Shown here piece after piece: positions 1 through 64,000 of a stretch of DNA of 64,000 bases. The notes below the pieces were generated by a model, which was given only the letters and a program-made list of their open reading frames with translations, did no database searches and was not told the DNA's origin. How positions within the stretch are numbered: the stretch's first letter is position 1; every line of letters begins with the position of its first letter. The position numbers and the translations under genes were made by a program. The DNA is taken from assembly GCA_963788655.1 (NCBI GenBank), contig CAWBHS010000060.1, positions 224,001 to 288,000 of the forward strand. Direction: 5' to 3'. The DNA comes from an uncultured Verrucomicrobiae bacterium. Lineage in GTDB: Bacteria > Verrucomicrobiota > Verrucomicrobiia > Limisphaerales > JAFGQR01.

Positions 1-42
1 GGCGACGGATGAATTCCGTTTCGCCAGAACCAAGCCTACATT

Positions 43-843
43 ATGAAACGACGCGATTTTCTCAAAACCTCTCTGGCCGCTTCCGCGCTGGCCGGCCTGG
101 CTCCCGCCAGCCGGGCCGTGGGTGCCGAACCAACTGGCCCCACTGGGCGCGACTATTATGAACTGCGCGCCTATCATCTCCAGGAAGGCGCCAACCATGA
201 CCTGTTGGACGCTTACCTTGGGCAAGCCGCGATCCCGGCTTGGAACCGGCTTGGCATCAAACTGGTCGGCGCGTTCACGGAAATGGAAGCCAAAGATGCG
301 CCGACAGTTTATGTGCTTATTCCGTATCCCTCGCTCGAAGCATTCGCCACGGCATCCGCCCGGCTGAACGCCGATTCCGAATATCAGCGAGCGGCGGCAC
401 CGTATCGGCAAACGCCGAAGTCGAAGGCCGCGTTCCAACGGATTGATAGTTGGCTGCTGCTGGCGTTTGCCGGGATGCCCAAATTGGAATTGCCCGCGTA
501 TTCGAGGGAGAAGCAACCGCGCCTGTTCGAGTTGCGCACGTACGAGAGCTACAGCGAGGCGAAGGCGCAGAAGAAGGTGGAGATGTTCAACGCGGGCGAA
601 ATCGACACCATGCGCGAAGTGGGTCTGGGGCCCATCTTTTACGGGCAAACATTGGTGGGGCGCGACTTGCCGCATTTGATGTACATGACCTCCGGTGAGA
701 ACCGCGAACTGCACCAGCAGCATTGGGATGCGTTCGGCAAACATCCGGTCTGGAAGCAACTCCTGGCCGATCCCCAATACGCCGACACCGTTTCGAAAGC
801 CACCAAACATTTCCTAACGCCGACCGCCTACTCCCAGATATAA
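43..843 (+). CDS. Tat-exported NIPSNAP family protein (two NIPSNAP-like domains)
   Basis: The N-terminus MKRRDFLK followed by an Ala-rich helix is a twin-arginine signal. Two YELRxY/FELRTY starts and the C-terminal FLTPTAYSQI are typical of bacterial NIPSNAP proteins. Confidence 0.85.
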   Translation: MKRRDFLKTSLAASALAGLAPASRAVGAEPTGPTGRDYYELRAYHLQEGANHDLLDAYLGQAAIPAWNRLGIKLVGAFTEMEAKDAPTVYVLIPYPSLEAFATASARLNADSEYQRAAAPYRQTPKSKAAFQRIDSWLLLAFAGMPKLELPAYSREKQPRLFELRTYESYSEAKAQKKVEMFNAGEIDTMREVGLGPIFYGQTLVGRDLPHLMYMTSGENRELHQQHWDAFGKHPVWKQLLADPQYADTVSKATKHFLTPTAYSQI

Positions 844-957
844 CGTGCTGCCGGGATCCTGCCGGCAGTTTGGAACGGCCCGCTCGATGGTTTGCGGGCG
901 CACTTCATTGGGTGAGTCATTTGCTTCCGTGTCTGCCGATGCAGCGTTGACAACACC
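842..957 (+). repeat. REP/REPIN-like palindromic element, copy 1 (right end degenerate)
   Basis: AACGTGCTGCCGGGATCCTGCCGGCAGTTTGGAACGG matches the left ends at 19398 and 25741. The right end TCTGCCGATGCAGCGTTGACAACAC is degenerate. It lies between convergent genes. Confidence 0.7.
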
Positions 958-990
958 GTGTTCCAGGTCGTTCCGAGTCGTTGGACGCGA

Positions 991-1539
991 TTACGTCGCG
1001 GCTCCCAGGCGACGCAATCCCAACGCCACCACCGTCGCCCAGGGAAGGACCTTGAACTCGCCCGCATCCAGGGCGCGTTCGAGTTCGGGACGGGTCAACA
1101 AGAGAAGCTGTTGTTCCTCCAAGTCGTCTTCCAGCGGTGGCGCCACCGGCCGGGCGTGTCGGGCCAAAAAGGAATAAGCCTGACCGGCGCCGCGATTGGC
1201 ATCCACCGCCCAGGCGCCCAGCGGAATCCATTCCTCGGCCGCGTAACCGGTTTCCTCGAGCAACTCCCGCTTGGCGGCGGCTTCCGGAGATTCATGCGGT
1301 TCGAGGAAACCGCCAACCGGCGCCAGCGAGGTGCCGTTGACGGCGTATTTGGTTTGCCGAAAACAGGGAAACAGCCCGTCGGTCGTTTCGGCCAAAATGT
1401 TCACGTAGTCCGGAGTGATGATCCACGCCCAATCGGAAAGCGTGCGGCCGTCCGGCAGTTCCAGTTCGTGCAGTTCGACGGTCAGGAATCGCTCAACCTC
1501 CAGCACCTTCCGGCGGGAAACGGTTTTCCAAGGCTTCAT
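991..1539 (-). CDS. Nudix hydrolase (ADP-ribose pyrophosphatase-like)
   Basis: Nudix box GGFLEPHESPEAAAKRELLEETGY. Confidence 0.9.
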   Translation of the reverse strand: MKPWKTVSRRKVLEVERFLTVELHELELPDGRTLSDWAWIITPDYVNILAETTDGLFPCFRQTKYAVNGTSLAPVGGFLEPHESPEAAAKRELLEETGYAAEEWIPLGAWAVDANRGAGQAYSFLARHARPVAPPLEDDLEEQQLLLLTRPELERALDAGEFKVLPWATVVALGLRRLGAAT

Positions 1540-1542
1540 GGT

Positions 1543-2433
1543 TCAATGCGGCGACGAACCTTTGCCGCGTCCGCCAAAGGTCAGTTCCGATACGCCTGAT
1601 TTGTCCAGCTCACCCAGACCCGCCTTGATCATCCGGTCATATTGCTTTTTCGTGGCGGCCGCCAGCGGCAGGTTGAGCCTTGGTTGCCGGGCCAGTTGCA
1701 GAGCGATACCGGAATCTTTGGCCGCGTGCGCGGCGGAAAAGAAACAGGTGTGCTCGCGGTTTTGCATATCTTCCCCGTCGGTTTCCAGCACCCGCGAATG
1801 AGCGCCGGTTTGGGAAAACACCTCGCGCAACATCGTCAGGTCCAATCCCAAAGCGTCCCCCAACGCCAGCCCCTCGGCCAGCGCCGCGGTGTTCATATTC
1901 ATCACCATGTTCACCAGCGCCTTGACCTTGGCCGCCTCCCCGGCGGGACCAACGTAGCGCATCGACGCGCTTAGTTTTTCGAGGACGGGACGGGCGCGTT
2001 CGAACCCTGCCGGTTGGCCGCCGCACATCAAATACAAAGTGCCCTGCCGCGCCTGCGGAATGCTGGAAGCCATGCAAGCTTCGAGCGATTGCGCCCCAAT
2101 TTTCGCGGTCTTGCCCTCCACCCAAACATGCATCGCCGGGCTAACGGTGGCACAGTTGATGAATAACTTCCCGCGCGCGCGGGCCAGCAGTCCGCCCTTG
2201 AAAATGGCTTTCATGGCCCGGTCATCGCTGACCACGGTGAAGATGATTTCCGCCAGCGCCGTGACTTGTTTCAATTCCGTGCAGATGGCTGCCTCCAGTT
2301 CCTTCCCGACAGCAATTGCGACCGGGCTGTTCGCATCAAACACGGCGGCGATTTCGAAGCCGCACTCTTTGAGCCGCCGCGCCATGTTGGCGCCCATGCG
2401 GCCTACTCCGACAAATCCGATTTTCTCTGGCAT
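1543..2433 (-). CDS. NAD(P)-dependent beta-hydroxyacid dehydrogenase (3-hydroxyisobutyrate dehydrogenase family)
   Basis: IGFVGVGRMGANMARRL Rossmann motif and KVKALVN catalytic Lys region. Start trimmed to ATG 2433 (MPEKIGF). Confidence 0.88.
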   Translation of the reverse strand: MPEKIGFVGVGRMGANMARRLKECGFEIAAVFDANSPVAIAVGKELEAAICTELKQVTALAEIIFTVVSDDRAMKAIFKGGLLARARGKLFINCATVSPAMHVWVEGKTAKIGAQSLEACMASSIPQARQGTLYLMCGGQPAGFERARPVLEKLSASMRYVGPAGEAAKVKALVNMVMNMNTAALAEGLALGDALGLDLTMLREVFSQTGAHSRVLETDGEDMQNREHTCFFSAAHAAKDSGIALQLARQPRLNLPLAAATKKQYDRMIKAGLGELDKSGVSELTFGGRGKGSSPH

Positions 2434-2546
2434 AGGCTGATGTGGTTGAATGTTCGCGGGGCGGGCAGGCGCGTGTTTCCGGGCTCGCCGCCTGAGCATC
2501 CTGCCAGAACTGATTGGGGCTTCAAGCCCAACTGTCGCCGAGTGCT

Positions 2547-3788
2547 TCAGGCGTCCGCGTACTGAATTTGTTCCACCGTCTGCCAGGCGATTTCCAGCTC
2601 TTCATTCGTGGGAATGACGAGCACTTTAACGGGACTGGTATCGTTCTGAATCTCGAAGGGGCCTGCGACCGCCACCTGGTTCTTCGCCTCGTCAACGCCA
2701 ATGCCAAACGATTCCAGCCCGCGACAGGTTTCCAGGCGAATGAGCGGGGCATTCTCCCCAATGCCGCCGGTGAACACCAATCCGTCCAGCCGTCCCAACA
2801 CAGCCAGGTAGGCGCCGATGTATTTCTTGAGCCGGTAGCAAAAGACCTCGACCGCCAGGCGGGCACGGGGATCGCCACTTTGATAACGTTGCAGAATCTC
2901 GCGCATATCATTGGCGCCGCACAGTCCCTTCAAACCGCTCTCGGTGTTGAGCAGAGTTTCCACCGCCTCGCCACTCATTTCCGCAACGCGACTCAGGTGA
3001 AATGGCAGCGCTGGATCCGCATCACCGCAACGAGTGCCCATGACCAGACCCTCGAGCGGGGTCAATCCCATCGAGGTGTCCACACACTGGCCCAGGCGAA
3101 TGGCCGCGGCGCTGGAGCCGTTGCCCAGGTGCAGCGTGATGAGGTTCAACGAGGCGAGGGGCCGGCCCAGGAGTTCGGCCGCCTGTCGCGCCACGTAGCG
3201 ATGCGAGGTGCCATGAAAGCCATAGCGGCGAATGTGAAAACGCGCATACCATTCTTCCGGCACCGCGTAACGAAAGGCATGCGGGGGAATGGTTTGATGG
3301 AACGAGGTATCGAAGACCGCCACCTGCGGCACCTCCGGGTACAAGGCCAGGCACTCTTCAATCGTGGCCAGGTTCGCCGGATTGTGCAGCGGCGCCAGCG
3401 GTATCATTTCGTGAATGCCGCGCAAGACCTCCGCGTTGATTCGCTGCGGATCACGAAATAGTTCCCCCCCGTGGACGACTCGATGTCCAATGCCGTGCAA
3501 CCCACCGTACGCCGCGAGTCCGCCGGCAGCCCGTAAAGCCTGATGGATCATTTTCAGCGCCGCATGATGGTCCGGCACTGCCGGGAGCCATTCGTTTTCC
3601 TCGAGTTCGCCTTGAGAATTCCGCCAACGATGCGTCAGCCGGCTTTGCGGTTCGCCGATCCGCTCCAGCAAACCGGACGCCAGCAACCGGTCCTGCGGCA
3701 AGTCAAAGAACCGATACTTGATGGACGAACTGCCGGAATTGAAGACCAGGATGTTGGTGATGGCACCGTTGCGTTGCAATGAACTCAT
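2547..3788 (-). CDS. ackA: Acetate kinase
   Basis: Motifs ILVFNSGSSSIK, GHRVVHGG, APLHNP, RRYGFHGTSH, HLGNGSS, DTSMGLTPLEGL, FTGGIGEN and IPTNEE. ATG 3788 overlaps the upstream stop (ATGA). Confidence 0.95.
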   Translation of the reverse strand: MSSLQRNGAITNILVFNSGSSSIKYRFFDLPQDRLLASGLLERIGEPQSRLTHRWRNSQGELEENEWLPAVPDHHAALKMIHQALRAAGGLAAYGGLHGIGHRVVHGGELFRDPQRINAEVLRGIHEMIPLAPLHNPANLATIEECLALYPEVPQVAVFDTSFHQTIPPHAFRYAVPEEWYARFHIRRYGFHGTSHRYVARQAAELLGRPLASLNLITLHLGNGSSAAAIRLGQCVDTSMGLTPLEGLVMGTRCGDADPALPFHLSRVAEMSGEAVETLLNTESGLKGLCGANDMREILQRYQSGDPRARLAVEVFCYRLKKYIGAYLAVLGRLDGLVFTGGIGENAPLIRLETCRGLESFGIGVDEAKNQVAVAGPFEIQNDTSPVKVLVIPTNEELEIAWQTVEQIQYADA

Positions 3789-4690
3789 TTCGCCTTCAGC
3801 AACGCTGCTTTGGCCGCTGCGAGTTCCTTCTTCCGCTCGGCGCCGACTACCGGAAACCGCAGGTCCAGCGACCACAGAGCATCGATGATGGCGGCGGCAA
3901 CCACCATGCGCGTGAACCATTTGTGGTCGGCGGGCACAACATACCAGGGGGCATCCTTGGTCGCCGTGTGGCGAATCATGTCTTCGTAGGCTTCCATGTA
4001 GTCATCCCAAAAATCGCGTTCCTTGGCATCCGCCGCGGAGAATTTCCAGTGTTTATCCGGCTGGTCAAGCCGCTCCAGGAACCGTTGCTTCTGTTCTTTG
4101 CGCGAAACGTGCAGGAAGAACTTGCGGATGACCACCCCATTGCGGGTGAGGTAACGTTCGACGTTGCGGATGTCTTCGAAACGATCCTTCCAAAGATGCT
4201 TGCTTACCACGTTCGCCGGCAGTCGTTGGCGGGCCAGCAACTCCTGATGCACACGGACCACCAATACTTCTTCGTAATAGGAACGATTGAAAATGCCGAT
4301 TCGCCCCCGCTCCGGCAACCGCCGCAGGCAACGCCACAGGAAGTCATGGTCCAATTCCTCGGCCGACGGGGCCTTGAACGAACTGACCTGACAGCCCTGC
4401 GGGTTGACCCCGGACATGACGTGTTTAATTGTGCCATCCTTGCCGGCGGCATCCATCGCCTGAAAAATCAGTAGCACCGCCCATCGATCCTGGGCGTATA
4501 GTTTTTCCTGCAATTCGGCCAACGCCTCGACCCCCGTGGCCAGCGCCTCTTGGGCTTTGGGCTTGTCTTCGGACTTCAGGTTAAGCGTGTCGTCGGGATC
4601 GACCGCTTCAAGGCGAAACTCCTTGCCTTTGGCAACGCGAAACGGTTCGGCCAGCCGACGGGCTTTTTGGGCAATCTCTTTTAATTTCAT
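3785..4690 (-). CDS. ppk2: Polyphosphate kinase 2 family protein (class III-like)
   Basis: QAMDAAGKDG Walker A, FNRSYYEEVL Walker B region, WKFSAAD and APWYVVPADHKW. Start trimmed to ATG 4690 (MKLKEI). Confidence 0.92.
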   Translation of the reverse strand: MKLKEIAQKARRLAEPFRVAKGKEFRLEAVDPDDTLNLKSEDKPKAQEALATGVEALAELQEKLYAQDRWAVLLIFQAMDAAGKDGTIKHVMSGVNPQGCQVSSFKAPSAEELDHDFLWRCLRRLPERGRIGIFNRSYYEEVLVVRVHQELLARQRLPANVVSKHLWKDRFEDIRNVERYLTRNGVVIRKFFLHVSRKEQKQRFLERLDQPDKHWKFSAADAKERDFWDDYMEAYEDMIRHTATKDAPWYVVPADHKWFTRMVVAAAIIDALWSLDLRFPVVGAERKKELAAAKAALLKAK

Positions 4691-4978
4691 GGCAGCAACG
4701 CGGTTCTGTTCGCCCCCCTTGTATCGTCCCGGTGCCCGAGTGTCCAGCAAACGCGGGTAGCCGGGGCTGGTCTCATGGATTGCTCTAGCTCGACTACCAC
4801 CAACAGCCACGCGGCGCCAAGTGGAGCGGCGATGAAAGATAAATCAGGTTTCACCCGGACGATCGTTCGACCCGCTCTGCCCCTTGGCGTGCCGAGCCCC
4901 AGGACCGGACAAGCTATTAATGCACGCGGAAGCTGGCACGTTGATGGACCCAGTTTTGGCGCGTTTGGACGCGGCCAA

Positions 4979-5060
4979 CCGGAGATTATCGAACTCCGCT
5001 ACGTAGCGGGCTTGAGCTACACCGAAATCTTGCCATCGCTGAGTTCTGACTGGCATTCCA
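4979..5060 (+). pseudogene. Possible short remnant of an ECF sigma factor region 4
   Basis: The translation PEIIELRYVAGLSYTEI...DW resembles the ELRxFxGLSxxEI..DW helix-turn-helix of PVC-type ECF sigmas. No region 2 is seen upstream. Confidence 0.35.
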
Positions 5061-5109
5061 TTACTTTTTCCATTTTGCGTTTAGGTTGAGACGAATGCGG
5101 GTTTGTATT

Positions 5110-5179
5110 GGAGCTGGACATGCCTGTCCACTCGGCGGGTAGCCGGGGCTGCACCAGCGGACAGGAATGTCCGCGCTCC
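5110..5179. repeat. REP-like inverted doublet (GGAGC-GGACA..CCTGTCC family)
   Basis: GGAGCTGGACATGCCTGTCC (5110-5129) is an imperfect inverted repeat of GGACAGGAATGTCCGCGCTCC (5159-5179). It lies just past the opgH stop. Confidence 0.65.
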
Positions 5180-5189
5180 GCTTGAAGTC

Positions 5190-7298
5190 TCAGCTTGAAC
5201 GCGCCGTGGAATTACTATCCAAATTCACGGCGCCTTCCGTCACTCCCCGGTTTGAAGGCGCCTGGCTGAGCGCTTGAATTGATTCCACGTCCCACAACAA
5301 TTCGCGTTGCTCTTTCGGGAGAAGCGCGGTGGCGCCGAGCGCGCGCAGCTTCAAGCGCAGACCTTCCAGCCGATGTTGCGCCAGCGGGTCCGCCGACGGG
5401 TTCGTTGGTGGCAGCAAGGAAAGGTGGATGGTGCGCACTTCTGCTTCGCGGAGCACCCAATGCAAACCGTCCTTGGCCGTGGCCCAAGGCCGCCCCGCCG
5501 CCGATTCCAGGGCCTGATGAAAACTCCGCAGTATCAGCGGCGGCCAGACTTCTTCGGGGGTTAGAAATAAGCCGCGCGCTCGCGCCCCTTGGCCGACACT
5601 CACTTTACTGGTCCAAGCGGAAAAGGGAATGGCCAACACCCAACCGGCCAGCACCGGGCTCAGCCACCAGAAGAGGGCGCGGTCCTTGGTCCAGAGCAGC
5701 ACCGCCCACACCACGCCCAGCACCACGATGCCCAGGTGCCAGCGGAAGGCTTCGCGCCATTCGGTTTCAACGTCGCCGCGATCTTGCGGCGCCCATTCGA
5801 CTTTGCGGCCGAGCAGGGTCAGAATCACGAAGCGGCTATGGAGCATTGCCAATATCGGAGCCACCAGCACGGAGAAGAGCGTTTCCGCGAAGACGCTGAC
5901 CGTCAATTTCCACGAACCACCAAAGCCCGCGGTGGTGCGGCGCTTTTTGGCCAACCAGCCGATCAGGCTGAGTAACTTGGGCAACAACAGCATGGCCAGC
6001 ACCGAGGTCAGCAACAACATGGCCTGGTTGACGAGCGATACCTGCCACACGGGAAATGGCGATTGATCCGGTCGAAAATAGGTATGACCCAGGAATGCGG
6101 TGCGAAGCCCCTCGGCCGTGCTGAGCAACAACATCAGCATCCACAAGGGCGAGGCCACGTACGACATCACGCCCATGCCCAGATGCACCCGGTTGACCCA
6201 ATTAAGTCCCGGCATCGTCAACAGCCGGGCGTGCTGCAAATTGCCCTGGCACCAGCGACGGTCGCGCGCCGCGTGCCCGATCAGGTTGGCCGGAATCTCC
6301 TCGTAACTGCCGCCCAGTTCCGTGGCCAAATAGACCTTCCAACCCGCCCGCCGGATGAGCGCGGCTTCGACGAAGTCATGGCTCAAGATCGAACCGCCGA
6401 GCGGCTCTTTCCCCGGCAGCTTGGGGAGCCGGCAGTGCTCGACGAACGGCTGAACCCGGATGATGGCGTTGTGGCCCCAGTAATTGGATTCGCCGGCTTG
6501 CCAGTAGTTCAGTCCGGTGATGAACATTGGCCCATAGATCCGTGTGGAAAACTGCAGGAGCCGTCCGAACAAGCTCTGCCGGTTCACGGCGACGGGCGGA
6601 GTCTGGAGGATGCCCACGGTGGGATGTTCCTCCATAAGCCGCACCAGGTTCACCAGGCTCTTGCCGCTCATCAGGCTGTCGGCATCGAACACGACCATGT
6701 AGCGGTATTGCTCGCCCCACGTGGCGCAGAAGTCAGCGATGTTGCCGGCTTTGCGCTCGGTGTTTTCGCGGCGATTGCGATAGAACAGCCGTGCCGGATC
6801 GCTCACTTCCCGGCGCAGATCGTGAAAGGCCATCTCCTCCCGAATCCAGGCATCCGGATCGGTGGTGTCGCTGAGCAGGAAGAAATCGAAGTGTCCCAAC
6901 TGGCCGGTGCGCTCGACGCTTTCATACGTGGCCTTGAGTCCCGCGAACAGCCGTACGGCGTCTTCATTGTACGCGGGCACAACGATCGCGGTGCGAAAGA
7001 TTCTCAAGTCAGTGGGACCGCTCTCCGCCAGCGTGCGCGGCAGCGATAGCACGTCACCGCCTTTGAGTTGCACCACAAATCCAAACACCGCCGTCCAACA
7101 GGACAACGCGATGGGGAAGACCAAGATCACAAACAACGGCAGGATCGGCCACTCGAGCGGATGAAAGCCATTGACCAGCAGCATCTGCAAAGCGCCGTAA
7201 CTGGCCACGGCCGTGGTCGCCACGGCCAAGGTGCCCAAGGTCATCCGGCGGACAATGATATGGCGGCGTCCGAGCGAGAGATGGGGAGCGGTCTTCAT
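5190..7298 (-). CDS. opgH: Osmoregulated periplasmic glucan glucosyltransferase H
   Basis: Motifs PAYNED, RKAGNIADFC, DADSLM, NYWGHNAIIR, LSHDFVEAAL and RDRRWCQGNLQH, plus multiple TM helices. The start could be 7298 (ATG) or 7307. Confidence 0.95.
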   Translation of the reverse strand: MKTAPHLSLGRRHIIVRRMTLGTLAVATTAVASYGALQMLLVNGFHPLEWPILPLFVILVFPIALSCWTAVFGFVVQLKGGDVLSLPRTLAESGPTDLRIFRTAIVVPAYNEDAVRLFAGLKATYESVERTGQLGHFDFFLLSDTTDPDAWIREEMAFHDLRREVSDPARLFYRNRRENTERKAGNIADFCATWGEQYRYMVVFDADSLMSGKSLVNLVRLMEEHPTVGILQTPPVAVNRQSLFGRLLQFSTRIYGPMFITGLNYWQAGESNYWGHNAIIRVQPFVEHCRLPKLPGKEPLGGSILSHDFVEAALIRRAGWKVYLATELGGSYEEIPANLIGHAARDRRWCQGNLQHARLLTMPGLNWVNRVHLGMGVMSYVASPLWMLMLLLSTAEGLRTAFLGHTYFRPDQSPFPVWQVSLVNQAMLLLTSVLAMLLLPKLLSLIGWLAKKRRTTAGFGGSWKLTVSVFAETLFSVLVAPILAMLHSRFVILTLLGRKVEWAPQDRGDVETEWREAFRWHLGIVVLGVVWAVLLWTKDRALFWWLSPVLAGWVLAIPFSAWTSKVSVGQGARARGLFLTPEEVWPPLILRSFHQALESAAGRPWATAKDGLHWVLREAEVRTIHLSLLPPTNPSADPLAQHRLEGLRLKLRALGATALLPKEQRELLWDVESIQALSQAPSNRGVTEGAVNLDSNSTARSS

Positions 7299-7316
7299 CA
7301 CGCACAATCACGGCGG

Positions 7317-8855
7317 TCAGGGTCGGGTAAAATGATAGACCCAGGTTTCGCTGACCACCCGGTCTCCTTGCCGGAGCCAGAGGCGCAGTTCGGCCGGTTC
7401 GTCGCCATCGGGGATCAGGTCAAAAAACGCCCGCCAACCGTCGAGCATCGGGTTGGGCTCGATGACCACGTTTTCCAGCTTGCCTTTGGAAGTCTGCACT
7501 TTCCCTTCGAGCTTCGCTTGGCGGTTCGGATTCGTGAGCGTGCCGCCGGTGAAATCGACCACAAAGCGAGTACGTCCGTCCTTCCCGGACTGAAGCCGCG
7601 TGCTGCGGACGCGCATCAGCGCTGCCGGTGGTCGGTCGGCGTCGTTCAGGAAGGCGCGCAGTTGGTAATGAAAACGAAATTCTTGTCCGGGGGACACCTT
7701 TTGGTCGGGCACCCAGTAGGCGACCATATTGTCGTTACGTTCCTCGGTGGTGGGAATTTCAACCAACTCAACGTGGCCGGTTCCCCAGTTGCCCACCGGC
7801 GCAATCCAATAACTGGGGCGCCGCTCGAAGTGCGCTTCCAAATCCTGATAGTCGTCCCACTCGCGGTCGCGCTGGAGCAGGCCGAAGCCGGCGGTGTTGG
7901 GATAACGGCCGATGTGATGCACCTTGGGCGGATTGATGAGCGGACGCCAATCCCACGATTGCTGGGCGGTTTCCATGAGCAAACCGTCCGCATCGTGGAC
8001 CTCCGGCCGGAAGTCGGGAAAATAGCGGGTGCGATTTTCTCCGAAAAAATACATGCTGGTCAACGGCGCCAGCCCCAGTTTCTTGACTTCGCTGCGCAGG
8101 AACAAACTGACTTTGATGTCCACCAACGTCGCTTCACCGGGCTTGATAAGAAACTGGTAGGCGCCGGCCACCCGCGGGCTTTCCAGGCGGGCATACATAC
8201 GGATTTGCTCCGCCGCCTCGCCGGGTTTCTCGATCCAGAATTTGGTGAACCGCGGAAACTCTTCGCCGCTCGTTTCGGCCGTATCGATGGCCAAGCCCCG
8301 CGCGGAACTGCCGAAATCTTGATGAGCCCCCAGCACGCGAAAGAAGGACGTGCCCAAGAACACCGCCACTTCGTCCATTTTGGCCGGCTGGTTCAGCGGA
8401 TAGAGCACCCGCAATCCGGCCAGAAACAAGTCGGGCGGCAGCGGGTGCGGAAACGAGTGCTGGCCGTAGTCGAACATGTTCGTCGAAAACTGAACCTCCC
8501 GCACTTGGCCGTCCTCCAGCACATGCATGCGCACGGGCTCGCGATAGAGGTAACCGGGATGAAAAAACTGCACCTGGAATCGGCCGGGCTGTCCGTGCCA
8601 AAGCCCTTTGTCGGGCCGGAAATGAATTCCCATGTAAGCATCGTAACTGAGGTTCTTGAGGAAATCCGGCAACGGCGCCGTCGGTTCCTGGTACTTTGCT
8701 TGTGCGGACTCCCGAGCCTGGCTGACCAACCGCTCGAAGAACGCCGGCGGCGACCCTGAGGCCGGCGTCTCCGCCGCGCCGACAAGCTCAGTGCCGAGCG
8801 CCAGTCCGCCCAGGCCCACGATCATTGCGATCATCCGTTGCACTCTAATAACCAT
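7317..8855 (-). CDS. opgG: Periplasmic glucan biosynthesis protein G/D family
   Basis: Signal peptide plus motifs SARGLAIDT, EEFPRF, APLTSMYFFG, RPEVHDADGL, FGLLQRDR and SETWVY. It lies directly upstream of opgH. Confidence 0.92.
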   Translation of the reverse strand: MVIRVQRMIAMIVGLGGLALGTELVGAAETPASGSPPAFFERLVSQARESAQAKYQEPTAPLPDFLKNLSYDAYMGIHFRPDKGLWHGQPGRFQVQFFHPGYLYREPVRMHVLEDGQVREVQFSTNMFDYGQHSFPHPLPPDLFLAGLRVLYPLNQPAKMDEVAVFLGTSFFRVLGAHQDFGSSARGLAIDTAETSGEEFPRFTKFWIEKPGEAAEQIRMYARLESPRVAGAYQFLIKPGEATLVDIKVSLFLRSEVKKLGLAPLTSMYFFGENRTRYFPDFRPEVHDADGLLMETAQQSWDWRPLINPPKVHHIGRYPNTAGFGLLQRDREWDDYQDLEAHFERRPSYWIAPVGNWGTGHVELVEIPTTEERNDNMVAYWVPDQKVSPGQEFRFHYQLRAFLNDADRPPAALMRVRSTRLQSGKDGRTRFVVDFTGGTLTNPNRQAKLEGKVQTSKGKLENVVIEPNPMLDGWRAFFDLIPDGDEPAELRLWLRQGDRVVSETWVYHFTRP

Positions 8856-9204
8856 CGCTGCATCCTTTCATGCTGGAATAGAATACTCCGGTTTGCCGGA
8901 AGCTCAACTGGGACGCGGCTACTGATTTGGCACCGCGGTATTGTTGAGATGCATCTGCAACTTCACCACGGCTGTGGGTAACCAACTTGACCGACGCCGG
9001 TTCCGCTGATTCGCAACTCTCAGCAGTGCCGCCTTGGACGTTCACAGGCGTGGGGTGCTTTCCCTCCGCGCCGCGGAGTCGCGTCGCTCATGGACCCTTG
9101 GCCGGGCGCCGGGTTCCTTCGGCCTCAATCCATCGCTGTGACGTTGCTGTTGGTTTGGCCAGGGCTGAGGGCAAGGCAACGGCGCAAGTAATTGAGATGA
9201 CAGC

Positions 9205-10779
9205 GTGGGTCGGATGAATTTGTTTTTCAACCAAGCAGAAACAAGCTCTAATAAATCGGTGAACCAACACGAAGATGCGCAAGCTGGCAATGAACGTCCG
9301 GGAAATGGCCTCATCCAGGGTGAGGATTCCCGGCCATTACAAGCCGGAATGTGGGCCCGGAATCTGGTCATCGTGGTGGTGATTTTCCTCATGGTAGCCG
9401 TCGGATTGGCGGTGTGGTGGCAGGCAGGTAACCGGCAATGGCGAAGTGATCCGGCGTCGTTGCGCCAAACGAACGCGCTGGCGCAAGTCGAGGCGGATGC
9501 CAAACGCGTGCCGCCCGCACTTCCGGATGACTTCTTTGGCAGTTTCACAAAGCAGGCGGATGACACGACACTGAAGATCAAGTTGCCGGAACGGGATTCG
9601 TCCAGCAATACCCGCATCTTCGAAGCAACGGTCCATCGGCTGCAGCCGGGGAAGTCTGTCCCCTTTGGTCCTGGTGCGGCGAGTCTCGAATACATCTCGA
9701 TTGGCTATGGTTCGCCCGACTTGGAAAATCTTAAGCCGAATGCCGACGTGCAGGTGCCCGGAAAGTATTTCGACGGGAATCTGAAACCGATGCCGGAGCA
9801 AGTGGTGGAAAAGAAATTCGACCGTTGGACGCGGACGCGCCGGTATCGGGGCCTGTTTCCGGAGGTGCGCTTCGTCGTCCGCTTCGACGGCGTGCCGGAC
9901 TTCAAAGTGCTGGGCGGCCAGGTGCTGGATGCGCGCACGGGCGAGAATTTGTGTTCGGGATACAGCTACGGTCCCGAGGAGCAATCCGCGTCGCTCCAAA
10001 CTGAATTGCAAGTCTGGCACCAAACACCAGTGTGGGTGGTGTTTGACATTGCGCAAGGACCGCTCGAAACCGAAGACGTCGTCCCGAAGGAGGGCTTGCG
10101 AATCACGCATGCCTGGGGCGTCATGCAACTGGCGGCAATCCGCGAAGGCGACCAGACTGGGTTCAGCAGCTTCGGCACATCAGGCAATTCCGAGGTCACG
10201 CTCCGTTTCCAAACCGCATCGGAAAAGGCGGAAACCAGCTTTGTTTTTCTGGGCTGGCCGAGCGCACATCCAGTGCCGGTGGACTTCGAATTCCTGGGCG
10301 AGGACGGAAAGAAACTGGGGGGCGGTGGTGGCAGCAGTTCCGATTTCGTGAAAGCGCAGTCGGTGCGGGCGAAGCGCCAGGAAATCCAATTGATGCGGAT
10401 CAAGCGGTATCCGCACGTGCGCCGGTTGGTGCTGGAGTTGCCGGAAATACCGGGACTGCCGGAGAGCAACCGGGGCGTTAACAATCTCTTCGACGTGAAG
10501 GTGCCGTATGCCTGGTTTAACCGGACTTTGGAGATGCAGCAGTTTGTGGAGAGGACCTTGCAATTGCAGTGGCAAGGAACCAAGCCAGCAGCCGCGCCGC
10601 CGGGCTATTTCCCGCGCGTTTACACCAACGCCACGGTGCGGGAGATCTTCCGCGATTACCTGGCCCTCCAACCGGGCCGCGTGGATATGCAGATCGATCC
10701 CCAACGCCATCGGATCGAGGTGCGACCGCCGTTTTGGGAACGGTTGTGGGAGCAGATCCGCCGGTCACTGCATTGGTGA
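9205..10779 (+). CDS. Hypothetical single-pass membrane protein
   Basis: A 524-aa ORF with no competing gene. One hydrophobic helix (LVIVVVIFLMVAVGLAVWW) is followed by a long beta-rich region. The start is uncertain (9205, 9214 or 9349). Confidence 0.7.
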   Translation: MGRMNLFFNQAETSSNKSVNQHEDAQAGNERPGNGLIQGEDSRPLQAGMWARNLVIVVVIFLMVAVGLAVWWQAGNRQWRSDPASLRQTNALAQVEADAKRVPPALPDDFFGSFTKQADDTTLKIKLPERDSSSNTRIFEATVHRLQPGKSVPFGPGAASLEYISIGYGSPDLENLKPNADVQVPGKYFDGNLKPMPEQVVEKKFDRWTRTRRYRGLFPEVRFVVRFDGVPDFKVLGGQVLDARTGENLCSGYSYGPEEQSASLQTELQVWHQTPVWVVFDIAQGPLETEDVVPKEGLRITHAWGVMQLAAIREGDQTGFSSFGTSGNSEVTLRFQTASEKAETSFVFLGWPSAHPVPVDFEFLGEDGKKLGGGGGSSSDFVKAQSVRAKRQEIQLMRIKRYPHVRRLVLELPEIPGLPESNRGVNNLFDVKVPYAWFNRTLEMQQFVERTLQLQWQGTKPAAAPPGYFPRVYTNATVREIFRDYLALQPGRVDMQIDPQRHRIEVRPPFWERLWEQIRRSLHW

Positions 10780-10963
10780 CTTGCCTGCCATAGTCCACGG
10801 CACGCCATTCGAAAGCGCTGGCAAACCGGGCGCGATTTTGGGCACTCAGTGCGGCAAATAACTGCCACCAAAACTGCGTCGCACTAACAAAAACAGTCGT
10901 GACTTTGCGGGTGCGTTGTGCCAAACATCTTGCCGCAAATGTGAACGCGCAACCACCAAGGCT

Positions 10964-13328
10964 ATGAGCAAGAGTCAATTGAGTTCAACCATCGGTTTAT
11001 GCATCGGCTTGCTGGCAGTCGCTGGGCCAAGTGCCGCCGTCCTTCCGCTCCCGAACTACACCGTGGGCATCGGCGGGCCGACGCGCGCGTTGGTGGAAGC
11101 CGACTGGGTACAACGTGACGTTGAAATCTCGATGGCGCGAACCCGGGAGGTCATTCGCCGGGGACATAAGCTCGCAGAACGATTGCAGCGGATTGCGCCG
11201 CGGGCGGAATTGCAACCGCTCGTCCAAAGGCTCCACGCGATTGAAGCACGTCTGGATTCAGCGCCAACGAATGTCTCTAAACCTGTCCTCGATCACCTCT
11301 ATTTCGAAGCCCACCACGCCGTTCGCGAACTGGCCTTCAGCAATCCCGTGTTGCGCAACATGGACAAGTTGCTCTTCATCACCCGGCACGATGCCCGCGG
11401 GGTGTTCCACATGGTGGACCAGTTTTATGGCTTCAACGCCCGGCCGGGCGGACGATTGCTCGTGCTGATCAATCCATTCAGTTCGCAACCGCAACTGATT
11501 GACCTGCTGGCCAGCGCCACCGTACAAAATGGCCGGCTTCGGGGCCACAAACTTGAAGGTGGTGCCTTCCTGTCACCCGAATTGTCGTTTGACGGCAAGA
11601 CCATCCTGTTCGCTTGGACCGAGGCCAAAGGCAAGGATCTCGAATGGTCGCCCACGGCCAGTTACCACGTGTTTAGAGTCGGCGCCGACGGTTCCGGATT
11701 GGTGCAGTTGACGGACGGTTCGTGGAATGATTTTGATCCGTGTTTCCTACCCAGCGGCCGAATTGCCTTCGTTAGCGAACGGCGCGGCGGCTATCTCCGC
11801 TGTGGCCGGCATTGCCCGACGTACACGATGTTCGGCATGGCTGAGGACGGCAGCGACATCATCTGCCTGAGCTACCATGAAACGCACGAATGGCAGCCCA
11901 GTATCACGCCCGACGGGATGATCGTCTATACCCGCTGGGACTATGTGGATCGCGACACCAATATCGCGCACCATCCCTGGACCTGTCGCCCGGATGGCGG
12001 TGATCCGCGCCCGGTGCATGGCAATTATCCGCAGCGACGCGAAAGCCGGCCCTGGATGGAGATGGACATTCGCGCCATCCCCGGTTCCCCCAAATACGTC
12101 GCCGTGGCCGCGGCGCATCACGGCAATGCGTTTGGCTCGCTCGTGCTGATCGATCCGCGCGTGGCCGACGACGGCGCACTGGCGCCACTCACCCGCTTGA
12201 CCCCGGAAGTGCCGTTCCCCGAGGCTGAAGCCAAAGGCAAAGCGATCAAGCAATCGATGATTTACGGCACGCCCTGGCCGTTAAGCGAAGACGACTACTT
12301 GTGCGTGTATGATCCTGCGGCGCGAAACCGAGGCGTTTATTGGATCGACCGGTTTGGCAACAAGGAATTGCTTTATCGCGATCCCAACATCTCTTGTCTG
12401 AGCCCCATTCCCCTGCTCCCCCGCCCCACCCCGCCGGTCATCCCGGATGCCACGATGGCAACCGCCGCGGCCCGCGCCCAGGCAGTCCATCCCGACCGTC
12501 CGGCAACCATCGGATTGATGAACGTGTATGACAGCGATTTTGCCTGGCCCGCGGGTACTCGAATTAAAAGCTCTGCGCATCATCCAAGTCCTGCCCAAGA
12601 GCACGCCGCCGCCAAATGAGCCGCGCATTGGGGTGGCCGACCAGACCAACGCCCGCGCAGTGCTGGGCACGGTGCCGGTCGAGGACGATGGCAGCGCCTA
12701 CTTCGAAGCGCCGGCCGGCAAAGCCATTTATTTTCAAGCCTTGGATGAACGCGGCTTCGCGGTGCAATCCATGCGCTCAGCCACCTACCTGCACCAGGGC
12801 GAACAACTCACCTGCCAGGGATGCCACGAACCGCGGCACCGAATTGCACCGCCGGCGGGCAAAACGCCCCTGGCCTTGCAGCGCCCGCCATCGCAAATTC
12901 AACCGGCGGTGAACGGGGCGAATCCCTTCAACTTCGTCCGCCTGGTGCAACCGGTATTGGACCGCCGGTGCGTGGAATGTCACCGGGAAAAACAGGTGCT
13001 CGATCTGACGGGAATCATTGGCGGCAAATACGGCTGGACCCATTCCTACGCCAACCTGGCCGGCAAGTATGGCTTTTACTTCCACGTCAACAACGGCTCG
13101 ATCAACACCGGTGTCCATGGCGGCAGCCGGACCATTGCCGGCCAGTTCGGCGCCCGCGCGTCAGCGTTGCTCCCGTACTTGGATGACCGGCATTACGGCG
13201 TGCAACTCACACCCGAGGAATTTCAGCGGGTGACGCTCTGGCTGGATTGCAACTCGGAATTTTACGGAACCTACGAAGACACTCTGGCTCAAGCGCAGGG
13301 CAAGATCGTACCACCAAGTCTCGAATAA
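10964..13328 (+). CDS. Secreted TolB/PD40-like beta-propeller + hydrazine synthase alpha middle-domain-like protein with two CxxCH heme motifs (one apparent frameshift)
   Basis: Signal peptide, propeller segments (SPELSFDGKTILF, NDFDPCFLPSGRIAFVSER), LGTVPVEDDGSAYFEAPAGKAIYFQALD, CQGCH and CVECH. ORFs 10916-12619 and 12528-13328 join as RIKALRII if one A of AAAA 12566-12569 is removed. Confidence 0.75.
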
Positions 13329-13377
13329 GTTCGTTCGGCATTGCATTTCCGAGGGAATGCTCGTAACCACCTTGTTC

Positions 13378-15501
13378 ATGAATCTCACCACCACGCTCCT
13401 TTTGGTCGCGGGCTGGGCCACGGCTTGGGGAGCATCGCCGGCCACGGTTTCCGAAACCCCGGACGACGCCCACACCGTCGCCTGGATTCGCTTCGCCAGT
13501 GGACCAGAACAATACGCCGGACGTTCCGTATTACTGGTTGGGACGAGGGGATTTGGTAGTCAAATTCGAAGTGCGCCCAAGCGCCGGGCAGGAACTGGCA
13601 CTACGCTGGGGCGCCAAGAACGACGAGCGCGAGGCGGTGTTGCGCGTCAATCGGCGACACGAAACGCTGCGCGCCGGCGGTTACGATGGTTTTCGCTGGC
13701 TGCGCGTGCCGCTGCCAAACCAATCCACCAACGACCAATACCTGATCACGCTTACGCAAAGCAGCGGAAAAGCGGCGTTCCTGGCGGAGGTGCGTTTGTT
13801 GGATCCGCAAGCAACCGCGACGTTGCCAGACCTTCAGCCGGTAGTCGCGCCGAGCCAAACTTATTCAAGCCCCGGCCAGCGGCACGACTGCTCCAGGGGA
13901 AGCCTTCCCGGAAATGCGCGCCGTTTGGGATCGCGAACCGGCGCCAGCGGACGCCAGCGGTTCGAAAAAAGATGAAGCGCTATTCCGCCAGGCCGAAAGA
14001 AACGCCCGCCGCGCCAATGAAGCGTTTTATCGGTGTCGCCGTTACGTTGATGGCTGGCTGGCGCACGCGGATCCGGCGACGGGCCTCATCCCGCGCAATC
14101 TCGGCGCCAGCCGCGACTTCTGGAATGGACGTGACTCCGCGGCGGACAATTATCCCTTCATGGTGCTCACGGCTAGCATGACGGACCAGCCGCTGCTGAA
14201 AGGCCGGATGCGGGATATGTTGAACACCGAAATTCGTCTGACCAGTCGCGTGGGCCACCTGACCGACGATTATTCGTTTTCGAAGCAAGGCTATCCGCCG
14301 GGAGCAAGTGGATCTCGATGCCATCATTTTCGACAGTGCCGAATACGTTAAAGACGGTCTCATCCCGATCACCGAATGGATGGGCCACAGTCCGTGGTCG
14401 GAGCGAATGCTGGGGCTCATGGACGACATCTGGAAACACGCGCCGGTGGCCACGCCGTTCGGCAACCTTCCCACGTTGAACTTCGAAGTGTGTGGTGATT
14501 TGCTGCAAGCGGGCGCGCGGCTGTACTGGTTTACCGGTGACCGCAAATATCTCGATTGGACCCTCCGCCTGGGCGATTACTTCCTGCTGGGGAATCATCA
14601 TCCCACGCGGGATCTGGACAGTTTGCGGCTGTCCGACCACGGCTGCGAAGTGGTGAATGGGCTCACCGAACTTTACGTGGCGGTGACGCATGCGTTGCCG
14701 GAAAAGAAAGAGGCATATCAAAAGCCCATTCACGAGATGTTCGATCGGATTCTCGAAGTCGGGCGGAATGAAGACGGCATGCTCTACGTCGCCTTCAATC
14801 CGAAGACCGGACAACATTCGCCGGGGCTCTGCGACACCTGGGGTTACAACTACGATGGTTTCTACACGGTTTATCTGCTGGATCACACCGAAGCGTACCG
14901 CCAGGCCGTCGTCAAAGCTCTCCGCAACCTGAAGGGCAAATATGTTGGCGCCCCGTGGGCCGACAGAAGCGCTGACGGTTACGCGGACGCCATTGAGGGC
15001 GCGCTCAATCTATTCAACCGCGAGCGGGTTACTTCCGCCGCCGACTGGATCGATAGCCAGACGCGGCTGATGTGGGGCATGCAAAAGCCGGACGGTATCA
15101 TCGAAGGCTGGCACGGCGACGGCAATGTCGCGCGCACGTCGTTGATGTATGCGTTGTGGAAGACGGCGGGGCTGACGGTCCAGCCCTGGCGGATCGACGT
15201 GCGTTTCGGCGCCGTCCAGGATGGCCAGCGGCTTTGCGTGAGCCTGACGGCGGATCAACCGTGGGAAGGCCGCCTGATCTTTGATCAACCGCGGCATCAA
15301 ACGATCATGCATCTGCCCATGGATTATCCACGCATCAACCAGTTCCCGGAGTGGTTTGTGGCGCGCCCTGATCAGCAGTATGCGGTTCGGGACGCAAACC
15401 AGGACCAAACTCGAAAACATTCCAGCCAGGAATTGCTTGATGGCCTTCAACTCAAACTGGATGCGGGCAAAGAAATACGGTTGGTGATAGCTCCGTGGTG
15501 A
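13378..15501 (+). CDS. Secreted hypothetical protein, possible (alpha/alpha)6 glycosidase-like enzyme (about three apparent frameshifts)
   Basis: Signal peptide MNLTTTLLLVAGWATAWG. Protein-like sequence continues through ORFs 13499, 13914 and 14308 with frame switches near 13490, 13895 and 14295. ARLYWFTGDRKYLDW resembles six-hairpin glycosidase helices. Confidence 0.55.
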
Positions 15502-15556
15502 CCGCAATTGACGCTGATGCGCAATTCTGGTTTTCGGGACCGCCGGGACGACTGTC

Positions 15557-18500
15557 TTACAACACTTCTGTGCGTTGCTCGTTGGCCCGGTTGCCGAGAT
15601 TGCCGTAGCGGTGGTAGTCGATGCTGAGGCTTTGTTCCTGTACATACGCCAGCAATTCCACCCGGCCTTCCATCAATACCGGCGTGCTGACGAGGCACAG
15701 TCCCGTTTCGGCGGCGGCTTGCCGAACAACGGCGGGCACACGCTCGGGCGCGGCATAACGTAATCGTTCGGTCTGGCGATTGCGAATGATCTGGGCCAGG
15801 GCAGCGTCGGTTTCTTCGACGAATTCAATGTCTCCCGCCCATGATTCCGTGAGCACTTCGAGCAGCTTCAGCGCCGGCGGTTCGTAATTCTCCGGCAGAC
15901 TGACGATGATGCGGCAGCCCACTGTCCGGGCCGCGCACACCCGCGCGAACAGTTCGAAGGATGTATCGTCCGGATGCACGCGAATACGCAGGTAACGCAC
16001 CGGCAAGTAGCGACGAAAATTATCCTGGCCAACGAGTTTGAAGTGGTCGTGTTCCTGCCCAAATTCAACGCGATAGTTTTTGGCGTAACTGGCCGCGGCC
16101 GCCTGCACCCGTGTCACGTCCGCAGCGGAAAAGCCGGCTTCCATTGAGGCGCGAGCGCCAAACTCCTGGCAGAGTTGCGATAACTCACCATGGTTGGGCG
16201 CATCGTGAAGCTGGGGCTGCGCCGCCTCCGTGAAGTCCATGAACTGCGTGACATAATTGGGCCCGCCCGCCTTGATGCCGGGACCAAACGCTGACTTGCC
16301 CATGCCTCCGAACGGTTGGCGAAGCACGACGGCCCCGGTGGTAACGCGGTTGATATACAAGTTGCCGGCGCGAATATGCCGTTGCCAGTAATCGATTTCG
16401 CGTTCGTCCAGACTTTCCAATCCGGAGGTCAATCCGTAGCCGGTTTGGTTGACGATGGCGACGGCTTCGGTGAGCTTCTCGAAATGCATCACGCTTAGGA
16501 CCGGTCCAAAAAACTCCGTGAGGTGCGAATAGCTGCCCGGCCGCACGCCGTATTTCACGCCCGGCGACCAAAGGTTGGGATTGTCCGCGAGCATTTCCGG
16601 CATAACGGCCCATTCTTCGCCGGGTTCGAGCACTTTCAATGCGTTCTCCAAATCGCCGCTGGGCGGACGGATGAGCGGTCCCATTTTGGTCTGCAAATCC
16701 CAGGCCGAACCGACGGGAAGGCTGCGCACCGCATCCACCAGCACTCGGCGGAATTCCGGATCGTCATACACCTCGGCTTCGAGCAGGAGCAGAGAAGTGG
16801 CCGAACATTTCTGGCCACCATGGCTGAAGGCCGAGTGCAAGACGTGCTTGATGGCCAGATCATGATCGGAAATCGCCGTCACGATGGTGGCATTCTTACC
16901 GCCAGTCTCCGCGGTCAGATTCATGGCCGGATTGTCGTGGAGCATGTTGAACGCAGTCGCCGTGCCGCCGGTGAGAATCACGGCGTTGACTTTTGGGTGA
17001 TGAACCAGTTGGCGCGCGCTCCCGCTGCCGGCACAGGGAAGGAATTGCAGCACGCTCTGAGAAACTCCCGCACGCCAGAAGCATTGGCACAATTCGTACG
17101 CCACCAGCACCGTATCCGACGCGGGCTTGAGAATGACGGTGTTGCCCGCCGCGAGCGCCGCCGCCATCCCACCGCACGGAATAGCGATGGGAAAGTTCCA
17201 GGGCGGCACCACCACGACCACCCCCTTGCCGCGCGCTTCGAGGGTCGGCATCTCCTGGAACCAACGGGCGGTGTCACGATAAAACCCCAAGAAATCCACC
17301 GCTTCGGAAACTTCCGGATCCGATTCCATGAAGGTCTTGCCGCCCTCCGCCAATGCGGCGCCCAAGAGGTCGGCGCGGGCCTGGCGAATTTCCTGGGCGA
17401 CCTGGCCAAGCACCGCGAACCGTTCCCGCGCCGGCCGGCGACGCCAGCCATCTGCGTCCCGCGCGGCGCCTTCGGCGGCCTGGTTGATATCTTCGTCATT
17501 GGCGTGACGGTAACGGCCCACCACCACGCCGGGACGCGAGGGATCGTTACAATTCTGGATCGACCGCTGCTCAAAGATTTCCTCACCCGCAACGATCAAG
17601 GGCACTTCCGGCGCCTGGGGGCCGCAACGCGGTTTCCATTGGGCGATGATCTGCGCGGCCCAGTCGCTGTTTTGGGGCAGCGAAAAATCCGTGTCCGGCT
17701 CGTTGATAAAATGTTCCCAGCCCTGGGCCACGGCCGCCGTGGTGGCGGGCGGGGGCAACTGTCGGTTCTGGGTTCGACGCGGGGCGTGGGAGACCGTCGC
17801 CATTTCGTCGATGGCTTCGAGAAACCCCTGCTCCAACCGTATCCATTCCGGACTGCCGACTTTGATTTTGAACGCGTGACTGAGGAAATTCTCAGAACCC
17901 GTGTTTTCATCAAGCCGGCGAATGAGATAACCGATGGCATTGATGAAATTCTCCTTCCGGCAGGCCGGCGCGTAGAGCAGCACGTTGCGGGACAACTCGA
18001 ACAAGGCGCGCCGTTGATGATTCGCCATACCTTCGAGCATTTCAAATTGCACGCGGTCCAGGGCGTTGCCTTCCACGGCCAGCACCAAGCCGTAGCTCAA
18101 ATCAAACAGATTGTGCGAAGCCAGGCCAATATCCGCGGCGGCACGGTTTTCTGGTTTCAGGATCTCGCGCAGCATCCGTTTGTAATTCGCATCGGTCTCA
18201 CGCTTGACCTTGAACGGTGCTTGCGGCCAGCTTCGGAGCGAGGCCTCCACCCGTTCCATTTCCAGGTTGGCTCCCTTAACCAACCGCACGGTAATGCGCG
18301 CGCCGCCTGCGTGGGCCCGTTCCCGCGCCCACGCCAGGATACGCTGCAAAACGTAAAACGAATCCGGCACGTACCATTGCAAGGCGATACCGGCGCGCAC
18401 CTGCTCCAGACCCGGACGGTCCAACGTGCGCATGAAGGCTTCCGAGGTCAGAGCCATATCGCGGTATTCCTCCATGTCCAGATACACGAATTTGGGCACC

Positions 18501-19222
18501 TTCGATCCGTCGGCGCGGGTAAACTCCATGCGCGCCGCCGTGCGATACAATCGTTCCAGTCGGTCGCACAACGTGGCCACGGTATGGTCCCGGGCGAGCG
18601 GTGAGATTTGCGAATAGAGCGTGGAGATTTTGATCGACACCACCTCGATTTCCGGCCATTGCAAAGCCTGTAAATACTGTTGGAGCCGGTGCTCGGCTTC
18701 CTCCTCACCCAAGATGGCTTCGCCGAGAAAATTGACATTCATCCGCACGCCTTCCGCCGTGCGTGCCCGCAAGTGGGGCGTGAGCATGTCGCGTTCGCCC
18801 GGCAGCACCACATTGGCGGTTTCCTTCTGCATGTGCTCCTTGACCAAGGGCAACGCTACCCCCGGCGCATACCCGCCAAAAGACTGGAAGCCCTTGAGCA
18901 GCGTGCGATCCAGGGGATTGAAAAATCGTGGAATACCCTGCACATCGAGAATGTGAATCAAGTGATCGACCGCCCGATGCGGATCGCGGGCGCGAAACGC
19001 CTCGTCGGTCATTTGCACGAGGGTTGCCTTGTCCGCCGGACTGTGGATCATGCGGTCCAATTCCGCCTGCTGCCGGCGTTCCGAGGGCGTCTGGAGATCG
19101 GTGGCGCGCTCCTGCAAGCGCCGGGCGAGGAACAGCGCCCGGTTGACCGAGGGGGGATGGAGGGACGCCGAGTCCGGTCGAAATTCTTCCAACAAGCTCT
19201 GAATGTTTTTCAAGACTTGCAT
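15557..19222 (-). CDS. putA: Bifunctional proline dehydrogenase / glutamate-semialdehyde (P5C) dehydrogenase
   Basis: PRODH motifs LDMEEYRD, RLVKGAN, ASHNLFD, FEMLEGM and YLIRRLDEN. ALDH motifs PWNFP, ETGGKN, GQKCSA, EFFGPVL and QPFGG. Confidence 0.95.
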   Translation of the reverse strand: MQVLKNIQSLLEEFRPDSASLHPPSVNRALFLARRLQERATDLQTPSERRQQAELDRMIHSPADKATLVQMTDEAFRARDPHRAVDHLIHILDVQGIPRFFNPLDRTLLKGFQSFGGYAPGVALPLVKEHMQKETANVVLPGERDMLTPHLRARTAEGVRMNVNFLGEAILGEEEAEHRLQQYLQALQWPEIEVVSIKISTLYSQISPLARDHTVATLCDRLERLYRTAARMEFTRADGSKVPKFVYLDMEEYRDMALTSEAFMRTLDRPGLEQVRAGIALQWYVPDSFYVLQRILAWARERAHAGGARITVRLVKGANLEMERVEASLRSWPQAPFKVKRETDANYKRMLREILKPENRAAADIGLASHNLFDLSYGLVLAVEGNALDRVQFEMLEGMANHQRRALFELSRNVLLYAPACRKENFINAIGYLIRRLDENTGSENFLSHAFKIKVGSPEWIRLEQGFLEAIDEMATVSHAPRRTQNRQLPPPATTAAVAQGWEHFINEPDTDFSLPQNSDWAAQIIAQWKPRCGPQAPEVPLIVAGEEIFEQRSIQNCNDPSRPGVVVGRYRHANDEDINQAAEGAARDADGWRRRPARERFAVLGQVAQEIRQARADLLGAALAEGGKTFMESDPEVSEAVDFLGFYRDTARWFQEMPTLEARGKGVVVVVPPWNFPIAIPCGGMAAALAAGNTVILKPASDTVLVAYELCQCFWRAGVSQSVLQFLPCAGSGSARQLVHHPKVNAVILTGGTATAFNMLHDNPAMNLTAETGGKNATIVTAISDHDLAIKHVLHSAFSHGGQKCSATSLLLLEAEVYDDPEFRRVLVDAVRSLPVGSAWDLQTKMGPLIRPPSGDLENALKVLEPGEEWAVMPEMLADNPNLWSPGVKYGVRPGSYSHLTEFFGPVLSVMHFEKLTEAVAIVNQTGYGLTSGLESLDEREIDYWQRHIRAGNLYINRVTTGAVVLRQPFGGMGKSAFGPGIKAGGPNYVTQFMDFTEAAQPQLHDAPNHGELSQLCQEFGARASMEAGFSAADVTRVQAAAASYAKNYRVEFGQEHDHFKLVGQDNFRRYLPVRYLRIRVHPDDTSFELFARVCAARTVGCRIIVSLPENYEPPALKLLEVLTESWAGDIEFVEETDAALAQIIRNRQTERLRYAAPERVPAVVRQAAAETGLCLVSTPVLMEGRVELLAYVQEQSLSIDYHRYGNLGNRANEQRTEVL

Positions 19223-19397
19223 AAATTCTCGCCGGCAACATGGCAGGCATCAAACCGCCTGCCAAGTCGCGAACGAAGGAATGTTCGGGGAAGGAGGCGA
19301 CAAGGCTGGACTCAGCGGTGGCCATTCAATTGAACCCGGGAGTGTGACCACGGCGGGCGGTACCTAGGTCGAATGCCCCCCGGTCCGTATTTGTCTC

Positions 19398-19720
19398 AGC
19401 GTGCTGCCGGCATCTTGCCGGCAGTTTGGAACGGGCGCGCCGTGGTTTAGCCAGCGTACGGATCCAGACCGTGAGTCGGCTGTCCTACTTGATCGGTGTT
19501 ATTGAGGCACGGCTGTTATGGTATCGAAGGTGTCCCCCTAATTGGTTTCTGCCGGCATCTTGCCGGCAGTTTGGAACGGGCGCGCCGTGGTTTAGCCGGC
19601 GTACGGATCCAGACCGTGAGTCGGCTGTCCTACTTGATCGGTGTTATCGAGGCACGGCTGCTATGGTATCGAAGGTGTCTCCCTGATTCGTTTCTGCCGG
19701 CGGGACGCCGGCAGCACGTT
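19398..19720 (+). repeat. REP/REPIN-like element, copy 2, with an internal 2 x 145 bp tandem duplication
   Basis: The palindrome CTGCCGGCA-TCT-TGCCGGCAG occurs at 19404 and 19549, and the inverted end CTGCCGGCGGGACGCCGGCAGCACGTT at 19694-19720. Units 19404-19548 and 19549-19693 differ at 6 positions by my count. Confidence 0.9.
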
Positions 19721-19727
19721 GGGGCGA

Positions 19728-19765
19728 CCAAAGAAGAAACCGGGAGCAGGGGCGCTCCCGGTTTC
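19728..19765 (-). terminator. Rho-independent terminator of the large surface-protein gene
   Basis: Perfect 12-bp stem GAAACCGGGAGC / GCTCCCGGTTTC (19736-19765) with a 6-nt loop, followed on the minus strand by TTCTTT. It lies about 65 bp past the stop at 19830. Confidence 0.75.
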
Positions 19766-19829
19766 CCTATTCTTTCCCAATCCGTGGGCGGGTTGGCAGG
19801 CTGCGGTCAGCCGGTACTTCTGGAATTGA

Positions 19830-22800
19830 TCATCGCCAGCCCATGCAAGCGCACGGCGCGTAGGCGTCAATCACCGCTTGCGACCCGTCGATCAGCCTCT
19901 GCGCCGTCTCGTGATCGATCAGTTGCTTGGCGCTCTTGCGCTTCTTGCTCGGGCTCTTGTAGAACTCGTCGTAGTTCCGCACCTTGTCCTGGAAGGACTG
20001 CAATTGCTTCACCCCTTCCTGGCATCTGCCCTTGGCCAGTTTCTTGCACGCGTCCTTCAGGTGCTTGTTGAACGTGCTCTTGAGTTTTGCGTCGATGTTG
20101 CTCTGTTCGACCAGCAACACCAGTTCTTCCACGGCTTCGCAACCGTCGATCACGGTCACCATCGTCGTACCCGTGCTCGACGTGCCTTCACCCGCACACT
20201 CGCCGGTGCCGGGATTCCCGTCATCGACGGTCAGCGTGACTTCGTGCGTGCCCAGGGGCAGCGTGGTGCTCAGAATCGCTTCATTGCCCACCGGCAGGCC
20301 ATCGACCTGCCACACATACGTCAGCGCATTGTTCTCCGGATCGGAGCACAAGGTGGCGTCCAACACCACTTCGGCCGTCTGGTTGTCGCAAGAGAGCACG
20401 AGGTTTTCGGTTACGTCGGGCGTGATCTGGAGCAGCGGGCCCACCACGATATGGCAGACCGGGCCGTCATTGGCCGGCTGGACCTGGATGCTTACCACCG
20501 CCGGATCGGAGACACACTCGCCATCGGTCGCCGTGAAGGTGAAGCTATCCATGCCGTTGTAGTCGGCGGCGGGGGTGTAGGCCACGTTCGGCGCGGTGCC
20601 GGTCAGGGTGCCGTGAGCCGGTTGCGAAGCGATCGCAAAGCTCTGGAGGGTCGGCCCGCAGCCGTTCTCATCCGGATCGCTGCCGGTCAGGGTGATGGCC
20701 ACTGGACTGTCCTCGCAGGTGGTCACCAGTTGGGCGTCGGCCACGGGGCATTGATTGACGCCGTGGACTTCAATGGTCACGGTGCCGCGGCTGAAGCAGA
20801 TGCCGTCGTCCACGAGGAAGATGAAACTGTCCATCCCGCAATACTCAGGAGCGGCCACGTAGGTCAGGTTCGGGCTCACGCCACGCAATTGGCCGTGTGA
20901 CGGCGGCACCACCCAGAAACGCAAGTCCGCAAAGTCGCCACAGCCTTGCGCGTCCGCATCTGTGGCCACCAGAGTAATCGGCATTGCCATGCCGGCGTCC
21001 ACGATCACCGATTGATCCTCGGGCACCGGGCAATCGTTGACCGGCTCGACGGTGATGGTGAATTCCGCGGGATCAGAGGTGTCTTGTCCGCCGTTGTCGG
21101 TACCACCGTCGTCCTGCAGCATCGCGGTTACCTGAGCCACACCACACAGACCGGGCGCCGGAGTAAACGTCAGCGTTCCCGCGGGGCTGATCGTGGGTAA
21201 TTCGGCAAACAGACCTTCGTTATCCGTGCTGACAACAAACGTCACCGTTTGCTCGCTTTCGAACGGCGAACCAGGTTGGATATTTGTAGCCCAATCGATG
21301 AATTCCTGCGGACCAGCATCCTCCGGAACAGTCACATCCGATCCCGGGGTGAAGCTGGGCGGCTGATTGGGCAAAGCGATCACCGTGACGGTGGCCGGAT
21401 CACTGCGCAGCGAGCCAAAGGGATTGGTTACTTCGACGCTGTAATCGCCGGATTGGGCGAGGGTCTGCGCCACAAAACTCAGCGTGCGGCCGGTCTCGCC
21501 GGTTAGGGCGTCTTGGCCAAAGTACCACTGGTAACTGAGCGGGACGCTGCCATTGGCCAACACGCTCAGGGTCACCGACTGGCCTTGGTCCAAGGTGGTG
21601 CCGTCGGGTTGCTGAACGATAAACGGAAGCGTGCCCTCGGGCAACGAAACCGCAATCCCCCGCAGGTTGCGCACATACAATCCGGTGTAACCCACCGACG
21701 CGTTGTTCACGCGGAAGTCAATCGTGTTCAAACCGGTCACAAATCCGGCGTCGATCCGGAAGGGTGCATACACGCCAAATTGGTCAGGATTAGCCTGCCC
21801 GGTGGACACGCCGTTGATCAAGATGTCCAGGCCGTTGTTGTCCGATGACCACTCGCCCGTCACGAATGCCGTAGCCGGATCGAATCCAGTCAGGTCAATC
21901 GTCAAGCGATAGACATAATCGCCGCCGGCATCGGCAGCCCCGGCGGCCGCGGAGGTTTCGAGACGAGGACCGATCCATTTGGATTGGTCGGTATTCGGCA
22001 CCCACGGTCCGTCAACAATGGGAAACACAGTAGAATCCTCGACCAGCGGTTCAGTGGCGCTCGAGTCTGGATTCACAATCAGAACGTAGTGCGAATCCGC
22101 GGCGCCGTCCGGCAAAGCGACTCCTGAATCGTCCACGCCGGTGTTGTAAAATCCAGGGACCGCTTCCCCCACGGTTAGGATCGCCTCAGTGCTGGTCACG
22201 AAACCAGCGTAATCAATGACGCGCACGCTGTAGGGACCGGCATCCTCCGGGAACACGCCGGGAATGGTAAACGTGCTTTGATCGGCGCCGGGAATGTCGT
22301 TTCCACTGTACATCCACTGGTAGCCTAAGGGCGGGGTGCCGATGGCCTGCACGCTGAAGGTGGCCGGATCACCGGCGGCCACGTATTGATCCTGCGGTTG
22401 GCCGGTGATGCTGGGCAGTTCGCTGACGACCAGGATGGCCGGATCACTCTGCACCGAGCCGTAAGGATTGGACACTTCCACGCTGTATTCCCCGGCGAAA
22501 TCTGGAAAATCAATCAGGAAGCTGAGCGTGGGCGCCGTTTCACCGGGGATTTGATCCGGGCCATAATACCATTGATAGGATAGCGGCGCGCTGCCGTTGG
22601 CCCGCACGCTGAAGCTGGCGGTTTCCGTCACGACGACGGACATGCCAACGGGTTGGTCCACGATGAAGGGCATCGTTCCAGCAGGCAGCAAATCACCCAA
22701 GCCCATTAGATTGTCCACCCTCAAGCCGGTGTAATCGGCGGGGGGTAAATTCTCCACTTCGAAGTCGAGGGTGTTCTGTCCGGCCAGGAATCCGCTGTTG

Positions 22801-25541
22801 ATTGCGAAGGTATTCAAGGCGCCGAAGTTTCCCGCGTTGGTGATGCCCGTCGGCTGCCCATTGAGGTAAACCTGCAACCCGGGATTGTCGCAGGTCCATG
22901 CGCCCAGAATCTCCGCCGTGCTCGGATCGAAACCGGTCAGGTCAAAGGTGAGGCGATAGCGATAAACGCCGACCGCACCAATGCCGGCCGTGTTCGCTTC
23001 CGGGCCAATCCATCGGGAACCGGCGCTATTGGCCAGCCAGGCGCCGGGCAAGGTAGCGGCATCTTGCACGATGGCATCCTGCGACCCGGAATGCGGATTC
23101 ACGACCAAAACGTAGTGGGGATCAATCGCGCTGTCAGGCAGAGCCGCGCCGAAATCATCCACGCCGGTATTGAAAATCCCTGGAATCGAATTACGAACCG
23201 CGAGCTCAACCGCATCACTGGTTGCGTTACCAAAGGGATTCGAAACCACCACCGAATAGGTTCCCGCATCGTCAAGCGCCAAATTGTTCAACGTCAACGT
23301 CGGTGAGGTCGCCCCAGGAATATCAGCAGCATCCTTCTGCCATTGGTAGCTGAGCGAGGAGCTGCCTTCGGCTACGACGCTGAACGTGAAGGACTTTCCG
23401 GTTCCGGTGAGGGCACCAACCGGCTGTTGGACGATGGAAGGTGGCGAGTTCGGCAACACCGCCAAGCCGCGGAGATTTTGCACCCGCAAGCCCGTGTAGC
23501 CTACGGCGCCATTTTGGATAACGAACTCCAGCGTGTTCAGCCCGTCCTGGAAGTTGGCATTGCTGCTGTCCAATGTGAATGGGGTGAGGCTGGCATAACC
23601 ATTATTATTCACCTCTCCGGTGTCCACCCCGTTGACGCGAAGCACAGCGGTGTCATCCACCGCCGATTGCCCGGTTATGACCAGCGTGGGAATGTCAACA
23701 CCCGTAAGATCAAACGACAACTGATAGACATACTCACCTGCAAGCGCCCCCACGGTATCGGGCAACGGTCCAATCCAACGCGAACCGGCAGTGTTGGCCA
23801 ACCAAGCCCCTGGCAATGCCGCTGCGGTTTGGGCAATGGCATCGGGCGCACCTGAATCCGGATTGGCGGTCAGGGTGTAATGTTGATCGGTGGCGCCATC
23901 AGGCAGGAGGGCCTTGCTGTCATCGACGCCCGTGTCGAACAATCCGGGCACAGAAGCCCTCACCTTCAGCGCGGCGGGTTGACTGTTGGTGGAACCCGTG
24001 CCGTTGCTTACGGTGACCGTATAATTGCCGGCCTGATCGCCAAACTCGACCAGGAAACTCAGCGTGGCTTCCGTCGCACCGGGAATCTCGTTGCCGTCCA
24101 AATACCATTGATAAGCGAGCGGCGCACTGCCCACAGCCACGACGTTGAGCGTGACGGTTTCTCCCAGGCCCGCCACCTGGCTTTGCGGTTCCAAGACAAA
24201 GCTCGGGGGAGTGTCGGAGGGCAGAAAGCCCACGTTATCGATCAGGACGGTATTGTCTCCGCCCTGCGGATTGGTTTTTACAAAGGCAATTTCAAGTGAA
24301 GTTGCGTCGGCCACAAATGGATCGCTAACCACTTCGCGATAGGGATTGCTTCCCCCAACCGAGGAAACCGGATGTTCCGCCACGACAACATTACCGCCAA
24401 CCGTTACCGCGAGGGAGGGGAGGTTGCCATTGCGAGCGTTTTCGAGATAGCGAATCTGGTACGACTTCCCGATGACAAATCCATTAACCACCTGGCTCAA
24501 GACACTGTCGTCCTGAATGAAGGCAACCTGTATGCCATCCGGAATGGTGCCATTGTCGGCAAAGGGAGAACCTGAGGCCGGATTGATGCCGGCGCCACCG
24601 GCAGATGCCCAACCGGTAATAGGGGTATTATCACGAACATATCCTGGATACGCTGTAAACGTGTCCGCTTCAAAACTGTTGTTAACAATCGTCGGTAGGG
24701 GCGGTTCCGGTAACGTGGAGATTTGCAGGTTGTCGATGCGGGTATTCTCATAAGTGCCCAACTCGAGATAGAGCGAACCGCCATTGTTGTTCCAATCAAA
24801 GTCGGACGTATTCCAGACTTCCATGCCATCCACCGTGGCGATCATGGTAACCGACGTTCCATCGGCAAAGGAAGCGAAGTGATAATCGATGCGGATGTGC
24901 CGCACATCAACTGTGGAGACATCGAAGTTTCCGCCGTCAATGCCAGGGCCATTGTTGAAAACTTGGGTGGCTCCTCTGAAACGAAACAGAATGCCAATGT
25001 CGGTTTGGGCATCGTTCACTCTTACGCCTGGCTCAGCCGTCGCCTGACCACTGATGCCAGCACAAAAGGAAATCCAATTGTCGGAGGTATTGTTGCCGGG
25101 TATCCAATCGAACTCCACCCGAAAGCCGCCTGCAGCGAGAATGTCCGCGCCCAAGCCGCCCGCGGCAAAGTCGAACCAAGTGTTGACATCCGCCGCCTGA
25201 TGGAAGCGGACCCGCCCTGAGCCAGCACCTGCTTTTAAAAAATTAAGTTGTTGATCCACGATTCCATGCTGAATTTTCGAGGAACGCGTCAGAATGTCGT
25301 TGGCATAAGTCCCGGAATGCCGGCCGGCTTGATCGGACGCATCCAGACTGTTGTTGTCTGGAGCATTGAAGTTGTCGCTCCAAAGGACATCCTGAGCCGA
25401 GGCGGTCGCCAATGCTGCGAAGCAGAGCACCGCAACGAGCAACGCACTACTGGTCCTTTGTTTGATAGCCAAGCGACACATCGTCAGCCGAGTAAGAAAG
25501 GAGAAAAGGACACCTTTGGAGGATTTTTTCTGAATATGCAT
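19830..25541 (-). CDS. Large secreted/surface protein with immunoglobulin I-set-like domains, three repeated beta-sandwich modules and cadherin/tandem-95-like Ig repeats
   Basis: 1903 aa, acidic, with a signal peptide. It has repeated GSxPLxYQW...G.YSV.VSN..GS Ig motifs, three G(L/I/F)(F/Y)(D/N)TGVDD modules, PxHGxLxGxxPNxxY...Y.G.DSF.F repeats and a basic helical C-terminal domain. Confidence 0.85.
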   Translation of the reverse strand: MHIQKKSSKGVLFSFLTRLTMCRLAIKQRTSSALLVAVLCFAALATASAQDVLWSDNFNAPDNNSLDASDQAGRHSGTYANDILTRSSKIQHGIVDQQLNFLKAGAGSGRVRFHQAADVNTWFDFAAGGLGADILAAGGFRVEFDWIPGNNTSDNWISFCAGISGQATAEPGVRVNDAQTDIGILFRFRGATQVFNNGPGIDGGNFDVSTVDVRHIRIDYHFASFADGTSVTMIATVDGMEVWNTSDFDWNNNGGSLYLELGTYENTRIDNLQISTLPEPPLPTIVNNSFEADTFTAYPGYVRDNTPITGWASAGGAGINPASGSPFADNGTIPDGIQVAFIQDDSVLSQVVNGFVIGKSYQIRYLENARNGNLPSLAVTVGGNVVVAEHPVSSVGGSNPYREVVSDPFVADATSLEIAFVKTNPQGGDNTVLIDNVGFLPSDTPPSFVLEPQSQVAGLGETVTLNVVAVGSAPLAYQWYLDGNEIPGATEATLSFLVEFGDQAGNYTVTVSNGTGSTNSQPAALKVRASVPGLFDTGVDDSKALLPDGATDQHYTLTANPDSGAPDAIAQTAAALPGAWLANTAGSRWIGPLPDTVGALAGEYVYQLSFDLTGVDIPTLVITGQSAVDDTAVLRVNGVDTGEVNNNGYASLTPFTLDSSNANFQDGLNTLEFVIQNGAVGYTGLRVQNLRGLAVLPNSPPSIVQQPVGALTGTGKSFTFSVVAEGSSSLSYQWQKDAADIPGATSPTLTLNNLALDDAGTYSVVVSNPFGNATSDAVELAVRNSIPGIFNTGVDDFGAALPDSAIDPHYVLVVNPHSGSQDAIVQDAATLPGAWLANSAGSRWIGPEANTAGIGAVGVYRYRLTFDLTGFDPSTAEILGAWTCDNPGLQVYLNGQPTGITNAGNFGALNTFAINSGFLAGQNTLDFEVENLPPADYTGLRVDNLMGLGDLLPAGTMPFIVDQPVGMSVVVTETASFSVRANGSAPLSYQWYYGPDQIPGETAPTLSFLIDFPDFAGEYSVEVSNPYGSVQSDPAILVVSELPSITGQPQDQYVAAGDPATFSVQAIGTPPLGYQWMYSGNDIPGADQSTFTIPGVFPEDAGPYSVRVIDYAGFVTSTEAILTVGEAVPGFYNTGVDDSGVALPDGAADSHYVLIVNPDSSATEPLVEDSTVFPIVDGPWVPNTDQSKWIGPRLETSAAAGAADAGGDYVYRLTIDLTGFDPATAFVTGEWSSDNNGLDILINGVSTGQANPDQFGVYAPFRIDAGFVTGLNTIDFRVNNASVGYTGLYVRNLRGIAVSLPEGTLPFIVQQPDGTTLDQGQSVTLSVLANGSVPLSYQWYFGQDALTGETGRTLSFVAQTLAQSGDYSVEVTNPFGSLRSDPATVTVIALPNQPPSFTPGSDVTVPEDAGPQEFIDWATNIQPGSPFESEQTVTFVVSTDNEGLFAELPTISPAGTLTFTPAPGLCGVAQVTAMLQDDGGTDNGGQDTSDPAEFTITVEPVNDCPVPEDQSVIVDAGMAMPITLVATDADAQGCGDFADLRFWVVPPSHGQLRGVSPNLTYVAAPEYCGMDSFIFLVDDGICFSRGTVTIEVHGVNQCPVADAQLVTTCEDSPVAITLTGSDPDENGCGPTLQSFAIASQPAHGTLTGTAPNVAYTPAADYNGMDSFTFTATDGECVSDPAVVSIQVQPANDGPVCHIVVGPLLQITPDVTENLVLSCDNQTAEVVLDATLCSDPENNALTYVWQVDGLPVGNEAILSTTLPLGTHEVTLTVDDGNPGTGECAGEGTSSTGTTMVTVIDGCEAVEELVLLVEQSNIDAKLKSTFNKHLKDACKKLAKGRCQEGVKQLQSFQDKVRNYDEFYKSPSKKRKSAKQLIDHETAQRLIDGSQAVIDAYAPCACMGWR

Positions 25542-25740
25542 AGCTATTCCTTAATCAAGGGTTTTATGCCCAAACTTGGGCCTATTCGCTGATTCAACTG
25601 AGATTGTGGGAGATTCAAACACATTCTCGGAGGGAAAACAAGTTGTTTTGTTGGAAAACATCGAGCTTCCGAAGGTGTAGCGGGGCTTCAGGATCGCCCG
25701 CCTAACTCGTTCCCACCGCCGTAATTAGGGCGACGGCTCC

Positions 25741-25971
25741 AACGTGCGGCCGGCATCCTGCCGACAGTTTGGAACGGCCCGTTCTAACATGACCAATGAC
25801 CAAGCTCCAGAACATGGCCAAGGACCAAGAACCAACGATCCGCCGACCGGCTGCTCGATTTTCATTTGCAGATTGGAACTTGGGCCTTCTCTGCAGCTTG
25901 GTCATCGCCCATTGGTTATTTGATCGCCGCTGCGGCATTCGTTTCTGCCGGCGAGACGCCGACAGCACGTT
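25741..25971 (+). repeat. REP/REPIN-like element, copy 3, with a nested inverted repeat
   Basis: Left end AACGTGCGGCCGGCATCCTGCCGACAGTTTGGAACGG and right end TTCGTTTCTGCCGGCGAGACGCCGACAGCACGTT. The internal inverted repeat ATGACCAAGCTCCAGA (25796-25811) pairs with TCTGCAGCTTGGTCAT (25890-25905). Confidence 0.8.
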
Positions 25972-25987
25972 GCTCGGCGATTCATTA

Positions 25988-28675
25988 TCAATCATCATCC
26001 ACCGACTTCACCGCCCATTCCGGATAGGGTGCCTGCGAACCTTTCATCGCGTGCCAGAGAATGCGGTTGAGCAGGTCTTCGGGGCATTGGTCCACTTGGT
26101 CCAACGGCAGCCGTGCGCTGGCGTAGGCGTATTTGCGCAATAGGGGGTCGCTGACTCGTCGGGGATTGGGATTCATCTGGTTCGAGGGAATGTTGCTCGC
26201 CACCGGCTGGAAGGGCGTGAAGTCCGGCGTGTCCGTGAAGCAATCGAACATCGGCGTGGCGGTGGCGTCCATCTGGTTCATCGGGGGCAGGCCGAGCATC
26301 AATTCCATGGTGCGCAGGAGACTGGTCTGGTTGTATTGCGTGGGAATGACTTTGCCGCGTTGGGTGTAGGGGCTGATGACGTAGGCCGTCGTGCGGAAGC
26401 CGCTGACGTGATCCCAGCCGTTTTGCGGGTCATCTTCAATCGCGAAGATGCACGTATTCGTCCAGAACCGGCTGTGGCTGATGGCCTCGACGATCTGGCC
26501 CAAGGCCAGATCGTTGTCGGCGACTTGCGCCGCGGGCGTGGGGGCCCCGGCCGTGGTGCCGCTGGTGTGATCATTGGGCAGGCAGATGATCGACAAATTG
26601 GGGAAGTCGCCGGCGGTTTCGAATTGCTTCAATTCCTTGATGAACTGCGCGGCGCGAAAGATGTCCGGCACGTTCATGTCCCACCCAACGGTGTTGGTGC
26701 AAAGGTACGGCCGCAGCGATTCGATGGCCGGGCGGCTGTGGAGATTGATCGTGGCCGAGCCTTCCAGGAATTCCTGGAAATGATCAGTCCAGATGGTTCG
26801 CCGTTGCGATCCGGATCCTTCCAGGTCTTGTCGGTGATGGCAAACTCGCCGTAGACCCGCAGCGATTTGCCGTGCGCCAACACGTTGTCCCAGATGAATC
26901 CCGCAGGCGAGTAGGCCAGCGCGTCCACGTCGTCGTCCTCCATACCGTCCGGGTAACTGCGCGGGAAGCCGGCAAAGGAGCGTTCCATATAATCGGTGGC
27001 AATCGCGCTATCGCTCCATTGGTGGCCGTCGGCGCTGAGGATGCCGGAGCAATAGGTGTTATCGAGCAGCACGAACTCCCGCGCCATCTTGTGCTGGTTC
27101 GGCGTGACGCGTTCGCCAAAAATGCACAAGGAAGGATCGCCGTTGCCCTCGGACACGTCGCCCAATACCTGATCGTAGGTGCGGTTCTCCTTGATGATAT
27201 AGACGACGTGCTTGAACACGCTGGGCTCGCCCACCCGCTCGGGCACCGGCTGCGGGGACCGGCCACTGCGGGGCGGACGCCTGGCTTGCGCGAGCAACGG
27301 ATACCGCATGTTGCGAGGGCAGCGCGGGTGTAGTGGCGACAGTTCCTTAGGGGAGGGCACGTTCAGCAGCGACACACGTGCCGAAATACTGGCGCGAATT
27401 GTATTTTTCCTTTTCCCCCGGCGCATAGCGTCTGGCCCGATCCGATGCCCTTGATGTTGGCCACGTAAAGCGCTTCCCGCCGGGCATCGTAAACGACGGC
27501 CCCCGGAAACCATCCCACCGGGATCAAGCCTTTCAAGCGCGACTTCCGGGGTCAAATTCGACCACCGCGACGGCGTTCTGCGTGCCGTTGCCGACGAACA
27601 GCGTTTTGCCCGAGTGATCAAAGGCCAGCGCATTCGGACTGCGCGCCAAACAGGTCCGCCGGGCTTTGCCGGGTCCAGATCGTTTCCACAATCCGGTCGG
27701 AGCGCGTGTCGATCACGCTCAACGTATCACTGGCAGCATTGGCCACGACGAGGTAATGGCCATTCGGAGACAAGCGCCATGGCGGACGCGTGCAAGCCCA
27801 CTTGAATTTCCGCTCAGCACGTATTGGTGGAATCCAGATCCAGAACCGACACTGAACCGTCATTGGCAACGTGACGAACGGGATCGACCCGTACCCGCTT
27901 GCCGAGCCCCGCCGGACCGGTCAAGCTGCCGGCGTCGGGCCGGCGTCCGCCCCAATTGCTGACGTACGCTTTCCGGCCGGCGACGAGCACGTCAAACGGC
28001 GCCACGCCCACGTCCCAAAACCGCTGTACCTTGCCGGTGGTGGCGTCCAATTCAACCAAGCGGTTGGACAAATTGAGCACGACAAAGAGCCGTCGGCCAT
28101 CCGGCGACAACGCCAGGCCGGAGGGAATATCTTCGACCCGTTTCCAGGCACTGGTCTGCGGCAACCGGATACGGTACAACGCCCACCACCTTGTGCTCGG
28201 GCGTGATCCCGAAGACCTTGATGCTGCCGTTGACGTTGGCCAGGTAGATCCGCGAGCCATCCGGGGAAAAAACCAGTCCAGTGAAGCTGAGTTGCCCCTT
28301 CTGATCCGGTTCGAAAATGTGATCGGACACTTCGTCCGGTTCCGGATCGCCATCGGCCTCGGAGGGCAACGGCACCCGCTGCAACAAGCGGCCCGTCTCC
28401 GGATCGAGCACCACCAGGTGGGGCGTTTTGCCGGAGGTGACCAGCAAGCGGCCATCCGGACTGAGGGCCAGCGCCTGCGGCCGCATGCCGGGCAGTTCCA
28501 CGTGAAGGCCGGCCGGGGTAAGCACTTGGTTGACGGGCGTGTAATAGCGATTGGTGTCCAATGGGCCGACCGGTTCGCGCGTGACCGCCGATCGTGTGAA
28601 GTGGCCGCCACGGTAACAACTGCACAAGGCAAACATCAACAGCATGACCATTCCCGTGGCGAATCGACGGTGCAT
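25988..28675 (-). pseudogene. YncE-like beta-propeller / phosphoesterase (alkaline phosphatase superfamily) lipoprotein, broken by many frameshifts (possibly sequencing error)
   Basis: Lipobox-like LMFALCSC and propeller repeats ALSPDGR. The phosphoesterase motifs KHVVYIIKENRTYDQVLGD, SADGHQW, LPNDHT, VADNDLALG and EDDPQNGWDHV are spread over at least five frame segments. Confidence 0.75.
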
Positions 28676-28795
28676 GAACAAACGCGGAATCATGGCGCCC
28701 AGACTGCCATTGTCCAATTCCGTGTCAATGCAGTCCTTCGTAAAGAATCGAATGTGTTTGGCCGGGGCTACGTCAATGGCTACACTGCAATCTCC

Positions 28796-31263
28796 ATGAC
28801 TGACCTGCTGCTGAAGCTCCTGGGCGCCAAGGTGGACGACGCCGTCCACATCGCGGGCACGTCCCTGGCCTTTCGCGGCGGAATGGCCATCGGATGGTAT
28901 GTCTTTTTGGTGCTGATCACCGTTGGCTTGGTCACATGGATGTACCGGCGCAGCCCAATCACGCTGTCACCCGTCCGCAAACACACACTCACCGTTTTGC
29001 GCGTGATGTTCATTGCGCTCATGTTGTTGCTGCTGCTCCGGCCCGTGCTGGCGTTTACGGTGGAAGGCAGCGTGCGCCGAATCCTCGGTACTGTTGCTCG
29101 ATACCAGTGCCTCCATGCAAATCGAAGATCCGCGCTTGCTCCCCGACGATCAAAAACGGGCCGCGATTGCCCAGGACTTCATCAATCCCGCCGGCGGCCT
29201 CAAGCAGAACGTCGAGGCGCGGAACCGCGCGGCCGTCGAACAGGTGTCCCGGTTGGCCCTGGTGAAGGACGTGTTCCGCAACGAACGGCTCAATTTGCTG
29301 CCGCGCCTGGACCGGGAATTTGATCTGGCGGCGTTCACGTTCGCCCAAGGCGTGGCCGAGATCTCCGCGCGCACAGTCGAGCCGGGCGAAACCAACGCCG
29401 CCGCGCCGGCCCGGAAGGAAAAAGTCACGGTGGAGAATTTTCCCTGGATCAATCAACTGGCAGCCACCAATCCCCTTACCGCCATGGGGGACGCCGTCCG
29501 CGAAGTGATGAACCGCAAACGCGGCCAACCCCTGGCCGGCGTAGTGCTGGTGACCGACGGCGCCAACAATAGCGGCAGTCAACCGCGCGAAATCGCCTTG
29601 CTGGCCCGGCAGGAAGGATTGCCGCTTTATGTTTATGGCGTGGGCATCACCTCGCCGCGCGATATCATCCTGGTCAACTTGTTTGCGCCGGATGTGACAT
29701 TCATCAAAGACGAAGTGGCCGTGACCGCGCGGGTCCGTTCGCAGGGCATGAACGGGCAGAGCGCCGAAGTGGTTTTGAAATTGGGCGGGCAGACCGTGGC
29801 CACCCAGCCAGTGACGTTCGGTGCTGACGGCGAACAAGTGATCCCGCTGAAGTTCACACCGCAGAGCACTGGCGAGTTTGATTTGGAAGCTTCGATTGCG
29901 CCGCGTCCGGACGAAACCGTCAAAGACAACAATTTCCGCACGCAACGGCTCAAGGTGATTGACGCCAAGATCAAGACGTTGCTGGTTGATCAGTCACCGC
30001 GGTGGGAGTTCCGCTATTTGCAGGCCATGTTGCTGCGCGACCGGCGGATCGATTTGAAGTGTTACCTGGCCGAGGGCGACAAAGACGTGGCCCGCCTTCC
30101 CGGTTCGCCGTATCTCGCAACCTTTCCCGCGCGCAAGGATGATTTGTTCAAATACGATTTGGTGATCTACGGCGACGTTGATCCCCGGGCGGTGGGCTTG
30201 AACCAACTTGAAAACCTCAATCGCTGGGTGGCGGATTTCGGTGGGGCTTTGGTGGTGGTGGCGGGCAAGCGTTTTATGCCAAACGCCTACAAGCGGTCGG
30301 TGCTGGAAAAGATGTTGCCCGTGGAATTCGACTCCGCGCCAGTGGGTGCGTCAACGGATGCCGTCGCCGAGAAGCCGATCCAGTTGCAGCTCACTTTCGC
30401 GGGACGCAACAATCCGATGTTGCGGTTGTCGGACAAGGACGAGGAAAACGTCGCGCTGTGGAAGCAACTCCCGCCGGTGTATTGGGTGGCCAAGGTGACG
30501 CGCGCCAAGCCCGCCGCGGAGGTGTTGCTCGTCGATCCCGATCCGGCGCGGGAGACGCGCTTTGGCAAAATGCCCGTGATCGCTTTCCAGAAATATGGTC
30601 TGGGCCAGGTGCTCTACGTGGGTACCGACAACACCTGGCGCTGGCGCCGCAATGTGGGCGACTTGTATTACACTACGCTCTGGGGCCAAATCGCCCAACG
30701 GGTGTCGCTGCAGCGGTTGCTCGGTATTTCCAAACGCACCCAGCTCACCACCGACCGGCAGAACTATATGACCGGTGATCGCGTCAGCGTTTATGCGCGG
30801 TTGTACAGCGCGGGTTACGATCCGTTGCAGGCCGCGTTCGTTAAAGGTCACTTCGGCCTCCGCAACGGCTCGGGACCGCGTCCGGACGTCACCTTGCGGC
30901 CAGTACCCGGAACAACCCGGCCTGTACCGAGGCGAATTCATTGCGCCGACGGCGGGCACTTACAGTTTCTGGGTGGAGACCGACCTCAACACGTTGCTGG
31001 ATTTCAATGTCACCGCGCCGAAGTTCGAGTTGGGAGAAACCGCCATGAACGAACCGTTGCTCCGGGAAATTTCCCGCACGACCGGCGGCGCCTTTTTCCG
31101 CGAAGAAGATTTGTACCAATTGCCCGAAACCATCAGCGCCAAAACCGAACGGGTGCGCTCCCCCCTCGAGGTGGAGCTGTGGTCGAGTCCGTTCTTCTTC
31201 TTGCTGCTGCTGGGTGTCGTGACCACGGAATGGGTGCTGCGGAAGATGTCGTATTTGAAATAA
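28796..31263 (+). CDS. Membrane-anchored VWA domain + glutamine-amidotransferase-like (DUF1355-like) protein (two apparent frameshifts)
   Basis: N-terminal TM helices, MIDAS motif DTSASM with LVTDG, PRWEFRYL, YGLGQVLYVGTDNTWRWR and C-terminal EWVLRK. Removing an extra G at about 29087 and about 30909 restores one ORF. Confidence 0.75.
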
Positions 31264-31333
31264 GATGCGGAATGGATGAGGCTGGCAGCGGATGAAACCA
31301 TCGAACCAACCAGAGAGCAAAGGCGACTCCGCC

Positions 31334-31474
31334 ATGGTGCTTCGTGAGCAATCGGCTTCGCAGCATGCGCCACTTGAGGGCGGCGCGTCAGTTCGGTATG
31401 CCGAGGTGAGTTGGGAAAGGATGATACGAGCCGTGGAAAAAGTACGTGAACGTTTGAATCATCCGGAAGACTGA
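31334..31474 (+). pseudogene. Small ORF carrying a probable truncated N-terminus of a nucleotidyltransferase-family protein
   Basis: VSWERMIRAVEKVRERL (31406-31456) matches, from my recall, the N-terminal helix of PVC nucleotidyltransferase-family proteins. The ORF stops five codons later. Confidence 0.4.
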
Positions 31475-31482
31475 ATCCGCCA

Positions 31483-33210
31483 ATGACCGAAGCCTCGCCC
31501 CAGATTAACGAAACGCACGCTGTATCGGCCAGCCCGGTCCTGAAAGCGAAGATCGAGGCGTTGCGCCGCAAACACGTTTCGGTAGCGACGTTCACCGGTG
31601 TTTCGCTGACCGTGGTTGTGGGCGTCGAACTGCTGGCGTTGGCGATGTTCGTGGATTGGTGGTTGGATCTGCCGTGGGCGGCGCGGTTGATCTCGCTGAC
31701 CGCCCAATTGTCCGTGTTCGCCTACCTGATCATTCGCTACGTAGCCGTGCCGCTCCTGCAACAACCAGACGACGATGAACTGGCATTAATGATGGAAAAG
31801 GCCCGGCCCGGCTTCCGCACGCGTTTGATTGCCTCGCTGCAACTCGCCCGGCCCGGGGCAATTCCGCCCAACGCTTCAAGCTCGATGGCGTATGCGCTGG
31901 TGCAGGATACCGAGGCCTTCGCGGCGCCGATGGATTTCCAGAAAATTGTTCCCACCGAACGACTCAAGAAATTGCGCATCCTGGCGGTCGTGATCCCCGT
32001 GGCGGCCCTCGTAGTGTTTACCGCCGGCGGTCAAACGAGCGTTGATTTGCTCCGGCGCGTGTTTATGGCCAACATTCCGGTGCCGCGCAAAACCCGCGTG
32101 TTCGTCGCGGATGGCGACAAGTTGATCGGAATTGGTGATAGCGTGCGGTTGGAAGCCACGGCGCAAGGCGTCATTCCCGCCACCGGTCTGCTCAAACTCA
32201 ACTATCGTGGCCGGCGAGATCAAGAATTCACCCTGGAACAGAATCGGGAGGATCGTTCGCGGTTTGGCCGCACGATTGACAACGTGCAGGATTCCTTTGG
32301 TTACCGCATCTATCTAAATGACGGCGCCAGCGAGACGTTCCGCGTGCGGGCGGTGCCGCGACCAACCGTGGCCACGATTCAGTGCGAACAGGAATACCCC
32401 GCATATTCGGGACTGAAGCCCGGACGGCGGTCGCTGGGCGATTTATCCCTGTTGGCGGGCAGCAAATTGAAGCTTCACGTGACCGCAACCAAGCCCTTGA
32501 AAATGGCCGCGCTGAAATTGGTGGGCCTGGACCAACACGCTTCGTTGCGCGTGGACGAAAAGCAACCCACCGAGTTGTTCGGCGAAATTACCATTCCCAC
32601 CAAAGACCTGACCGGCTTCTCCGTCGAAATGCTGGATACGGACGGTATGGAGTCGCGGGATAGCGCGGTGTATCGAGTGGAGATCATTCCCGACAAGGTT
32701 CCGTTGGTCCGCATCACTAGTCCGACGCGGAAAGAGGAACTGGCCACCCGAACCGCGAGACCGTTCATCGGCTACCAAGCCTCAGACGACTTCGCGATTG
32801 CCCAGGTCAGCTTGCGCTATAAATCCGAAGCCATTGACCACGGCGCCGAAAAAGCCGTTGAACTCGACTTGGGGGGAGAGACGCCGGCCATCTCCAAGCG
32901 CCAATTCCAATGGAACCTGGGCGAATTGCAGATCGCGGAAGGCACCATGATCGAGTATTGGATTGCGGCCCAGGACAACAACGACGCCACCGGTCCCGGC
33001 ATAGGCCGTTCGGACCACCAGTTCCTCCGAATCGTTAGTCCCGATGAAAAGCTGGCCGACATCTGGAACCGCGCCGGCGATTACATGGGCAGCATCGACG
33101 ATCTGGCGCAAGACGAAGAAAAACTGAACAATCATTTGGGTACCATCATCTTGGAACGAACCGGAGCCGGATCACTACGCACGGGGTCAGACCGGACTAT
33201 TGACAAGTAA
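31483..33210 (+). CDS. DUF4175-like membrane protein (TM helices + periplasmic beta-sandwich domains)
   Basis: Three TM segments, RTRLIASLQL, YPAYSGL, PDKVPLVRI and ASDDFAI...EYWIAAQDNND. It follows the VWA gene, as is common in PVC clusters. Confidence 0.65.
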   Translation: MTEASPQINETHAVSASPVLKAKIEALRRKHVSVATFTGVSLTVVVGVELLALAMFVDWWLDLPWAARLISLTAQLSVFAYLIIRYVAVPLLQQPDDDELALMMEKARPGFRTRLIASLQLARPGAIPPNASSSMAYALVQDTEAFAAPMDFQKIVPTERLKKLRILAVVIPVAALVVFTAGGQTSVDLLRRVFMANIPVPRKTRVFVADGDKLIGIGDSVRLEATAQGVIPATGLLKLNYRGRRDQEFTLEQNREDRSRFGRTIDNVQDSFGYRIYLNDGASETFRVRAVPRPTVATIQCEQEYPAYSGLKPGRRSLGDLSLLAGSKLKLHVTATKPLKMAALKLVGLDQHASLRVDEKQPTELFGEITIPTKDLTGFSVEMLDTDGMESRDSAVYRVEIIPDKVPLVRITSPTRKEELATRTARPFIGYQASDDFAIAQVSLRYKSEAIDHGAEKAVELDLGGETPAISKRQFQWNLGELQIAEGTMIEYWIAAQDNNDATGPGIGRSDHQFLRIVSPDEKLADIWNRAGDYMGSIDDLAQDEEKLNNHLGTIILERTGAGSLRTGSDRTIDK

Positions 33211-33348
33211 TTCACGCATTCGAGTTATGCCGAGTAAAAACGACTGGCAATAGTGCGGTCTGATTCCGTGGGAATGAGAGATTGTGATTCGGGCCAAATA
33301 GGATCAGTGTAGAGCCGGTCACAGACCGCAAATCAATCAATACCAATC

Positions 33349-36300
33349 ATGAAAACTCGATTCAGTTTTGGGCTGCTGACAATATTGGCATTTTCGCTCA
33401 GCAACTCCCTCGTTGCTGCGGCGGTTGCGCCGGTGCCGCAGAGCGCGGAACAACTGCTCCAACAGGAGCTCAAGCAGGAGCAAATCCGCACCACGACCAA
33501 GCGCGTGGGCGATCACTTGGACGCGGTCCTCAGCGAATTGTCCATTAACGACATCGGGGGGGAGTCGGCCCGGATGTTGCAGGCGATTCGCGGTGTGCTG
33601 GGCCGGTTGTCGGATGAAGACATGGGCCAGGTCATCCAGATGTTGCAGGAAGCCCGACAGGTAAACGACCCGCACGCCTCCACCCGTAAAGCGTCCGATG
33701 CTTATTCGAGTCAGAAAATCATCATCACCCAACTCAAGCAACTGGTGATCGAGTACCAACGACAACAGGCTCTCTACGAGATTTCGCTGCGCCTGAAAGA
33801 ACTGTCCAAGAAACAGACCGACAACATGTGGATCGGCGTCTGGCTCGCCAAAAAGACCAGAAGCCGCACGCCCAATTCCTTTGATGACGGTCAAAAGATC
33901 AACTGGAAGTACCAGCAGACCGAACAGGCCGCGATCAAAGACGAAACCGTCTTCACGCTTGCCCGCCTGGAGAAACTCGCATCCGAAATGGCCAATGGCC
34001 CCACCGGCGAGCGACCCAAAGCCGCCGTGCAACAAGCCCAGAATGGTGGCATCAAGCCAGCCCTGGACGCGGCGGTGGAAGAATTGGCAACCGGCAAGTT
34101 GCTCAGCGCCACCGGCAGCGAAAAGAAAGTCCGTGACCAACTGCGCGAGATTGCGCGGATGCTGTTGATGACCCCCGACGCAATTGACCTGTTGAAACAG
34201 GCCATCCTCGAACTCGAACGGGCCATCGACGATCAGCGAAAGGTGACGACCGAGACGGCCAAGGTCGAACAGGAAACGTCCGACGAAGTAGAAACCCGAC
34301 AAGCCTCAGTGGTCGACGCCACCGATTTAATCCGCCGGGACGTGGACAGTGTGGCGCCGGTAGCGGCGGAGTATTTGAAGAGCGCCACGGACAAGATGCA
34401 GGAAGCGCGCAGCGTGCTCAGCAGTCGCGACAATCCCAAGCGCAAGCAGGAAACCGCCCCGCCGCTGCAAACCGAAGCCGTTACCCAAATGCAACAGGCC
34501 CGCCGCGCGTTGCAGGAGCAGTTGGAAAAGGCCGAACAAATCGCCATGCAGCCGGAGAATCGCCTGGCCGCCCTTAAAGCGTTGCAGGAGCAGTTGCAGC
34601 AACTCATCAAGGAGGAAGCGAAACTCAAGACCGACACAGCCCAAACCGAGCAGAAGAACAAGCAGGATTTGCCCGCCCAGGCGCCGGCGCAAGGCGAGTT
34701 GAAGGATCGGGCGCAAGAAATTCAGTCGCAGGCAGCCAATCAGTCGGCGCCGGCGGCCGAGTCGATGGGTGAAGCCGCCAGCCAGATGCAAAAAGCCCAA
34801 AGCTCGTTGGCCGAAGGCAAGAACAACGAACCCGCCCAGCAGGCCGCTCTGGATGCGTTGCAGCGCGCTGACCAGCAACTGAGCCAGGACATCGCCAAGC
34901 TGGAACAGGCCCAAGCGGAATTGGCGCAATTGGAAAAGATTGGCGAGAAACTCGCCGGCATTATTCAGGACGAACAAAAGCTCCAATTGGACACGGCCAA
35001 GGAAGCGGTGAAACCGCAACCGAATGCCGATGCCGCCAAGGCGTTGGCCAACCGTCAAAACAAAACGGCGCAGGACACCGGCCAACTGCAACAGGAGGCG
35101 TCCACGCCGGCGCCATCGGCAGCGTCGCACATTGGCAAAGCCGGCGAGAACATGGACAACGCGAAATCGGAACTGAACAACACGTCGCCTCAGAACGCTC
35201 GGCCCAAGCAAACGGAAGCGTTGTCGGAACTCTATCTGGCCAAGAAAGACTTGGACAATCAGATGGATCAGTTGCGCGACATGCTCGGCCTGCCGCCGGC
35301 CAGCAATTCCCAGTCACTCGCCGATGCCGCCGCAATGGTTGACCAGGCGTTACGGGACGTGAATCAAGCGCAGGCAGAAATGATGCAGGCTCAACCGGGT
35401 CTGCTGGAATCGCTGGTCCAGCAGCAACAACAGATTGCCGCCGGGTTGGCGCAGCAATCTCAAGAAGCAGCCGACGCGGCGCCGTTGCAGCAGGCCCAAC
35501 AAGCTGCCAGCCAAGCGGCCCAACAATTGGCTCAAGCCAACCTGCCGGCGGCGGTTGGTTCCATGAAGAAAGCCCAGGGCGCAATGCAGCAAGCCATGGC
35601 CTCGAACAAACCGAAACCACCAGGCGAGGCCAATAGTCAATCCGGCCAAGCGCGGCCCAGCGGCGAATCCGGTCAAAGCGATCCGACCGCGCCGTCAGCC
35701 TCGAACGGGGAAGCGGTCACCCCGTCGGAGGCCAGTGATTTGGCCGGATTGTCCGAGAAGCAACAAGCCGTCCGGCAAATGGCGGAAAGCCTGCTGGTCG
35801 CCCAGCAGGCAGCCCCCGCTTCCGCCATGGAGGCGGCGGCTGGATTATTGCAGAACGCCGCCAACAACATTGGTCCGTTGGCGGCCGGCGCGATGGGGCC
35901 GCTGCCGGGTTCAGCCCAGAGTGCCGTGCAATCCGCCCAGGGCTCTGCCACCGACGGCGCCGCGCAAGCCGCCGCCAGTCGAGGCCGTCCCGCGCAAGCG
36001 AGCGCCGCGGCCGCCGCCCAGGCGTTGTCGCAGGCCCAGGCCGCACTGGCTTTGGCCCAAGCGGGATTGGGTGCCGATGCCGCCGCCCAAGCGCAGGGGC
36101 AAGGGCAAGGCCAAGGTCAGGGTCAAGGGAAAGGGCAAGCTCAAGGACAAGGCCAGGGCCAGGGTCAAGGTAAGGGACGCGGTCAAGGCCAAGGTCAGGG
36201 TCAGGGACGCGGCACCCCCTCGCCGCAGGGCACCGGTCGCCAAGGCAACTGGGCGGGAGCGGGCGGGGCCAATGGGGCGCGTCAATCCGCCGCGGGCCGT

Positions 36301-36435
36301 GGGGCGTTCACCGGTTTACCCGCGCGGGATCGGGCCGCCATTTTGCAATCGCAGGGCGAAAAATATCCGCAGGAATACGGCCCGATGGTGGAACAGTATT
36401 TGAAGAATCTTTCCGACCAGGCGGGCCAGAAATAA
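33349..36435 (+). CDS. Secreted Gln/Ala-rich long coiled-coil protein with a GQ-repeat tail (DUF4175 C-terminal-like)
   Basis: Signal peptide, about 900 aa of helical Q/A/E-rich sequence, and C-terminal LPARDRAAILQS...YPQEYGPMVEQYLKNL. Confidence 0.8.
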   Translation: MKTRFSFGLLTILAFSLSNSLVAAAVAPVPQSAEQLLQQELKQEQIRTTTKRVGDHLDAVLSELSINDIGGESARMLQAIRGVLGRLSDEDMGQVIQMLQEARQVNDPHASTRKASDAYSSQKIIITQLKQLVIEYQRQQALYEISLRLKELSKKQTDNMWIGVWLAKKTRSRTPNSFDDGQKINWKYQQTEQAAIKDETVFTLARLEKLASEMANGPTGERPKAAVQQAQNGGIKPALDAAVEELATGKLLSATGSEKKVRDQLREIARMLLMTPDAIDLLKQAILELERAIDDQRKVTTETAKVEQETSDEVETRQASVVDATDLIRRDVDSVAPVAAEYLKSATDKMQEARSVLSSRDNPKRKQETAPPLQTEAVTQMQQARRALQEQLEKAEQIAMQPENRLAALKALQEQLQQLIKEEAKLKTDTAQTEQKNKQDLPAQAPAQGELKDRAQEIQSQAANQSAPAAESMGEAASQMQKAQSSLAEGKNNEPAQQAALDALQRADQQLSQDIAKLEQAQAELAQLEKIGEKLAGIIQDEQKLQLDTAKEAVKPQPNADAAKALANRQNKTAQDTGQLQQEASTPAPSAASHIGKAGENMDNAKSELNNTSPQNARPKQTEALSELYLAKKDLDNQMDQLRDMLGLPPASNSQSLADAAAMVDQALRDVNQAQAEMMQAQPGLLESLVQQQQQIAAGLAQQSQEAADAAPLQQAQQAASQAAQQLAQANLPAAVGSMKKAQGAMQQAMASNKPKPPGEANSQSGQARPSGESGQSDPTAPSASNGEAVTPSEASDLAGLSEKQQAVRQMAESLLVAQQAAPASAMEAAAGLLQNAANNIGPLAAGAMGPLPGSAQSAVQSAQGSATDGAAQAAASRGRPAQASAAAAAQALSQAQAALALAQAGLGADAAAQAQGQGQGQGQGQGKGQAQGQGQGQGQGKGRGQGQGQGQGRGTPSPQGTGRQGNWAGAGGANGARQSAAGRGAFTGLPARDRAAILQSQGEKYPQEYGPMVEQYLKNLSDQAGQK
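36094..36213 (+). repeat. Coding hexamer-period repeat encoding a (GQ)n tract
   Basis: About 20 GGNCA(A/G)-type units translate as QGQGQGQGQGQGKGQAQGQGQGQGQGKGRGQGQGQGQGRG. Confidence 0.85.
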
Positions 36436-36464
36436 TCTCGTTCCACTGCCAAACCAACACGCTC

Positions 36465-37691
36465 ATGATGCACTCTTTTCCGCGCTTCGTACGGCAACGC
36501 GCCGAATCACTTGCCCGCGCTCCACATTGTCAACCGCTCCAATCCTGCAACCCTGCAACCCAGTATTATCATCTTGAGCCAAACGAATGTTCGAACGTAG
36601 TTGCCGAGGCGCCAACCACAGCGCCCGCGCTCCCCTATCGATCTCAACTCCGGCAGCCTCGTTGGCGCTGGGCATTCGGCTTCCTCATTTTGTTTCTCGT
36701 CCTGCCGCTGCCCGCCCAGCCGACGGTCGGACGGGACACGGTCAAGGTTGACGAGAAGACCGGTTCCATCATCCAAGGCGCATTGAAATGGCTGGCCAGC
36801 CAACAACTACCCAACGGCGCCTGGGGCAGTTCCGGCGAAGAGAAACGACATCCCATCGCCATGACGGGCTACACGCTGATGGCCTTCCAAGCGGGTGGCC
36901 AGTTGCCGGGCGAAGGCGAGTTTGGCAAGAACGTTAACGCCGGAATCAAATTCCTGCTCGATTCGTGCGGACCGGATGGTTTGTTCACGGACAGTAATAG
37001 CGGCCAATACATGTACGGGCACGGCGTTGCGGCAATTGCTTTGGCCGAAGCTTATGGCGAGACACGCATTCCCTCCATGCGGGCCAAGCTGGAAAAGATC
37101 ATCCGGGTGATCCTCACCTCCCAGAACCGCGAAGGCGGCTGGCGATATCGACCGGTGGCCAATGACGCGGACATTTCCGTGACGGTGCTCCAAGTGGTGG
37201 CCTTGCGGGCGGCCAAGAACGCGGGGCTCGACGTACCGCAAAAGACCATCGATAACGCCGTGAAATACGTGAAGAGTTGTTACCATGAGCGCAGCGGCGG
37301 TTTCGCCTATCAACCTGGACGGGAGCCGGGATTCGCCCGCACCGCCGCCGCCATTTACTCGCTTCAGGTTTGCGGGTTGTATGACGACAAAATGGTGAAG
37401 GCCGGTTCGGAGTATTTGCTCCAGAACCAGAAAACCAAACAGGAGTGGTTCACGTATGGAAATTTTTACGCCGCGCCGGCCCAGTATATGATTGGCGGCG
37501 AAATCTGGGCCAAATGGTACAAGAAAATCAAAGACATTCTGGAAGGCGCGGTAAAGCGCCAAGGGGATGTTTACTATTGGGAACCCCGGTTGGATCAGGG
37601 ACGAGGCGGCGTGGGCGAGGTGTATTGCAGCGCGGTGTACACCATGATTCTGGCGATGCCCTACCATTACATCCCGCTTTATCAGCGGTAA
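36465..37691 (+). CDS. Prenyltransferase/squalene oxidase repeat (alpha-alpha toroid) protein
   Basis: QW-like repeats WLASQQLPNGAW, SQNREGGWRY and SGGFAY, plus MYGHGVAAIALAEAYG and DISVTVLQVVALRAA. The true start may lie downstream of 36465. Confidence 0.85.
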   Translation: MMHSFPRFVRQRAESLARAPHCQPLQSCNPATQYYHLEPNECSNVVAEAPTTAPALPYRSQLRQPRWRWAFGFLILFLVLPLPAQPTVGRDTVKVDEKTGSIIQGALKWLASQQLPNGAWGSSGEEKRHPIAMTGYTLMAFQAGGQLPGEGEFGKNVNAGIKFLLDSCGPDGLFTDSNSGQYMYGHGVAAIALAEAYGETRIPSMRAKLEKIIRVILTSQNREGGWRYRPVANDADISVTVLQVVALRAAKNAGLDVPQKTIDNAVKYVKSCYHERSGGFAYQPGREPGFARTAAAIYSLQVCGLYDDKMVKAGSEYLLQNQKTKQEWFTYGNFYAAPAQYMIGGEIWAKWYKKIKDILEGAVKRQGDVYYWEPRLDQGRGGVGEVYCSAVYTMILAMPYHYIPLYQR

Positions 37692-37699
37692 CTTGACGG

Positions 37700-38932
37700 G
37701 TGCGACACCGACGGCGAAAACGATCCAAGAAGAGGGGCGGCAAAGCAATTCGCTGGACGGTGGCGCTGCTGATCATCGCGGGCTTGGCCGCAGTGAGTTG
37801 GGGCTTACGACGCGCGGGACGGGCTTCGGATTGGCAGTCCACTTTTCCGTTCGAATTCGTGACCTCGTTGGTGGCCGCACCGACCAATAAAATGATCCCT
37901 CCGAGTAAAGTGCTGCCGTCGCAAACCAAGGCAGATCTTTCGACGCCAGATCCTGTAATGTCCGCCCCCTCAGCGCAGATTTCTCCGCCAACCAATCGAC
38001 CTTCTACAAGTACGTCCAATGCTCCCCTGCCCTTGCCGCCAGTTCGGTCCGGAGCGACCAATGAAGGCACCGCACCGTTGACTTGGCGCGACATCCTGGA
38101 GGCGCAAATCAATTTGGTGCGTCATGGAATTTCCCCCGGCTCACTGGACGGGGTCATGGGATCGCAAACGCGGGCCGCCTTGCGCGCGTTTCAAGTCAAA
38201 ACAAAACTGCCGGCCAGCGGTCAGTTCGACGATGCCACCCGGGCGCGCTTGCGGACGGAGACCCCGCTCTTCACGCGCTACCAGGTGACCGCCGCCGACC
38301 TCGCCCGGCTGCAGCCGGTGGGCAAAACCTGGTTGGAGAAGTCCCAGCAAGCGCGCTTGGATTACGCCACGATTCTGGAATTGGTGGCCGAGCAAAGCCA
38401 GTCGCACCCTGATTTGATTCGCCGGCTCAATGCGGGAGCCGATTGGGAGCATCTGCTGCCGGGAACCGAACTGATTGTCCCGGACGTCCAATTCCCACCG
38501 GTCACCCAGAAGGCAGCGTATGCGGTCATTTACCTCGCCCACCGAAAGCTTCAGACCTTCGATGCCGCCGGGAATCTCCTGGCGCATTTCCCGTGCAGTA
38601 TTGCCCGCAACCTCGAAAAACGTCCGGTGGGTGAACTGCACGTGGCCGTAATCATAGCCCAGCCCAACTACACCTTTGATCCGGCGGTGTTTCCCGAGTC
38701 CGCCGAAGGACGCGAATTGGGTCGCAAGCTGGTAATCCAACCGGGCCCGAACAATCCGGTGGGCGTGGTTTGGATCGGCCTCGACAAGCCCGGTTATGGT
38801 ATCCACGGCACGCCGAGTCCGGAGCTCGTGGGCCGCACCGAATCTCATGGCTGTTTCCGTTTGGCCAACTGGAATGCCGAGTACCTGAAATCCATGGCGT
38901 GGGTGGAGATGCCGGTCTTTGTTGAACCTTGA
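37700..38932 (+). CDS. L,D-transpeptidase (YkuD family) with a peptidoglycan-binding domain
   Basis: TM anchor, Pro/Ser linker, PG-binding motif DGVMGSQTRAALRAFQ, and catalytic region PGPNNPVG...YGIHGT...SHGCFRL. Confidence 0.92.
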   Translation: MRHRRRKRSKKRGGKAIRWTVALLIIAGLAAVSWGLRRAGRASDWQSTFPFEFVTSLVAAPTNKMIPPSKVLPSQTKADLSTPDPVMSAPSAQISPPTNRPSTSTSNAPLPLPPVRSGATNEGTAPLTWRDILEAQINLVRHGISPGSLDGVMGSQTRAALRAFQVKTKLPASGQFDDATRARLRTETPLFTRYQVTAADLARLQPVGKTWLEKSQQARLDYATILELVAEQSQSHPDLIRRLNAGADWEHLLPGTELIVPDVQFPPVTQKAAYAVIYLAHRKLQTFDAAGNLLAHFPCSIARNLEKRPVGELHVAVIIAQPNYTFDPAVFPESAEGRELGRKLVIQPGPNNPVGVVWIGLDKPGYGIHGTPSPELVGRTESHGCFRLANWNAEYLKSMAWVEMPVFVEP

Positions 38933-39139
38933 TCCGCCCGCGAAGGCGTTAACCACTACGGCGAGCCATACGAGACGATGCCAGTAATTTGGACTCCGGC
39001 TTTTGGTGTTTGAACTTTGGAACCACCCCTTCAGAATTACCGGGCAATCCTGCTTTGCCTGCGATCCAGTCTTTGCAATTCCCATTGGCTAAAGTAACGT
39101 CGCGCCGGAATTCACAAGCACGCAACCTTGGCAACTCTG

Positions 39140-41761
39140 ATGAAAAGGCCCTTTGTTACCATCATACTCGCCGGCGGAAAAGGCTCCCGTATGGGGTCCA
39201 GCGATAAACACAAAGTCTGTTTCGAGGTGCTGGGCGTGCCGGTCATCATCCGCGCCATCGAAACTTACAATTTGTGCAGTTCCTTGTTGAACCTCGTGGT
39301 GGTGGGCATGAAAGCCGAGACGGTAATGGCAACCGTGAACGCCCGGTTTCCCGGCACCATCTATGCCTTGCAGGAACAACCGCGCGGTACCGGTGACGCC
39401 GCCCGCCGCGGCGCCGAAATGCTCGAACGCCTCGGCTATGACGGCGAGGTGCTGGTGGTGGCCGGGGACAAAGTCATCGAACCGGGAGTCATTCGCCGGT
39501 TGCTCGCCACGCACCGCAAAACCGGCGCCGATGTCACCCTCGCCACCGCCAAACGGCCGCCGCATTCCAGCACCGGCATTCTGCTGAAATCGCCGCGTGG
39601 GAATATCGTGGGCATCCTCGAAGAAGCTGAACGGCAGCGATTGTTGGCCTTGGCTGAACTCGACCAGGTATTCCAAACAAAGACCAAGCTGTCCCCCGCT
39701 CTCGTTCGTTCGATCGTCGCCCGAAACTGCACCGCCAAAATGGCGACCGCCCTGCTGCTCCGATTGCTTCCGGACGGCGAATCCGTAGCCCCGTTGACGC
39801 GCGCTCAGTTCGAGCAATGCTTTACTCCGGAGGAACGCCGCGGTCGGTTGAAGATTGGCCGTCTGGCCGTGCCCGCGCAGGAAATCCTGGAACGGTCCGA
39901 CCAGATGAACCTGTCCACGTATCTCTTCCGCGCGCCGGTCCTGTATGACGCCCTCCATCGATTAAAGCCCGCGCGCAACAACCAGGAAGAATACCTGACC
40001 GACGTGTTCGAAGTCCTGGCCCGCGGCCAACATCCGGCCCGCGTCGTTGGCTGTGAAATCCATGACCTGAACGACATTATGGCCTTCAACAATCCCCAGG
40101 AATTGTTGGCCATCGAGGAAGTCTATCGCACGAAGCAGGAACCGGTCGCGGTCCAGGCGTCGCCGACCGCCAGTCGAACATTGGCGCTCCCGCAGGCTTG
40201 GGCGAATCTCCTCGCAGCCCCCGGAACCACCGCCCGCCGTCAATTTCGCCATTGGTATGGTGAGGACGTGCCGGCGGCCTCCGTGCAGGCCGTGCTGGAC
40301 GCTTTCATCCGGCGGCATGGTTCCGATCGGCCGGTGGCCATCATCCGGTCGCCCGGTCGGATCAATTTGCTGGGCCGACACATTGATCATCAAGGCGGCA
40401 CGGTCAACGTGATGGCCATCAACCGGGAAATCTTCATGGTGGCCGCGCCGCGCTCGGATGACCGCGTTACGCTGGCCAACACGAATGAATCGCAGTTCGC
40501 CGGTCAGGAATTCCGCATCTCGGACCTCGTCGCCAGTCTGGACTGGGACGATTGGCAGCACGTGATCGACGGGCCGCGCATCCAACGAATGCTCGAAGCG
40601 GCGCGCGGCGATTGGGCCAATTACATCAAGGCGGCCATCCTGCGTTTGCAGGAATTGTTTCGTGACCGCCGGCTGCGTGGCTTGGACCTCATGGTAGGCG
40701 GCGACATTCCGATGGGCGCGGGTTTGAGTTCTTCGTCGGCGCTGGTCGTGGCCACGGCGGAAGCAATCACTGCCTTTAACCAGTTGGCGGTCAGCGCGCG
40801 CCGGTTGGTCAGCTTGTGCGGGGAAGGCGAATGGTTCGTCGGCACCCGCGGCGGCGCGGCGGATCACGCGGCCATCAAACTGTCCCGGCGCGGTTACGTG
40901 ACGCGCGTGGGCTTTTTCCCGTTCCAAATCGAAGACTCGGCGCCCTTCCTACCGGAGCACGACTTGGTGGTGTGTAATTCCGGCGTCTATGCAGGCAAGT
41001 CGCACCAGGCGCGAAACACGTTTAATGAAAAGGTCACCGCGTATCACCTGGGTCGGATTTGGGCAAAAATGCTGCGGCCCGACCTGGCGCCACGCCTCCA
41101 GCAGTTGCGCGACCTCAATCCGGAGCATCTCCGGATGAACCGGGCGTCCTTCGGCCAGTTATTAACCCAATTGCCCGCTCGTCTGAGCCGCACCAAAGTG
41201 CAGGCCGCGTTCGCTCAAATGGCCGCCGCAGACCGCGCCCAAATCGAACGCCTGCTCGGCAGTCATGATGCGCCGGTGAATGGTTATGCCGTGCGGGACG
41301 TGGTCCTGTTCGGCCTTTCGGAAATGGCCCGCGCCCGGCGTTGCCTCGCATTGCTCAAAGCCGGACAGGCGCGGGAACTGGGCCGGCTGATGAACATTTC
41401 GCACGACGGTGACCGTGTTTCTCGAACCGCGCTCGCCACCAAATCGCAGAAGAAGAAAACGTCCGCGGCAGATCGAGTGTTGCTCGACTGGGCCCGCAAA
41501 CGTGGTCGGCAAAGCAGCCTGACAGATCTCTCCGGCGCTTACGGTTGCAGTTTGCCGGCCATCGATGAGATGGTTGACTTCGCTCTTCAGCTTCCTGGAG
41601 TTGAAGGCGCCCAACTGGCTGGGGCTGGACTCGGGGGCTGCGTCATGGCATTGGTGCAACGAGCGCACACGACGGAAGTCTTGCAAGCGTTGGGCCAACA
41701 AGGAATCCGGGCGGAAGTGTTTCGCCCCATTGCCGGCGCGAGCAGCTTGGCGATGGGGTAA
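39140..41761 (+). CDS. Fusion of a GlmU-like sugar-1-phosphate nucleotidyltransferase and a GHMP (galactokinase-family) sugar kinase
   Basis: N-terminal motifs ILAGGKGSRM..K, QEQPRGTGDA and NNQEEYLTD. C-terminal motifs PGRINLLGRHIDH, DIPMGAGLSSSSA, LGRLMNISH and GAGLGGCV. It is a single uninterrupted ORF. Confidence 0.88.
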   Translation: MKRPFVTIILAGGKGSRMGSSDKHKVCFEVLGVPVIIRAIETYNLCSSLLNLVVVGMKAETVMATVNARFPGTIYALQEQPRGTGDAARRGAEMLERLGYDGEVLVVAGDKVIEPGVIRRLLATHRKTGADVTLATAKRPPHSSTGILLKSPRGNIVGILEEAERQRLLALAELDQVFQTKTKLSPALVRSIVARNCTAKMATALLLRLLPDGESVAPLTRAQFEQCFTPEERRGRLKIGRLAVPAQEILERSDQMNLSTYLFRAPVLYDALHRLKPARNNQEEYLTDVFEVLARGQHPARVVGCEIHDLNDIMAFNNPQELLAIEEVYRTKQEPVAVQASPTASRTLALPQAWANLLAAPGTTARRQFRHWYGEDVPAASVQAVLDAFIRRHGSDRPVAIIRSPGRINLLGRHIDHQGGTVNVMAINREIFMVAAPRSDDRVTLANTNESQFAGQEFRISDLVASLDWDDWQHVIDGPRIQRMLEAARGDWANYIKAAILRLQELFRDRRLRGLDLMVGGDIPMGAGLSSSSALVVATAEAITAFNQLAVSARRLVSLCGEGEWFVGTRGGAADHAAIKLSRRGYVTRVGFFPFQIEDSAPFLPEHDLVVCNSGVYAGKSHQARNTFNEKVTAYHLGRIWAKMLRPDLAPRLQQLRDLNPEHLRMNRASFGQLLTQLPARLSRTKVQAAFAQMAAADRAQIERLLGSHDAPVNGYAVRDVVLFGLSEMARARRCLALLKAGQARELGRLMNISHDGDRVSRTALATKSQKKKTSAADRVLLDWARKRGRQSSLTDLSGAYGCSLPAIDEMVDFALQLPGVEGAQLAGAGLGGCVMALVQRAHTTEVLQALGQQGIRAEVFRPIAGASSLAMG

Positions 41762-41845
41762 GGCAACGGCGGCATACCGTGCGATCCGTGCGGCGGTGCC
41801 GAGCGCTAAAAGTGCGGCCGAACTTCTGTGAGCCTTCGCCGGCTG

Positions 41846-42014
41846 TTCCCTCTCCCTGAGGGAGAGGGTTAGGGTGAGGGAGAACGAGGCGTTCAAACTA
41901 CGCAGACGGTTCGCACTGGACGTTTTTCGCCCACTATCATTTTCAAGCGTTGCAGGTTGCAGCACGGTGCCTTCCCCCTCACCCCGGCCCTCTTCCCTTG
42001 GGGAGAAGGAGAAC
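41846..42014. repeat. Inverted pair of CCCTCTCCC-N-GGGAGAGGG..AGGGTGAGGG palindromic repeats
   Basis: TTCCCTCTCCCTGAGGGAGAGGGTTAGGGTGAGGG at 41846-41880 has its inverted partner CCCTCACCCCGGCCCTCTTCCCTTGGGGAGAAGG at about 41976-42009. It lies between convergent genes. Confidence 0.8.
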
Positions 42015-42092
42015 GTTCGACCGGGGTGGGGTGAGTCGAAAGCCCTGAAAGCGTTTGGGGCGGTACCGCGCGCGCCCACCACCGCCACCACA

Positions 42093-43406
42093 TCACGCCG
42101 CGCGCTGGCCGGCATCATCCTGGTCTTTCGTCTGGCAGCCGCAACGCTCACGCCATGACGATAGTCTGCCCAGCAATCCCAGCCGCTGCAGATAGGCGAC
42201 GTCCAATTGAAAGAGATTCGTGCCCGCTTTGCCTGCCCTTCGCTCGTAATCAAGCACGTTGGCCACGTGAACCGCGGTCAACAGGGAAAACGCGCGGTCG
42301 CCAGACTTGACCGGGCAATGGTGCAAGGCGATGGCTTCGAGAATCGGCAGGGGCAAGCCCCACGTGCCCAACAGACAAGCGCCCACTTCGGCGTGGCTGG
42401 CCCCAAAGATCTCCATCTCGACGTCGCGAATCGAAATCTCCCGCTGTGCCGCCTGCCGCAACAAGGTGCTGTACTGCGTCGGAATGTTGGCCGCCAGCAG
42501 CAACATGCCGACGTCGTGCAGCAAACCCGCGGTGAACGCCATTTCGCCCTGACGCGGGTCGTGGGTCTCGGCCATGGTGATGGCCATGCTGTGCGCTCCC
42601 GTGGCCATGCAGTGCATCCACAATTGCTCCAGTTTGAATTCGGGACACTTCGATTTGTCGAACTGCGTAAAGACGTGCGACAACAGGATCATCGACTTGA
42701 TCCGCTCGGCCCCTAAAAACATCACCGCTTCGGCGGTTTCGGTGATTTGTTGGGGCAACGCGAAAAAGGTCGAGTTGACCATGTGAAGAATTTTGGCGGT
42801 CATCACCGGATCTCGTGAAATCAACTTGGCCACGAATTCGAGCGATCCCTTCGGCGACTGCAATTCGCTCATCACCTGGGTGTAGAGCGTCGGCAACGCG
42901 GGCAATTGCGTCAACTGTTCCATCAGCCTCTTGACCGCGTCATTGGCCACCCATTCCTCCATCCGAAAGGCGCGGTTGACCACGGCTTGAAACGTCTTGC
43001 TATCGAAACCGCGCGGAATCACATAGGGCGGTCGCCCGAGACAACTCTTGAGCGGTTCTTGTTCCTCGGTGCCGCAGCCAACGAATCGCAACGTCTTTGG
43101 GCACCGCCGCGTTACGCGGTTCAGCAACTCCACGCCATTCATCTCCTCCATCTGCAATTCGGCAACGACCCCATCGAACGGCGCCTGATCCATCAGTTGC
43201 AAGGCCGCTGTGCCTCCCGCGGCAAATACCAATTCCCATTCGTCCCGATACGGCGCCAACACCTTCTCGGCTTGCTGCAACCGGTTGGCATTGTCATCAA
43301 CATACAGAATCCGACGGCGCGGCAGCACCGGGACAACCGACGCCGCTTTGCTGCGTTCGGCATCAGGCCCCGCGGCGCGTTTGGGTACTTCGTTGCGACG
43401 GCCCAC
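42093..43406 (-). CDS. Receiver + HDOD domain protein (atypical receiver)
   Basis: Receiver ILYVDD...VVAELQME and HDOD motifs DPVMTAKILHMVNS, AGLLHDVG and HAEVGACLLGTWGLP. Confidence 0.9.
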   Translation of the reverse strand: MGRRNEVPKRAAGPDAERSKAASVVPVLPRRRILYVDDNANRLQQAEKVLAPYRDEWELVFAAGGTAALQLMDQAPFDGVVAELQMEEMNGVELLNRVTRRCPKTLRFVGCGTEEQEPLKSCLGRPPYVIPRGFDSKTFQAVVNRAFRMEEWVANDAVKRLMEQLTQLPALPTLYTQVMSELQSPKGSLEFVAKLISRDPVMTAKILHMVNSTFFALPQQITETAEAVMFLGAERIKSMILLSHVFTQFDKSKCPEFKLEQLWMHCMATGAHSMAITMAETHDPRQGEMAFTAGLLHDVGMLLLAANIPTQYSTLLRQAAQREISIRDVEMEIFGASHAEVGACLLGTWGLPLPILEAIALHHCPVKSGDRAFSLLTAVHVANVLDYERRAGKAGTNLFQLDVAYLQRLGLLGRLSSWRERCGCQTKDQDDAGQRAA

Positions 43407-43515
43407 CAGCGGAGGGCAATGCTGACGCGACGGTCTCAGCCGTGGTATCGCTGGACCGGTTGAATGAAACCGTATGTTTCAGTTTTTCGAACAAACCCAT
43501 AAGCCAATGCACGTG

Positions 43516-44709
43516 TTAGGCGGCCAACGCGGTCGTGGTTACTTTCCGCCAGACCTCCACCCGTTCATCAAAACCGAGCGCTGCAATGTAATCCATATCG
43601 ATCACATCCTTGGCTTCCGGCGGGAGGGAATCGTCGCACTCGTGTTCCAGGGCGTTGGCGGCATGAAGCGCGGTCACCAGCGTAAATTCCTTTTTCGGAT
43701 GCTCCGCCGGCCGATGATGGAATCCCACGCCGTCCACGACCGCCGCCGGTAATCCCCACAAGCCAAGCAAATACGCGCCCACTTCCGCGTGCGTCGCGCC
43801 CAGGAACTGTTTTTCGACCCGCCATAATGGTTGGGGTTGGGCCACCCAGTTTTCAAGAACCCGGCGGTAGTCCTCCGTCAAGCCGGACGCCAACACCAAC
43901 TTGCCCAGATCGTGCAAGAGGCCGGCGGTAAACACTTCGTCGCCGAGATGCGCGCGGTTTTCCGCATTCACGATTTGCCGGGCCAGCATCCCCACGTGCC
44001 AGGAATGTTGCCACAAGTGTTCGAGCGACAGGCCGGGCAAGGCCACCGGGGTGAACTGGCTGAAAGCTTGCACGCCCAGCACGAGGTTCTTCACGGTGCC
44101 GATGCCCAAATAGAAAATCGCCTCGCTGGGATTGTTCACCGGTTGGCGCAAGGCAAAGTAGGCCGAGTTAATCAATTGCAGCACCTTGGCCGTCAACCCC
44201 AAATCCCGCGAAATCAAGGAGGCCAGCTTGGGAATCGAGGGTTCCTCCTGCCGCAGTTCCTGCACCATCTCGAGGTAAATACCCGGCGCACTGGGAAGCG
44301 CCTGCAATTGGGACACCACCTGTTTGAGCCGGGGATCCAACGTTTGCCGGGAAGCCAATGCGCGTTCAATGGCTTCACGCAAGGCCAGGGCCGCACAGGG
44401 TTTAGAAATCAACTGGTGAGCCACCCCCGCCAGGCTGCGGCTGGCTTCGGCGTCGTCGCCCTCGGCCATGGCAATCCGCACCGCCTGCGGGAATTTCCGC
44501 ATGATCCAAGTCAGCAACTGCGCCCCGTCCATGCCGGGCATGGCCACGTCGGCCACGACCACGTCGAACGGCGTCTTGAACATCCGTTCCAGCGCCCGCG
44601 GGCCATTATTCAGGAACTCCATTTCATACTGGCCTTGCATCGGACGCAGAGCCTCCTGAAGCTGCTCGAGCGCCGCGGGTTCGTCATCTACCAATAGAAT
44701 TCGTTTCAT
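43516..44709 (-). CDS. Receiver + HDOD domain response regulator
   Basis: Canonical receiver ILLVDD...VVADVAMPGMDG...KP and HDOD motifs AKVLQLINSA, AGLLHDLGK and HAEVGAYLLGLWGLP. Confidence 0.92.
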   Translation of the reverse strand: MKRILLVDDEPAALEQLQEALRPMQGQYEMEFLNNGPRALERMFKTPFDVVVADVAMPGMDGAQLLTWIMRKFPQAVRIAMAEGDDAEASRSLAGVAHQLISKPCAALALREAIERALASRQTLDPRLKQVVSQLQALPSAPGIYLEMVQELRQEEPSIPKLASLISRDLGLTAKVLQLINSAYFALRQPVNNPSEAIFYLGIGTVKNLVLGVQAFSQFTPVALPGLSLEHLWQHSWHVGMLARQIVNAENRAHLGDEVFTAGLLHDLGKLVLASGLTEDYRRVLENWVAQPQPLWRVEKQFLGATHAEVGAYLLGLWGLPAAVVDGVGFHHRPAEHPKKEFTLVTALHAANALEHECDDSLPPEAKDVIDMDYIAALGFDERVEVWRKVTTTALAA

Positions 44710-45057
44710 TCCATCTGCACGGGCTGCTGACGCAACGGAAACTCGCTTCGACTCAGAAAACGGTTTCGTTGATCGGTGCCGTCACCAACGGAAACTGCGC
44801 GGCTCCACCCGGAGCTGGCCCAGACCATCCGCCTCCGGTCAACCCGCCCCTGCCGCCGGGCAATCTCTGCCCAGTTGTCCGGAATGACAGGGAGTCTTCA
44901 CCACGCCAAATCACGCGGTTTCTCGCCTGCCCGCCTGCCGGTTATGACTTTAGCAGGGCGTGTTCCACCAGTCGGACGCCGCTCCGAATATATCAAATTG
45001 GAACATTGGCTGTAAGAAAACCGGTTTGCCGGTCACTATTTCTCAAAACGAACTCAA

Positions 45058-45582
45058 ATGGGCGCATCCGAACACGAATCCATCTTTCGCCGCTGGCTGG
45101 CCGACCACGCCGGTTTGATGTGGAAGGTGGTGCGGGCGTTCGCCGCCGGGCCGGAAGATCAGGAAGATCTGTTGCAGGAAATCGCGCTGCAACTGTGGAT
45201 GTCGTTGCCCGCCTTTCGCGGCGAGGCGAAGGAGAGCACGTGGATTTATCGCGTCGCGTTCAATACCGCGCTCGTTTGGAGGCGCACCGAAACGCGGCGG
45301 CAGGCAAAGCATGAGAAATTCCTGGAATTCAAGGTCGCCGAGGAAAGCCCATCCGATCGGCCTGGGAAGACTCGCGATGAGGAAAGGGTGCAGATGCTCT
45401 ATGCCGCCATTCGCCGGTTGCCCAGATTGGACGCCTCGCTGGCGTTGATGCACCTCGACGGCCTGAGTTACCGCGAGATGAGCGAGGTGCTGGGCATTTC
45501 GGAAAATCACGTCGGCGTGAAGTTGAACCGCATCCGCAATCAACTGGCCGAACAATTGAAGGAAGCGTGTCATGAAGCTTGA
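45058..45582 (+). CDS. ECF-type sigma-70 factor
   Basis: Region 2 EDLLQEI...STWIYRVAFNTA and region 4 GLSYREMSEVLGISENHVGVKLNR. Confidence 0.92.
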   Translation: MGASEHESIFRRWLADHAGLMWKVVRAFAAGPEDQEDLLQEIALQLWMSLPAFRGEAKESTWIYRVAFNTALVWRRTETRRQAKHEKFLEFKVAEESPSDRPGKTRDEERVQMLYAAIRRLPRLDASLALMHLDGLSYREMSEVLGISENHVGVKLNRIRNQLAEQLKEACHEA

Positions 45583-47089
45583 CGATTTTCAAAAGTCCTG
45601 GCAGTCGCAGGACGCCGCAAAAGAGATTTCCATCAACGCCGACGTGCTGCTGAACGAGGTCCGCCGGAATCAGCAGCAATTCCGCCGGACGATCTTCTGG
45701 CGCGACGTGCGCGAGGTCGGCGTGGCGATGCTGCTGGTGCCGGTGTTCATCTACAGCGGTTGGAAGACTCATTGGACGCTATACCTGAGCGCCTTTGCCT
45801 GCTTCGTGGTCGGCGCGTTCCTGGTGCTTGACCGCCGTCGGCAAAAGAAAATGACACCGGACCTGCACGGTTCGCTGAAGGATTGCGCGACCACGTCGCT
45901 GGCGGAAGTCAGCCACCAAATCTGGTTGTTGAAGAATATTCTGTGGTGGTATCTGCTGCCGCCGTTCGTGCCGATGCTTTTGTTCTTCGGCTGGTGCGCG
46001 TGGAGCCCGTCAGGAGCTGTTGTGGCCGGGATTCTTCAGTTCCTGTTTCTGGTTGGCATTGTCCTGCTCATCAATGTGTTCGTTTACTGGCTCAACCAGT
46101 CCGCCGTGAAGAAGTGCCTGGAGCCGCGCCGGCGGGAATTGGAAGCGCTGCTTCATTGGGCCGAAACCGGCGAGCCGCTGGACGAAACGCACGTCGCCAA
46201 ACTACGCTCAATGGCTCTCTCAATAGCGGCCGCCGACCAGGTTAAACCTGTCGAATTCAAGGTCGCGTTCGGGCAGATTGCCTTTTTCGGCATGCCTGGA
46301 ATTGTTGGGATTTGGTTCTTTTTGATGCTCGGCCTGACCATGAGCAATCAAGACTGGAAGACCAAGGAGCCGGCCCGTGAGACGATCGCGCCTACCTTTC
46401 ACGTTGAAGAAACCAACCGCTACTCCGTCGTTGCTCGAACGGTTGTTGGTCAGCTCAACGCAGGCGATTACGCCGCTGTGCAAAAGCTGTTCACCCCGGA
46501 GATGAGCAACGCTTTGCCGCCGGAGACAGCATCCGATTTTTTCACCGGGCTCGCCACGGGATTCGGTCACATCGAAACGGTTGAAGGCCCGACCGGCAAT
46601 GGCTACCGCGGGTGGACAGCGTTCCGCCTGGATTGCCAGCATGGTGAGTTGACGATGAGCCTGGCGCTTAACGCGGAAGATAGAATCGCCGGACTCTATT
46701 TCAAACCGGCGCACAGGCATTACGCGAATTTTAAATCGTTCATGCTCGAGCTTTTCAACTGGCGGCATCTGCTTTGGCTTCCGCCTTTCGTCATGGCCGG
46801 CTTGTTATATTCCTGGCTGCTGCAGAAATTAACCAAGCGAGCCGTGGGGATCAGCGCTCTGGGGATTCATTTGTCGAAAGGGCTGAACCTTATTCTCTGG
46901 GATGAAATACAAGAAGTTCGGCCACTTAGGTTTTTGCACGTTCGAAATCTCTGGCTGACCAGCGAATCAGGCGAAAAGACGCTCATGCACTGGACGCCCT
47001 TGGAACGACATGCTGACCTGAAGGCGGCGGTGGAACGCTGTGCCCCGGCAAACCATCCGATCCGTAAATATCTCTCTCTGTTGACATGA
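45572..47089 (+). CDS. Probable multi-TM anti-sigma factor with an extracytoplasmic DUF3887-like domain
   Basis: It overlaps the sigma stop codon. It has the N-terminus MKLDDFQKSWQ, several TM helices, and the segment LNAGDYAAVQKLFTPEMSNALP...IAGLYFKP. Confidence 0.65.
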   Translation: MKLDDFQKSWQSQDAAKEISINADVLLNEVRRNQQQFRRTIFWRDVREVGVAMLLVPVFIYSGWKTHWTLYLSAFACFVVGAFLVLDRRRQKKMTPDLHGSLKDCATTSLAEVSHQIWLLKNILWWYLLPPFVPMLLFFGWCAWSPSGAVVAGILQFLFLVGIVLLINVFVYWLNQSAVKKCLEPRRRELEALLHWAETGEPLDETHVAKLRSMALSIAAADQVKPVEFKVAFGQIAFFGMPGIVGIWFFLMLGLTMSNQDWKTKEPARETIAPTFHVEETNRYSVVARTVVGQLNAGDYAAVQKLFTPEMSNALPPETASDFFTGLATGFGHIETVEGPTGNGYRGWTAFRLDCQHGELTMSLALNAEDRIAGLYFKPAHRHYANFKSFMLELFNWRHLLWLPPFVMAGLLYSWLLQKLTKRAVGISALGIHLSKGLNLILWDEIQEVRPLRFLHVRNLWLTSESGEKTLMHWTPLERHADLKAAVERCAPANHPIRKYLSLLT

Positions 47090-47191
47090 ATCTGAACAGA
47101 ACAACCGCAAATCTGTAGCTGAACCGTGGAAGCAAGAACGGGTGGCTTTTCCCGGACACCGGGATCACGCCAACAACTCCTGAAACAGAAT

Positions 47192-48346
47192 ATGAACGAA
47201 AACAAACCACTCGGTCCGCTGCTGTTGGTGTCGGCGGCTTGCATCATTGCGGTCATTGCCCACGCCTCCAAGCAAACCAATTCGGCCGCAAACCTGATTC
47301 CGGCCACCGGCATCGCCGGCATCTGCCAGGCGCACAACGTGCCCGCGCTCGCAGTCGTGGTGACCAAGGACGGGCAGATTTGCGACCGGGCCGCCGCCGG
47401 TGTCCGCAAATGGGGCGACCCCACGCCGGTCACCACCAACGACGTGTTTCACCTCGGCTCATGCACCAAGTCCATGACGGCCACCCTCGCGGCGATGTTC
47501 ATCGAGCAGGGAAAACTGCGCTGGGACACGACCATCGGGGAAGTGTTCCCCGAACTAAAAGGCAAGATGGACCAGCGTTACGAAGCCGTGACGGTCGAGC
47601 AATTGCTGCATCATCGCGGCGGCGTGCCGCACCATTCGCCGCCCGCTGCCTGGAAACGTGCCTGGCAAGAACTAGGCACGCCCACGGAACAACGGCGCGA
47701 ATTCATTGAATCCGTCTTGAGCGCGCCGCCCGAAGCCGAGCCGGGCACGAAGAAGATTTATTCCAACGACGGATACGTCATCGTGGGCGTGATGCTGGAA
47801 AATATTTCCGGTGGGGATTTTGAATCACTGCTGACGGAAAAACTGTTCAAGCCGCTGCAGATGAACACCGCCGGTTTCGGCCCGCCGGGCACGATAGGCC
47901 AAGTGGACCAGCCGTGGGGCCACGTTCACCAGGTGTTCGCGACGGTGCCGATGCAGTTGGACAATCCGCCCGTGCATTCCCCATCTGGCCGCGTGCATTG
48001 TTCGCTTGCTGACCTCGCGCGCTACGCCATGTTCCACCTGCAGCCCGGAACGAACGCGCTGCTGAAACCGGCGATGCTGACAAAACTGCACGCCTCGCCG
48101 GAAGGCGTGGAAATCAAGAATGTCATGGACGACTACGCCTGTGGCTGGGTGCGCTTGAAACGCGACTGGGCGGGCGGCACGGTGTTATGGCACAACGGCT
48201 CGAATACGATGTGGTATATCGTGATGTGGCTCGCCCCGGAGAAAAACTTCTCGGTCATCGCGGTGACCAACGTCGCCGGCAAGGACGCACAAAAAGCCTG
48301 TGACGATGCGTGCGTGGCGATGATCAGGAAATGGCTGCCGAAATAG
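47192..48346 (+). CDS. Serine hydrolase, beta-lactamase/class C-like family
   Basis: Signal peptide, FHLGSCTK (SxxK), LLHHRGG, YSN and LWHNGS. Confidence 0.9.
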   Translation: MNENKPLGPLLLVSAACIIAVIAHASKQTNSAANLIPATGIAGICQAHNVPALAVVVTKDGQICDRAAAGVRKWGDPTPVTTNDVFHLGSCTKSMTATLAAMFIEQGKLRWDTTIGEVFPELKGKMDQRYEAVTVEQLLHHRGGVPHHSPPAAWKRAWQELGTPTEQRREFIESVLSAPPEAEPGTKKIYSNDGYVIVGVMLENISGGDFESLLTEKLFKPLQMNTAGFGPPGTIGQVDQPWGHVHQVFATVPMQLDNPPVHSPSGRVHCSLADLARYAMFHLQPGTNALLKPAMLTKLHASPEGVEIKNVMDDYACGWVRLKRDWAGGTVLWHNGSNTMWYIVMWLAPEKNFSVIAVTNVAGKDAQKACDDACVAMIRKWLPK

Positions 48347-48395
48347 CGGCCCGCGCGCGGGCAATGCCGTTCCGCCCTAACGATTCAGTCAAAAA

Positions 48396-48526
48396 GGGGA
48401 GTGCGCGCACCCCGGGCGCCGGGGTTGGCGCCTCGCCAACCACATTTCACTTTTCAGTGACTGCTCAGTCGCGAGGCCAACCGGCGAGGGCACCGGTTGG
48501 CAACGCCCGAGGCGGGCGCGCTCCCC
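48396..48526. repeat. REP-like inverted doublet between convergent genes
   Basis: GGGGAGTGCGCGCACCCCGGGCG is an imperfect inverted repeat of CGCCCGAGGCGGGCGCGCTCCCC. It contains the internal hairpin GGTTGGCG-CCT-CGCCAACC. Confidence 0.65.
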
Positions 48527-48569
48527 AAACCAAATAGCATCAATACGGCTTCAAGCCGTAAACTGGAGG

Positions 48570-51500
48570 TTAGGCGGCGGCGGCATTCGCTTCGGCTATG
48601 GCGGCGTCGAGGAGGTTGGCGGCCGACGGCAATATTTGTCGCAAGGCCTCCGTCCGCCGGCACAGTGCTTCCACCGGTTCGCGCGCGTTGAATTGCAGCA
48701 ACCGCCGATACCACGTGATGAATTCCCGGCTGAGCTCCGCCTCGAATTGGGCCGGCAGGGAAAACTGATTATCGCCCACGACGGTTTCGCACAGGATCAA
48801 TGCCGCCACGCAACCGGGATCGGCGGCCGATTTTAACTGACGCCAGACCGGCAACGCTTCGGCGCAATGGCCGGCCAACGTCAACGCCTCAGCCCGCTGC
48901 TGGCAAATCGTCGTGTCCTGGGGCAGATGCCGCTGGGCCTCGCCAGTCCAATTGAGCGCGACCTCAAGAAATTCAGGCCGGCTGAGCGCAAGTTGGCCGC
49001 CTTGCCGCCAAACCGGCGCCTCCTGAGGATGCTCACTGGCCAGCGCAAAGAACAGGTTCAAGGCCTCCACCGGCTGATCGTGACCGGCCATGAATCGTGC
49101 ATAATCGAGCCGCGCCAGCCGCGACTGCGGATCGTCCTGAATCGCTTGCTGGAATTGTTCGGCGGCGGTGGCGTGCCCGAGTTGGGCCAGACACAACGCG
49201 AGACAATGACGCGGGCCGGCCTTGAGGATTTCCTGGTTGACCGGCGTGAAGGCGGGCTGTTGGCGCTTGGCCAGACACTGCCTGAACTGTTCCGCCGCTT
49301 CCAGAAACTGCTGCTGTTCCATGAGCGCCAAACCCAGGGTGAAGTGCATCGACGCTGTCAAACCGCCGCGCCGCGCCAGCGGACCCGTCAACAATTGAAT
49401 GACCGCGCCGTGTTCCTTGGTCTTCAACAATTGCGTGCTGAACTGCGTCAGCAGTGCCTCGCGAATCTCCGGCGTCAATTGCGCCGCCGGCAATGCGACG
49501 GCCGCGTTGAACGCCTCCTGGTACCGCTGCAAACCTTCCGGAAGCCGTCCGGCGCGCACCAATTCGAGCCCAAGATTCAGCAACAGATTCGGTTCATCCG
49601 GCAACTCCTCGACGGCTTTTTCCAACAGGCGGAGATTCCGTTCGACTTTGCTCCGCTGCTGGGTTATAGCCTGCGTGTAGCCATGATGGATCAACGTCGC
49701 TTTGCCAAACTTGTTATCGAGACCCCATTCCTGGCGGCGCACTTCCACACTGCTGAACACCTGCTCGTGAATCCGACCGACGTAGAACAATCCGGGCGCA
49801 TTGCGGAACAACCGCGGCACAAAACTGCGGCCTTCCGCCTCTCGCCCCACGTCCAACATCGGCAGGCGATAAGCCATCACGCCGCCGGCTTGAAGCTCTT
49901 GTTTCAATACGTCGCGATCTTGGGCGCGCAATTCCTCGTCGGCGTCGAGCACCAGCACCCAATCACCGCGGGCATGTTCCAACGCCGCATTGCGGGCCAC
50001 GCTGAAGTCATCCGTCCATTCGCACGAATAGACCTCGGCGTTGAACCGCGCGGCAATGGTGGTAGTCCAATCCGTGGACCCAGTGTCCATCACGACGATC
50101 TGGTCGGCAATCGGTCGCACCGATTCCAGGCACTGACCGAGGAACTGTTCCTCGTTTTTGGTAATCAAACAGACGGTCAGCCGCGGAGCGTGCCGGAAAT
50201 CCCGCGCCAGTTCCGAGGGCAGCGGCAGTTCCAATCGTGGCTTGCCGCCTTTGCCGGGCAGCGACTTTGAGAACTTACGGGCCGGCTTCCATTTCGGCGC
50301 CAGCAACCGCGCCTGCTCGGCGCAACGTTTCGCCAGCGGAATATCTCCAACGTCCCGGGCGATCTCGGCCAGCAACAGAAAGGCCTCCGGATGATAGGGC
50401 CGGACGCCGATGGCATCCACAGCAGATTCCCAAGCCGGCAGCCACTTTTTGTTCCGGTGCAACTCGTGCGCCGGTCCCAAACGACCCCGCAACGCCGCGG
50501 GCGGTAGTTGGATCGGTGCCGCTTTGCGCTGGGGATGGGGCGACGAGTTACCGATGGTGAACGGTTGTTGGTGCGAAGTAATCTGCCGTAACCGTTGGGC
50601 CGCCACCTGCGCAGCCCGATCCCAGGTCCACTCGCGGCGCACGCATTCGCTGGCCGCGCGCCCTTTGGCCCGAGCTTCCGCGCGATGTTCAAACACCCAC
50701 CGCATTTTGGCAGCGAGCTCGGGTAGATTCGGTTCCAACAGCCAGCCTTCGCCGGCCAGCTTCATGCCACTGATCACATCGCCAATGGCCCGCCGTTTCG
50801 TTGGCACGCGATAGGCAAACTCATCGGTGGCAAAATCATCCGTGGCGCCGCCGCCGGTCACAATGACTGGCAAGCCGCACGCCATCGCTTCCAGCACGGG
50901 CAGGCCGAAGCCTTCGCCGCGATAAGGATGCACCAGGGAGTCGCACGCGGTGTAAAGTCCGGCCATGTCCCCGAGTTCCTCCGTGAGATAGAGAATCTCC
51001 GGGGCATTCGGCCGGGCTTGCGCGGCGCGGATTTGCGCCTCGAAGGTCTGGCCGGCATACACGCTCTGGCCGCCAAAATCCTTGATCACGAGACACACGT
51101 CGTCCGCCGCGGTGAAGTGCTCGCAATACGCCTTCAGCAACAGGTCCGGCCCTTTGCGATGGATGGTGCCGCCGACAAAGAGAAACTTGAACGATTTGCG
51201 CGTCGCCAAGGGCATGGGCGGCACGGCCGGGTGGAAGATGGACGGATTGATGCCGTTAGGCACGACGTGAACCTTCTCCGCCGGCACACCCGACTCGACA
51301 TACATCCGTTGCGCGCACGCCGAGGGCACCCAGACCTCGTCCACGCGCTGGCAATTGCGCACCCATTCGGCCGGGATGCGCCCGTATTCCCAGGGCTGAA
51401 TCAGCACCCACGCACCGGAGGCAGGAGCCGTCCAATTGGGCGGCCAGGCATGGCGAACGGTGACCTGCGTATTCGGCGGGGCGACCGGCTGCAATTCGCG

Positions 51501-54500
51501 GGCGACCGCGACCAACTCCGGGTATTGGGCACCGCCGTTAAGCGCGGCAATGTTCCCCAGTCGCGTCAACTGGATTTGCGGCTGCCGGGCCAGCTCGCGC
51601 GTCAGTTCGCGGTTGACGTGCGACAAGCTGCCTAAGTCTAGGAAGGAGCCATCCCAGGCTACCACCGTGCGCGTTGCGGCCTCGTTGTCCGAGGCTTGGA
51701 CGGGCGCGCCGGAGGCGGCAACGGCGGCGCCGCTTGCCCCGGCGGGGATTGGCCGGGAGCCGGGCTTGGCCTCCAGTCCCGACCGGACAGCTTGCATCAT
51801 CTTCGTCACCGCCGCCGTGGGCCCGTAGGCCCATTCCATGAACAGCGCGCCGTCGCGCCCCATTTCCTGGCGCCGGGATGCGGGCGTGGCAATGGCCGAG
51901 CGCAGTGCGCGGCGGACATCGGCCACCACCAGCAACGGCATGGGCTGGTTGCGATGATGCGGCTGATACAACAGTTCCGCCTCCGTCAGCGGCCGGTTGA
52001 GCCGCGGATTGACCGGGATGGCAAAAACGCTTTTGCTCATCGGCAGGTTCATGCCGTAGCCCTCGGGAATCACCGCCACCTTTTCCCGCACGAACACCTC
52101 TCCGACCGGCGCGGTGATCGCAGTGTCGCACGACACAAACGCGTCGCAACTGTCCATCAACCGGCAGATGCCCAACCGGGTGTCCCGCGACTCGTCCACG
52201 CGGATCGGCGCGGCCGAACCAGTTGTCCGGCGCAGCCGTTCGATGAGTTCCCGCAAATCCCGTTGCGGCTGGTCGGGCGTCGGATGCCAGGAGGGGTAAT
52301 TGACCTTGAGATACAACTCCACGTCGTCCTGGCCGTTGAACTCCCGCAGATACGCCTCAATCAACGTGTCCCAGCGGCGGCGCGGCAGAAACATGGCCAG
52401 CGCCAGGAACCGGAACGGCCGGCCGGGCACCGGTCCCGCCGGAGCGGGCAACGGCAGCCGGGCATTGTGAATCCAGGGATGCGGACAATCCACCTGGTGG
52501 AGTTTGGACCGCGCCACGCCGGCGGCGGCAAACACGTCCAGTTCCGCCCGGCTCATTAACCAGACTTGGTCCATCTGGTTGCAAACGCTGATCCACTCGG
52601 CCGGCGGGTGGTTGCCCTGGGCACTGCTGTCAAAGGTGGTGAACATGATCCGCAGCGCGTCCGGCGGCAGCGGCACCGTCAACCATTGCGGACTAGGCAC
52701 ATGGAAGAACACGGTGACCAATGGCGCCGTCAAGCGGGTTTGTTCGAGGCGCTTGATCAGGTCCAGATCGCAATCATCTACCCCTGGCTCGACTCCATCC
52801 ACCGGCACCACGCGCACCCGAATCCCGGCCTGAAGCCAGGCGTTGACCAAGGCGCGTGCGGCCACGCCGTAGCCGCTACGGTTGTAGAGCGGCGCCACGA
52901 GCATCACGGTCGGCCCGGCGGCCTCATCCGTGGACAGCACCGGCAAGATGGCCATGTTATCGCCCGACGCAATGGTTTGCGGACCGGTCGCCGATGCCGG
53001 TTCGACGCGTTGATCCCCGGCGAGCACATCCAACCGGGCTTCGAGGCGATCGGTGCAAACCGACCAGTCATACTGCCGGACCACCAGCGCGCGCGCTTGT
53101 TCGGCTTTCTCCCGAACCTTGGCGCCGCCGCGCTGGACATGGGTCATGATGTCCGCCAGCCGTTTCGTGTCCGGCTCGGCAAAGCGCTGGCCAGCACTCA
53201 CAGTCCAATGGCCGATGCGGGAATTGCGCCGGGTCTGCTCCCGTGCGGGCACCAGCCACGCGTTGGCGTCGGTGCAAAGTTCGAGCAACGCGCCATGCCG
53301 CGTAGCAATGACCGGCACCCCGCTGGCCATGGCTTCCAAAACCGCCAGTGAGGAACTGGCTGTGCGCAAGGGCAACACCAGGCAATCACACGCCGCATAC
53401 AAGCCCGGCATGTCCGCCTCCGGCAACATCGCCGGCAGGTATTCGAGGGCCGGGGCGTTGGGCTGACGGGCGAATTCCTCGACCAGTTGGCGGCCGCCGT
53501 GGCGCACGTAGTAATCCTCGCAGTCGGTGTCCTTCACCACCAGGCAGACATCGTCCCGGCCGCGGAACGCGTGCGCGTAGGCCGCCAGCAACACATCGAA
53601 TCCCTTGCGCCAGCCCGCTTCGCCGACGAACAGAAACTTAAAACGTTTACGCGTCGCCAACGGCCGCGGCGAAACCCCGGGGCGAAACAATTGCGTGTCC
53701 ACCCCGAACGGCAGCACATGCACCCGCTCGGCGGCGATGCCCGCGTTCAGGAAATTGTCGCGCACCCACTGGCTGGGCACCCAGACTTCATCCACGGATT
53801 CTTGAAGAGGCCGAACCCAGTCCACCGGGATACCGCCGGTCCACCAGGTGTTGATCAGGATCTGGCGGCGGGCGGGCAACTCACGGAACACCGGATGCCA
53901 GCGCGACATCACGGTGAATTCCGCTGGCGCCGGCAGCGGTTGATAGAACCGTTCGGCCAACGCACGGTAGGCGTCACGTTCAGCCAGATTCAGCTCTTCG
54001 ACGTGAAACGGGCCGTTGCCGGGAACCAGGGAAAGCGCGTGGCCGCGTTCGCTCAGGGCCCGGCACCAAGCCCGGTTGACGGCGGGTAATTTGCCGTGGA
54101 ACAACTGGAGACCGCACCAGTTCAGCGTGTGCGTGACACAGCGCGGCACACCACCCGGCGCTGGTTCATTACCGGGCAGACGGCCGGATGGAGTTGGAGT
54201 CGCGCCCAGCAGATTACAACTCTGCGATACAGCAGAGGGCAACTCTGCGCTACCAGACTGGCGATCATCGGTAGGACCGTCTGTGGGCTTCCCGGCAAGT
54301 TCCGTTTGGCTCGTAGCGGAGGAGGATTCAGCCACCCAGGCCCGTTCCATGGCGGCCACGGCCGCGGGCACAGTGGCTTCAAAGCTGTATTGGCGGCGCA
54401 TGAATTCATACGCGCCTTCCACCCGGTCGCGGCGTTCGTCCAACGGCATCGCAACTGCCTGGCGCAAGGCCCGCCGGATGTCCGGCACCTCCACCGCGCA

Positions 54501-55496
54501 AAAGGCCGTGTCCCGCTGGTGCGGCATGTAGGCGGCCATCTCGGGCGTGATGGGCACCAGGCGCTGGCTGTTGGGCACGAGCAGGGCTTGCGACGGACAT
54601 GCGACTTCCCAGCCTTCGCTGATGATCACCGGTCGGCGGCGGATGATGGCTTCCGTCACCGGCGCCGTGTGCGTGGTGTCCACGGACACGTAGGCATCGG
54701 CCGCGTCAAACAACCGAACGAGTTCCATCCGCGTGCCCGGCGTTTCGTCCACGGTGACGCGCGCCTGCGAGCCGGTGGCTTTCACCGTATCCGCAATCAG
54801 GCGCCGCAAATCCACTCGCGGCTGGTCCGGAACCGGATGCCACGACGGGTAACTCATTTTGAGATACAACTCTTTTTGCGGATCGTCGGCGAACTCTTCC
54901 AGAAACGCACGCAGTAAGGCCTCGAGCCGCCGGCGCGGCAGGAACAGGGAGATGTGCAGAAAGCGAAACGCGCCGGCCGCCGCCGGTTCCTTCACCGCCG
55001 ACTGGCCCAGCGCCGGGGTCTCGATCCAGTAATGCGGCCACTTGAGCGCCACGGCTTTTTCCGGTGCCAGCCCGGCGCGAATCCAGGCGGCCGTTTCCTG
55101 CGTGTTGGCCAGCCACACCTGGTCCATTTGGTTGCACATGAACACCAGGCGGGCCGGGGGCGAGGACGCTTCCCGGCGGCTGTCAAACGTGGTGAGCATG
55201 ATGCGCCGGCACGGTTGCGGCAGCGGCAACTTGGGCCACAGGTAGGTGGGCACATACGCGAAAATGGCCACCACCGGCGCGGTGATCTCGGTATGTTCCA
55301 GGGACTGGAGTTGGTAAAGATCGCAGTCATCCAGGCCGGCCGAGAGGTTGACATCATCGCAATCCACCCGGACGGTCTTCACCCGGAAACCCGCCTGATG
55401 CAGCGCCATCGCCCAACCCCGCGCAAGAATCCCGAAACCCGACCGGGCATAGAGCGGACCGTAGAGAATGATGTCGAATGGACGCGGATTAGTCAT
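48570..55496 (-). CDS. Giant multidomain glycosyltransferase: four GT4-like (GT-B) modules + TPR + GT2 + TPR
   Basis: GT4 motifs FLFVG...KG.D.LL and EGFGLPVLEAMA, GT2 motifs LTVCLITKNEE...DTGSTD...DFSVARN...LDADE, and TPR-like helices. Start trimmed to ATG 55496 because the upstream extension lies in a repeat. Confidence 0.9.
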   Translation of the reverse strand: MTNPRPFDIILYGPLYARSGFGILARGWAMALHQAGFRVKTVRVDCDDVNLSAGLDDCDLYQLQSLEHTEITAPVVAIFAYVPTYLWPKLPLPQPCRRIMLTTFDSRREASSPPARLVFMCNQMDQVWLANTQETAAWIRAGLAPEKAVALKWPHYWIETPALGQSAVKEPAAAGAFRFLHISLFLPRRRLEALLRAFLEEFADDPQKELYLKMSYPSWHPVPDQPRVDLRRLIADTVKATGSQARVTVDETPGTRMELVRLFDAADAYVSVDTTHTAPVTEAIIRRRPVIISEGWEVACPSQALLVPNSQRLVPITPEMAAYMPHQRDTAFCAVEVPDIRRALRQAVAMPLDERRDRVEGAYEFMRRQYSFEATVPAAVAAMERAWVAESSSATSQTELAGKPTDGPTDDRQSGSAELPSAVSQSCNLLGATPTPSGRLPGNEPAPGGVPRCVTHTLNWCGLQLFHGKLPAVNRAWCRALSERGHALSLVPGNGPFHVEELNLAERDAYRALAERFYQPLPAPAEFTVMSRWHPVFRELPARRQILINTWWTGGIPVDWVRPLQESVDEVWVPSQWVRDNFLNAGIAAERVHVLPFGVDTQLFRPGVSPRPLATRKRFKFLFVGEAGWRKGFDVLLAAYAHAFRGRDDVCLVVKDTDCEDYYVRHGGRQLVEEFARQPNAPALEYLPAMLPEADMPGLYAACDCLVLPLRTASSSLAVLEAMASGVPVIATRHGALLELCTDANAWLVPAREQTRRNSRIGHWTVSAGQRFAEPDTKRLADIMTHVQRGGAKVREKAEQARALVVRQYDWSVCTDRLEARLDVLAGDQRVEPASATGPQTIASGDNMAILPVLSTDEAAGPTVMLVAPLYNRSGYGVAARALVNAWLQAGIRVRVVPVDGVEPGVDDCDLDLIKRLEQTRLTAPLVTVFFHVPSPQWLTVPLPPDALRIMFTTFDSSAQGNHPPAEWISVCNQMDQVWLMSRAELDVFAAAGVARSKLHQVDCPHPWIHNARLPLPAPAGPVPGRPFRFLALAMFLPRRRWDTLIEAYLREFNGQDDVELYLKVNYPSWHPTPDQPQRDLRELIERLRRTTGSAAPIRVDESRDTRLGICRLMDSCDAFVSCDTAITAPVGEVFVREKVAVIPEGYGMNLPMSKSVFAIPVNPRLNRPLTEAELLYQPHHRNQPMPLLVVADVRRALRSAIATPASRRQEMGRDGALFMEWAYGPTAAVTKMMQAVRSGLEAKPGSRPIPAGASGAAVAASGAPVQASDNEAATRTVVAWDGSFLDLGSLSHVNRELTRELARQPQIQLTRLGNIAALNGGAQYPELVAVARELQPVAPPNTQVTVRHAWPPNWTAPASGAWVLIQPWEYGRIPAEWVRNCQRVDEVWVPSACAQRMYVESGVPAEKVHVVPNGINPSIFHPAVPPMPLATRKSFKFLFVGGTIHRKGPDLLLKAYCEHFTAADDVCLVIKDFGGQSVYAGQTFEAQIRAAQARPNAPEILYLTEELGDMAGLYTACDSLVHPYRGEGFGLPVLEAMACGLPVIVTGGGATDDFATDEFAYRVPTKRRAIGDVISGMKLAGEGWLLEPNLPELAAKMRWVFEHRAEARAKGRAASECVRREWTWDRAAQVAAQRLRQITSHQQPFTIGNSSPHPQRKAAPIQLPPAALRGRLGPAHELHRNKKWLPAWESAVDAIGVRPYHPEAFLLLAEIARDVGDIPLAKRCAEQARLLAPKWKPARKFSKSLPGKGGKPRLELPLPSELARDFRHAPRLTVCLITKNEEQFLGQCLESVRPIADQIVVMDTGSTDWTTTIAARFNAEVYSCEWTDDFSVARNAALEHARGDWVLVLDADEELRAQDRDVLKQELQAGGVMAYRLPMLDVGREAEGRSFVPRLFRNAPGLFYVGRIHEQVFSSVEVRRQEWGLDNKFGKATLIHHGYTQAITQQRSKVERNLRLLEKAVEELPDEPNLLLNLGLELVRAGRLPEGLQRYQEAFNAAVALPAAQLTPEIREALLTQFSTQLLKTKEHGAVIQLLTGPLARRGGLTASMHFTLGLALMEQQQFLEAAEQFRQCLAKRQQPAFTPVNQEILKAGPRHCLALCLAQLGHATAAEQFQQAIQDDPQSRLARLDYARFMAGHDQPVEALNLFFALASEHPQEAPVWRQGGQLALSRPEFLEVALNWTGEAQRHLPQDTTICQQRAEALTLAGHCAEALPVWRQLKSAADPGCVAALILCETVVGDNQFSLPAQFEAELSREFITWYRRLLQFNAREPVEALCRRTEALRQILPSAANLLDAAIAEANAAAA
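54209..54253 (-). repeat. GTAG-type REP-like double palindrome inside the glycosyltransferase CDS
   Basis: The minus strand reads GTAGC-GCAGAGTTGCCCTCTGC-TGTATC-GCAGAGTTGTAATCTGC, i.e. two GCAGA..TCTGC hairpins after a GTAG head. Confidence 0.6.
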
Positions 55497-55509
55497 GGCG
55501 GAGGACGGG

Positions 55510-55747
55510 AATGAAATCCGAATTCCGAAAGTCGAAAGCCGTAAGAATTCTGGAGCCCGAAAGCCGAAGGGCATTGGGTGTGCCGAAAGGAGTCCTGTCC
55601 ATGAACCTCGTAGCCGCCGATGTCAGTCGGCGCATGCCTATGGCTTCGAAAGTCAGCGCCGACTGACGTCGGCGGCTACGGAGTTCACGTGTTTCGGGTT
55701 TTGGCATTCGGGCTTCTTTCGGATTTCGGACTTCGGATTTCAGACTT
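55510..55747. repeat. Nested repeat: GTAG-type REP doublet inside inverted heptamer (TCCGAAA / TTTCGGA) arrays
   Basis: CGTAGCCGCCGATGTCAGTCGGCGC (55609-55633) pairs with GCGCCGACTGACGTCGGCGGCTACG (55656-55680) with 1 mismatch. The flanks are AATCCGAATTCCGAAAGTCGAAAG on the left and TTTCGGATTTCGGACTTCGGATTTCAG on the right. Confidence 0.8.
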
Positions 55748-56957
55748 AGTAAAGGGTGATCAGTGGATGCGCGAGCTTGAGCTCGTGGCGAATCCGGTGG
55801 CAGATGGCGTCCTGGTGAACGCGGGTGGAAACCAGGATGGTGCCCGGCTGTTGCTCCAGCCATTCCGGGGAGACGATGGGAATGCCCAGGACGGACTTGT
55901 CGCGGTAGCGGGGATTGGCATCCACAATCGCCTGGATCGGGGCTTCCCGCAGCGGACTGTTCGCCAGCAATCGCAGGGTGTGCGAGCCGGCGCCCCAGAC
56001 AATGAGCGGTTCGCCGGCGGTCGCCGCGGAACGTAGCGTCGGTTCCACGGCCTGGTGATCCCGTTGAGACTTGGCGACGTATTCGCGCAAGCCCCGGGAA
56101 GTGTCAAGGTCCACTGCGGCAACCTCGCCCTTGAGCGAACCCGTGGCGCGTTCGAAGACGGCGTGAATGACGGGTGTGGTGGTTTTCGCGTTGACCAACT
56201 GTTCCGCCTGTTCCAGCCACCGGCACCGCCACCCATGCGCGGCCAGCAGGCGTCGAAGGGAAACCGGGCCGAAGAAATTGATATGTTCCAAGCTGAACTC
56301 CTGGAACGGCGCGTCCTCGCCCTCGTGCAACCGGCTGGCATCGGGAATCGTCACAAACATCCGCCCGCCCTCGGGCACGAGCCGGGTGCAATGCCGGACG
56401 CTGGCCGACAAATCACGCAAATGCTCCAGCACGCCGACCAGAATCAGGAAGTCATACGAGGCCGGCCCGGCGCCCAAGGTGGTCATGGTGCCGGTCACGA
56501 TGGGCACGCCAAACAACTCCGCGCTTTGCCGGGCGCATGGTGGCGAAGGTTCCAGCCCGCTCACCTGGGGATAGCCGCGTTGCTTGAGCAGGTAGAGCAA
56601 TTGGCCGGACGCGCAGCCGATTTCAAAGATCCGCGCGGCCGAACCGGGAAGGTGCGGCGCGCAGCGGTCGGCGATGTCCTGCAACCGCGCCCAACTGGAA
56701 TGCGTAGTGTCCAGGATCGGCGGCGGCGCTTCGTACTTGGATAGTTCGGCGTAGTAGGTGTCAAACACGGCTTGCCCCGGGATGCGATCCGCGTAGCAAA
56801 ATCCGCACGCCGGGCAGGCCACCACGTCGTAGCCCTCCAAAAGCGTGCCCTCGCTCAGTGGGGCGAACCGGTGCGGGTGGAGGCAGTCAGTTGCGGGCGA
56901 TTGGCAAATTTCACAGCCGCGCGGGGAATGCGGTAGGGTGGAAAGATTCGCGTTCAT
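55746..56957 (-). CDS. Class I SAM-dependent methyltransferase with an N-terminal Zn-binding motif (sugar C-methyltransferase-like)
   Basis: CEIC...CPAC, FEIGCASG, VLEHL, EHINFF and a C-terminal Rossmann-like IVWGAG domain. Confidence 0.85.
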   Translation of the reverse strand: MNANLSTLPHSPRGCEICQSPATDCLHPHRFAPLSEGTLLEGYDVVACPACGFCYADRIPGQAVFDTYYAELSKYEAPPPILDTTHSSWARLQDIADRCAPHLPGSAARIFEIGCASGQLLYLLKQRGYPQVSGLEPSPPCARQSAELFGVPIVTGTMTTLGAGPASYDFLILVGVLEHLRDLSASVRHCTRLVPEGGRMFVTIPDASRLHEGEDAPFQEFSLEHINFFGPVSLRRLLAAHGWRCRWLEQAEQLVNAKTTTPVIHAVFERATGSLKGEVAAVDLDTSRGLREYVAKSQRDHQAVEPTLRSAATAGEPLIVWGAGSHTLRLLANSPLREAPIQAIVDANPRYRDKSVLGIPIVSPEWLEQQPGTILVSTRVHQDAICHRIRHELKLAHPLITLY

Positions 56958-56990
56958 GGACTTGGAATGGGGCTATGACCTTGGTCCGAG

Positions 56991-57016
56991 GGACACGCTA
57001 AGGCGGGAACTCCAAC
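56991..57016. repeat. Single REP-like unit
   Basis: GGACACGCTAAGGCGGGAACTCCAAC is an imperfect palindrome in an intergenic gap. It has no partner in the window, and the family assignment is from recall only. Confidence 0.3.
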
Positions 57017-57095
57017 CGCACCGGTGCCGGCTGCTTGCTGGATTTCAACCTGTCGGTTGTTCGGGGGCGTGGTCAGGGAAATCAAGTGCATTGTT

Positions 57096-58286
57096 TTACA
57101 TTGGAATGGCATAGCAGACGGTGTCCCAGCATTCCTCGTTGTAACGCCGCAAGTGGAACCGGCACGGCACGCCCGAGGCGAGAATTTGCAGCGGGATTTG
57201 CCAGAGATGGTCCTGCTGGTGATAGACACTGATGGCCAATTGCGGCCGGTGCCGTTGCAGCAAGCGCCGGCCGCCGGCCAAGGCGGCGGGTTCCGCCCCT
57301 TCGATGTCCATTTTGATGTACGTCGGCTGATCATTGGCCAACAACTCGTCCAGCGGCGCGCACGCCACCGTCAACGCCCCTTCGGCACTGGCCGAGGATG
57401 ACAACGTGCCGCCCCCGCTGAAGCGCAGTTGACCGCGATGATTGTCGGCGGCCAGGGCGAGGCATTCGATCTTGCGGCGCACATCGCGTGGATACCCGGC
57501 CACGCGCTCCTGCAATCGGCGAAAATTCTCGGGGTCCGGCTCCAACGCCCACACCCGTTGGAAACGCCCGCCTTGCAAGCGAACAAGATCGGCGAGCGTG
57601 TCGCCGTCAAACGCGCCGCAATCTACCAACACCGTGTCCGCATCCAGGTGAACCAAGTCGGCCGGGAAATACGGGACTTCCGCCGCCACCGGCGGCAATC
57701 CGGCGAAATCTAAGTGCAGGCGCCATCGGATCTGCGCAACGTATTCGACCCGGGACGGTTCATCGGCCAGGAGCGCAAACGCCCGCTCAATGGCGAGGCG
57801 TTGATCGCATAACCGCTGCGGCAAATCCAGGCAGTAGAAATCCAGGAACACCGCCGGATGTTTCCAGAAGAGCACCGCGGCGGGGAGGACGCAGGCGCAG
57901 CCGGCCTCGTTCAGCCAGCGTTGGGTCACTTCGAAGCGATGCCCGCCCCCCGCCCGCCACACCGTCACCAAAAAAACCGCCGAGTCGCCAAAGCGCGCGG
58001 CGGCCATCGCCGGTTCCAGCACCGTCAGGCCATCCACGGCCTGGCCCCACAACGCGGGATTGCAATCGGTGAAAGCCAGCGGTTCGAGGCCGAGCGCGCG
58101 CAGACCGCGCAGGGTACGGCGCCCCAGTCCGCCCGCGCCGTGCAGCACCAGGCGACCGGCCAGTGGTCCGGCCTGTTGATCGAAACTCTCGGCCGCGCGC
58201 CGGGCCACGGCGGCGGACGGTTCAGCCAGCAAGCACGACAATTCCTGCTCCGGGCGGACGACGGTTTCCAGCAACGCGGGCTGCAT
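57096..58286 (-). CDS. FkbM family methyltransferase
   Basis: VDCGAFDGDT, ALEPDPENF, YIKMDIEGAE and LAISVYH, plus an N-terminal VLHGAGGLG Rossmann-like domain. Confidence 0.92.
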   Translation of the reverse strand: MQPALLETVVRPEQELSCLLAEPSAAVARRAAESFDQQAGPLAGRLVLHGAGGLGRRTLRGLRALGLEPLAFTDCNPALWGQAVDGLTVLEPAMAAARFGDSAVFLVTVWRAGGGHRFEVTQRWLNEAGCACVLPAAVLFWKHPAVFLDFYCLDLPQRLCDQRLAIERAFALLADEPSRVEYVAQIRWRLHLDFAGLPPVAAEVPYFPADLVHLDADTVLVDCGAFDGDTLADLVRLQGGRFQRVWALEPDPENFRRLQERVAGYPRDVRRKIECLALAADNHRGQLRFSGGGTLSSSASAEGALTVACAPLDELLANDQPTYIKMDIEGAEPAALAGGRRLLQRHRPQLAISVYHQQDHLWQIPLQILASGVPCRFHLRRYNEECWDTVCYAIPM

Positions 58287-58287
58287 C

Positions 58288-60105
58288 TCAATTCATATTG
58301 TCCAAGACGGGCACCAGCATGTTGCGCTGGAACTCCTGGCGATCCAGGAACGGCCACAAGTCCTCGATCGGGGTGGAAACCATTCGACCATCCGGCAATG
58401 CCCGGGACGCCAAGCGCGGGGCGGTTTGATGCTGCGGCGAAATGTTCACCAGGCACAAGGCGGGTCCGGGCGCTTCCAACACCCGCCGCAACGTCGCCGG
58501 CGCATCGGTGGTGGACTCGATTTCCGTGGCGGGGATTTGAAAGGCCTCCGCCACCCGGCGCAGGTCCGGCAAGGTTAGCCCGCTGGTGGGATCACACGCC
58601 ACGAACCGGCTGTCGAAATGCGTCTTCTGTGTCTGCCGGATGGAGCCGTAACCGTCGTTGTCGAGCACAAAGAATTTGATGGGCAAGTTCAGCCGTCGCA
58701 CAACTTCCAGTTCCTGGATGTTCATCACAAACCCGCCGTCGCCGTCCACGCAGACGGTGCGGCGCCGGTCACTGGCCAGGCACGCCCCGATGGCCGCGGG
58801 GATGCCGAAGCCCATCGGCCCCAGGCCCTCCGAATTAAAAATGCGCTGGCCGCTCTTGACGCGGAAGGCCTGCATCGTGATTTCGCTGCACGCGCCCGAA
58901 CTGCCGGGGACAAGCAGGTCGCCGGCGTCCATGTGCGTGGACAAGAGGTTAATGAAGGCGTAGTTGCTGAGGCCCTGCTCCATCGTCCAGTATTCCGGCA
59001 GCACCACCGGGTAACATTGCTGCCAGTCCTTGCACCGCTCAAGCCAGGAACCAAAGCCGGCGGAGACGCCGCGTTGTTCCCAGGCCCGCTGCAACGCGTC
59101 GAGAAACGGCTGCGCCCGGCTGGCCAACGGCACCTCCACGTCCAGGTTCAACTTGGCAATCTCGCCTGGATCCACGTCCACGATGACCTTGCGGGCCGCA
59201 CGGCAGAACTGGCGATGGTCATAGCCAATCTGGCCGTAGTCCAACCGCGCACCGACGGCAATCAACAGGTCGGCGTTTTGCAGGGCGAAATTGGCGCCGC
59301 GCTGGCCGACGGCACCAGGACGGCCGACGTAGAGCGGGTGTTCCTCGGGCAGGAAATCAATAGCCTTCCAGCTCAATAGCACCGGCACCGGCAACGTTTC
59401 GAGCAAGGCGGTCAAACTGGCTTGCGCGCGGTCAAGACGGACGCCGTTGCCGAGGAGCAACACCGGCCGCTGTGCTTCGGCCAGCAAGGCCACGGTGCGT
59501 TCAACGGCGTGCGCGAGGGCGGCAGCGCCCGGGGCCCCCGCTGCCAATGGCGGTTCAAATCCCGGCAACGCCTCCGCGGCGATGTCAGCGGCCTGCACAT
59601 CCAACGGAATGTCCAGCCAGACCGGTCCCGGCCGGCCGTGGCGGGCCAGATACAATGCCTGATCGAGATGATACCGGATGGTGGCGGGATCGGTGACGGT
59701 CACGGCGTATTTCGTGATCGGTTCGACCAAGCGCACGATGTCAATTTCCTGGAAGCCCAATTGGCGGATGGGTCGGTCGCCTTTCAGGTCGGCGCGTTTG
59801 ACCTGGCCGGACAGAAACAGGCAGGGCGTGGAATCCAACCACGCCGCCGCCACGCCGGTCAGCGTATTGGTGCCGCCGGGGCCGGTGGTGACGAGGGCGA
59901 CCCCGAGGTGATTAGTATATTGGCCATAGGCATCGGCCGCGATGGCGGAACCTTGTTCGTGCAGGTTGCAAATGAACTCGAGCCCCGCCGCCCGGCCCAG
60001 CGAATCACACAAGTGCATGCACCCGCCGCCGGGCAGCATGAAGACATGCCGGACGCCGGTCGCGGCGAGGCGTTGGAAGACGTAGTCAGACAGTTTCATG
60101 GGCAT
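58288..60105 (-). CDS. Thiamine pyrophosphate-dependent enzyme (acetolactate synthase-like, glycan-cluster type)
   Basis: HEQGSAIAADAY, TTGPGGTN, GRPGPVWLDIPLD, MGFGIPAAIGA and the TPP motif GDGG...N. Confidence 0.9.
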   Translation of the reverse strand: MPMKLSDYVFQRLAATGVRHVFMLPGGGCMHLCDSLGRAAGLEFICNLHEQGSAIAADAYGQYTNHLGVALVTTGPGGTNTLTGVAAAWLDSTPCLFLSGQVKRADLKGDRPIRQLGFQEIDIVRLVEPITKYAVTVTDPATIRYHLDQALYLARHGRPGPVWLDIPLDVQAADIAAEALPGFEPPLAAGAPGAAALAHAVERTVALLAEAQRPVLLLGNGVRLDRAQASLTALLETLPVPVLLSWKAIDFLPEEHPLYVGRPGAVGQRGANFALQNADLLIAVGARLDYGQIGYDHRQFCRAARKVIVDVDPGEIAKLNLDVEVPLASRAQPFLDALQRAWEQRGVSAGFGSWLERCKDWQQCYPVVLPEYWTMEQGLSNYAFINLLSTHMDAGDLLVPGSSGACSEITMQAFRVKSGQRIFNSEGLGPMGFGIPAAIGACLASDRRRTVCVDGDGGFVMNIQELEVVRRLNLPIKFFVLDNDGYGSIRQTQKTHFDSRFVACDPTSGLTLPDLRRVAEAFQIPATEIESTTDAPATLRRVLEAPGPALCLVNISPQHQTAPRLASRALPDGRMVSTPIEDLWPFLDRQEFQRNMLVPVLDNMN

Positions 60106-62201
60106 TAAAAATTGGTTCCACTCTCATAAAGGGCGACGACTTCGACGCCTTGACGGCTAAAGGCCGCACTGAACAGTTCACACGTTTCACGCGGGTTCCG
60201 GACTGCGGCAACGAGGAGGACTTGCGGTGGATTCTTGACAATGGCGTCGAACGTGAGAACGGGGTAACCCAATTCGAGGTCGCCGGTTTCCACGGGATCC
60301 AACGGCAACAATCCAGCGATCTTGGCCTGGTCGAGATTCGTGCCGCGGAAGAGGTCTTTTGCTTCGGCGAGCTCCCCGGCAATCGCCACGGACGCGCCCC
60401 GCGCCCGCCAGTCCGCCACCAGGGCTGCAATCCGATGCGTCAGGTAGTACGGGTGATGCAGCAGGGAATAATTCCCATCGTAGATCACCACCGGATCCAG
60501 TCGCTTCCGGGGTTCGTCCACCAGGAAGATTTGCATCAGCCCGAAGCGGATGTCGTCCAGTTCCGGGGCCGCCGGAATCAGGTAATGGCGGTCCAGCAGG
60601 ACAATTTCCTTGTGCCCCGGCAGCAGCCCCCGGTGGCCCACCCAAGTTTGCTGGTTGAGAAAGGCGCGCATCTGATCCCCATGTGCTTCCTGAAACTGGT
60701 AGTTCCGGGCCACCTGGAAACTCGCCGGTTCCTGGCGCCACTGGCTCAACGGAGGCATGTCGAAGCGGCGGTTGCAAGACCGGCACACCCACTTCAGTCC
60801 GCCATACATCGGCTGGTCCGCGTAGTGGATGACCTCCTGGCAATGCGGACATTGCACCTGGACGTCAAAAAGCTGGGCCGACTTGCCATTGCCCTTGTCC
60901 ACCAACTGGCCCGGGCGGCAGTCGAGCGTTTTGGCGGGAACGTGATTGTAAGTCGTGGCCAGCAAATACATGAGCAGCATCGCCTGCAACGCATCGCTGT
61001 CCGGCATGCGCGTGCTGTTAAACGCCCGACACCCTTGGGTGATGTAGCGCGCCCGGTCGGGGATCGTCCCGTTCTCCACGGCGCGCTGATAGAGGGCCGT
61101 GCCGGGATACACTTCGATCGGCCACAGGCCAATCCCGACCTGCCGCTGTTTCAACCACAGGCTGAGGGTTTCAATGACCGTGTCTTTCGTCTCGGCCGTA
61201 TCCCCAAAAATGTAGGCGCCTTGCACTTGAACCCGCGACGCATACGTCAGATCCACCGCGCGGAGGATCTCCTCCACCCGCGTGTGCTTGCGCATGCTCT
61301 TGAGCACCTCCTGGCTGCCGGATTCCAACCCGTAGCTGACCAGCACACACCCAGCCTCGCGCATGGTCGCAAGCAGGTCGGGATTCACGTCGCCCACCCG
61401 CATTTGAACATCCCATTTGACGTGGAAGGGCCGGATGCGTTCGCAGAACTCCAGCACCCGTTGCGGCTTGCAGGAAAACAGCTCGTCAATGATGCGATAG
61501 TGGAACGGCGCGTACTTTTGGTAACTGGTCTCAATTTCCCGAAACAGATCGTCCAACTCGCGCTGCCGGTACACATCGCCAATGGGGTGATAACAGAACG
61601 TGCATTTGTACGGACAGGACCGGCTGGCCACGAGGTTGTAAATCCGGGAACGGGACTGGTAATAATTCTGCAGCAGGTTCTCGTCGGGATACGCCAATTG
61701 ACTCAAGTCCTTGATGGGGCCGCGGGGAGCCGTCTGGGCCAACCGACCGTCGGGGGCGCTGAAAATGATTCCGTTGACGCTGCTGTAATTGCGGGTGGTG
61801 GTGAGTTCCCGGGCCAATTCCACCATGGTGACTTCCCCCTCCCCGATCACCCCGAAATTGACTCCGAGCAAATCCAGCATCAATTCCGGTTCGCTGCTCA
61901 TCACGCCGCCGCCCACCACGGTGACGATCCGCGACTTCACCTGCCGGGCGCCCGCCACCACGGCCTTGACCTTGTCGTAGTGGGCGGAAATGCCGCCGGT
62001 GGCTACCACGTCAATGGATTGTTCCCGGATCACCGTGGCCATCACTTCCGCCGGTGACGCGGCAAAGCGATTCAAATCCAGGCCCTGGACTGAAAATCCA
62101 TGCTGCCTTAGCGCGGCGGCAATGTAAGCGACGCCCACCGGAAAAATGTAATCCTGGTCAGGGCTGGTGGTGAACTTGGGGATGACGACAAGAAAGTTCA
62201 T
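60105..62201 (-). CDS. Cobalamin-binding radical SAM protein (class B methyltransferase-like)
   Basis: B12-binding domain FPVGVAYIAAAL, CPYKCTFC, GLESGSQEVL and IFGDTAET, plus C-terminal CPHC..CRSC and a Rossmann-like domain. Confidence 0.9.
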   Translation of the reverse strand: MNFLVVIPKFTTSPDQDYIFPVGVAYIAAALRQHGFSVQGLDLNRFAASPAEVMATVIREQSIDVVATGGISAHYDKVKAVVAGARQVKSRIVTVVGGGVMSSEPELMLDLLGVNFGVIGEGEVTMVELARELTTTRNYSSVNGIIFSAPDGRLAQTAPRGPIKDLSQLAYPDENLLQNYYQSRSRIYNLVASRSCPYKCTFCYHPIGDVYRQRELDDLFREIETSYQKYAPFHYRIIDELFSCKPQRVLEFCERIRPFHVKWDVQMRVGDVNPDLLATMREAGCVLVSYGLESGSQEVLKSMRKHTRVEEILRAVDLTYASRVQVQGAYIFGDTAETKDTVIETLSLWLKQRQVGIGLWPIEVYPGTALYQRAVENGTIPDRARYITQGCRAFNSTRMPDSDALQAMLLMYLLATTYNHVPAKTLDCRPGQLVDKGNGKSAQLFDVQVQCPHCQEVIHYADQPMYGGLKWVCRSCNRRFDMPPLSQWRQEPASFQVARNYQFQEAHGDQMRAFLNQQTWVGHRGLLPGHKEIVLLDRHYLIPAAPELDDIRFGLMQIFLVDEPRKRLDPVVIYDGNYSLLHHPYYLTHRIAALVADWRARGASVAIAGELAEAKDLFRGTNLDQAKIAGLLPLDPVETGDLELGYPVLTFDAIVKNPPQVLLVAAVRNPRETCELFSAAFSRQGVEVVALYESGTNF

Positions 62202-62770
62202 TGCAGTTGTTCGAGCAAAGTTTCAAGAGGGACCGTCGGATCATTCCAGGGCTGCGGAAAGGCCAGACTGCAAATCCCGGCTTGCGCGGCAGCCCGGATG
62301 TTGTCCAGCGAATCATCAATGAAATAGTCCACCCGGCCCAACCGGCGCAGGCAGTCCGCTTTCGTCACATCATACGTTGGCAGCGGCGCGTCCGCGCGTT
62401 CACTCGGGATGAAGTGGAAATGCCGAATCCACGGACCAAAATGGCGAAACACCCAGGCGGATGCTTGGGGCACCGAATTCAATGGGCGCGCCGTGAGCAC
62501 GTGATGATGAAACGCGGGGCCATGCCGTTTGAACCACTGCGCCACCGTCGGATTGGGCGCCAGGTCCAGGCCCGCCGGGGACAACCGGAACCGGTCCAGT
62601 GAAGTCAAATAGTCGTCGCGGGTGACCGCGAGTTCGGCCAGCGGCGGATTATGCTGTAACGCCGCGTAGGCCACGCTGCACGCGAGATGCTCCGGCAGCC
62701 AGACGTGGTGAAACCATGCCTCAGTTAGGGGATTCAGCACATCATCCAGATCCCATACGATGACTTTCAT
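62198..62770 (-). CDS. HAD-superfamily phosphatase (5'(3')-nucleotidase-like)
   Basis: Motif I WDLDDVL, motif II LTAR, and K...FIDD and QPWN. Start trimmed to ATG 62770. Confidence 0.8.
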   Translation of the reverse strand: MKVIVWDLDDVLNPLTEAWFHHVWLPEHLACSVAYAALQHNPPLAELAVTRDDYLTSLDRFRLSPAGLDLAPNPTVAQWFKRHGPAFHHHVLTARPLNSVPQASAWVFRHFGPWIRHFHFIPSERADAPLPTYDVTKADCLRRLGRVDYFIDDSLDNIRAAAQAGICSLAFPQPWNDPTVPLETLLEQLQ

Positions 62771-62829
62771 GAGGGGCAATGGGGCCCGATTGGACCGTGC
62801 GAAAGGCGCGCACCCGGCGGCGAGAGAAA

Positions 62830-62905
62830 CGTCCTCGTCTTTCGTCCTCGTCGCTCGGCCTTGATGCCGAACAAACAAGAAAACGACCGAAGGACGAGAA
62901 CGAAA
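62830..62905. repeat. Short hexamer-based inverted repeat (CGTCCT / GGACGA type)
   Basis: CGTCCTCGTCTTTCGTCCTCGTCG faces GGACGAGAACGA within the intergenic gap. Confidence 0.45.
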
Positions 62906-62938
62906 CAAGGCTTACTGGGCAGTGTTTCCCTCATGGCC

Positions 62939-64000
62939 TCAGTCCATCCAATGCGTGAGCACCGTTTTACGTTGTTGGTTCTGCATGATCTGGGGATCCA
63001 CGTAATAGGAGTCGTTGACAAAGTGCGTGGAGGAAATCTCCTCGAAGATCACGCCGTCGGTGGTGCGGAAGGAATGCCGGGTGCCGCGCGGCACCAGCAC
63101 CTGATCGCCGGCCTGGCAGTGGCGATCCGCTCCGTTCAGACAGAGGGTCATCTCGCCATGCACCACATAAAAAGTTTCTTCTTTCTGCTGATGATAATGC
63201 TCTGGATGCCGCTGGCCCGGCAGCATGGCGATGAGTTTCTTGCAATACTCACGATTGACCACGTTGAGCAACACCGCGCCGCACTCCGGAAACTTGTCCA
63301 TGCCGTAATGATGGGAGATTTCCAGATCGGGGCGCGTTGTGGGCAGGATGATCCGCCCTTTCTTGAGCAGCATCTTCACCTCGCCGAGGGCGTCGGTCAA
63401 CGCGGCGCGACGGTCGGTGATCTCCAGGTCTTGTTCGAGAATCGGAGCCTGGGCGGCAATGGGCGCGGTGATTTTGAAGGTCACGTATTTGGAACATTGG
63501 TTGGCCACCACCTGGCCGGGCACGGCGGGGAACGCCAGGAAATAGTGCTCCGGCCCGAGCATCTGGCCCGCCGGCAGATCCGTCCGGGCAAACGCGCCGC
63601 GTTGCAGGGCGCGCAGTTGCCGCCGCTCCTCCGGGTTCGCCGCGCGGCCGTCGCCGTTCTGGCGGCAGATGGTCCACGCCCGGTGGGCGGCCTGCAGCCA
63701 AAGACGCAACTCCGCCGGGGTGACGCTGTAGGCGTTGCGAGGGTAACGCTCCGTGGCCACCGCCACGTGGCGTTCGAACACGGAGGCGCCGCGCGACATG
63801 GCCAGAACGACGCCATACGTTTCTTCGGGCGGCTCGTGGCTGGAGAAACCCACGCGCAGGTGTGGGTAGCGCCTGCGCAGAAGATCCAGGCGCGACAAGG
63901 CCAGACGCTCGGGCGGCACCGGGTATTCTGCCACGCAATGCAACACCGCCAGCGATTTCTGGCGGTGATGGAAGAAGCTCACCACCGCATCAATTTCCTC
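62939..64000 (-). CDS. N-acetylneuraminate synthase (NeuB/SpsE) family protein with SAF and C-terminal cupin domains, 5' part outside the window
   Basis: LHCVAEYP, GFSSHE and FERHV, SAF-like RGAFARTDLPAG, and cupin HPEHYHQQKEETF...HSF..GVIFEEIS. The reading frame is open to the window edge. Confidence 0.88.
   Translation of the reverse strand, partial: EEIDAVVSFFHHRQKSLAVLHCVAEYPVPPERLALSRLDLLRRRYPHLRVGFSSHEPPEETYGVVLAMSRGASVFERHVAVATERYPRNAYSVTPAELRLWLQAAHRAWTICRQNGDGRAANPEERRQLRALQRGAFARTDLPAGQMLGPEHYFLAFPAVPGQVVANQCSKYVTFKITAPIAAQAPILEQDLEITDRRAALTDALGEVKMLLKKGRIILPTTRPDLEISHHYGMDKFPECGAVLLNVVNREYCKKLIAMLPGQRHPEHYHQQKEETFYVVHGEMTLCLNGADRHCQAGDQVLVPRGTRHSFRTTDGVIFEEISSTHFVNDSYYVDPQIMQNQQRKTVLTHWMD

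Follow-up and report, generated by a model that had tools for sequence, protein, structure and literature searches.

The question raised by this locus is what sugar would be handled by a protein that joins, in a single polypeptide, a sugar nucleotidyltransferase to a kinase of the galactokinase (GalK) family whose sugar-binding motif carries an arginine in place of the usual glutamate. In the window (viz. the whole stretch of 64,000 nucleotides that was analysed, from an uncultured Verrucomicrobiae bacterium), an ORF search identified a TTG-started frame at 39128..41761 on the + strand, which when read from the ATG at 39140 codes for a nucleotidyltransferase fused to a GalK-type kinase of 873 aa plus stop (39140..41761, +). 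Position 39140 is the likely start, because the resulting N-terminus MKRPFVTIILAGGKG aligns with those of the homologues; the database copy P0002 (856 aa) begins at an internal Met and the nucleotidyltransferase signature loop is thereby lost from it. The ORF is genuine, well beyond chance, based on Pfam E values of 1e-14 to 1e-16 and the identity to its homologues, more than 120 of which are full-length at 60-72% identity, with both domains conserved in the closest 120. An intergenic gap of 207 bp lies upstream of the gene and the downstream gene is convergent, and the fusion gene in the window is likely monocistronic; a promoter and terminator scan at the gene gave no signal above the shuffled expectation. 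Its neighbours, as identified by Pfam and NCBIfam models, are an L,D-transpeptidase upstream and the convergent response regulator downstream, and these give few functional clues.

The Pfam matches in the 873 aa protein are NTP_transf_3/NTP_transferase at residues 7-168, GalKase_gal_bdg at 388-437, GHMP_kinases_N at 494-580 and GHMP_kinases_C at 797-855, and this domain order confirms the initial annotation of the ORF as a pyrophosphorylase fused to an anomeric-type GHMP kinase. The GlmU-type uridylyltransferase domain (39140..40129, +; about residues 1-330) was also correctly described there as lacking the acetyltransferase beta-helix, as no hexapeptide/LbH match was found in the Pfam scan of the fusion protein and the kinase follows directly after the transferase. 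The domain contains the signature loop LAGGKGSRMGSSDKHK (39167..39214, +; residues 10-25) and the segment VAGDKV (39458..39475, +), in which Asp110, the equivalent of GlmU D105 and presumably the metal-binding Asp that is catalytic in the transferase, is followed by Lys111. The residues G109, D110 and K111 are present in 20/20 sequences of the homologue alignment, whereas GlmU has Val106 at the position of the family-invariant Lys111 and Tyr103 at that of Ala108. A helical insertion of variable sequence (39632..39838, +; about residues 165-233) is carried by Verrucomicrobiota-type members and by three further sequences in the 20-sequence alignment, but GlmU and the majority of other phyla lack it. 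Between the two domains lie the linker and the N-terminal helices of the kinase module (40130..40291, +; residues 331-384), where residues 333-345 are of low confidence in the AlphaFold model and the second half is retained by the stand-alone kinases of the family.

When aligned with E. coli GlmU, the transferase domain keeps all 24 invariant columns. The residues invariant in 8/8 aligned sequences are G14, G16, R18, K25, Q76, G81, T82, G83, D105, G140, E154, N169, E195, Y197, T199, D200 and N227 (E. coli GlmU numbering), and we take the shared columns to cover the signature loop and the uracil, metal and sugar positions. Consistent with this, the best NCBIfam scores for the N-terminal part are those of GlmU models, at 95-102 bits, versus at most 40 bits for other sugar nucleotidyltransferases, although the GlmU equivalog cut-offs of 367-611 are missed (best 101.9 bits vs 611; TIGR01173 95.5 vs 366.85). 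Since the transferase is GlmU-like, UTP, and not GTP, is the probable nucleotide. Of the invariant residues, G140, E154 and N169 are assumed here to be the GlcNAc contacts of GlmU, with E154 and N169 binding the free 3- and 4-hydroxyls. These contacts bear on an alternative in which the protein serves peptidoglycan recycling as a non-orthologous counterpart of AmgK + MurU, converting MurNAc (and GlcNAc) to UDP-MurNAc with one of the arginines placed on the lactyl carboxylate. A GlmU-like transferase would fit a 2-acetamido sugar, and the family-specific arginines would fit a carboxylate. However, with the equivalents of E154 and N169 invariant, and if they contact the hydroxyls as assumed, a 3-O-lactyl group would clash, and the matches to PDB sequences include GlmU but no MurU structure.

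The galactokinase-family GHMP kinase domain (40292..41758, +; residues 385-873) exceeds GalK in length by about 100 residues, owing to insertions. Its motif I, the sugar-binding signature GRINLLGRHIDHQGGTVNVMAIN (40355..40423, +), contains R407, R413 (codon 40376-40378), D416 and H417. Translation of positions 40355-40426 gives GRINLLGRHIDHQGGTVNVMAINR, so that the motif quoted earlier for this ORF is exact, and the kinase motif is GRINLLGRHIDHQGGTV, with Arg in place of the GalK Glu. The GalK signature GRxNLIGEHxDY is accordingly not matched, the fusion protein reading GRINLLGRHIDH, where Glu is replaced by Arg and Tyr by His. When E. coli GalK GRVNLIGEHTDYNDGFV is aligned without gaps, Arg413 falls on its Glu34 and His417 on the Tyr, and the placement is the same with human GALK1 and GALK2. 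The replaced Glu is presumed to contact the C6 hydroxyl of the sugar in GalK. R407 corresponds to what we take to be the catalytic Arg of GalK (E. coli R28), and at D416 the GalK Asp, presumably a ligand of O3/O4, is retained. Further along are GHMP motif II GDIPMGAGLSSSSALVVA (40700..40753, +), the phosphate-binding loop, and the loop GEGEWFVGTRGGAADHAA (40820..40873, +), which carries R570, A574 and D575. R570 is specific to the family (Asn in GalK, Pro in GALK1, Glu in GALK2), A574 aligns with Met173 of E. coli GalK, and D575 is presumably the catalytic Asp (E. coli D174). In the segment ARNTFNEKV (41009..41035, +), F628 replaces a GalK Tyr (E. coli Y223, which we take to be sugar-binding) and N629 is retained, while in GHMP motif III GAQLAGAGLGGCVMALV (41606..41656, +) Q825 occupies the place of the GalK Arg (RMTGxGFGGC), and positions 825 and 413 co-vary.

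Despite these differences, the kinase half has the GalK fold, contains motifs I-III and retains the catalytic Arg and Asp. The GalK residues R28, N30, H35, D37 and D174 are all conserved, with R407, D575, the GAGLSSSS loop and GAGLGGC aligning with E. coli GalK R28, D174 and the corresponding motifs. For the kinase, a PDB sequence search gave human GalNAc kinase (2a2c) as the top match, at 98.4 bits and E 3e-27, with GALK1 below it at 83 bits, and a fold search placed GALK1 and GALK2 at TM 0.78-0.80 (normalised to the target). Although it is the closest solved sequence relative, GALK2 shows about 21% identity in the fold search, keeps the motif Glu (GEHIDY vs GRHIDH in the fusion protein) and has Glu at the R570 position. 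The score against the GalK model TIGR00131 is 142.9 bits, under the cut-off of 226.65, and further GalK models give 54-123 bits where 385-509 would be required.

The family to which this protein belongs is large, unnamed and widespread in uncultured bacteria, and its function is predicted from sequence. At E<=1e-30 it takes in 410 clusters, GTDB species genomes contain no fewer than 690 stretches that match it, and its members occur in Verrucomicrobiota, Planctomycetota, Acidobacteriota, Chloroflexota and Hydrogenedentota as well as in further phyla. Three homology searches directed at plant galacturonokinase, GALK2 and further named kinases (viz. full-length, kinase-only with a length window excluding fusions, and all-against-all of the representatives) gave only family members among the matches listed (best 120 and best 150), and the ESM Atlas held nothing beyond the same family and generic galactokinase clusters. 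Existing annotation of the members is as galactokinase family protein or GalNAc kinase (JGI 'N-acetylgalactosamine kinase'). A tblastn search of plasmids gave partial matches only, to ordinary glmU and galK. In a FastTree phylogeny, 140 family representatives and four annotated GalKs are separated by a branch whose support is 100, the outgroup here being the GalKs of E. coli, B. toyonensis, E. gilvus and T. saccharophilum only, with no eukaryotic kinases, and three of the four having come from the plasmid tblastn. In this tree, the family does not group with these GalKs.

The 140 representatives comprise 72 stand-alone kinases and 68 proteins in which the kinase domain is preceded by a stretch of over 250 residues; of these 68, 50 show the N-terminal transferase signature. 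Members of 1129-1314 aa contain no additional Pfam domain; by eye they show a divergent transferase and a beta-helix-like stretch. If the protein does not carry out a two-step salvage at all, then one of its domains may be regulatory or inactive, or the kinase may act on some other sugar class (e.g. a neutral hexose, a pentose or a 6-substituted sugar such as sulfoquinovose) with the transferase specificity following. The stand-alone state of about half of the representatives is consistent with this, as are the loss of the catalytic Arg407 in a sub-group (of 139 representatives, 6 have Ser and 2 have Leu) and the fact that every curated family model scores under its cut-off on the fusion protein. 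However, the alignments with GlmU and GalK show all catalytic residues of both parent families to be present in the window protein, and the conservation of both domains across its closest 120 homologues also argues against this explanation, which we consider improbable.

At position 413 the motif Glu is found in 0/139 representatives, the residue being Arg in 109/139 and Lys in 2/139. As human GalNAc kinase and the four GalKs retain this Glu and the family never does, the sugar pocket differs from those of all HexNAc and hexose kinases with this fold that have been characterised, which speaks against a HexNAc substrate. The initial annotation proposed that the Arg suits a C6 carboxylate and that galacturonate or another acidic sugar is the substrate. 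According to this proposal, galacturonate, glucuronate or an N-acetylhexosaminuronate is salvaged, with Arg413 gripping the C6 carboxylate and a UDP-uronic sugar as the product. Besides the absence of Glu from the whole family, several observations are in keeping with it: position 570 is Arg in 121/139 representatives (vs Asn in GalK and Glu in GALK2), an unpaired positive charge is usual, as exactly one of positions 413 and 825 is a cation in 122/139 and both are in 0/139, and a Lys stands beside the transferase Asp where GlmU has Val. Located in or near both active sites, R413, R570 and Lys111 would suit an anionic sugar and would speak against HexNAc. Plant galacturonokinase (GalAK), whose motif reads GAHIDHQGGTV, likewise lacks the Glu and has the HIDHQGGTV stretch in common, although with Ala, not Arg, at the Glu position. 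However, 28/139 representatives have no cation at position 413 (where they carry Met, Val, Thr, Ser, Asn or Gln), and 17/139 have none at either 413 or 825. Further, the change from Glu to Arg at 413 in motif I is accompanied by one from Arg to Gln at 825 in motif III; this coupling is seen in raw counts, and a phylogenetically independent test of it had too little power, resting on 5 independent pairs (p about 1). As the two positions change together, a structural pair swap is possible instead of a carboxylate clamp, and Arg413 may either hydrogen-bond the sugar or stand in for the motif I Glu/motif III Arg pair of other GHMP kinases.

To compare the neighbourhoods, the 964 ORFs flanking the gene in the window and at 78 loci were clustered by all-against-all BLAST. 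No neighbour was conserved across the loci in this set: the largest non-family cluster, of two-component signalling proteins, covers 9 loci, whereas the family itself comes from 72 sources. The 69 sources considered yielded 36 immediate downstream ORFs on the same strand, and 10 of these 36 neighbours, at gaps of 0-57 bp, are enzymes acting on GlcNAc/MurNAc compounds. They include LpxA-like proteins (L003, L024), a PIG-L deacetylase (L044), NAGPA (L072), an Amidase_3 protein 8 bp from the gene (L013) and, below the NCBIfam cut-offs, NagA-like proteins (L040, L061, L077) and TviC/WbpP-type UDP-HexNAc(A) 4-epimerase-like proteins (L022, L068). The GlcNAc-type neighbours stem from about seven lineages, and the other 26/36 same-strand neighbours are unrelated to GlcNAc. 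At locus L022 the fusion gene lies within a one-strand polysaccharide operon, whose other precursor enzymes are PglF/E/D-like and FnlA/B/C-like; both of these pathways presumably start from UDP-GlcNAc. The epimerase of L022 and L068 best matches the TviC model, for a UDP-GlcNAcA 4-epimerase, which is consistent with an acidic sugar, but the 22 kb examined at L022 contain no UDP-GlcNAc 6-dehydrogenase, the enzyme expected of a HexNAcA pathway. Uronate and pectin genes are nearly absent, pectin-type genes (PcRGLX-like) occurring in 2 loci only. The absence of a fixed operon for a widespread single gene is what housekeeping recycling of MurNAc would predict, and an L,D-transpeptidase is found in the window and within two genes of the fusion gene in L033, in addition to the Amidase_3 protein of L013. 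However, cell-wall neighbours occur in three loci only, and D416, with its presumed O3/O4 contact, is conserved in most family members; we consider the MurNAc explanation improbable. At L065 an APH-family gene lies two ORFs upstream, which matches homoserine-kinase models and no named AmgK model.

Based on these results, the proposal of a uronic acid substrate is not supported, although the family-wide loss of Glu on which it was built is. The transferase is GlmU-like at every column shared with E. coli GlmU (24/24), the best solved relative of the kinase is human GalNAc kinase, the same-strand downstream neighbours are of GlcNAc/MurNAc type in 10/36 cases versus 2 pectin loci, and positions 413 and 825 are coupled; we regard salvage of a uronate as unlikely. 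A one-enzyme bacterial route from any free acidic sugar (hexuronate, N-acetylhexosaminuronate or MurNAc) to its UDP-sugar, by means of an unpaired cation left by the loss of the motif I Glu, is a tentative possibility.

In human GalNAc salvage, GALK2 and UAP1/AGX1 convert HexNAc to HexNAc-1-P and then to UDP-HexNAc, but these are two separate proteins, whereas the family described here has both parts in one chain, and the pyrophosphorylase family of UAP1 differs from that of GlmU. Anomeric phosphorylation of an amino sugar followed by uridylylation, skipping de novo synthesis, is also known for AmgK + MurU of Pseudomonas (AmgK being the anomeric kinase for MurNAc/GlcNAc and MurU the MurNAc-1-P uridylyltransferase) and for NahK of Bifidobacterium; however, AmgK and NahK have the aminoglycoside-phosphotransferase fold, not that of GHMP kinases. 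Plant GalAK is a stand-alone GHMP kinase with the GalK signature, which phosphorylates an acidic sugar at the anomeric position for salvage, and the pyrophosphorylase with which it is paired belongs to the unrelated USP type. GalA-1-P formed by an anomeric kinase is used by USPase (PMC6329318). With Fkp/FKP of Bacteroides fragilis and plants, the L-fucokinase/GDP-L-fucose pyrophosphorylase (PMC11982464, PMC12732313), the family has in common a single chain in which a pyrophosphorylase at the N-terminus is followed by a GHMP anomeric kinase at the C-terminus and, presumably, the salvage of a free sugar to its NDP-sugar. However, both domains here are from other sub-families, viz. a GalK-signature kinase and a GlmU-like transferase, and the fucokinase Pfam domain is absent, as only GalK-signature, GHMP and NTP_transferase families match at E<=1e-3. 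Zebrafish GKUP, an animal protein, also combines an N-terminal bacterial-type nucleotidyltransferase with a C-terminal GHMP sugar-1-kinase, and it is proposed to convert a free sugar to the UDP-sugar, with a kinase of the glucuronokinase type that is specific for GlcA and a transferase likened by its authors to RmlA-type enzymes rather than GlmU (PMC3938481). The existence of such a fusion of glucuronokinase and putative UDP-GlcA pyrophosphorylase is a point in favour of the uronate proposal, while the report that in vitro activity of its pyrophosphorylase half was not demonstrable (PMC3938481) favours the view that two-step salvage does not take place. No published description of the present fusion was found in literature searches, in line with the initial annotation, to which no such bacterial route was known.

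As the kinase is joined to a uridylyltransferase in one gene, the fusion protein probably converts a free sugar directly to a UDP-sugar, and the one-polypeptide logic put forward earlier for a free sugar and an NDP-sugar holds. The evidence points to an N-acetylhexosamine, rather than a uronic acid, as the substrate. From the computed domain architecture, retained catalytic residues, size and spread of the family and neighbourhood pattern, we infer that both domains are active with their steps coupled, that UTP is the nucleotide and that the sugar is of the HexNAc class. Our preferred interpretation, to which we assign a probability of roughly 0.5, is that a GlcNAc/GalNAc 1-kinase and a UDP-HexNAc pyrophosphorylase are combined in one polypeptide for salvage. 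In the first step, the GalK-type kinase at the C-terminus would transfer a phosphate from ATP to the anomeric hydroxyl of a free N-acetylhexosamine, which could be GlcNAc, GalNAc or both; the N-terminal GlmU-type domain would then convert the sugar-1-phosphate and UTP to UDP-GlcNAc or UDP-GalNAc and pyrophosphate. This route would sidestep the 6-phosphate path via NagA, GlmS and GlmM, and its UDP-HexNAc product would feed envelope and polysaccharide synthesis.

If both halves are active, then many uncultured soil and water bacteria, among them Verrucomicrobiota, Planctomycetota, Acidobacteriota, Chloroflexota and Hydrogenedentota, would possess a two-step, one-protein shortcut from a scavenged amino sugar to an activated donor, which would serve lipid A, peptidoglycan and exopolysaccharides. 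Such a salvage role is overlooked by the existing annotation of the family members. If this interpretation is true, the reconstructions of amino-sugar metabolism for these phyla would change, and UDP-HexNAc could be synthesised with one natural enzyme as the catalyst. The change from Glu/Arg to Arg/Gln in a motif pair found GHMP-wide also provides a concrete test of the role of this pair. If the substrate is instead acidic, then the family would represent a nucleotide-sugar route that is new to bacteria, i.e. an undescribed pathway spread over at least a dozen phyla whose organisms are mostly uncultured.

The fused gene corresponds to an uninterrupted open reading frame on the + strand that ends at position 41761 and has possible starts at 39128 (TTG) and 39140 (ATG). 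Translation from the ATG codon at 39140 yields a protein of 873 aa with the N-terminus MKRPFVTIILAGGKG, and because this N-terminus agrees with those of the closest homologues, 39140 is taken as the start, as in the initial annotation. The database copy of this protein (P0002, 856 aa) begins at an internal Met and the signature loop is missing from it. The Pfam domains found in the protein are NTP_transf_3/NTP_transferase (residues 7-168), GalKase_gal_bdg (residues 388-437), GHMP_kinases_N (residues 494-580) and GHMP_kinases_C (residues 797-855), and no hexapeptide domain was detected in it by the Pfam scan. The architecture described initially, viz. a transferase joined to a kinase without a beta-helix, is thus exact, as is the kinase motif, the translation of positions 40355-40426 being GRINLLGRHIDHQGGTVNVMAINR. 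Based on the conservation of the catalytic residues of both parent families and on the domain order, the protein is likely (probability of about 0.8) to be a coupled enzyme, in which the kinase would use ATP to convert a free sugar into its sugar-1-phosphate and the transferase would then combine the latter with UTP to form a UDP-sugar. That one of the two halves is inactive, or that the substrate comes from another class, is considered quite unlikely.

For the transferase half, the NCBIfam models for GlmU gave scores of 95-102 bits against cut-offs of 367-611, the models for other sugar nucleotidyltransferases gave at most 40 bits, and every curated NCBIfam model remained below its own cut-off for this protein. 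When E. coli GlmU was aligned with seven members of the family, 24 columns were invariant, including G14, G16, R18, K25, Q76, G81, T82, G83, D105, G140, E154 and N169, and also E195, Y197, T199, D200 and N227 (E. coli GlmU numbering), which presumably comprise the Arg and Lys of catalysis, both metal ligands and the residues that contact uracil and GlcNAc. The family differs from GlmU in having Ala in place of Tyr103, a Lys (Lys111) that always follows the metal-binding Asp (GDK; 20/20 aligned sequences) and, in the Verrucomicrobiota-type members, a helical insertion.

The kinase half scored 142.9 bits with the galactokinase model TIGR00131, whose cut-off is 226.65. It retains R28, N30, H35, D37 and D174 of E. 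coli GalK as well as motifs II and III, whereas Glu34 of GalK is replaced by Arg413, the next Tyr by His417, Asn169 by Arg570, Met173 by Ala574 and Tyr223 by Phe628. The last two of these positions presumably both influence C4 selectivity in plant galacturonokinase (GalAK) and E. coli GalK, and the presence of Phe and Ala at them suggests a looser C4 pocket. The top relative of solved structure by sequence is human GalNAc kinase (GALK2; 2a2c, 98 bits), followed by GALK1 (83 bits), and the AlphaFold model of the protein (mean pLDDT 83.8) superimposes on GALK1, GALK2 and bacterial/archaeal GalK with target-normalised TM scores of 0.72-0.85. A further solved GHMP protein, 'AbGHMP' (PDB 9ulx/9uly, 498 aa), matches the kinase domain with an E value of 1e-10 and a long member of the family with 4.5e-14; this name was absent from the literature searched.

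Relatives of the protein are numerous and widespread. A word-index search retrieved 1222 relatives of 480-1528 aa, and the best 120 of these, the window's own copy aside, are full-length fusions of 60-72% identity; those among them with organism names are mostly from Verrucomicrobiota MAGs, and the only labels they carry are 'N-acetylgalactosamine kinase' (JGI), 'galactokinase family protein' and 'NTP transferase domain-containing protein'. With the kinase alone as query, fusions of ~800-825 aa with 44-48% identity were found in Planctomycetota, Hydrogenedentota and others. An exhaustive search of representatives gave 8182 matches at a threshold of E<=1e-3, of which 3616 remained at 1e-10 and 410 at 1e-30, and the best 150 of the 8182 are family members throughout. 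In GTDB contigs (one genome per species), at least 807 stretches match the motif patterns and at least 690 of them encode a relative. The 78 loci examined, all from MAGs, carry the NCBI phylum labels Planctomycetota (21), Verrucomicrobiota (15), Acidobacteriota (7), Chloroflexota (6) and Hydrogenedentota (6), the rest belonging to eight further phyla or being unlabelled (10). Two loci, from MAGs labelled as an uncultured Bifidobacteriaceae (L004) and a Candidatus Acidoferrum (L012), encode members 66% identical to the Verrucomicrobiota-type window protein, and this mismatch of phylum looks more like an error of binning or labelling than gene transfer.

Of the 140 representatives whose kinase domain is nearly complete, 68 have a long stretch preceding it, with a transferase signature in 50 of these, whereas in the other 72, of about 500-560 aa, the kinase stands alone. 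In a FastTree tree, from which eukaryotic kinases were absent, the fused and stand-alone forms interleave, and a branch with support of 100 separates all 140 from four annotated GalKs. Three long members (P0327, 1314 aa; P0363, 1307 aa; P0383, 1129 aa) have 640-800 residues before the kinase, in which Pfam found nothing at 1e-4; by eye, this region contains a divergent transferase signature and beta-helix-like repeats, and a PDB search with it gave only a weak match to GlmU (residues 131-180). In another sub-group the catalytic Arg of GalK motif I (position 407) is replaced by Ser (6/139; P0310, P0314, P0322, P0332, P0368 and P0380) or Leu (2/139; P0265 and P0271), and in several of these the motif D-H has also become D-N or D-V; such enzymes may lack activity or operate in another way.

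Of the 139 representatives that could be aligned at the position of the GalK Glu, 109 have Arg, 12 Met, 9 Val, 4 Thr, 2 Lys and one each Ser, Asn and Gln, and Glu occurs in none; in closer relatives Arg is present in 214/216. The non-Arg forms are mostly found in two stand-alone clades of the FastTree tree. The column that best tracks Arg versus non-Arg at 413 is residue 825 in motif III, which is Arg in GalK (RMTGxGFGGC) but Gln in the window protein. The 413/825 pairs are Arg/Gln (105), Met/Arg (7), Val/Gly (6), Met/Gly (3), Arg/Glu (3), Thr/Lys (3), Lys/Gln (2) and various singletons, with Glu/Arg in 4/4 GalKs. With the four GalKs included, a cation is present at 413 only in 111/143 sequences, at 825 only in 15, at neither in 17 and at both in none. 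A phylogenetically independent pairs test of this coupling had 5 pairs (p about 1) and was underpowered, and due to this the covariation is suggestive. One reading of it is that the acidic partner has been lost and the lone cation that remains could bind an anionic group. The pattern also fits a second reading, in which an Arg-Gln contact has taken the place of the Glu-Arg bridge that presumably joins motifs I and III in many GHMP kinases, so that the change would say nothing about the charge of the substrate. A second family-specific cation, Arg570, lies in the loop preceding the catalytic Asp (121/139), where GALK2 has Glu.

Regarding the genomic context, the fused gene looks monocistronic, as a gap of 207 bp follows the upstream L,D-transpeptidase gene and the downstream response-regulator gene is convergent; a promoter/terminator scan around it found nothing above shuffled expectation. 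The same-strand, Bat-like gene run immediately 5' of it (29013-38932, +) encodes a VWA/DUF7408 protein, two DUF4175-like proteins (575 and 1028 aa), a prenyltransferase/squalene-cyclase-toroid protein and a PG-binding YkuD L,D-transpeptidase; the convergent genes (42093-44709, -) are a tandem pair for response-regulator/HDOD/HD proteins of 437 and 397 aa. The region at a distance of 7 kb (48570-63985, -) encodes a 2334-aa protein that combines one GT2 with two GT4 modules and, after it, two methyltransferases, a TPP-dependent enzyme, a B12-binding radical SAM protein and a NeuB/cupin protein; it resembles a large gene cluster devoted to a modified polysaccharide or sugar of an unusual kind. 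Elsewhere, a 1903-aa protein of immunoglobulin, cadherin-like, Big_9 and PKD repeats (19830-25541, -) is probably a giant surface protein, and an MdoG homologue (594 bits) adjoining a 705-aa GT2/GT21 glycosyltransferase (5190-8855, -) forms with it a pair for osmoregulated periplasmic glucans, here in a genome of Verrucomicrobiota-like type.

Clustering by BLAST of 964 flanking ORFs revealed no neighbour conserved across loci. In 68 loci, the two ORFs flanking the gene on either side were scanned with Pfam (234 proteins), and selected neighbours and all of loci L022 and L068 were re-scanned with NCBIfam. A downstream ORF is on the same strand in 36 of the 67 sources having one, and in 10 of these 36, at gaps of 0-57 bp, its product acts on molecules that contain GlcNAc or MurNAc: LpxA-like (L003, L024), NagA-like (L040, L061, L077; 209-225 bits, cut-off 225.65), an epimerase with TviC as top model (L022, 307 bits, 1-base overlap; L068, 253 bits; cut-off 760), a PIG-L/BshB-like deacetylase (L044), an Amidase_3 protein (L013) and a NAGPA phosphodiester glycosidase (L072). 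WbpP is presumably a member of the same epimerase family as TviC. These ten neighbours span about seven lineages in at least five phyla; the other 26 are unrelated to GlcNAc, and the window itself contributes only the upstream L,D-transpeptidase. In L022, the gene is part of a polysaccharide operon, all on one strand, that also contains PglF/E/D/C-like genes, FnlA/B/C-like genes and GT4 transferases; the PglF/E/D and FnlA/B/C-type precursor pathways presumably start from UDP-GlcNAc, and no UDP-GlcNAc 6-dehydrogenase was seen in 22 kb of this locus. Among the convergent neighbours are a GalM mutarotase (L031), an RbsD/FucU protein (L034) and a protein with a GH123 domain (L060), and the only uronate- or pectin-type neighbours in the Pfam scan are PcRGLX-like proteins (L026, L031).

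The initial annotation had proposed from the Glu-to-Arg change that galacturonate or another acidic sugar is converted to its UDP-sugar. In favour of this are the missing Glu, the presence of Arg413, Arg570 and Lys111, and the best match of the epimerases adjoining the gene in L022 and L068, which is to a UDP-GlcNAcA epimerase model. The GlmU-like pocket, the position of GALK2 as closest relative of solved structure and the pattern of neighbouring genes favour GlcNAc and/or GalNAc as the substrate (probability of about 0.5). An acidic substrate is rather unlikely, though somewhat less so if MurNAc is counted among the acidic sugars, when it is still doubtful. A role in MurNAc recycling is viewed as improbable.

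The order of an N-terminal transferase and a C-terminal kinase is also that of Fkp (PMC11982464) and of zebrafish GKUP (PMC3938481). In the full-text literature searched no description was found of a GalK-type/GlmU-type fusion in bacteria, and no curated NCBIfam model names the family. The nearest published cases in this literature are FKP, zebrafish GKUP and the engineered GalK-uridyltransferase chimeras that have reportedly been made. Due to the lack of such a description or model, the GalK-type/GlmU-type variant is rated as new, within what its sequence indicates would be the bifunctional sugar-1-kinase/NDP-sugar pyrophosphorylase salvage enzymes.
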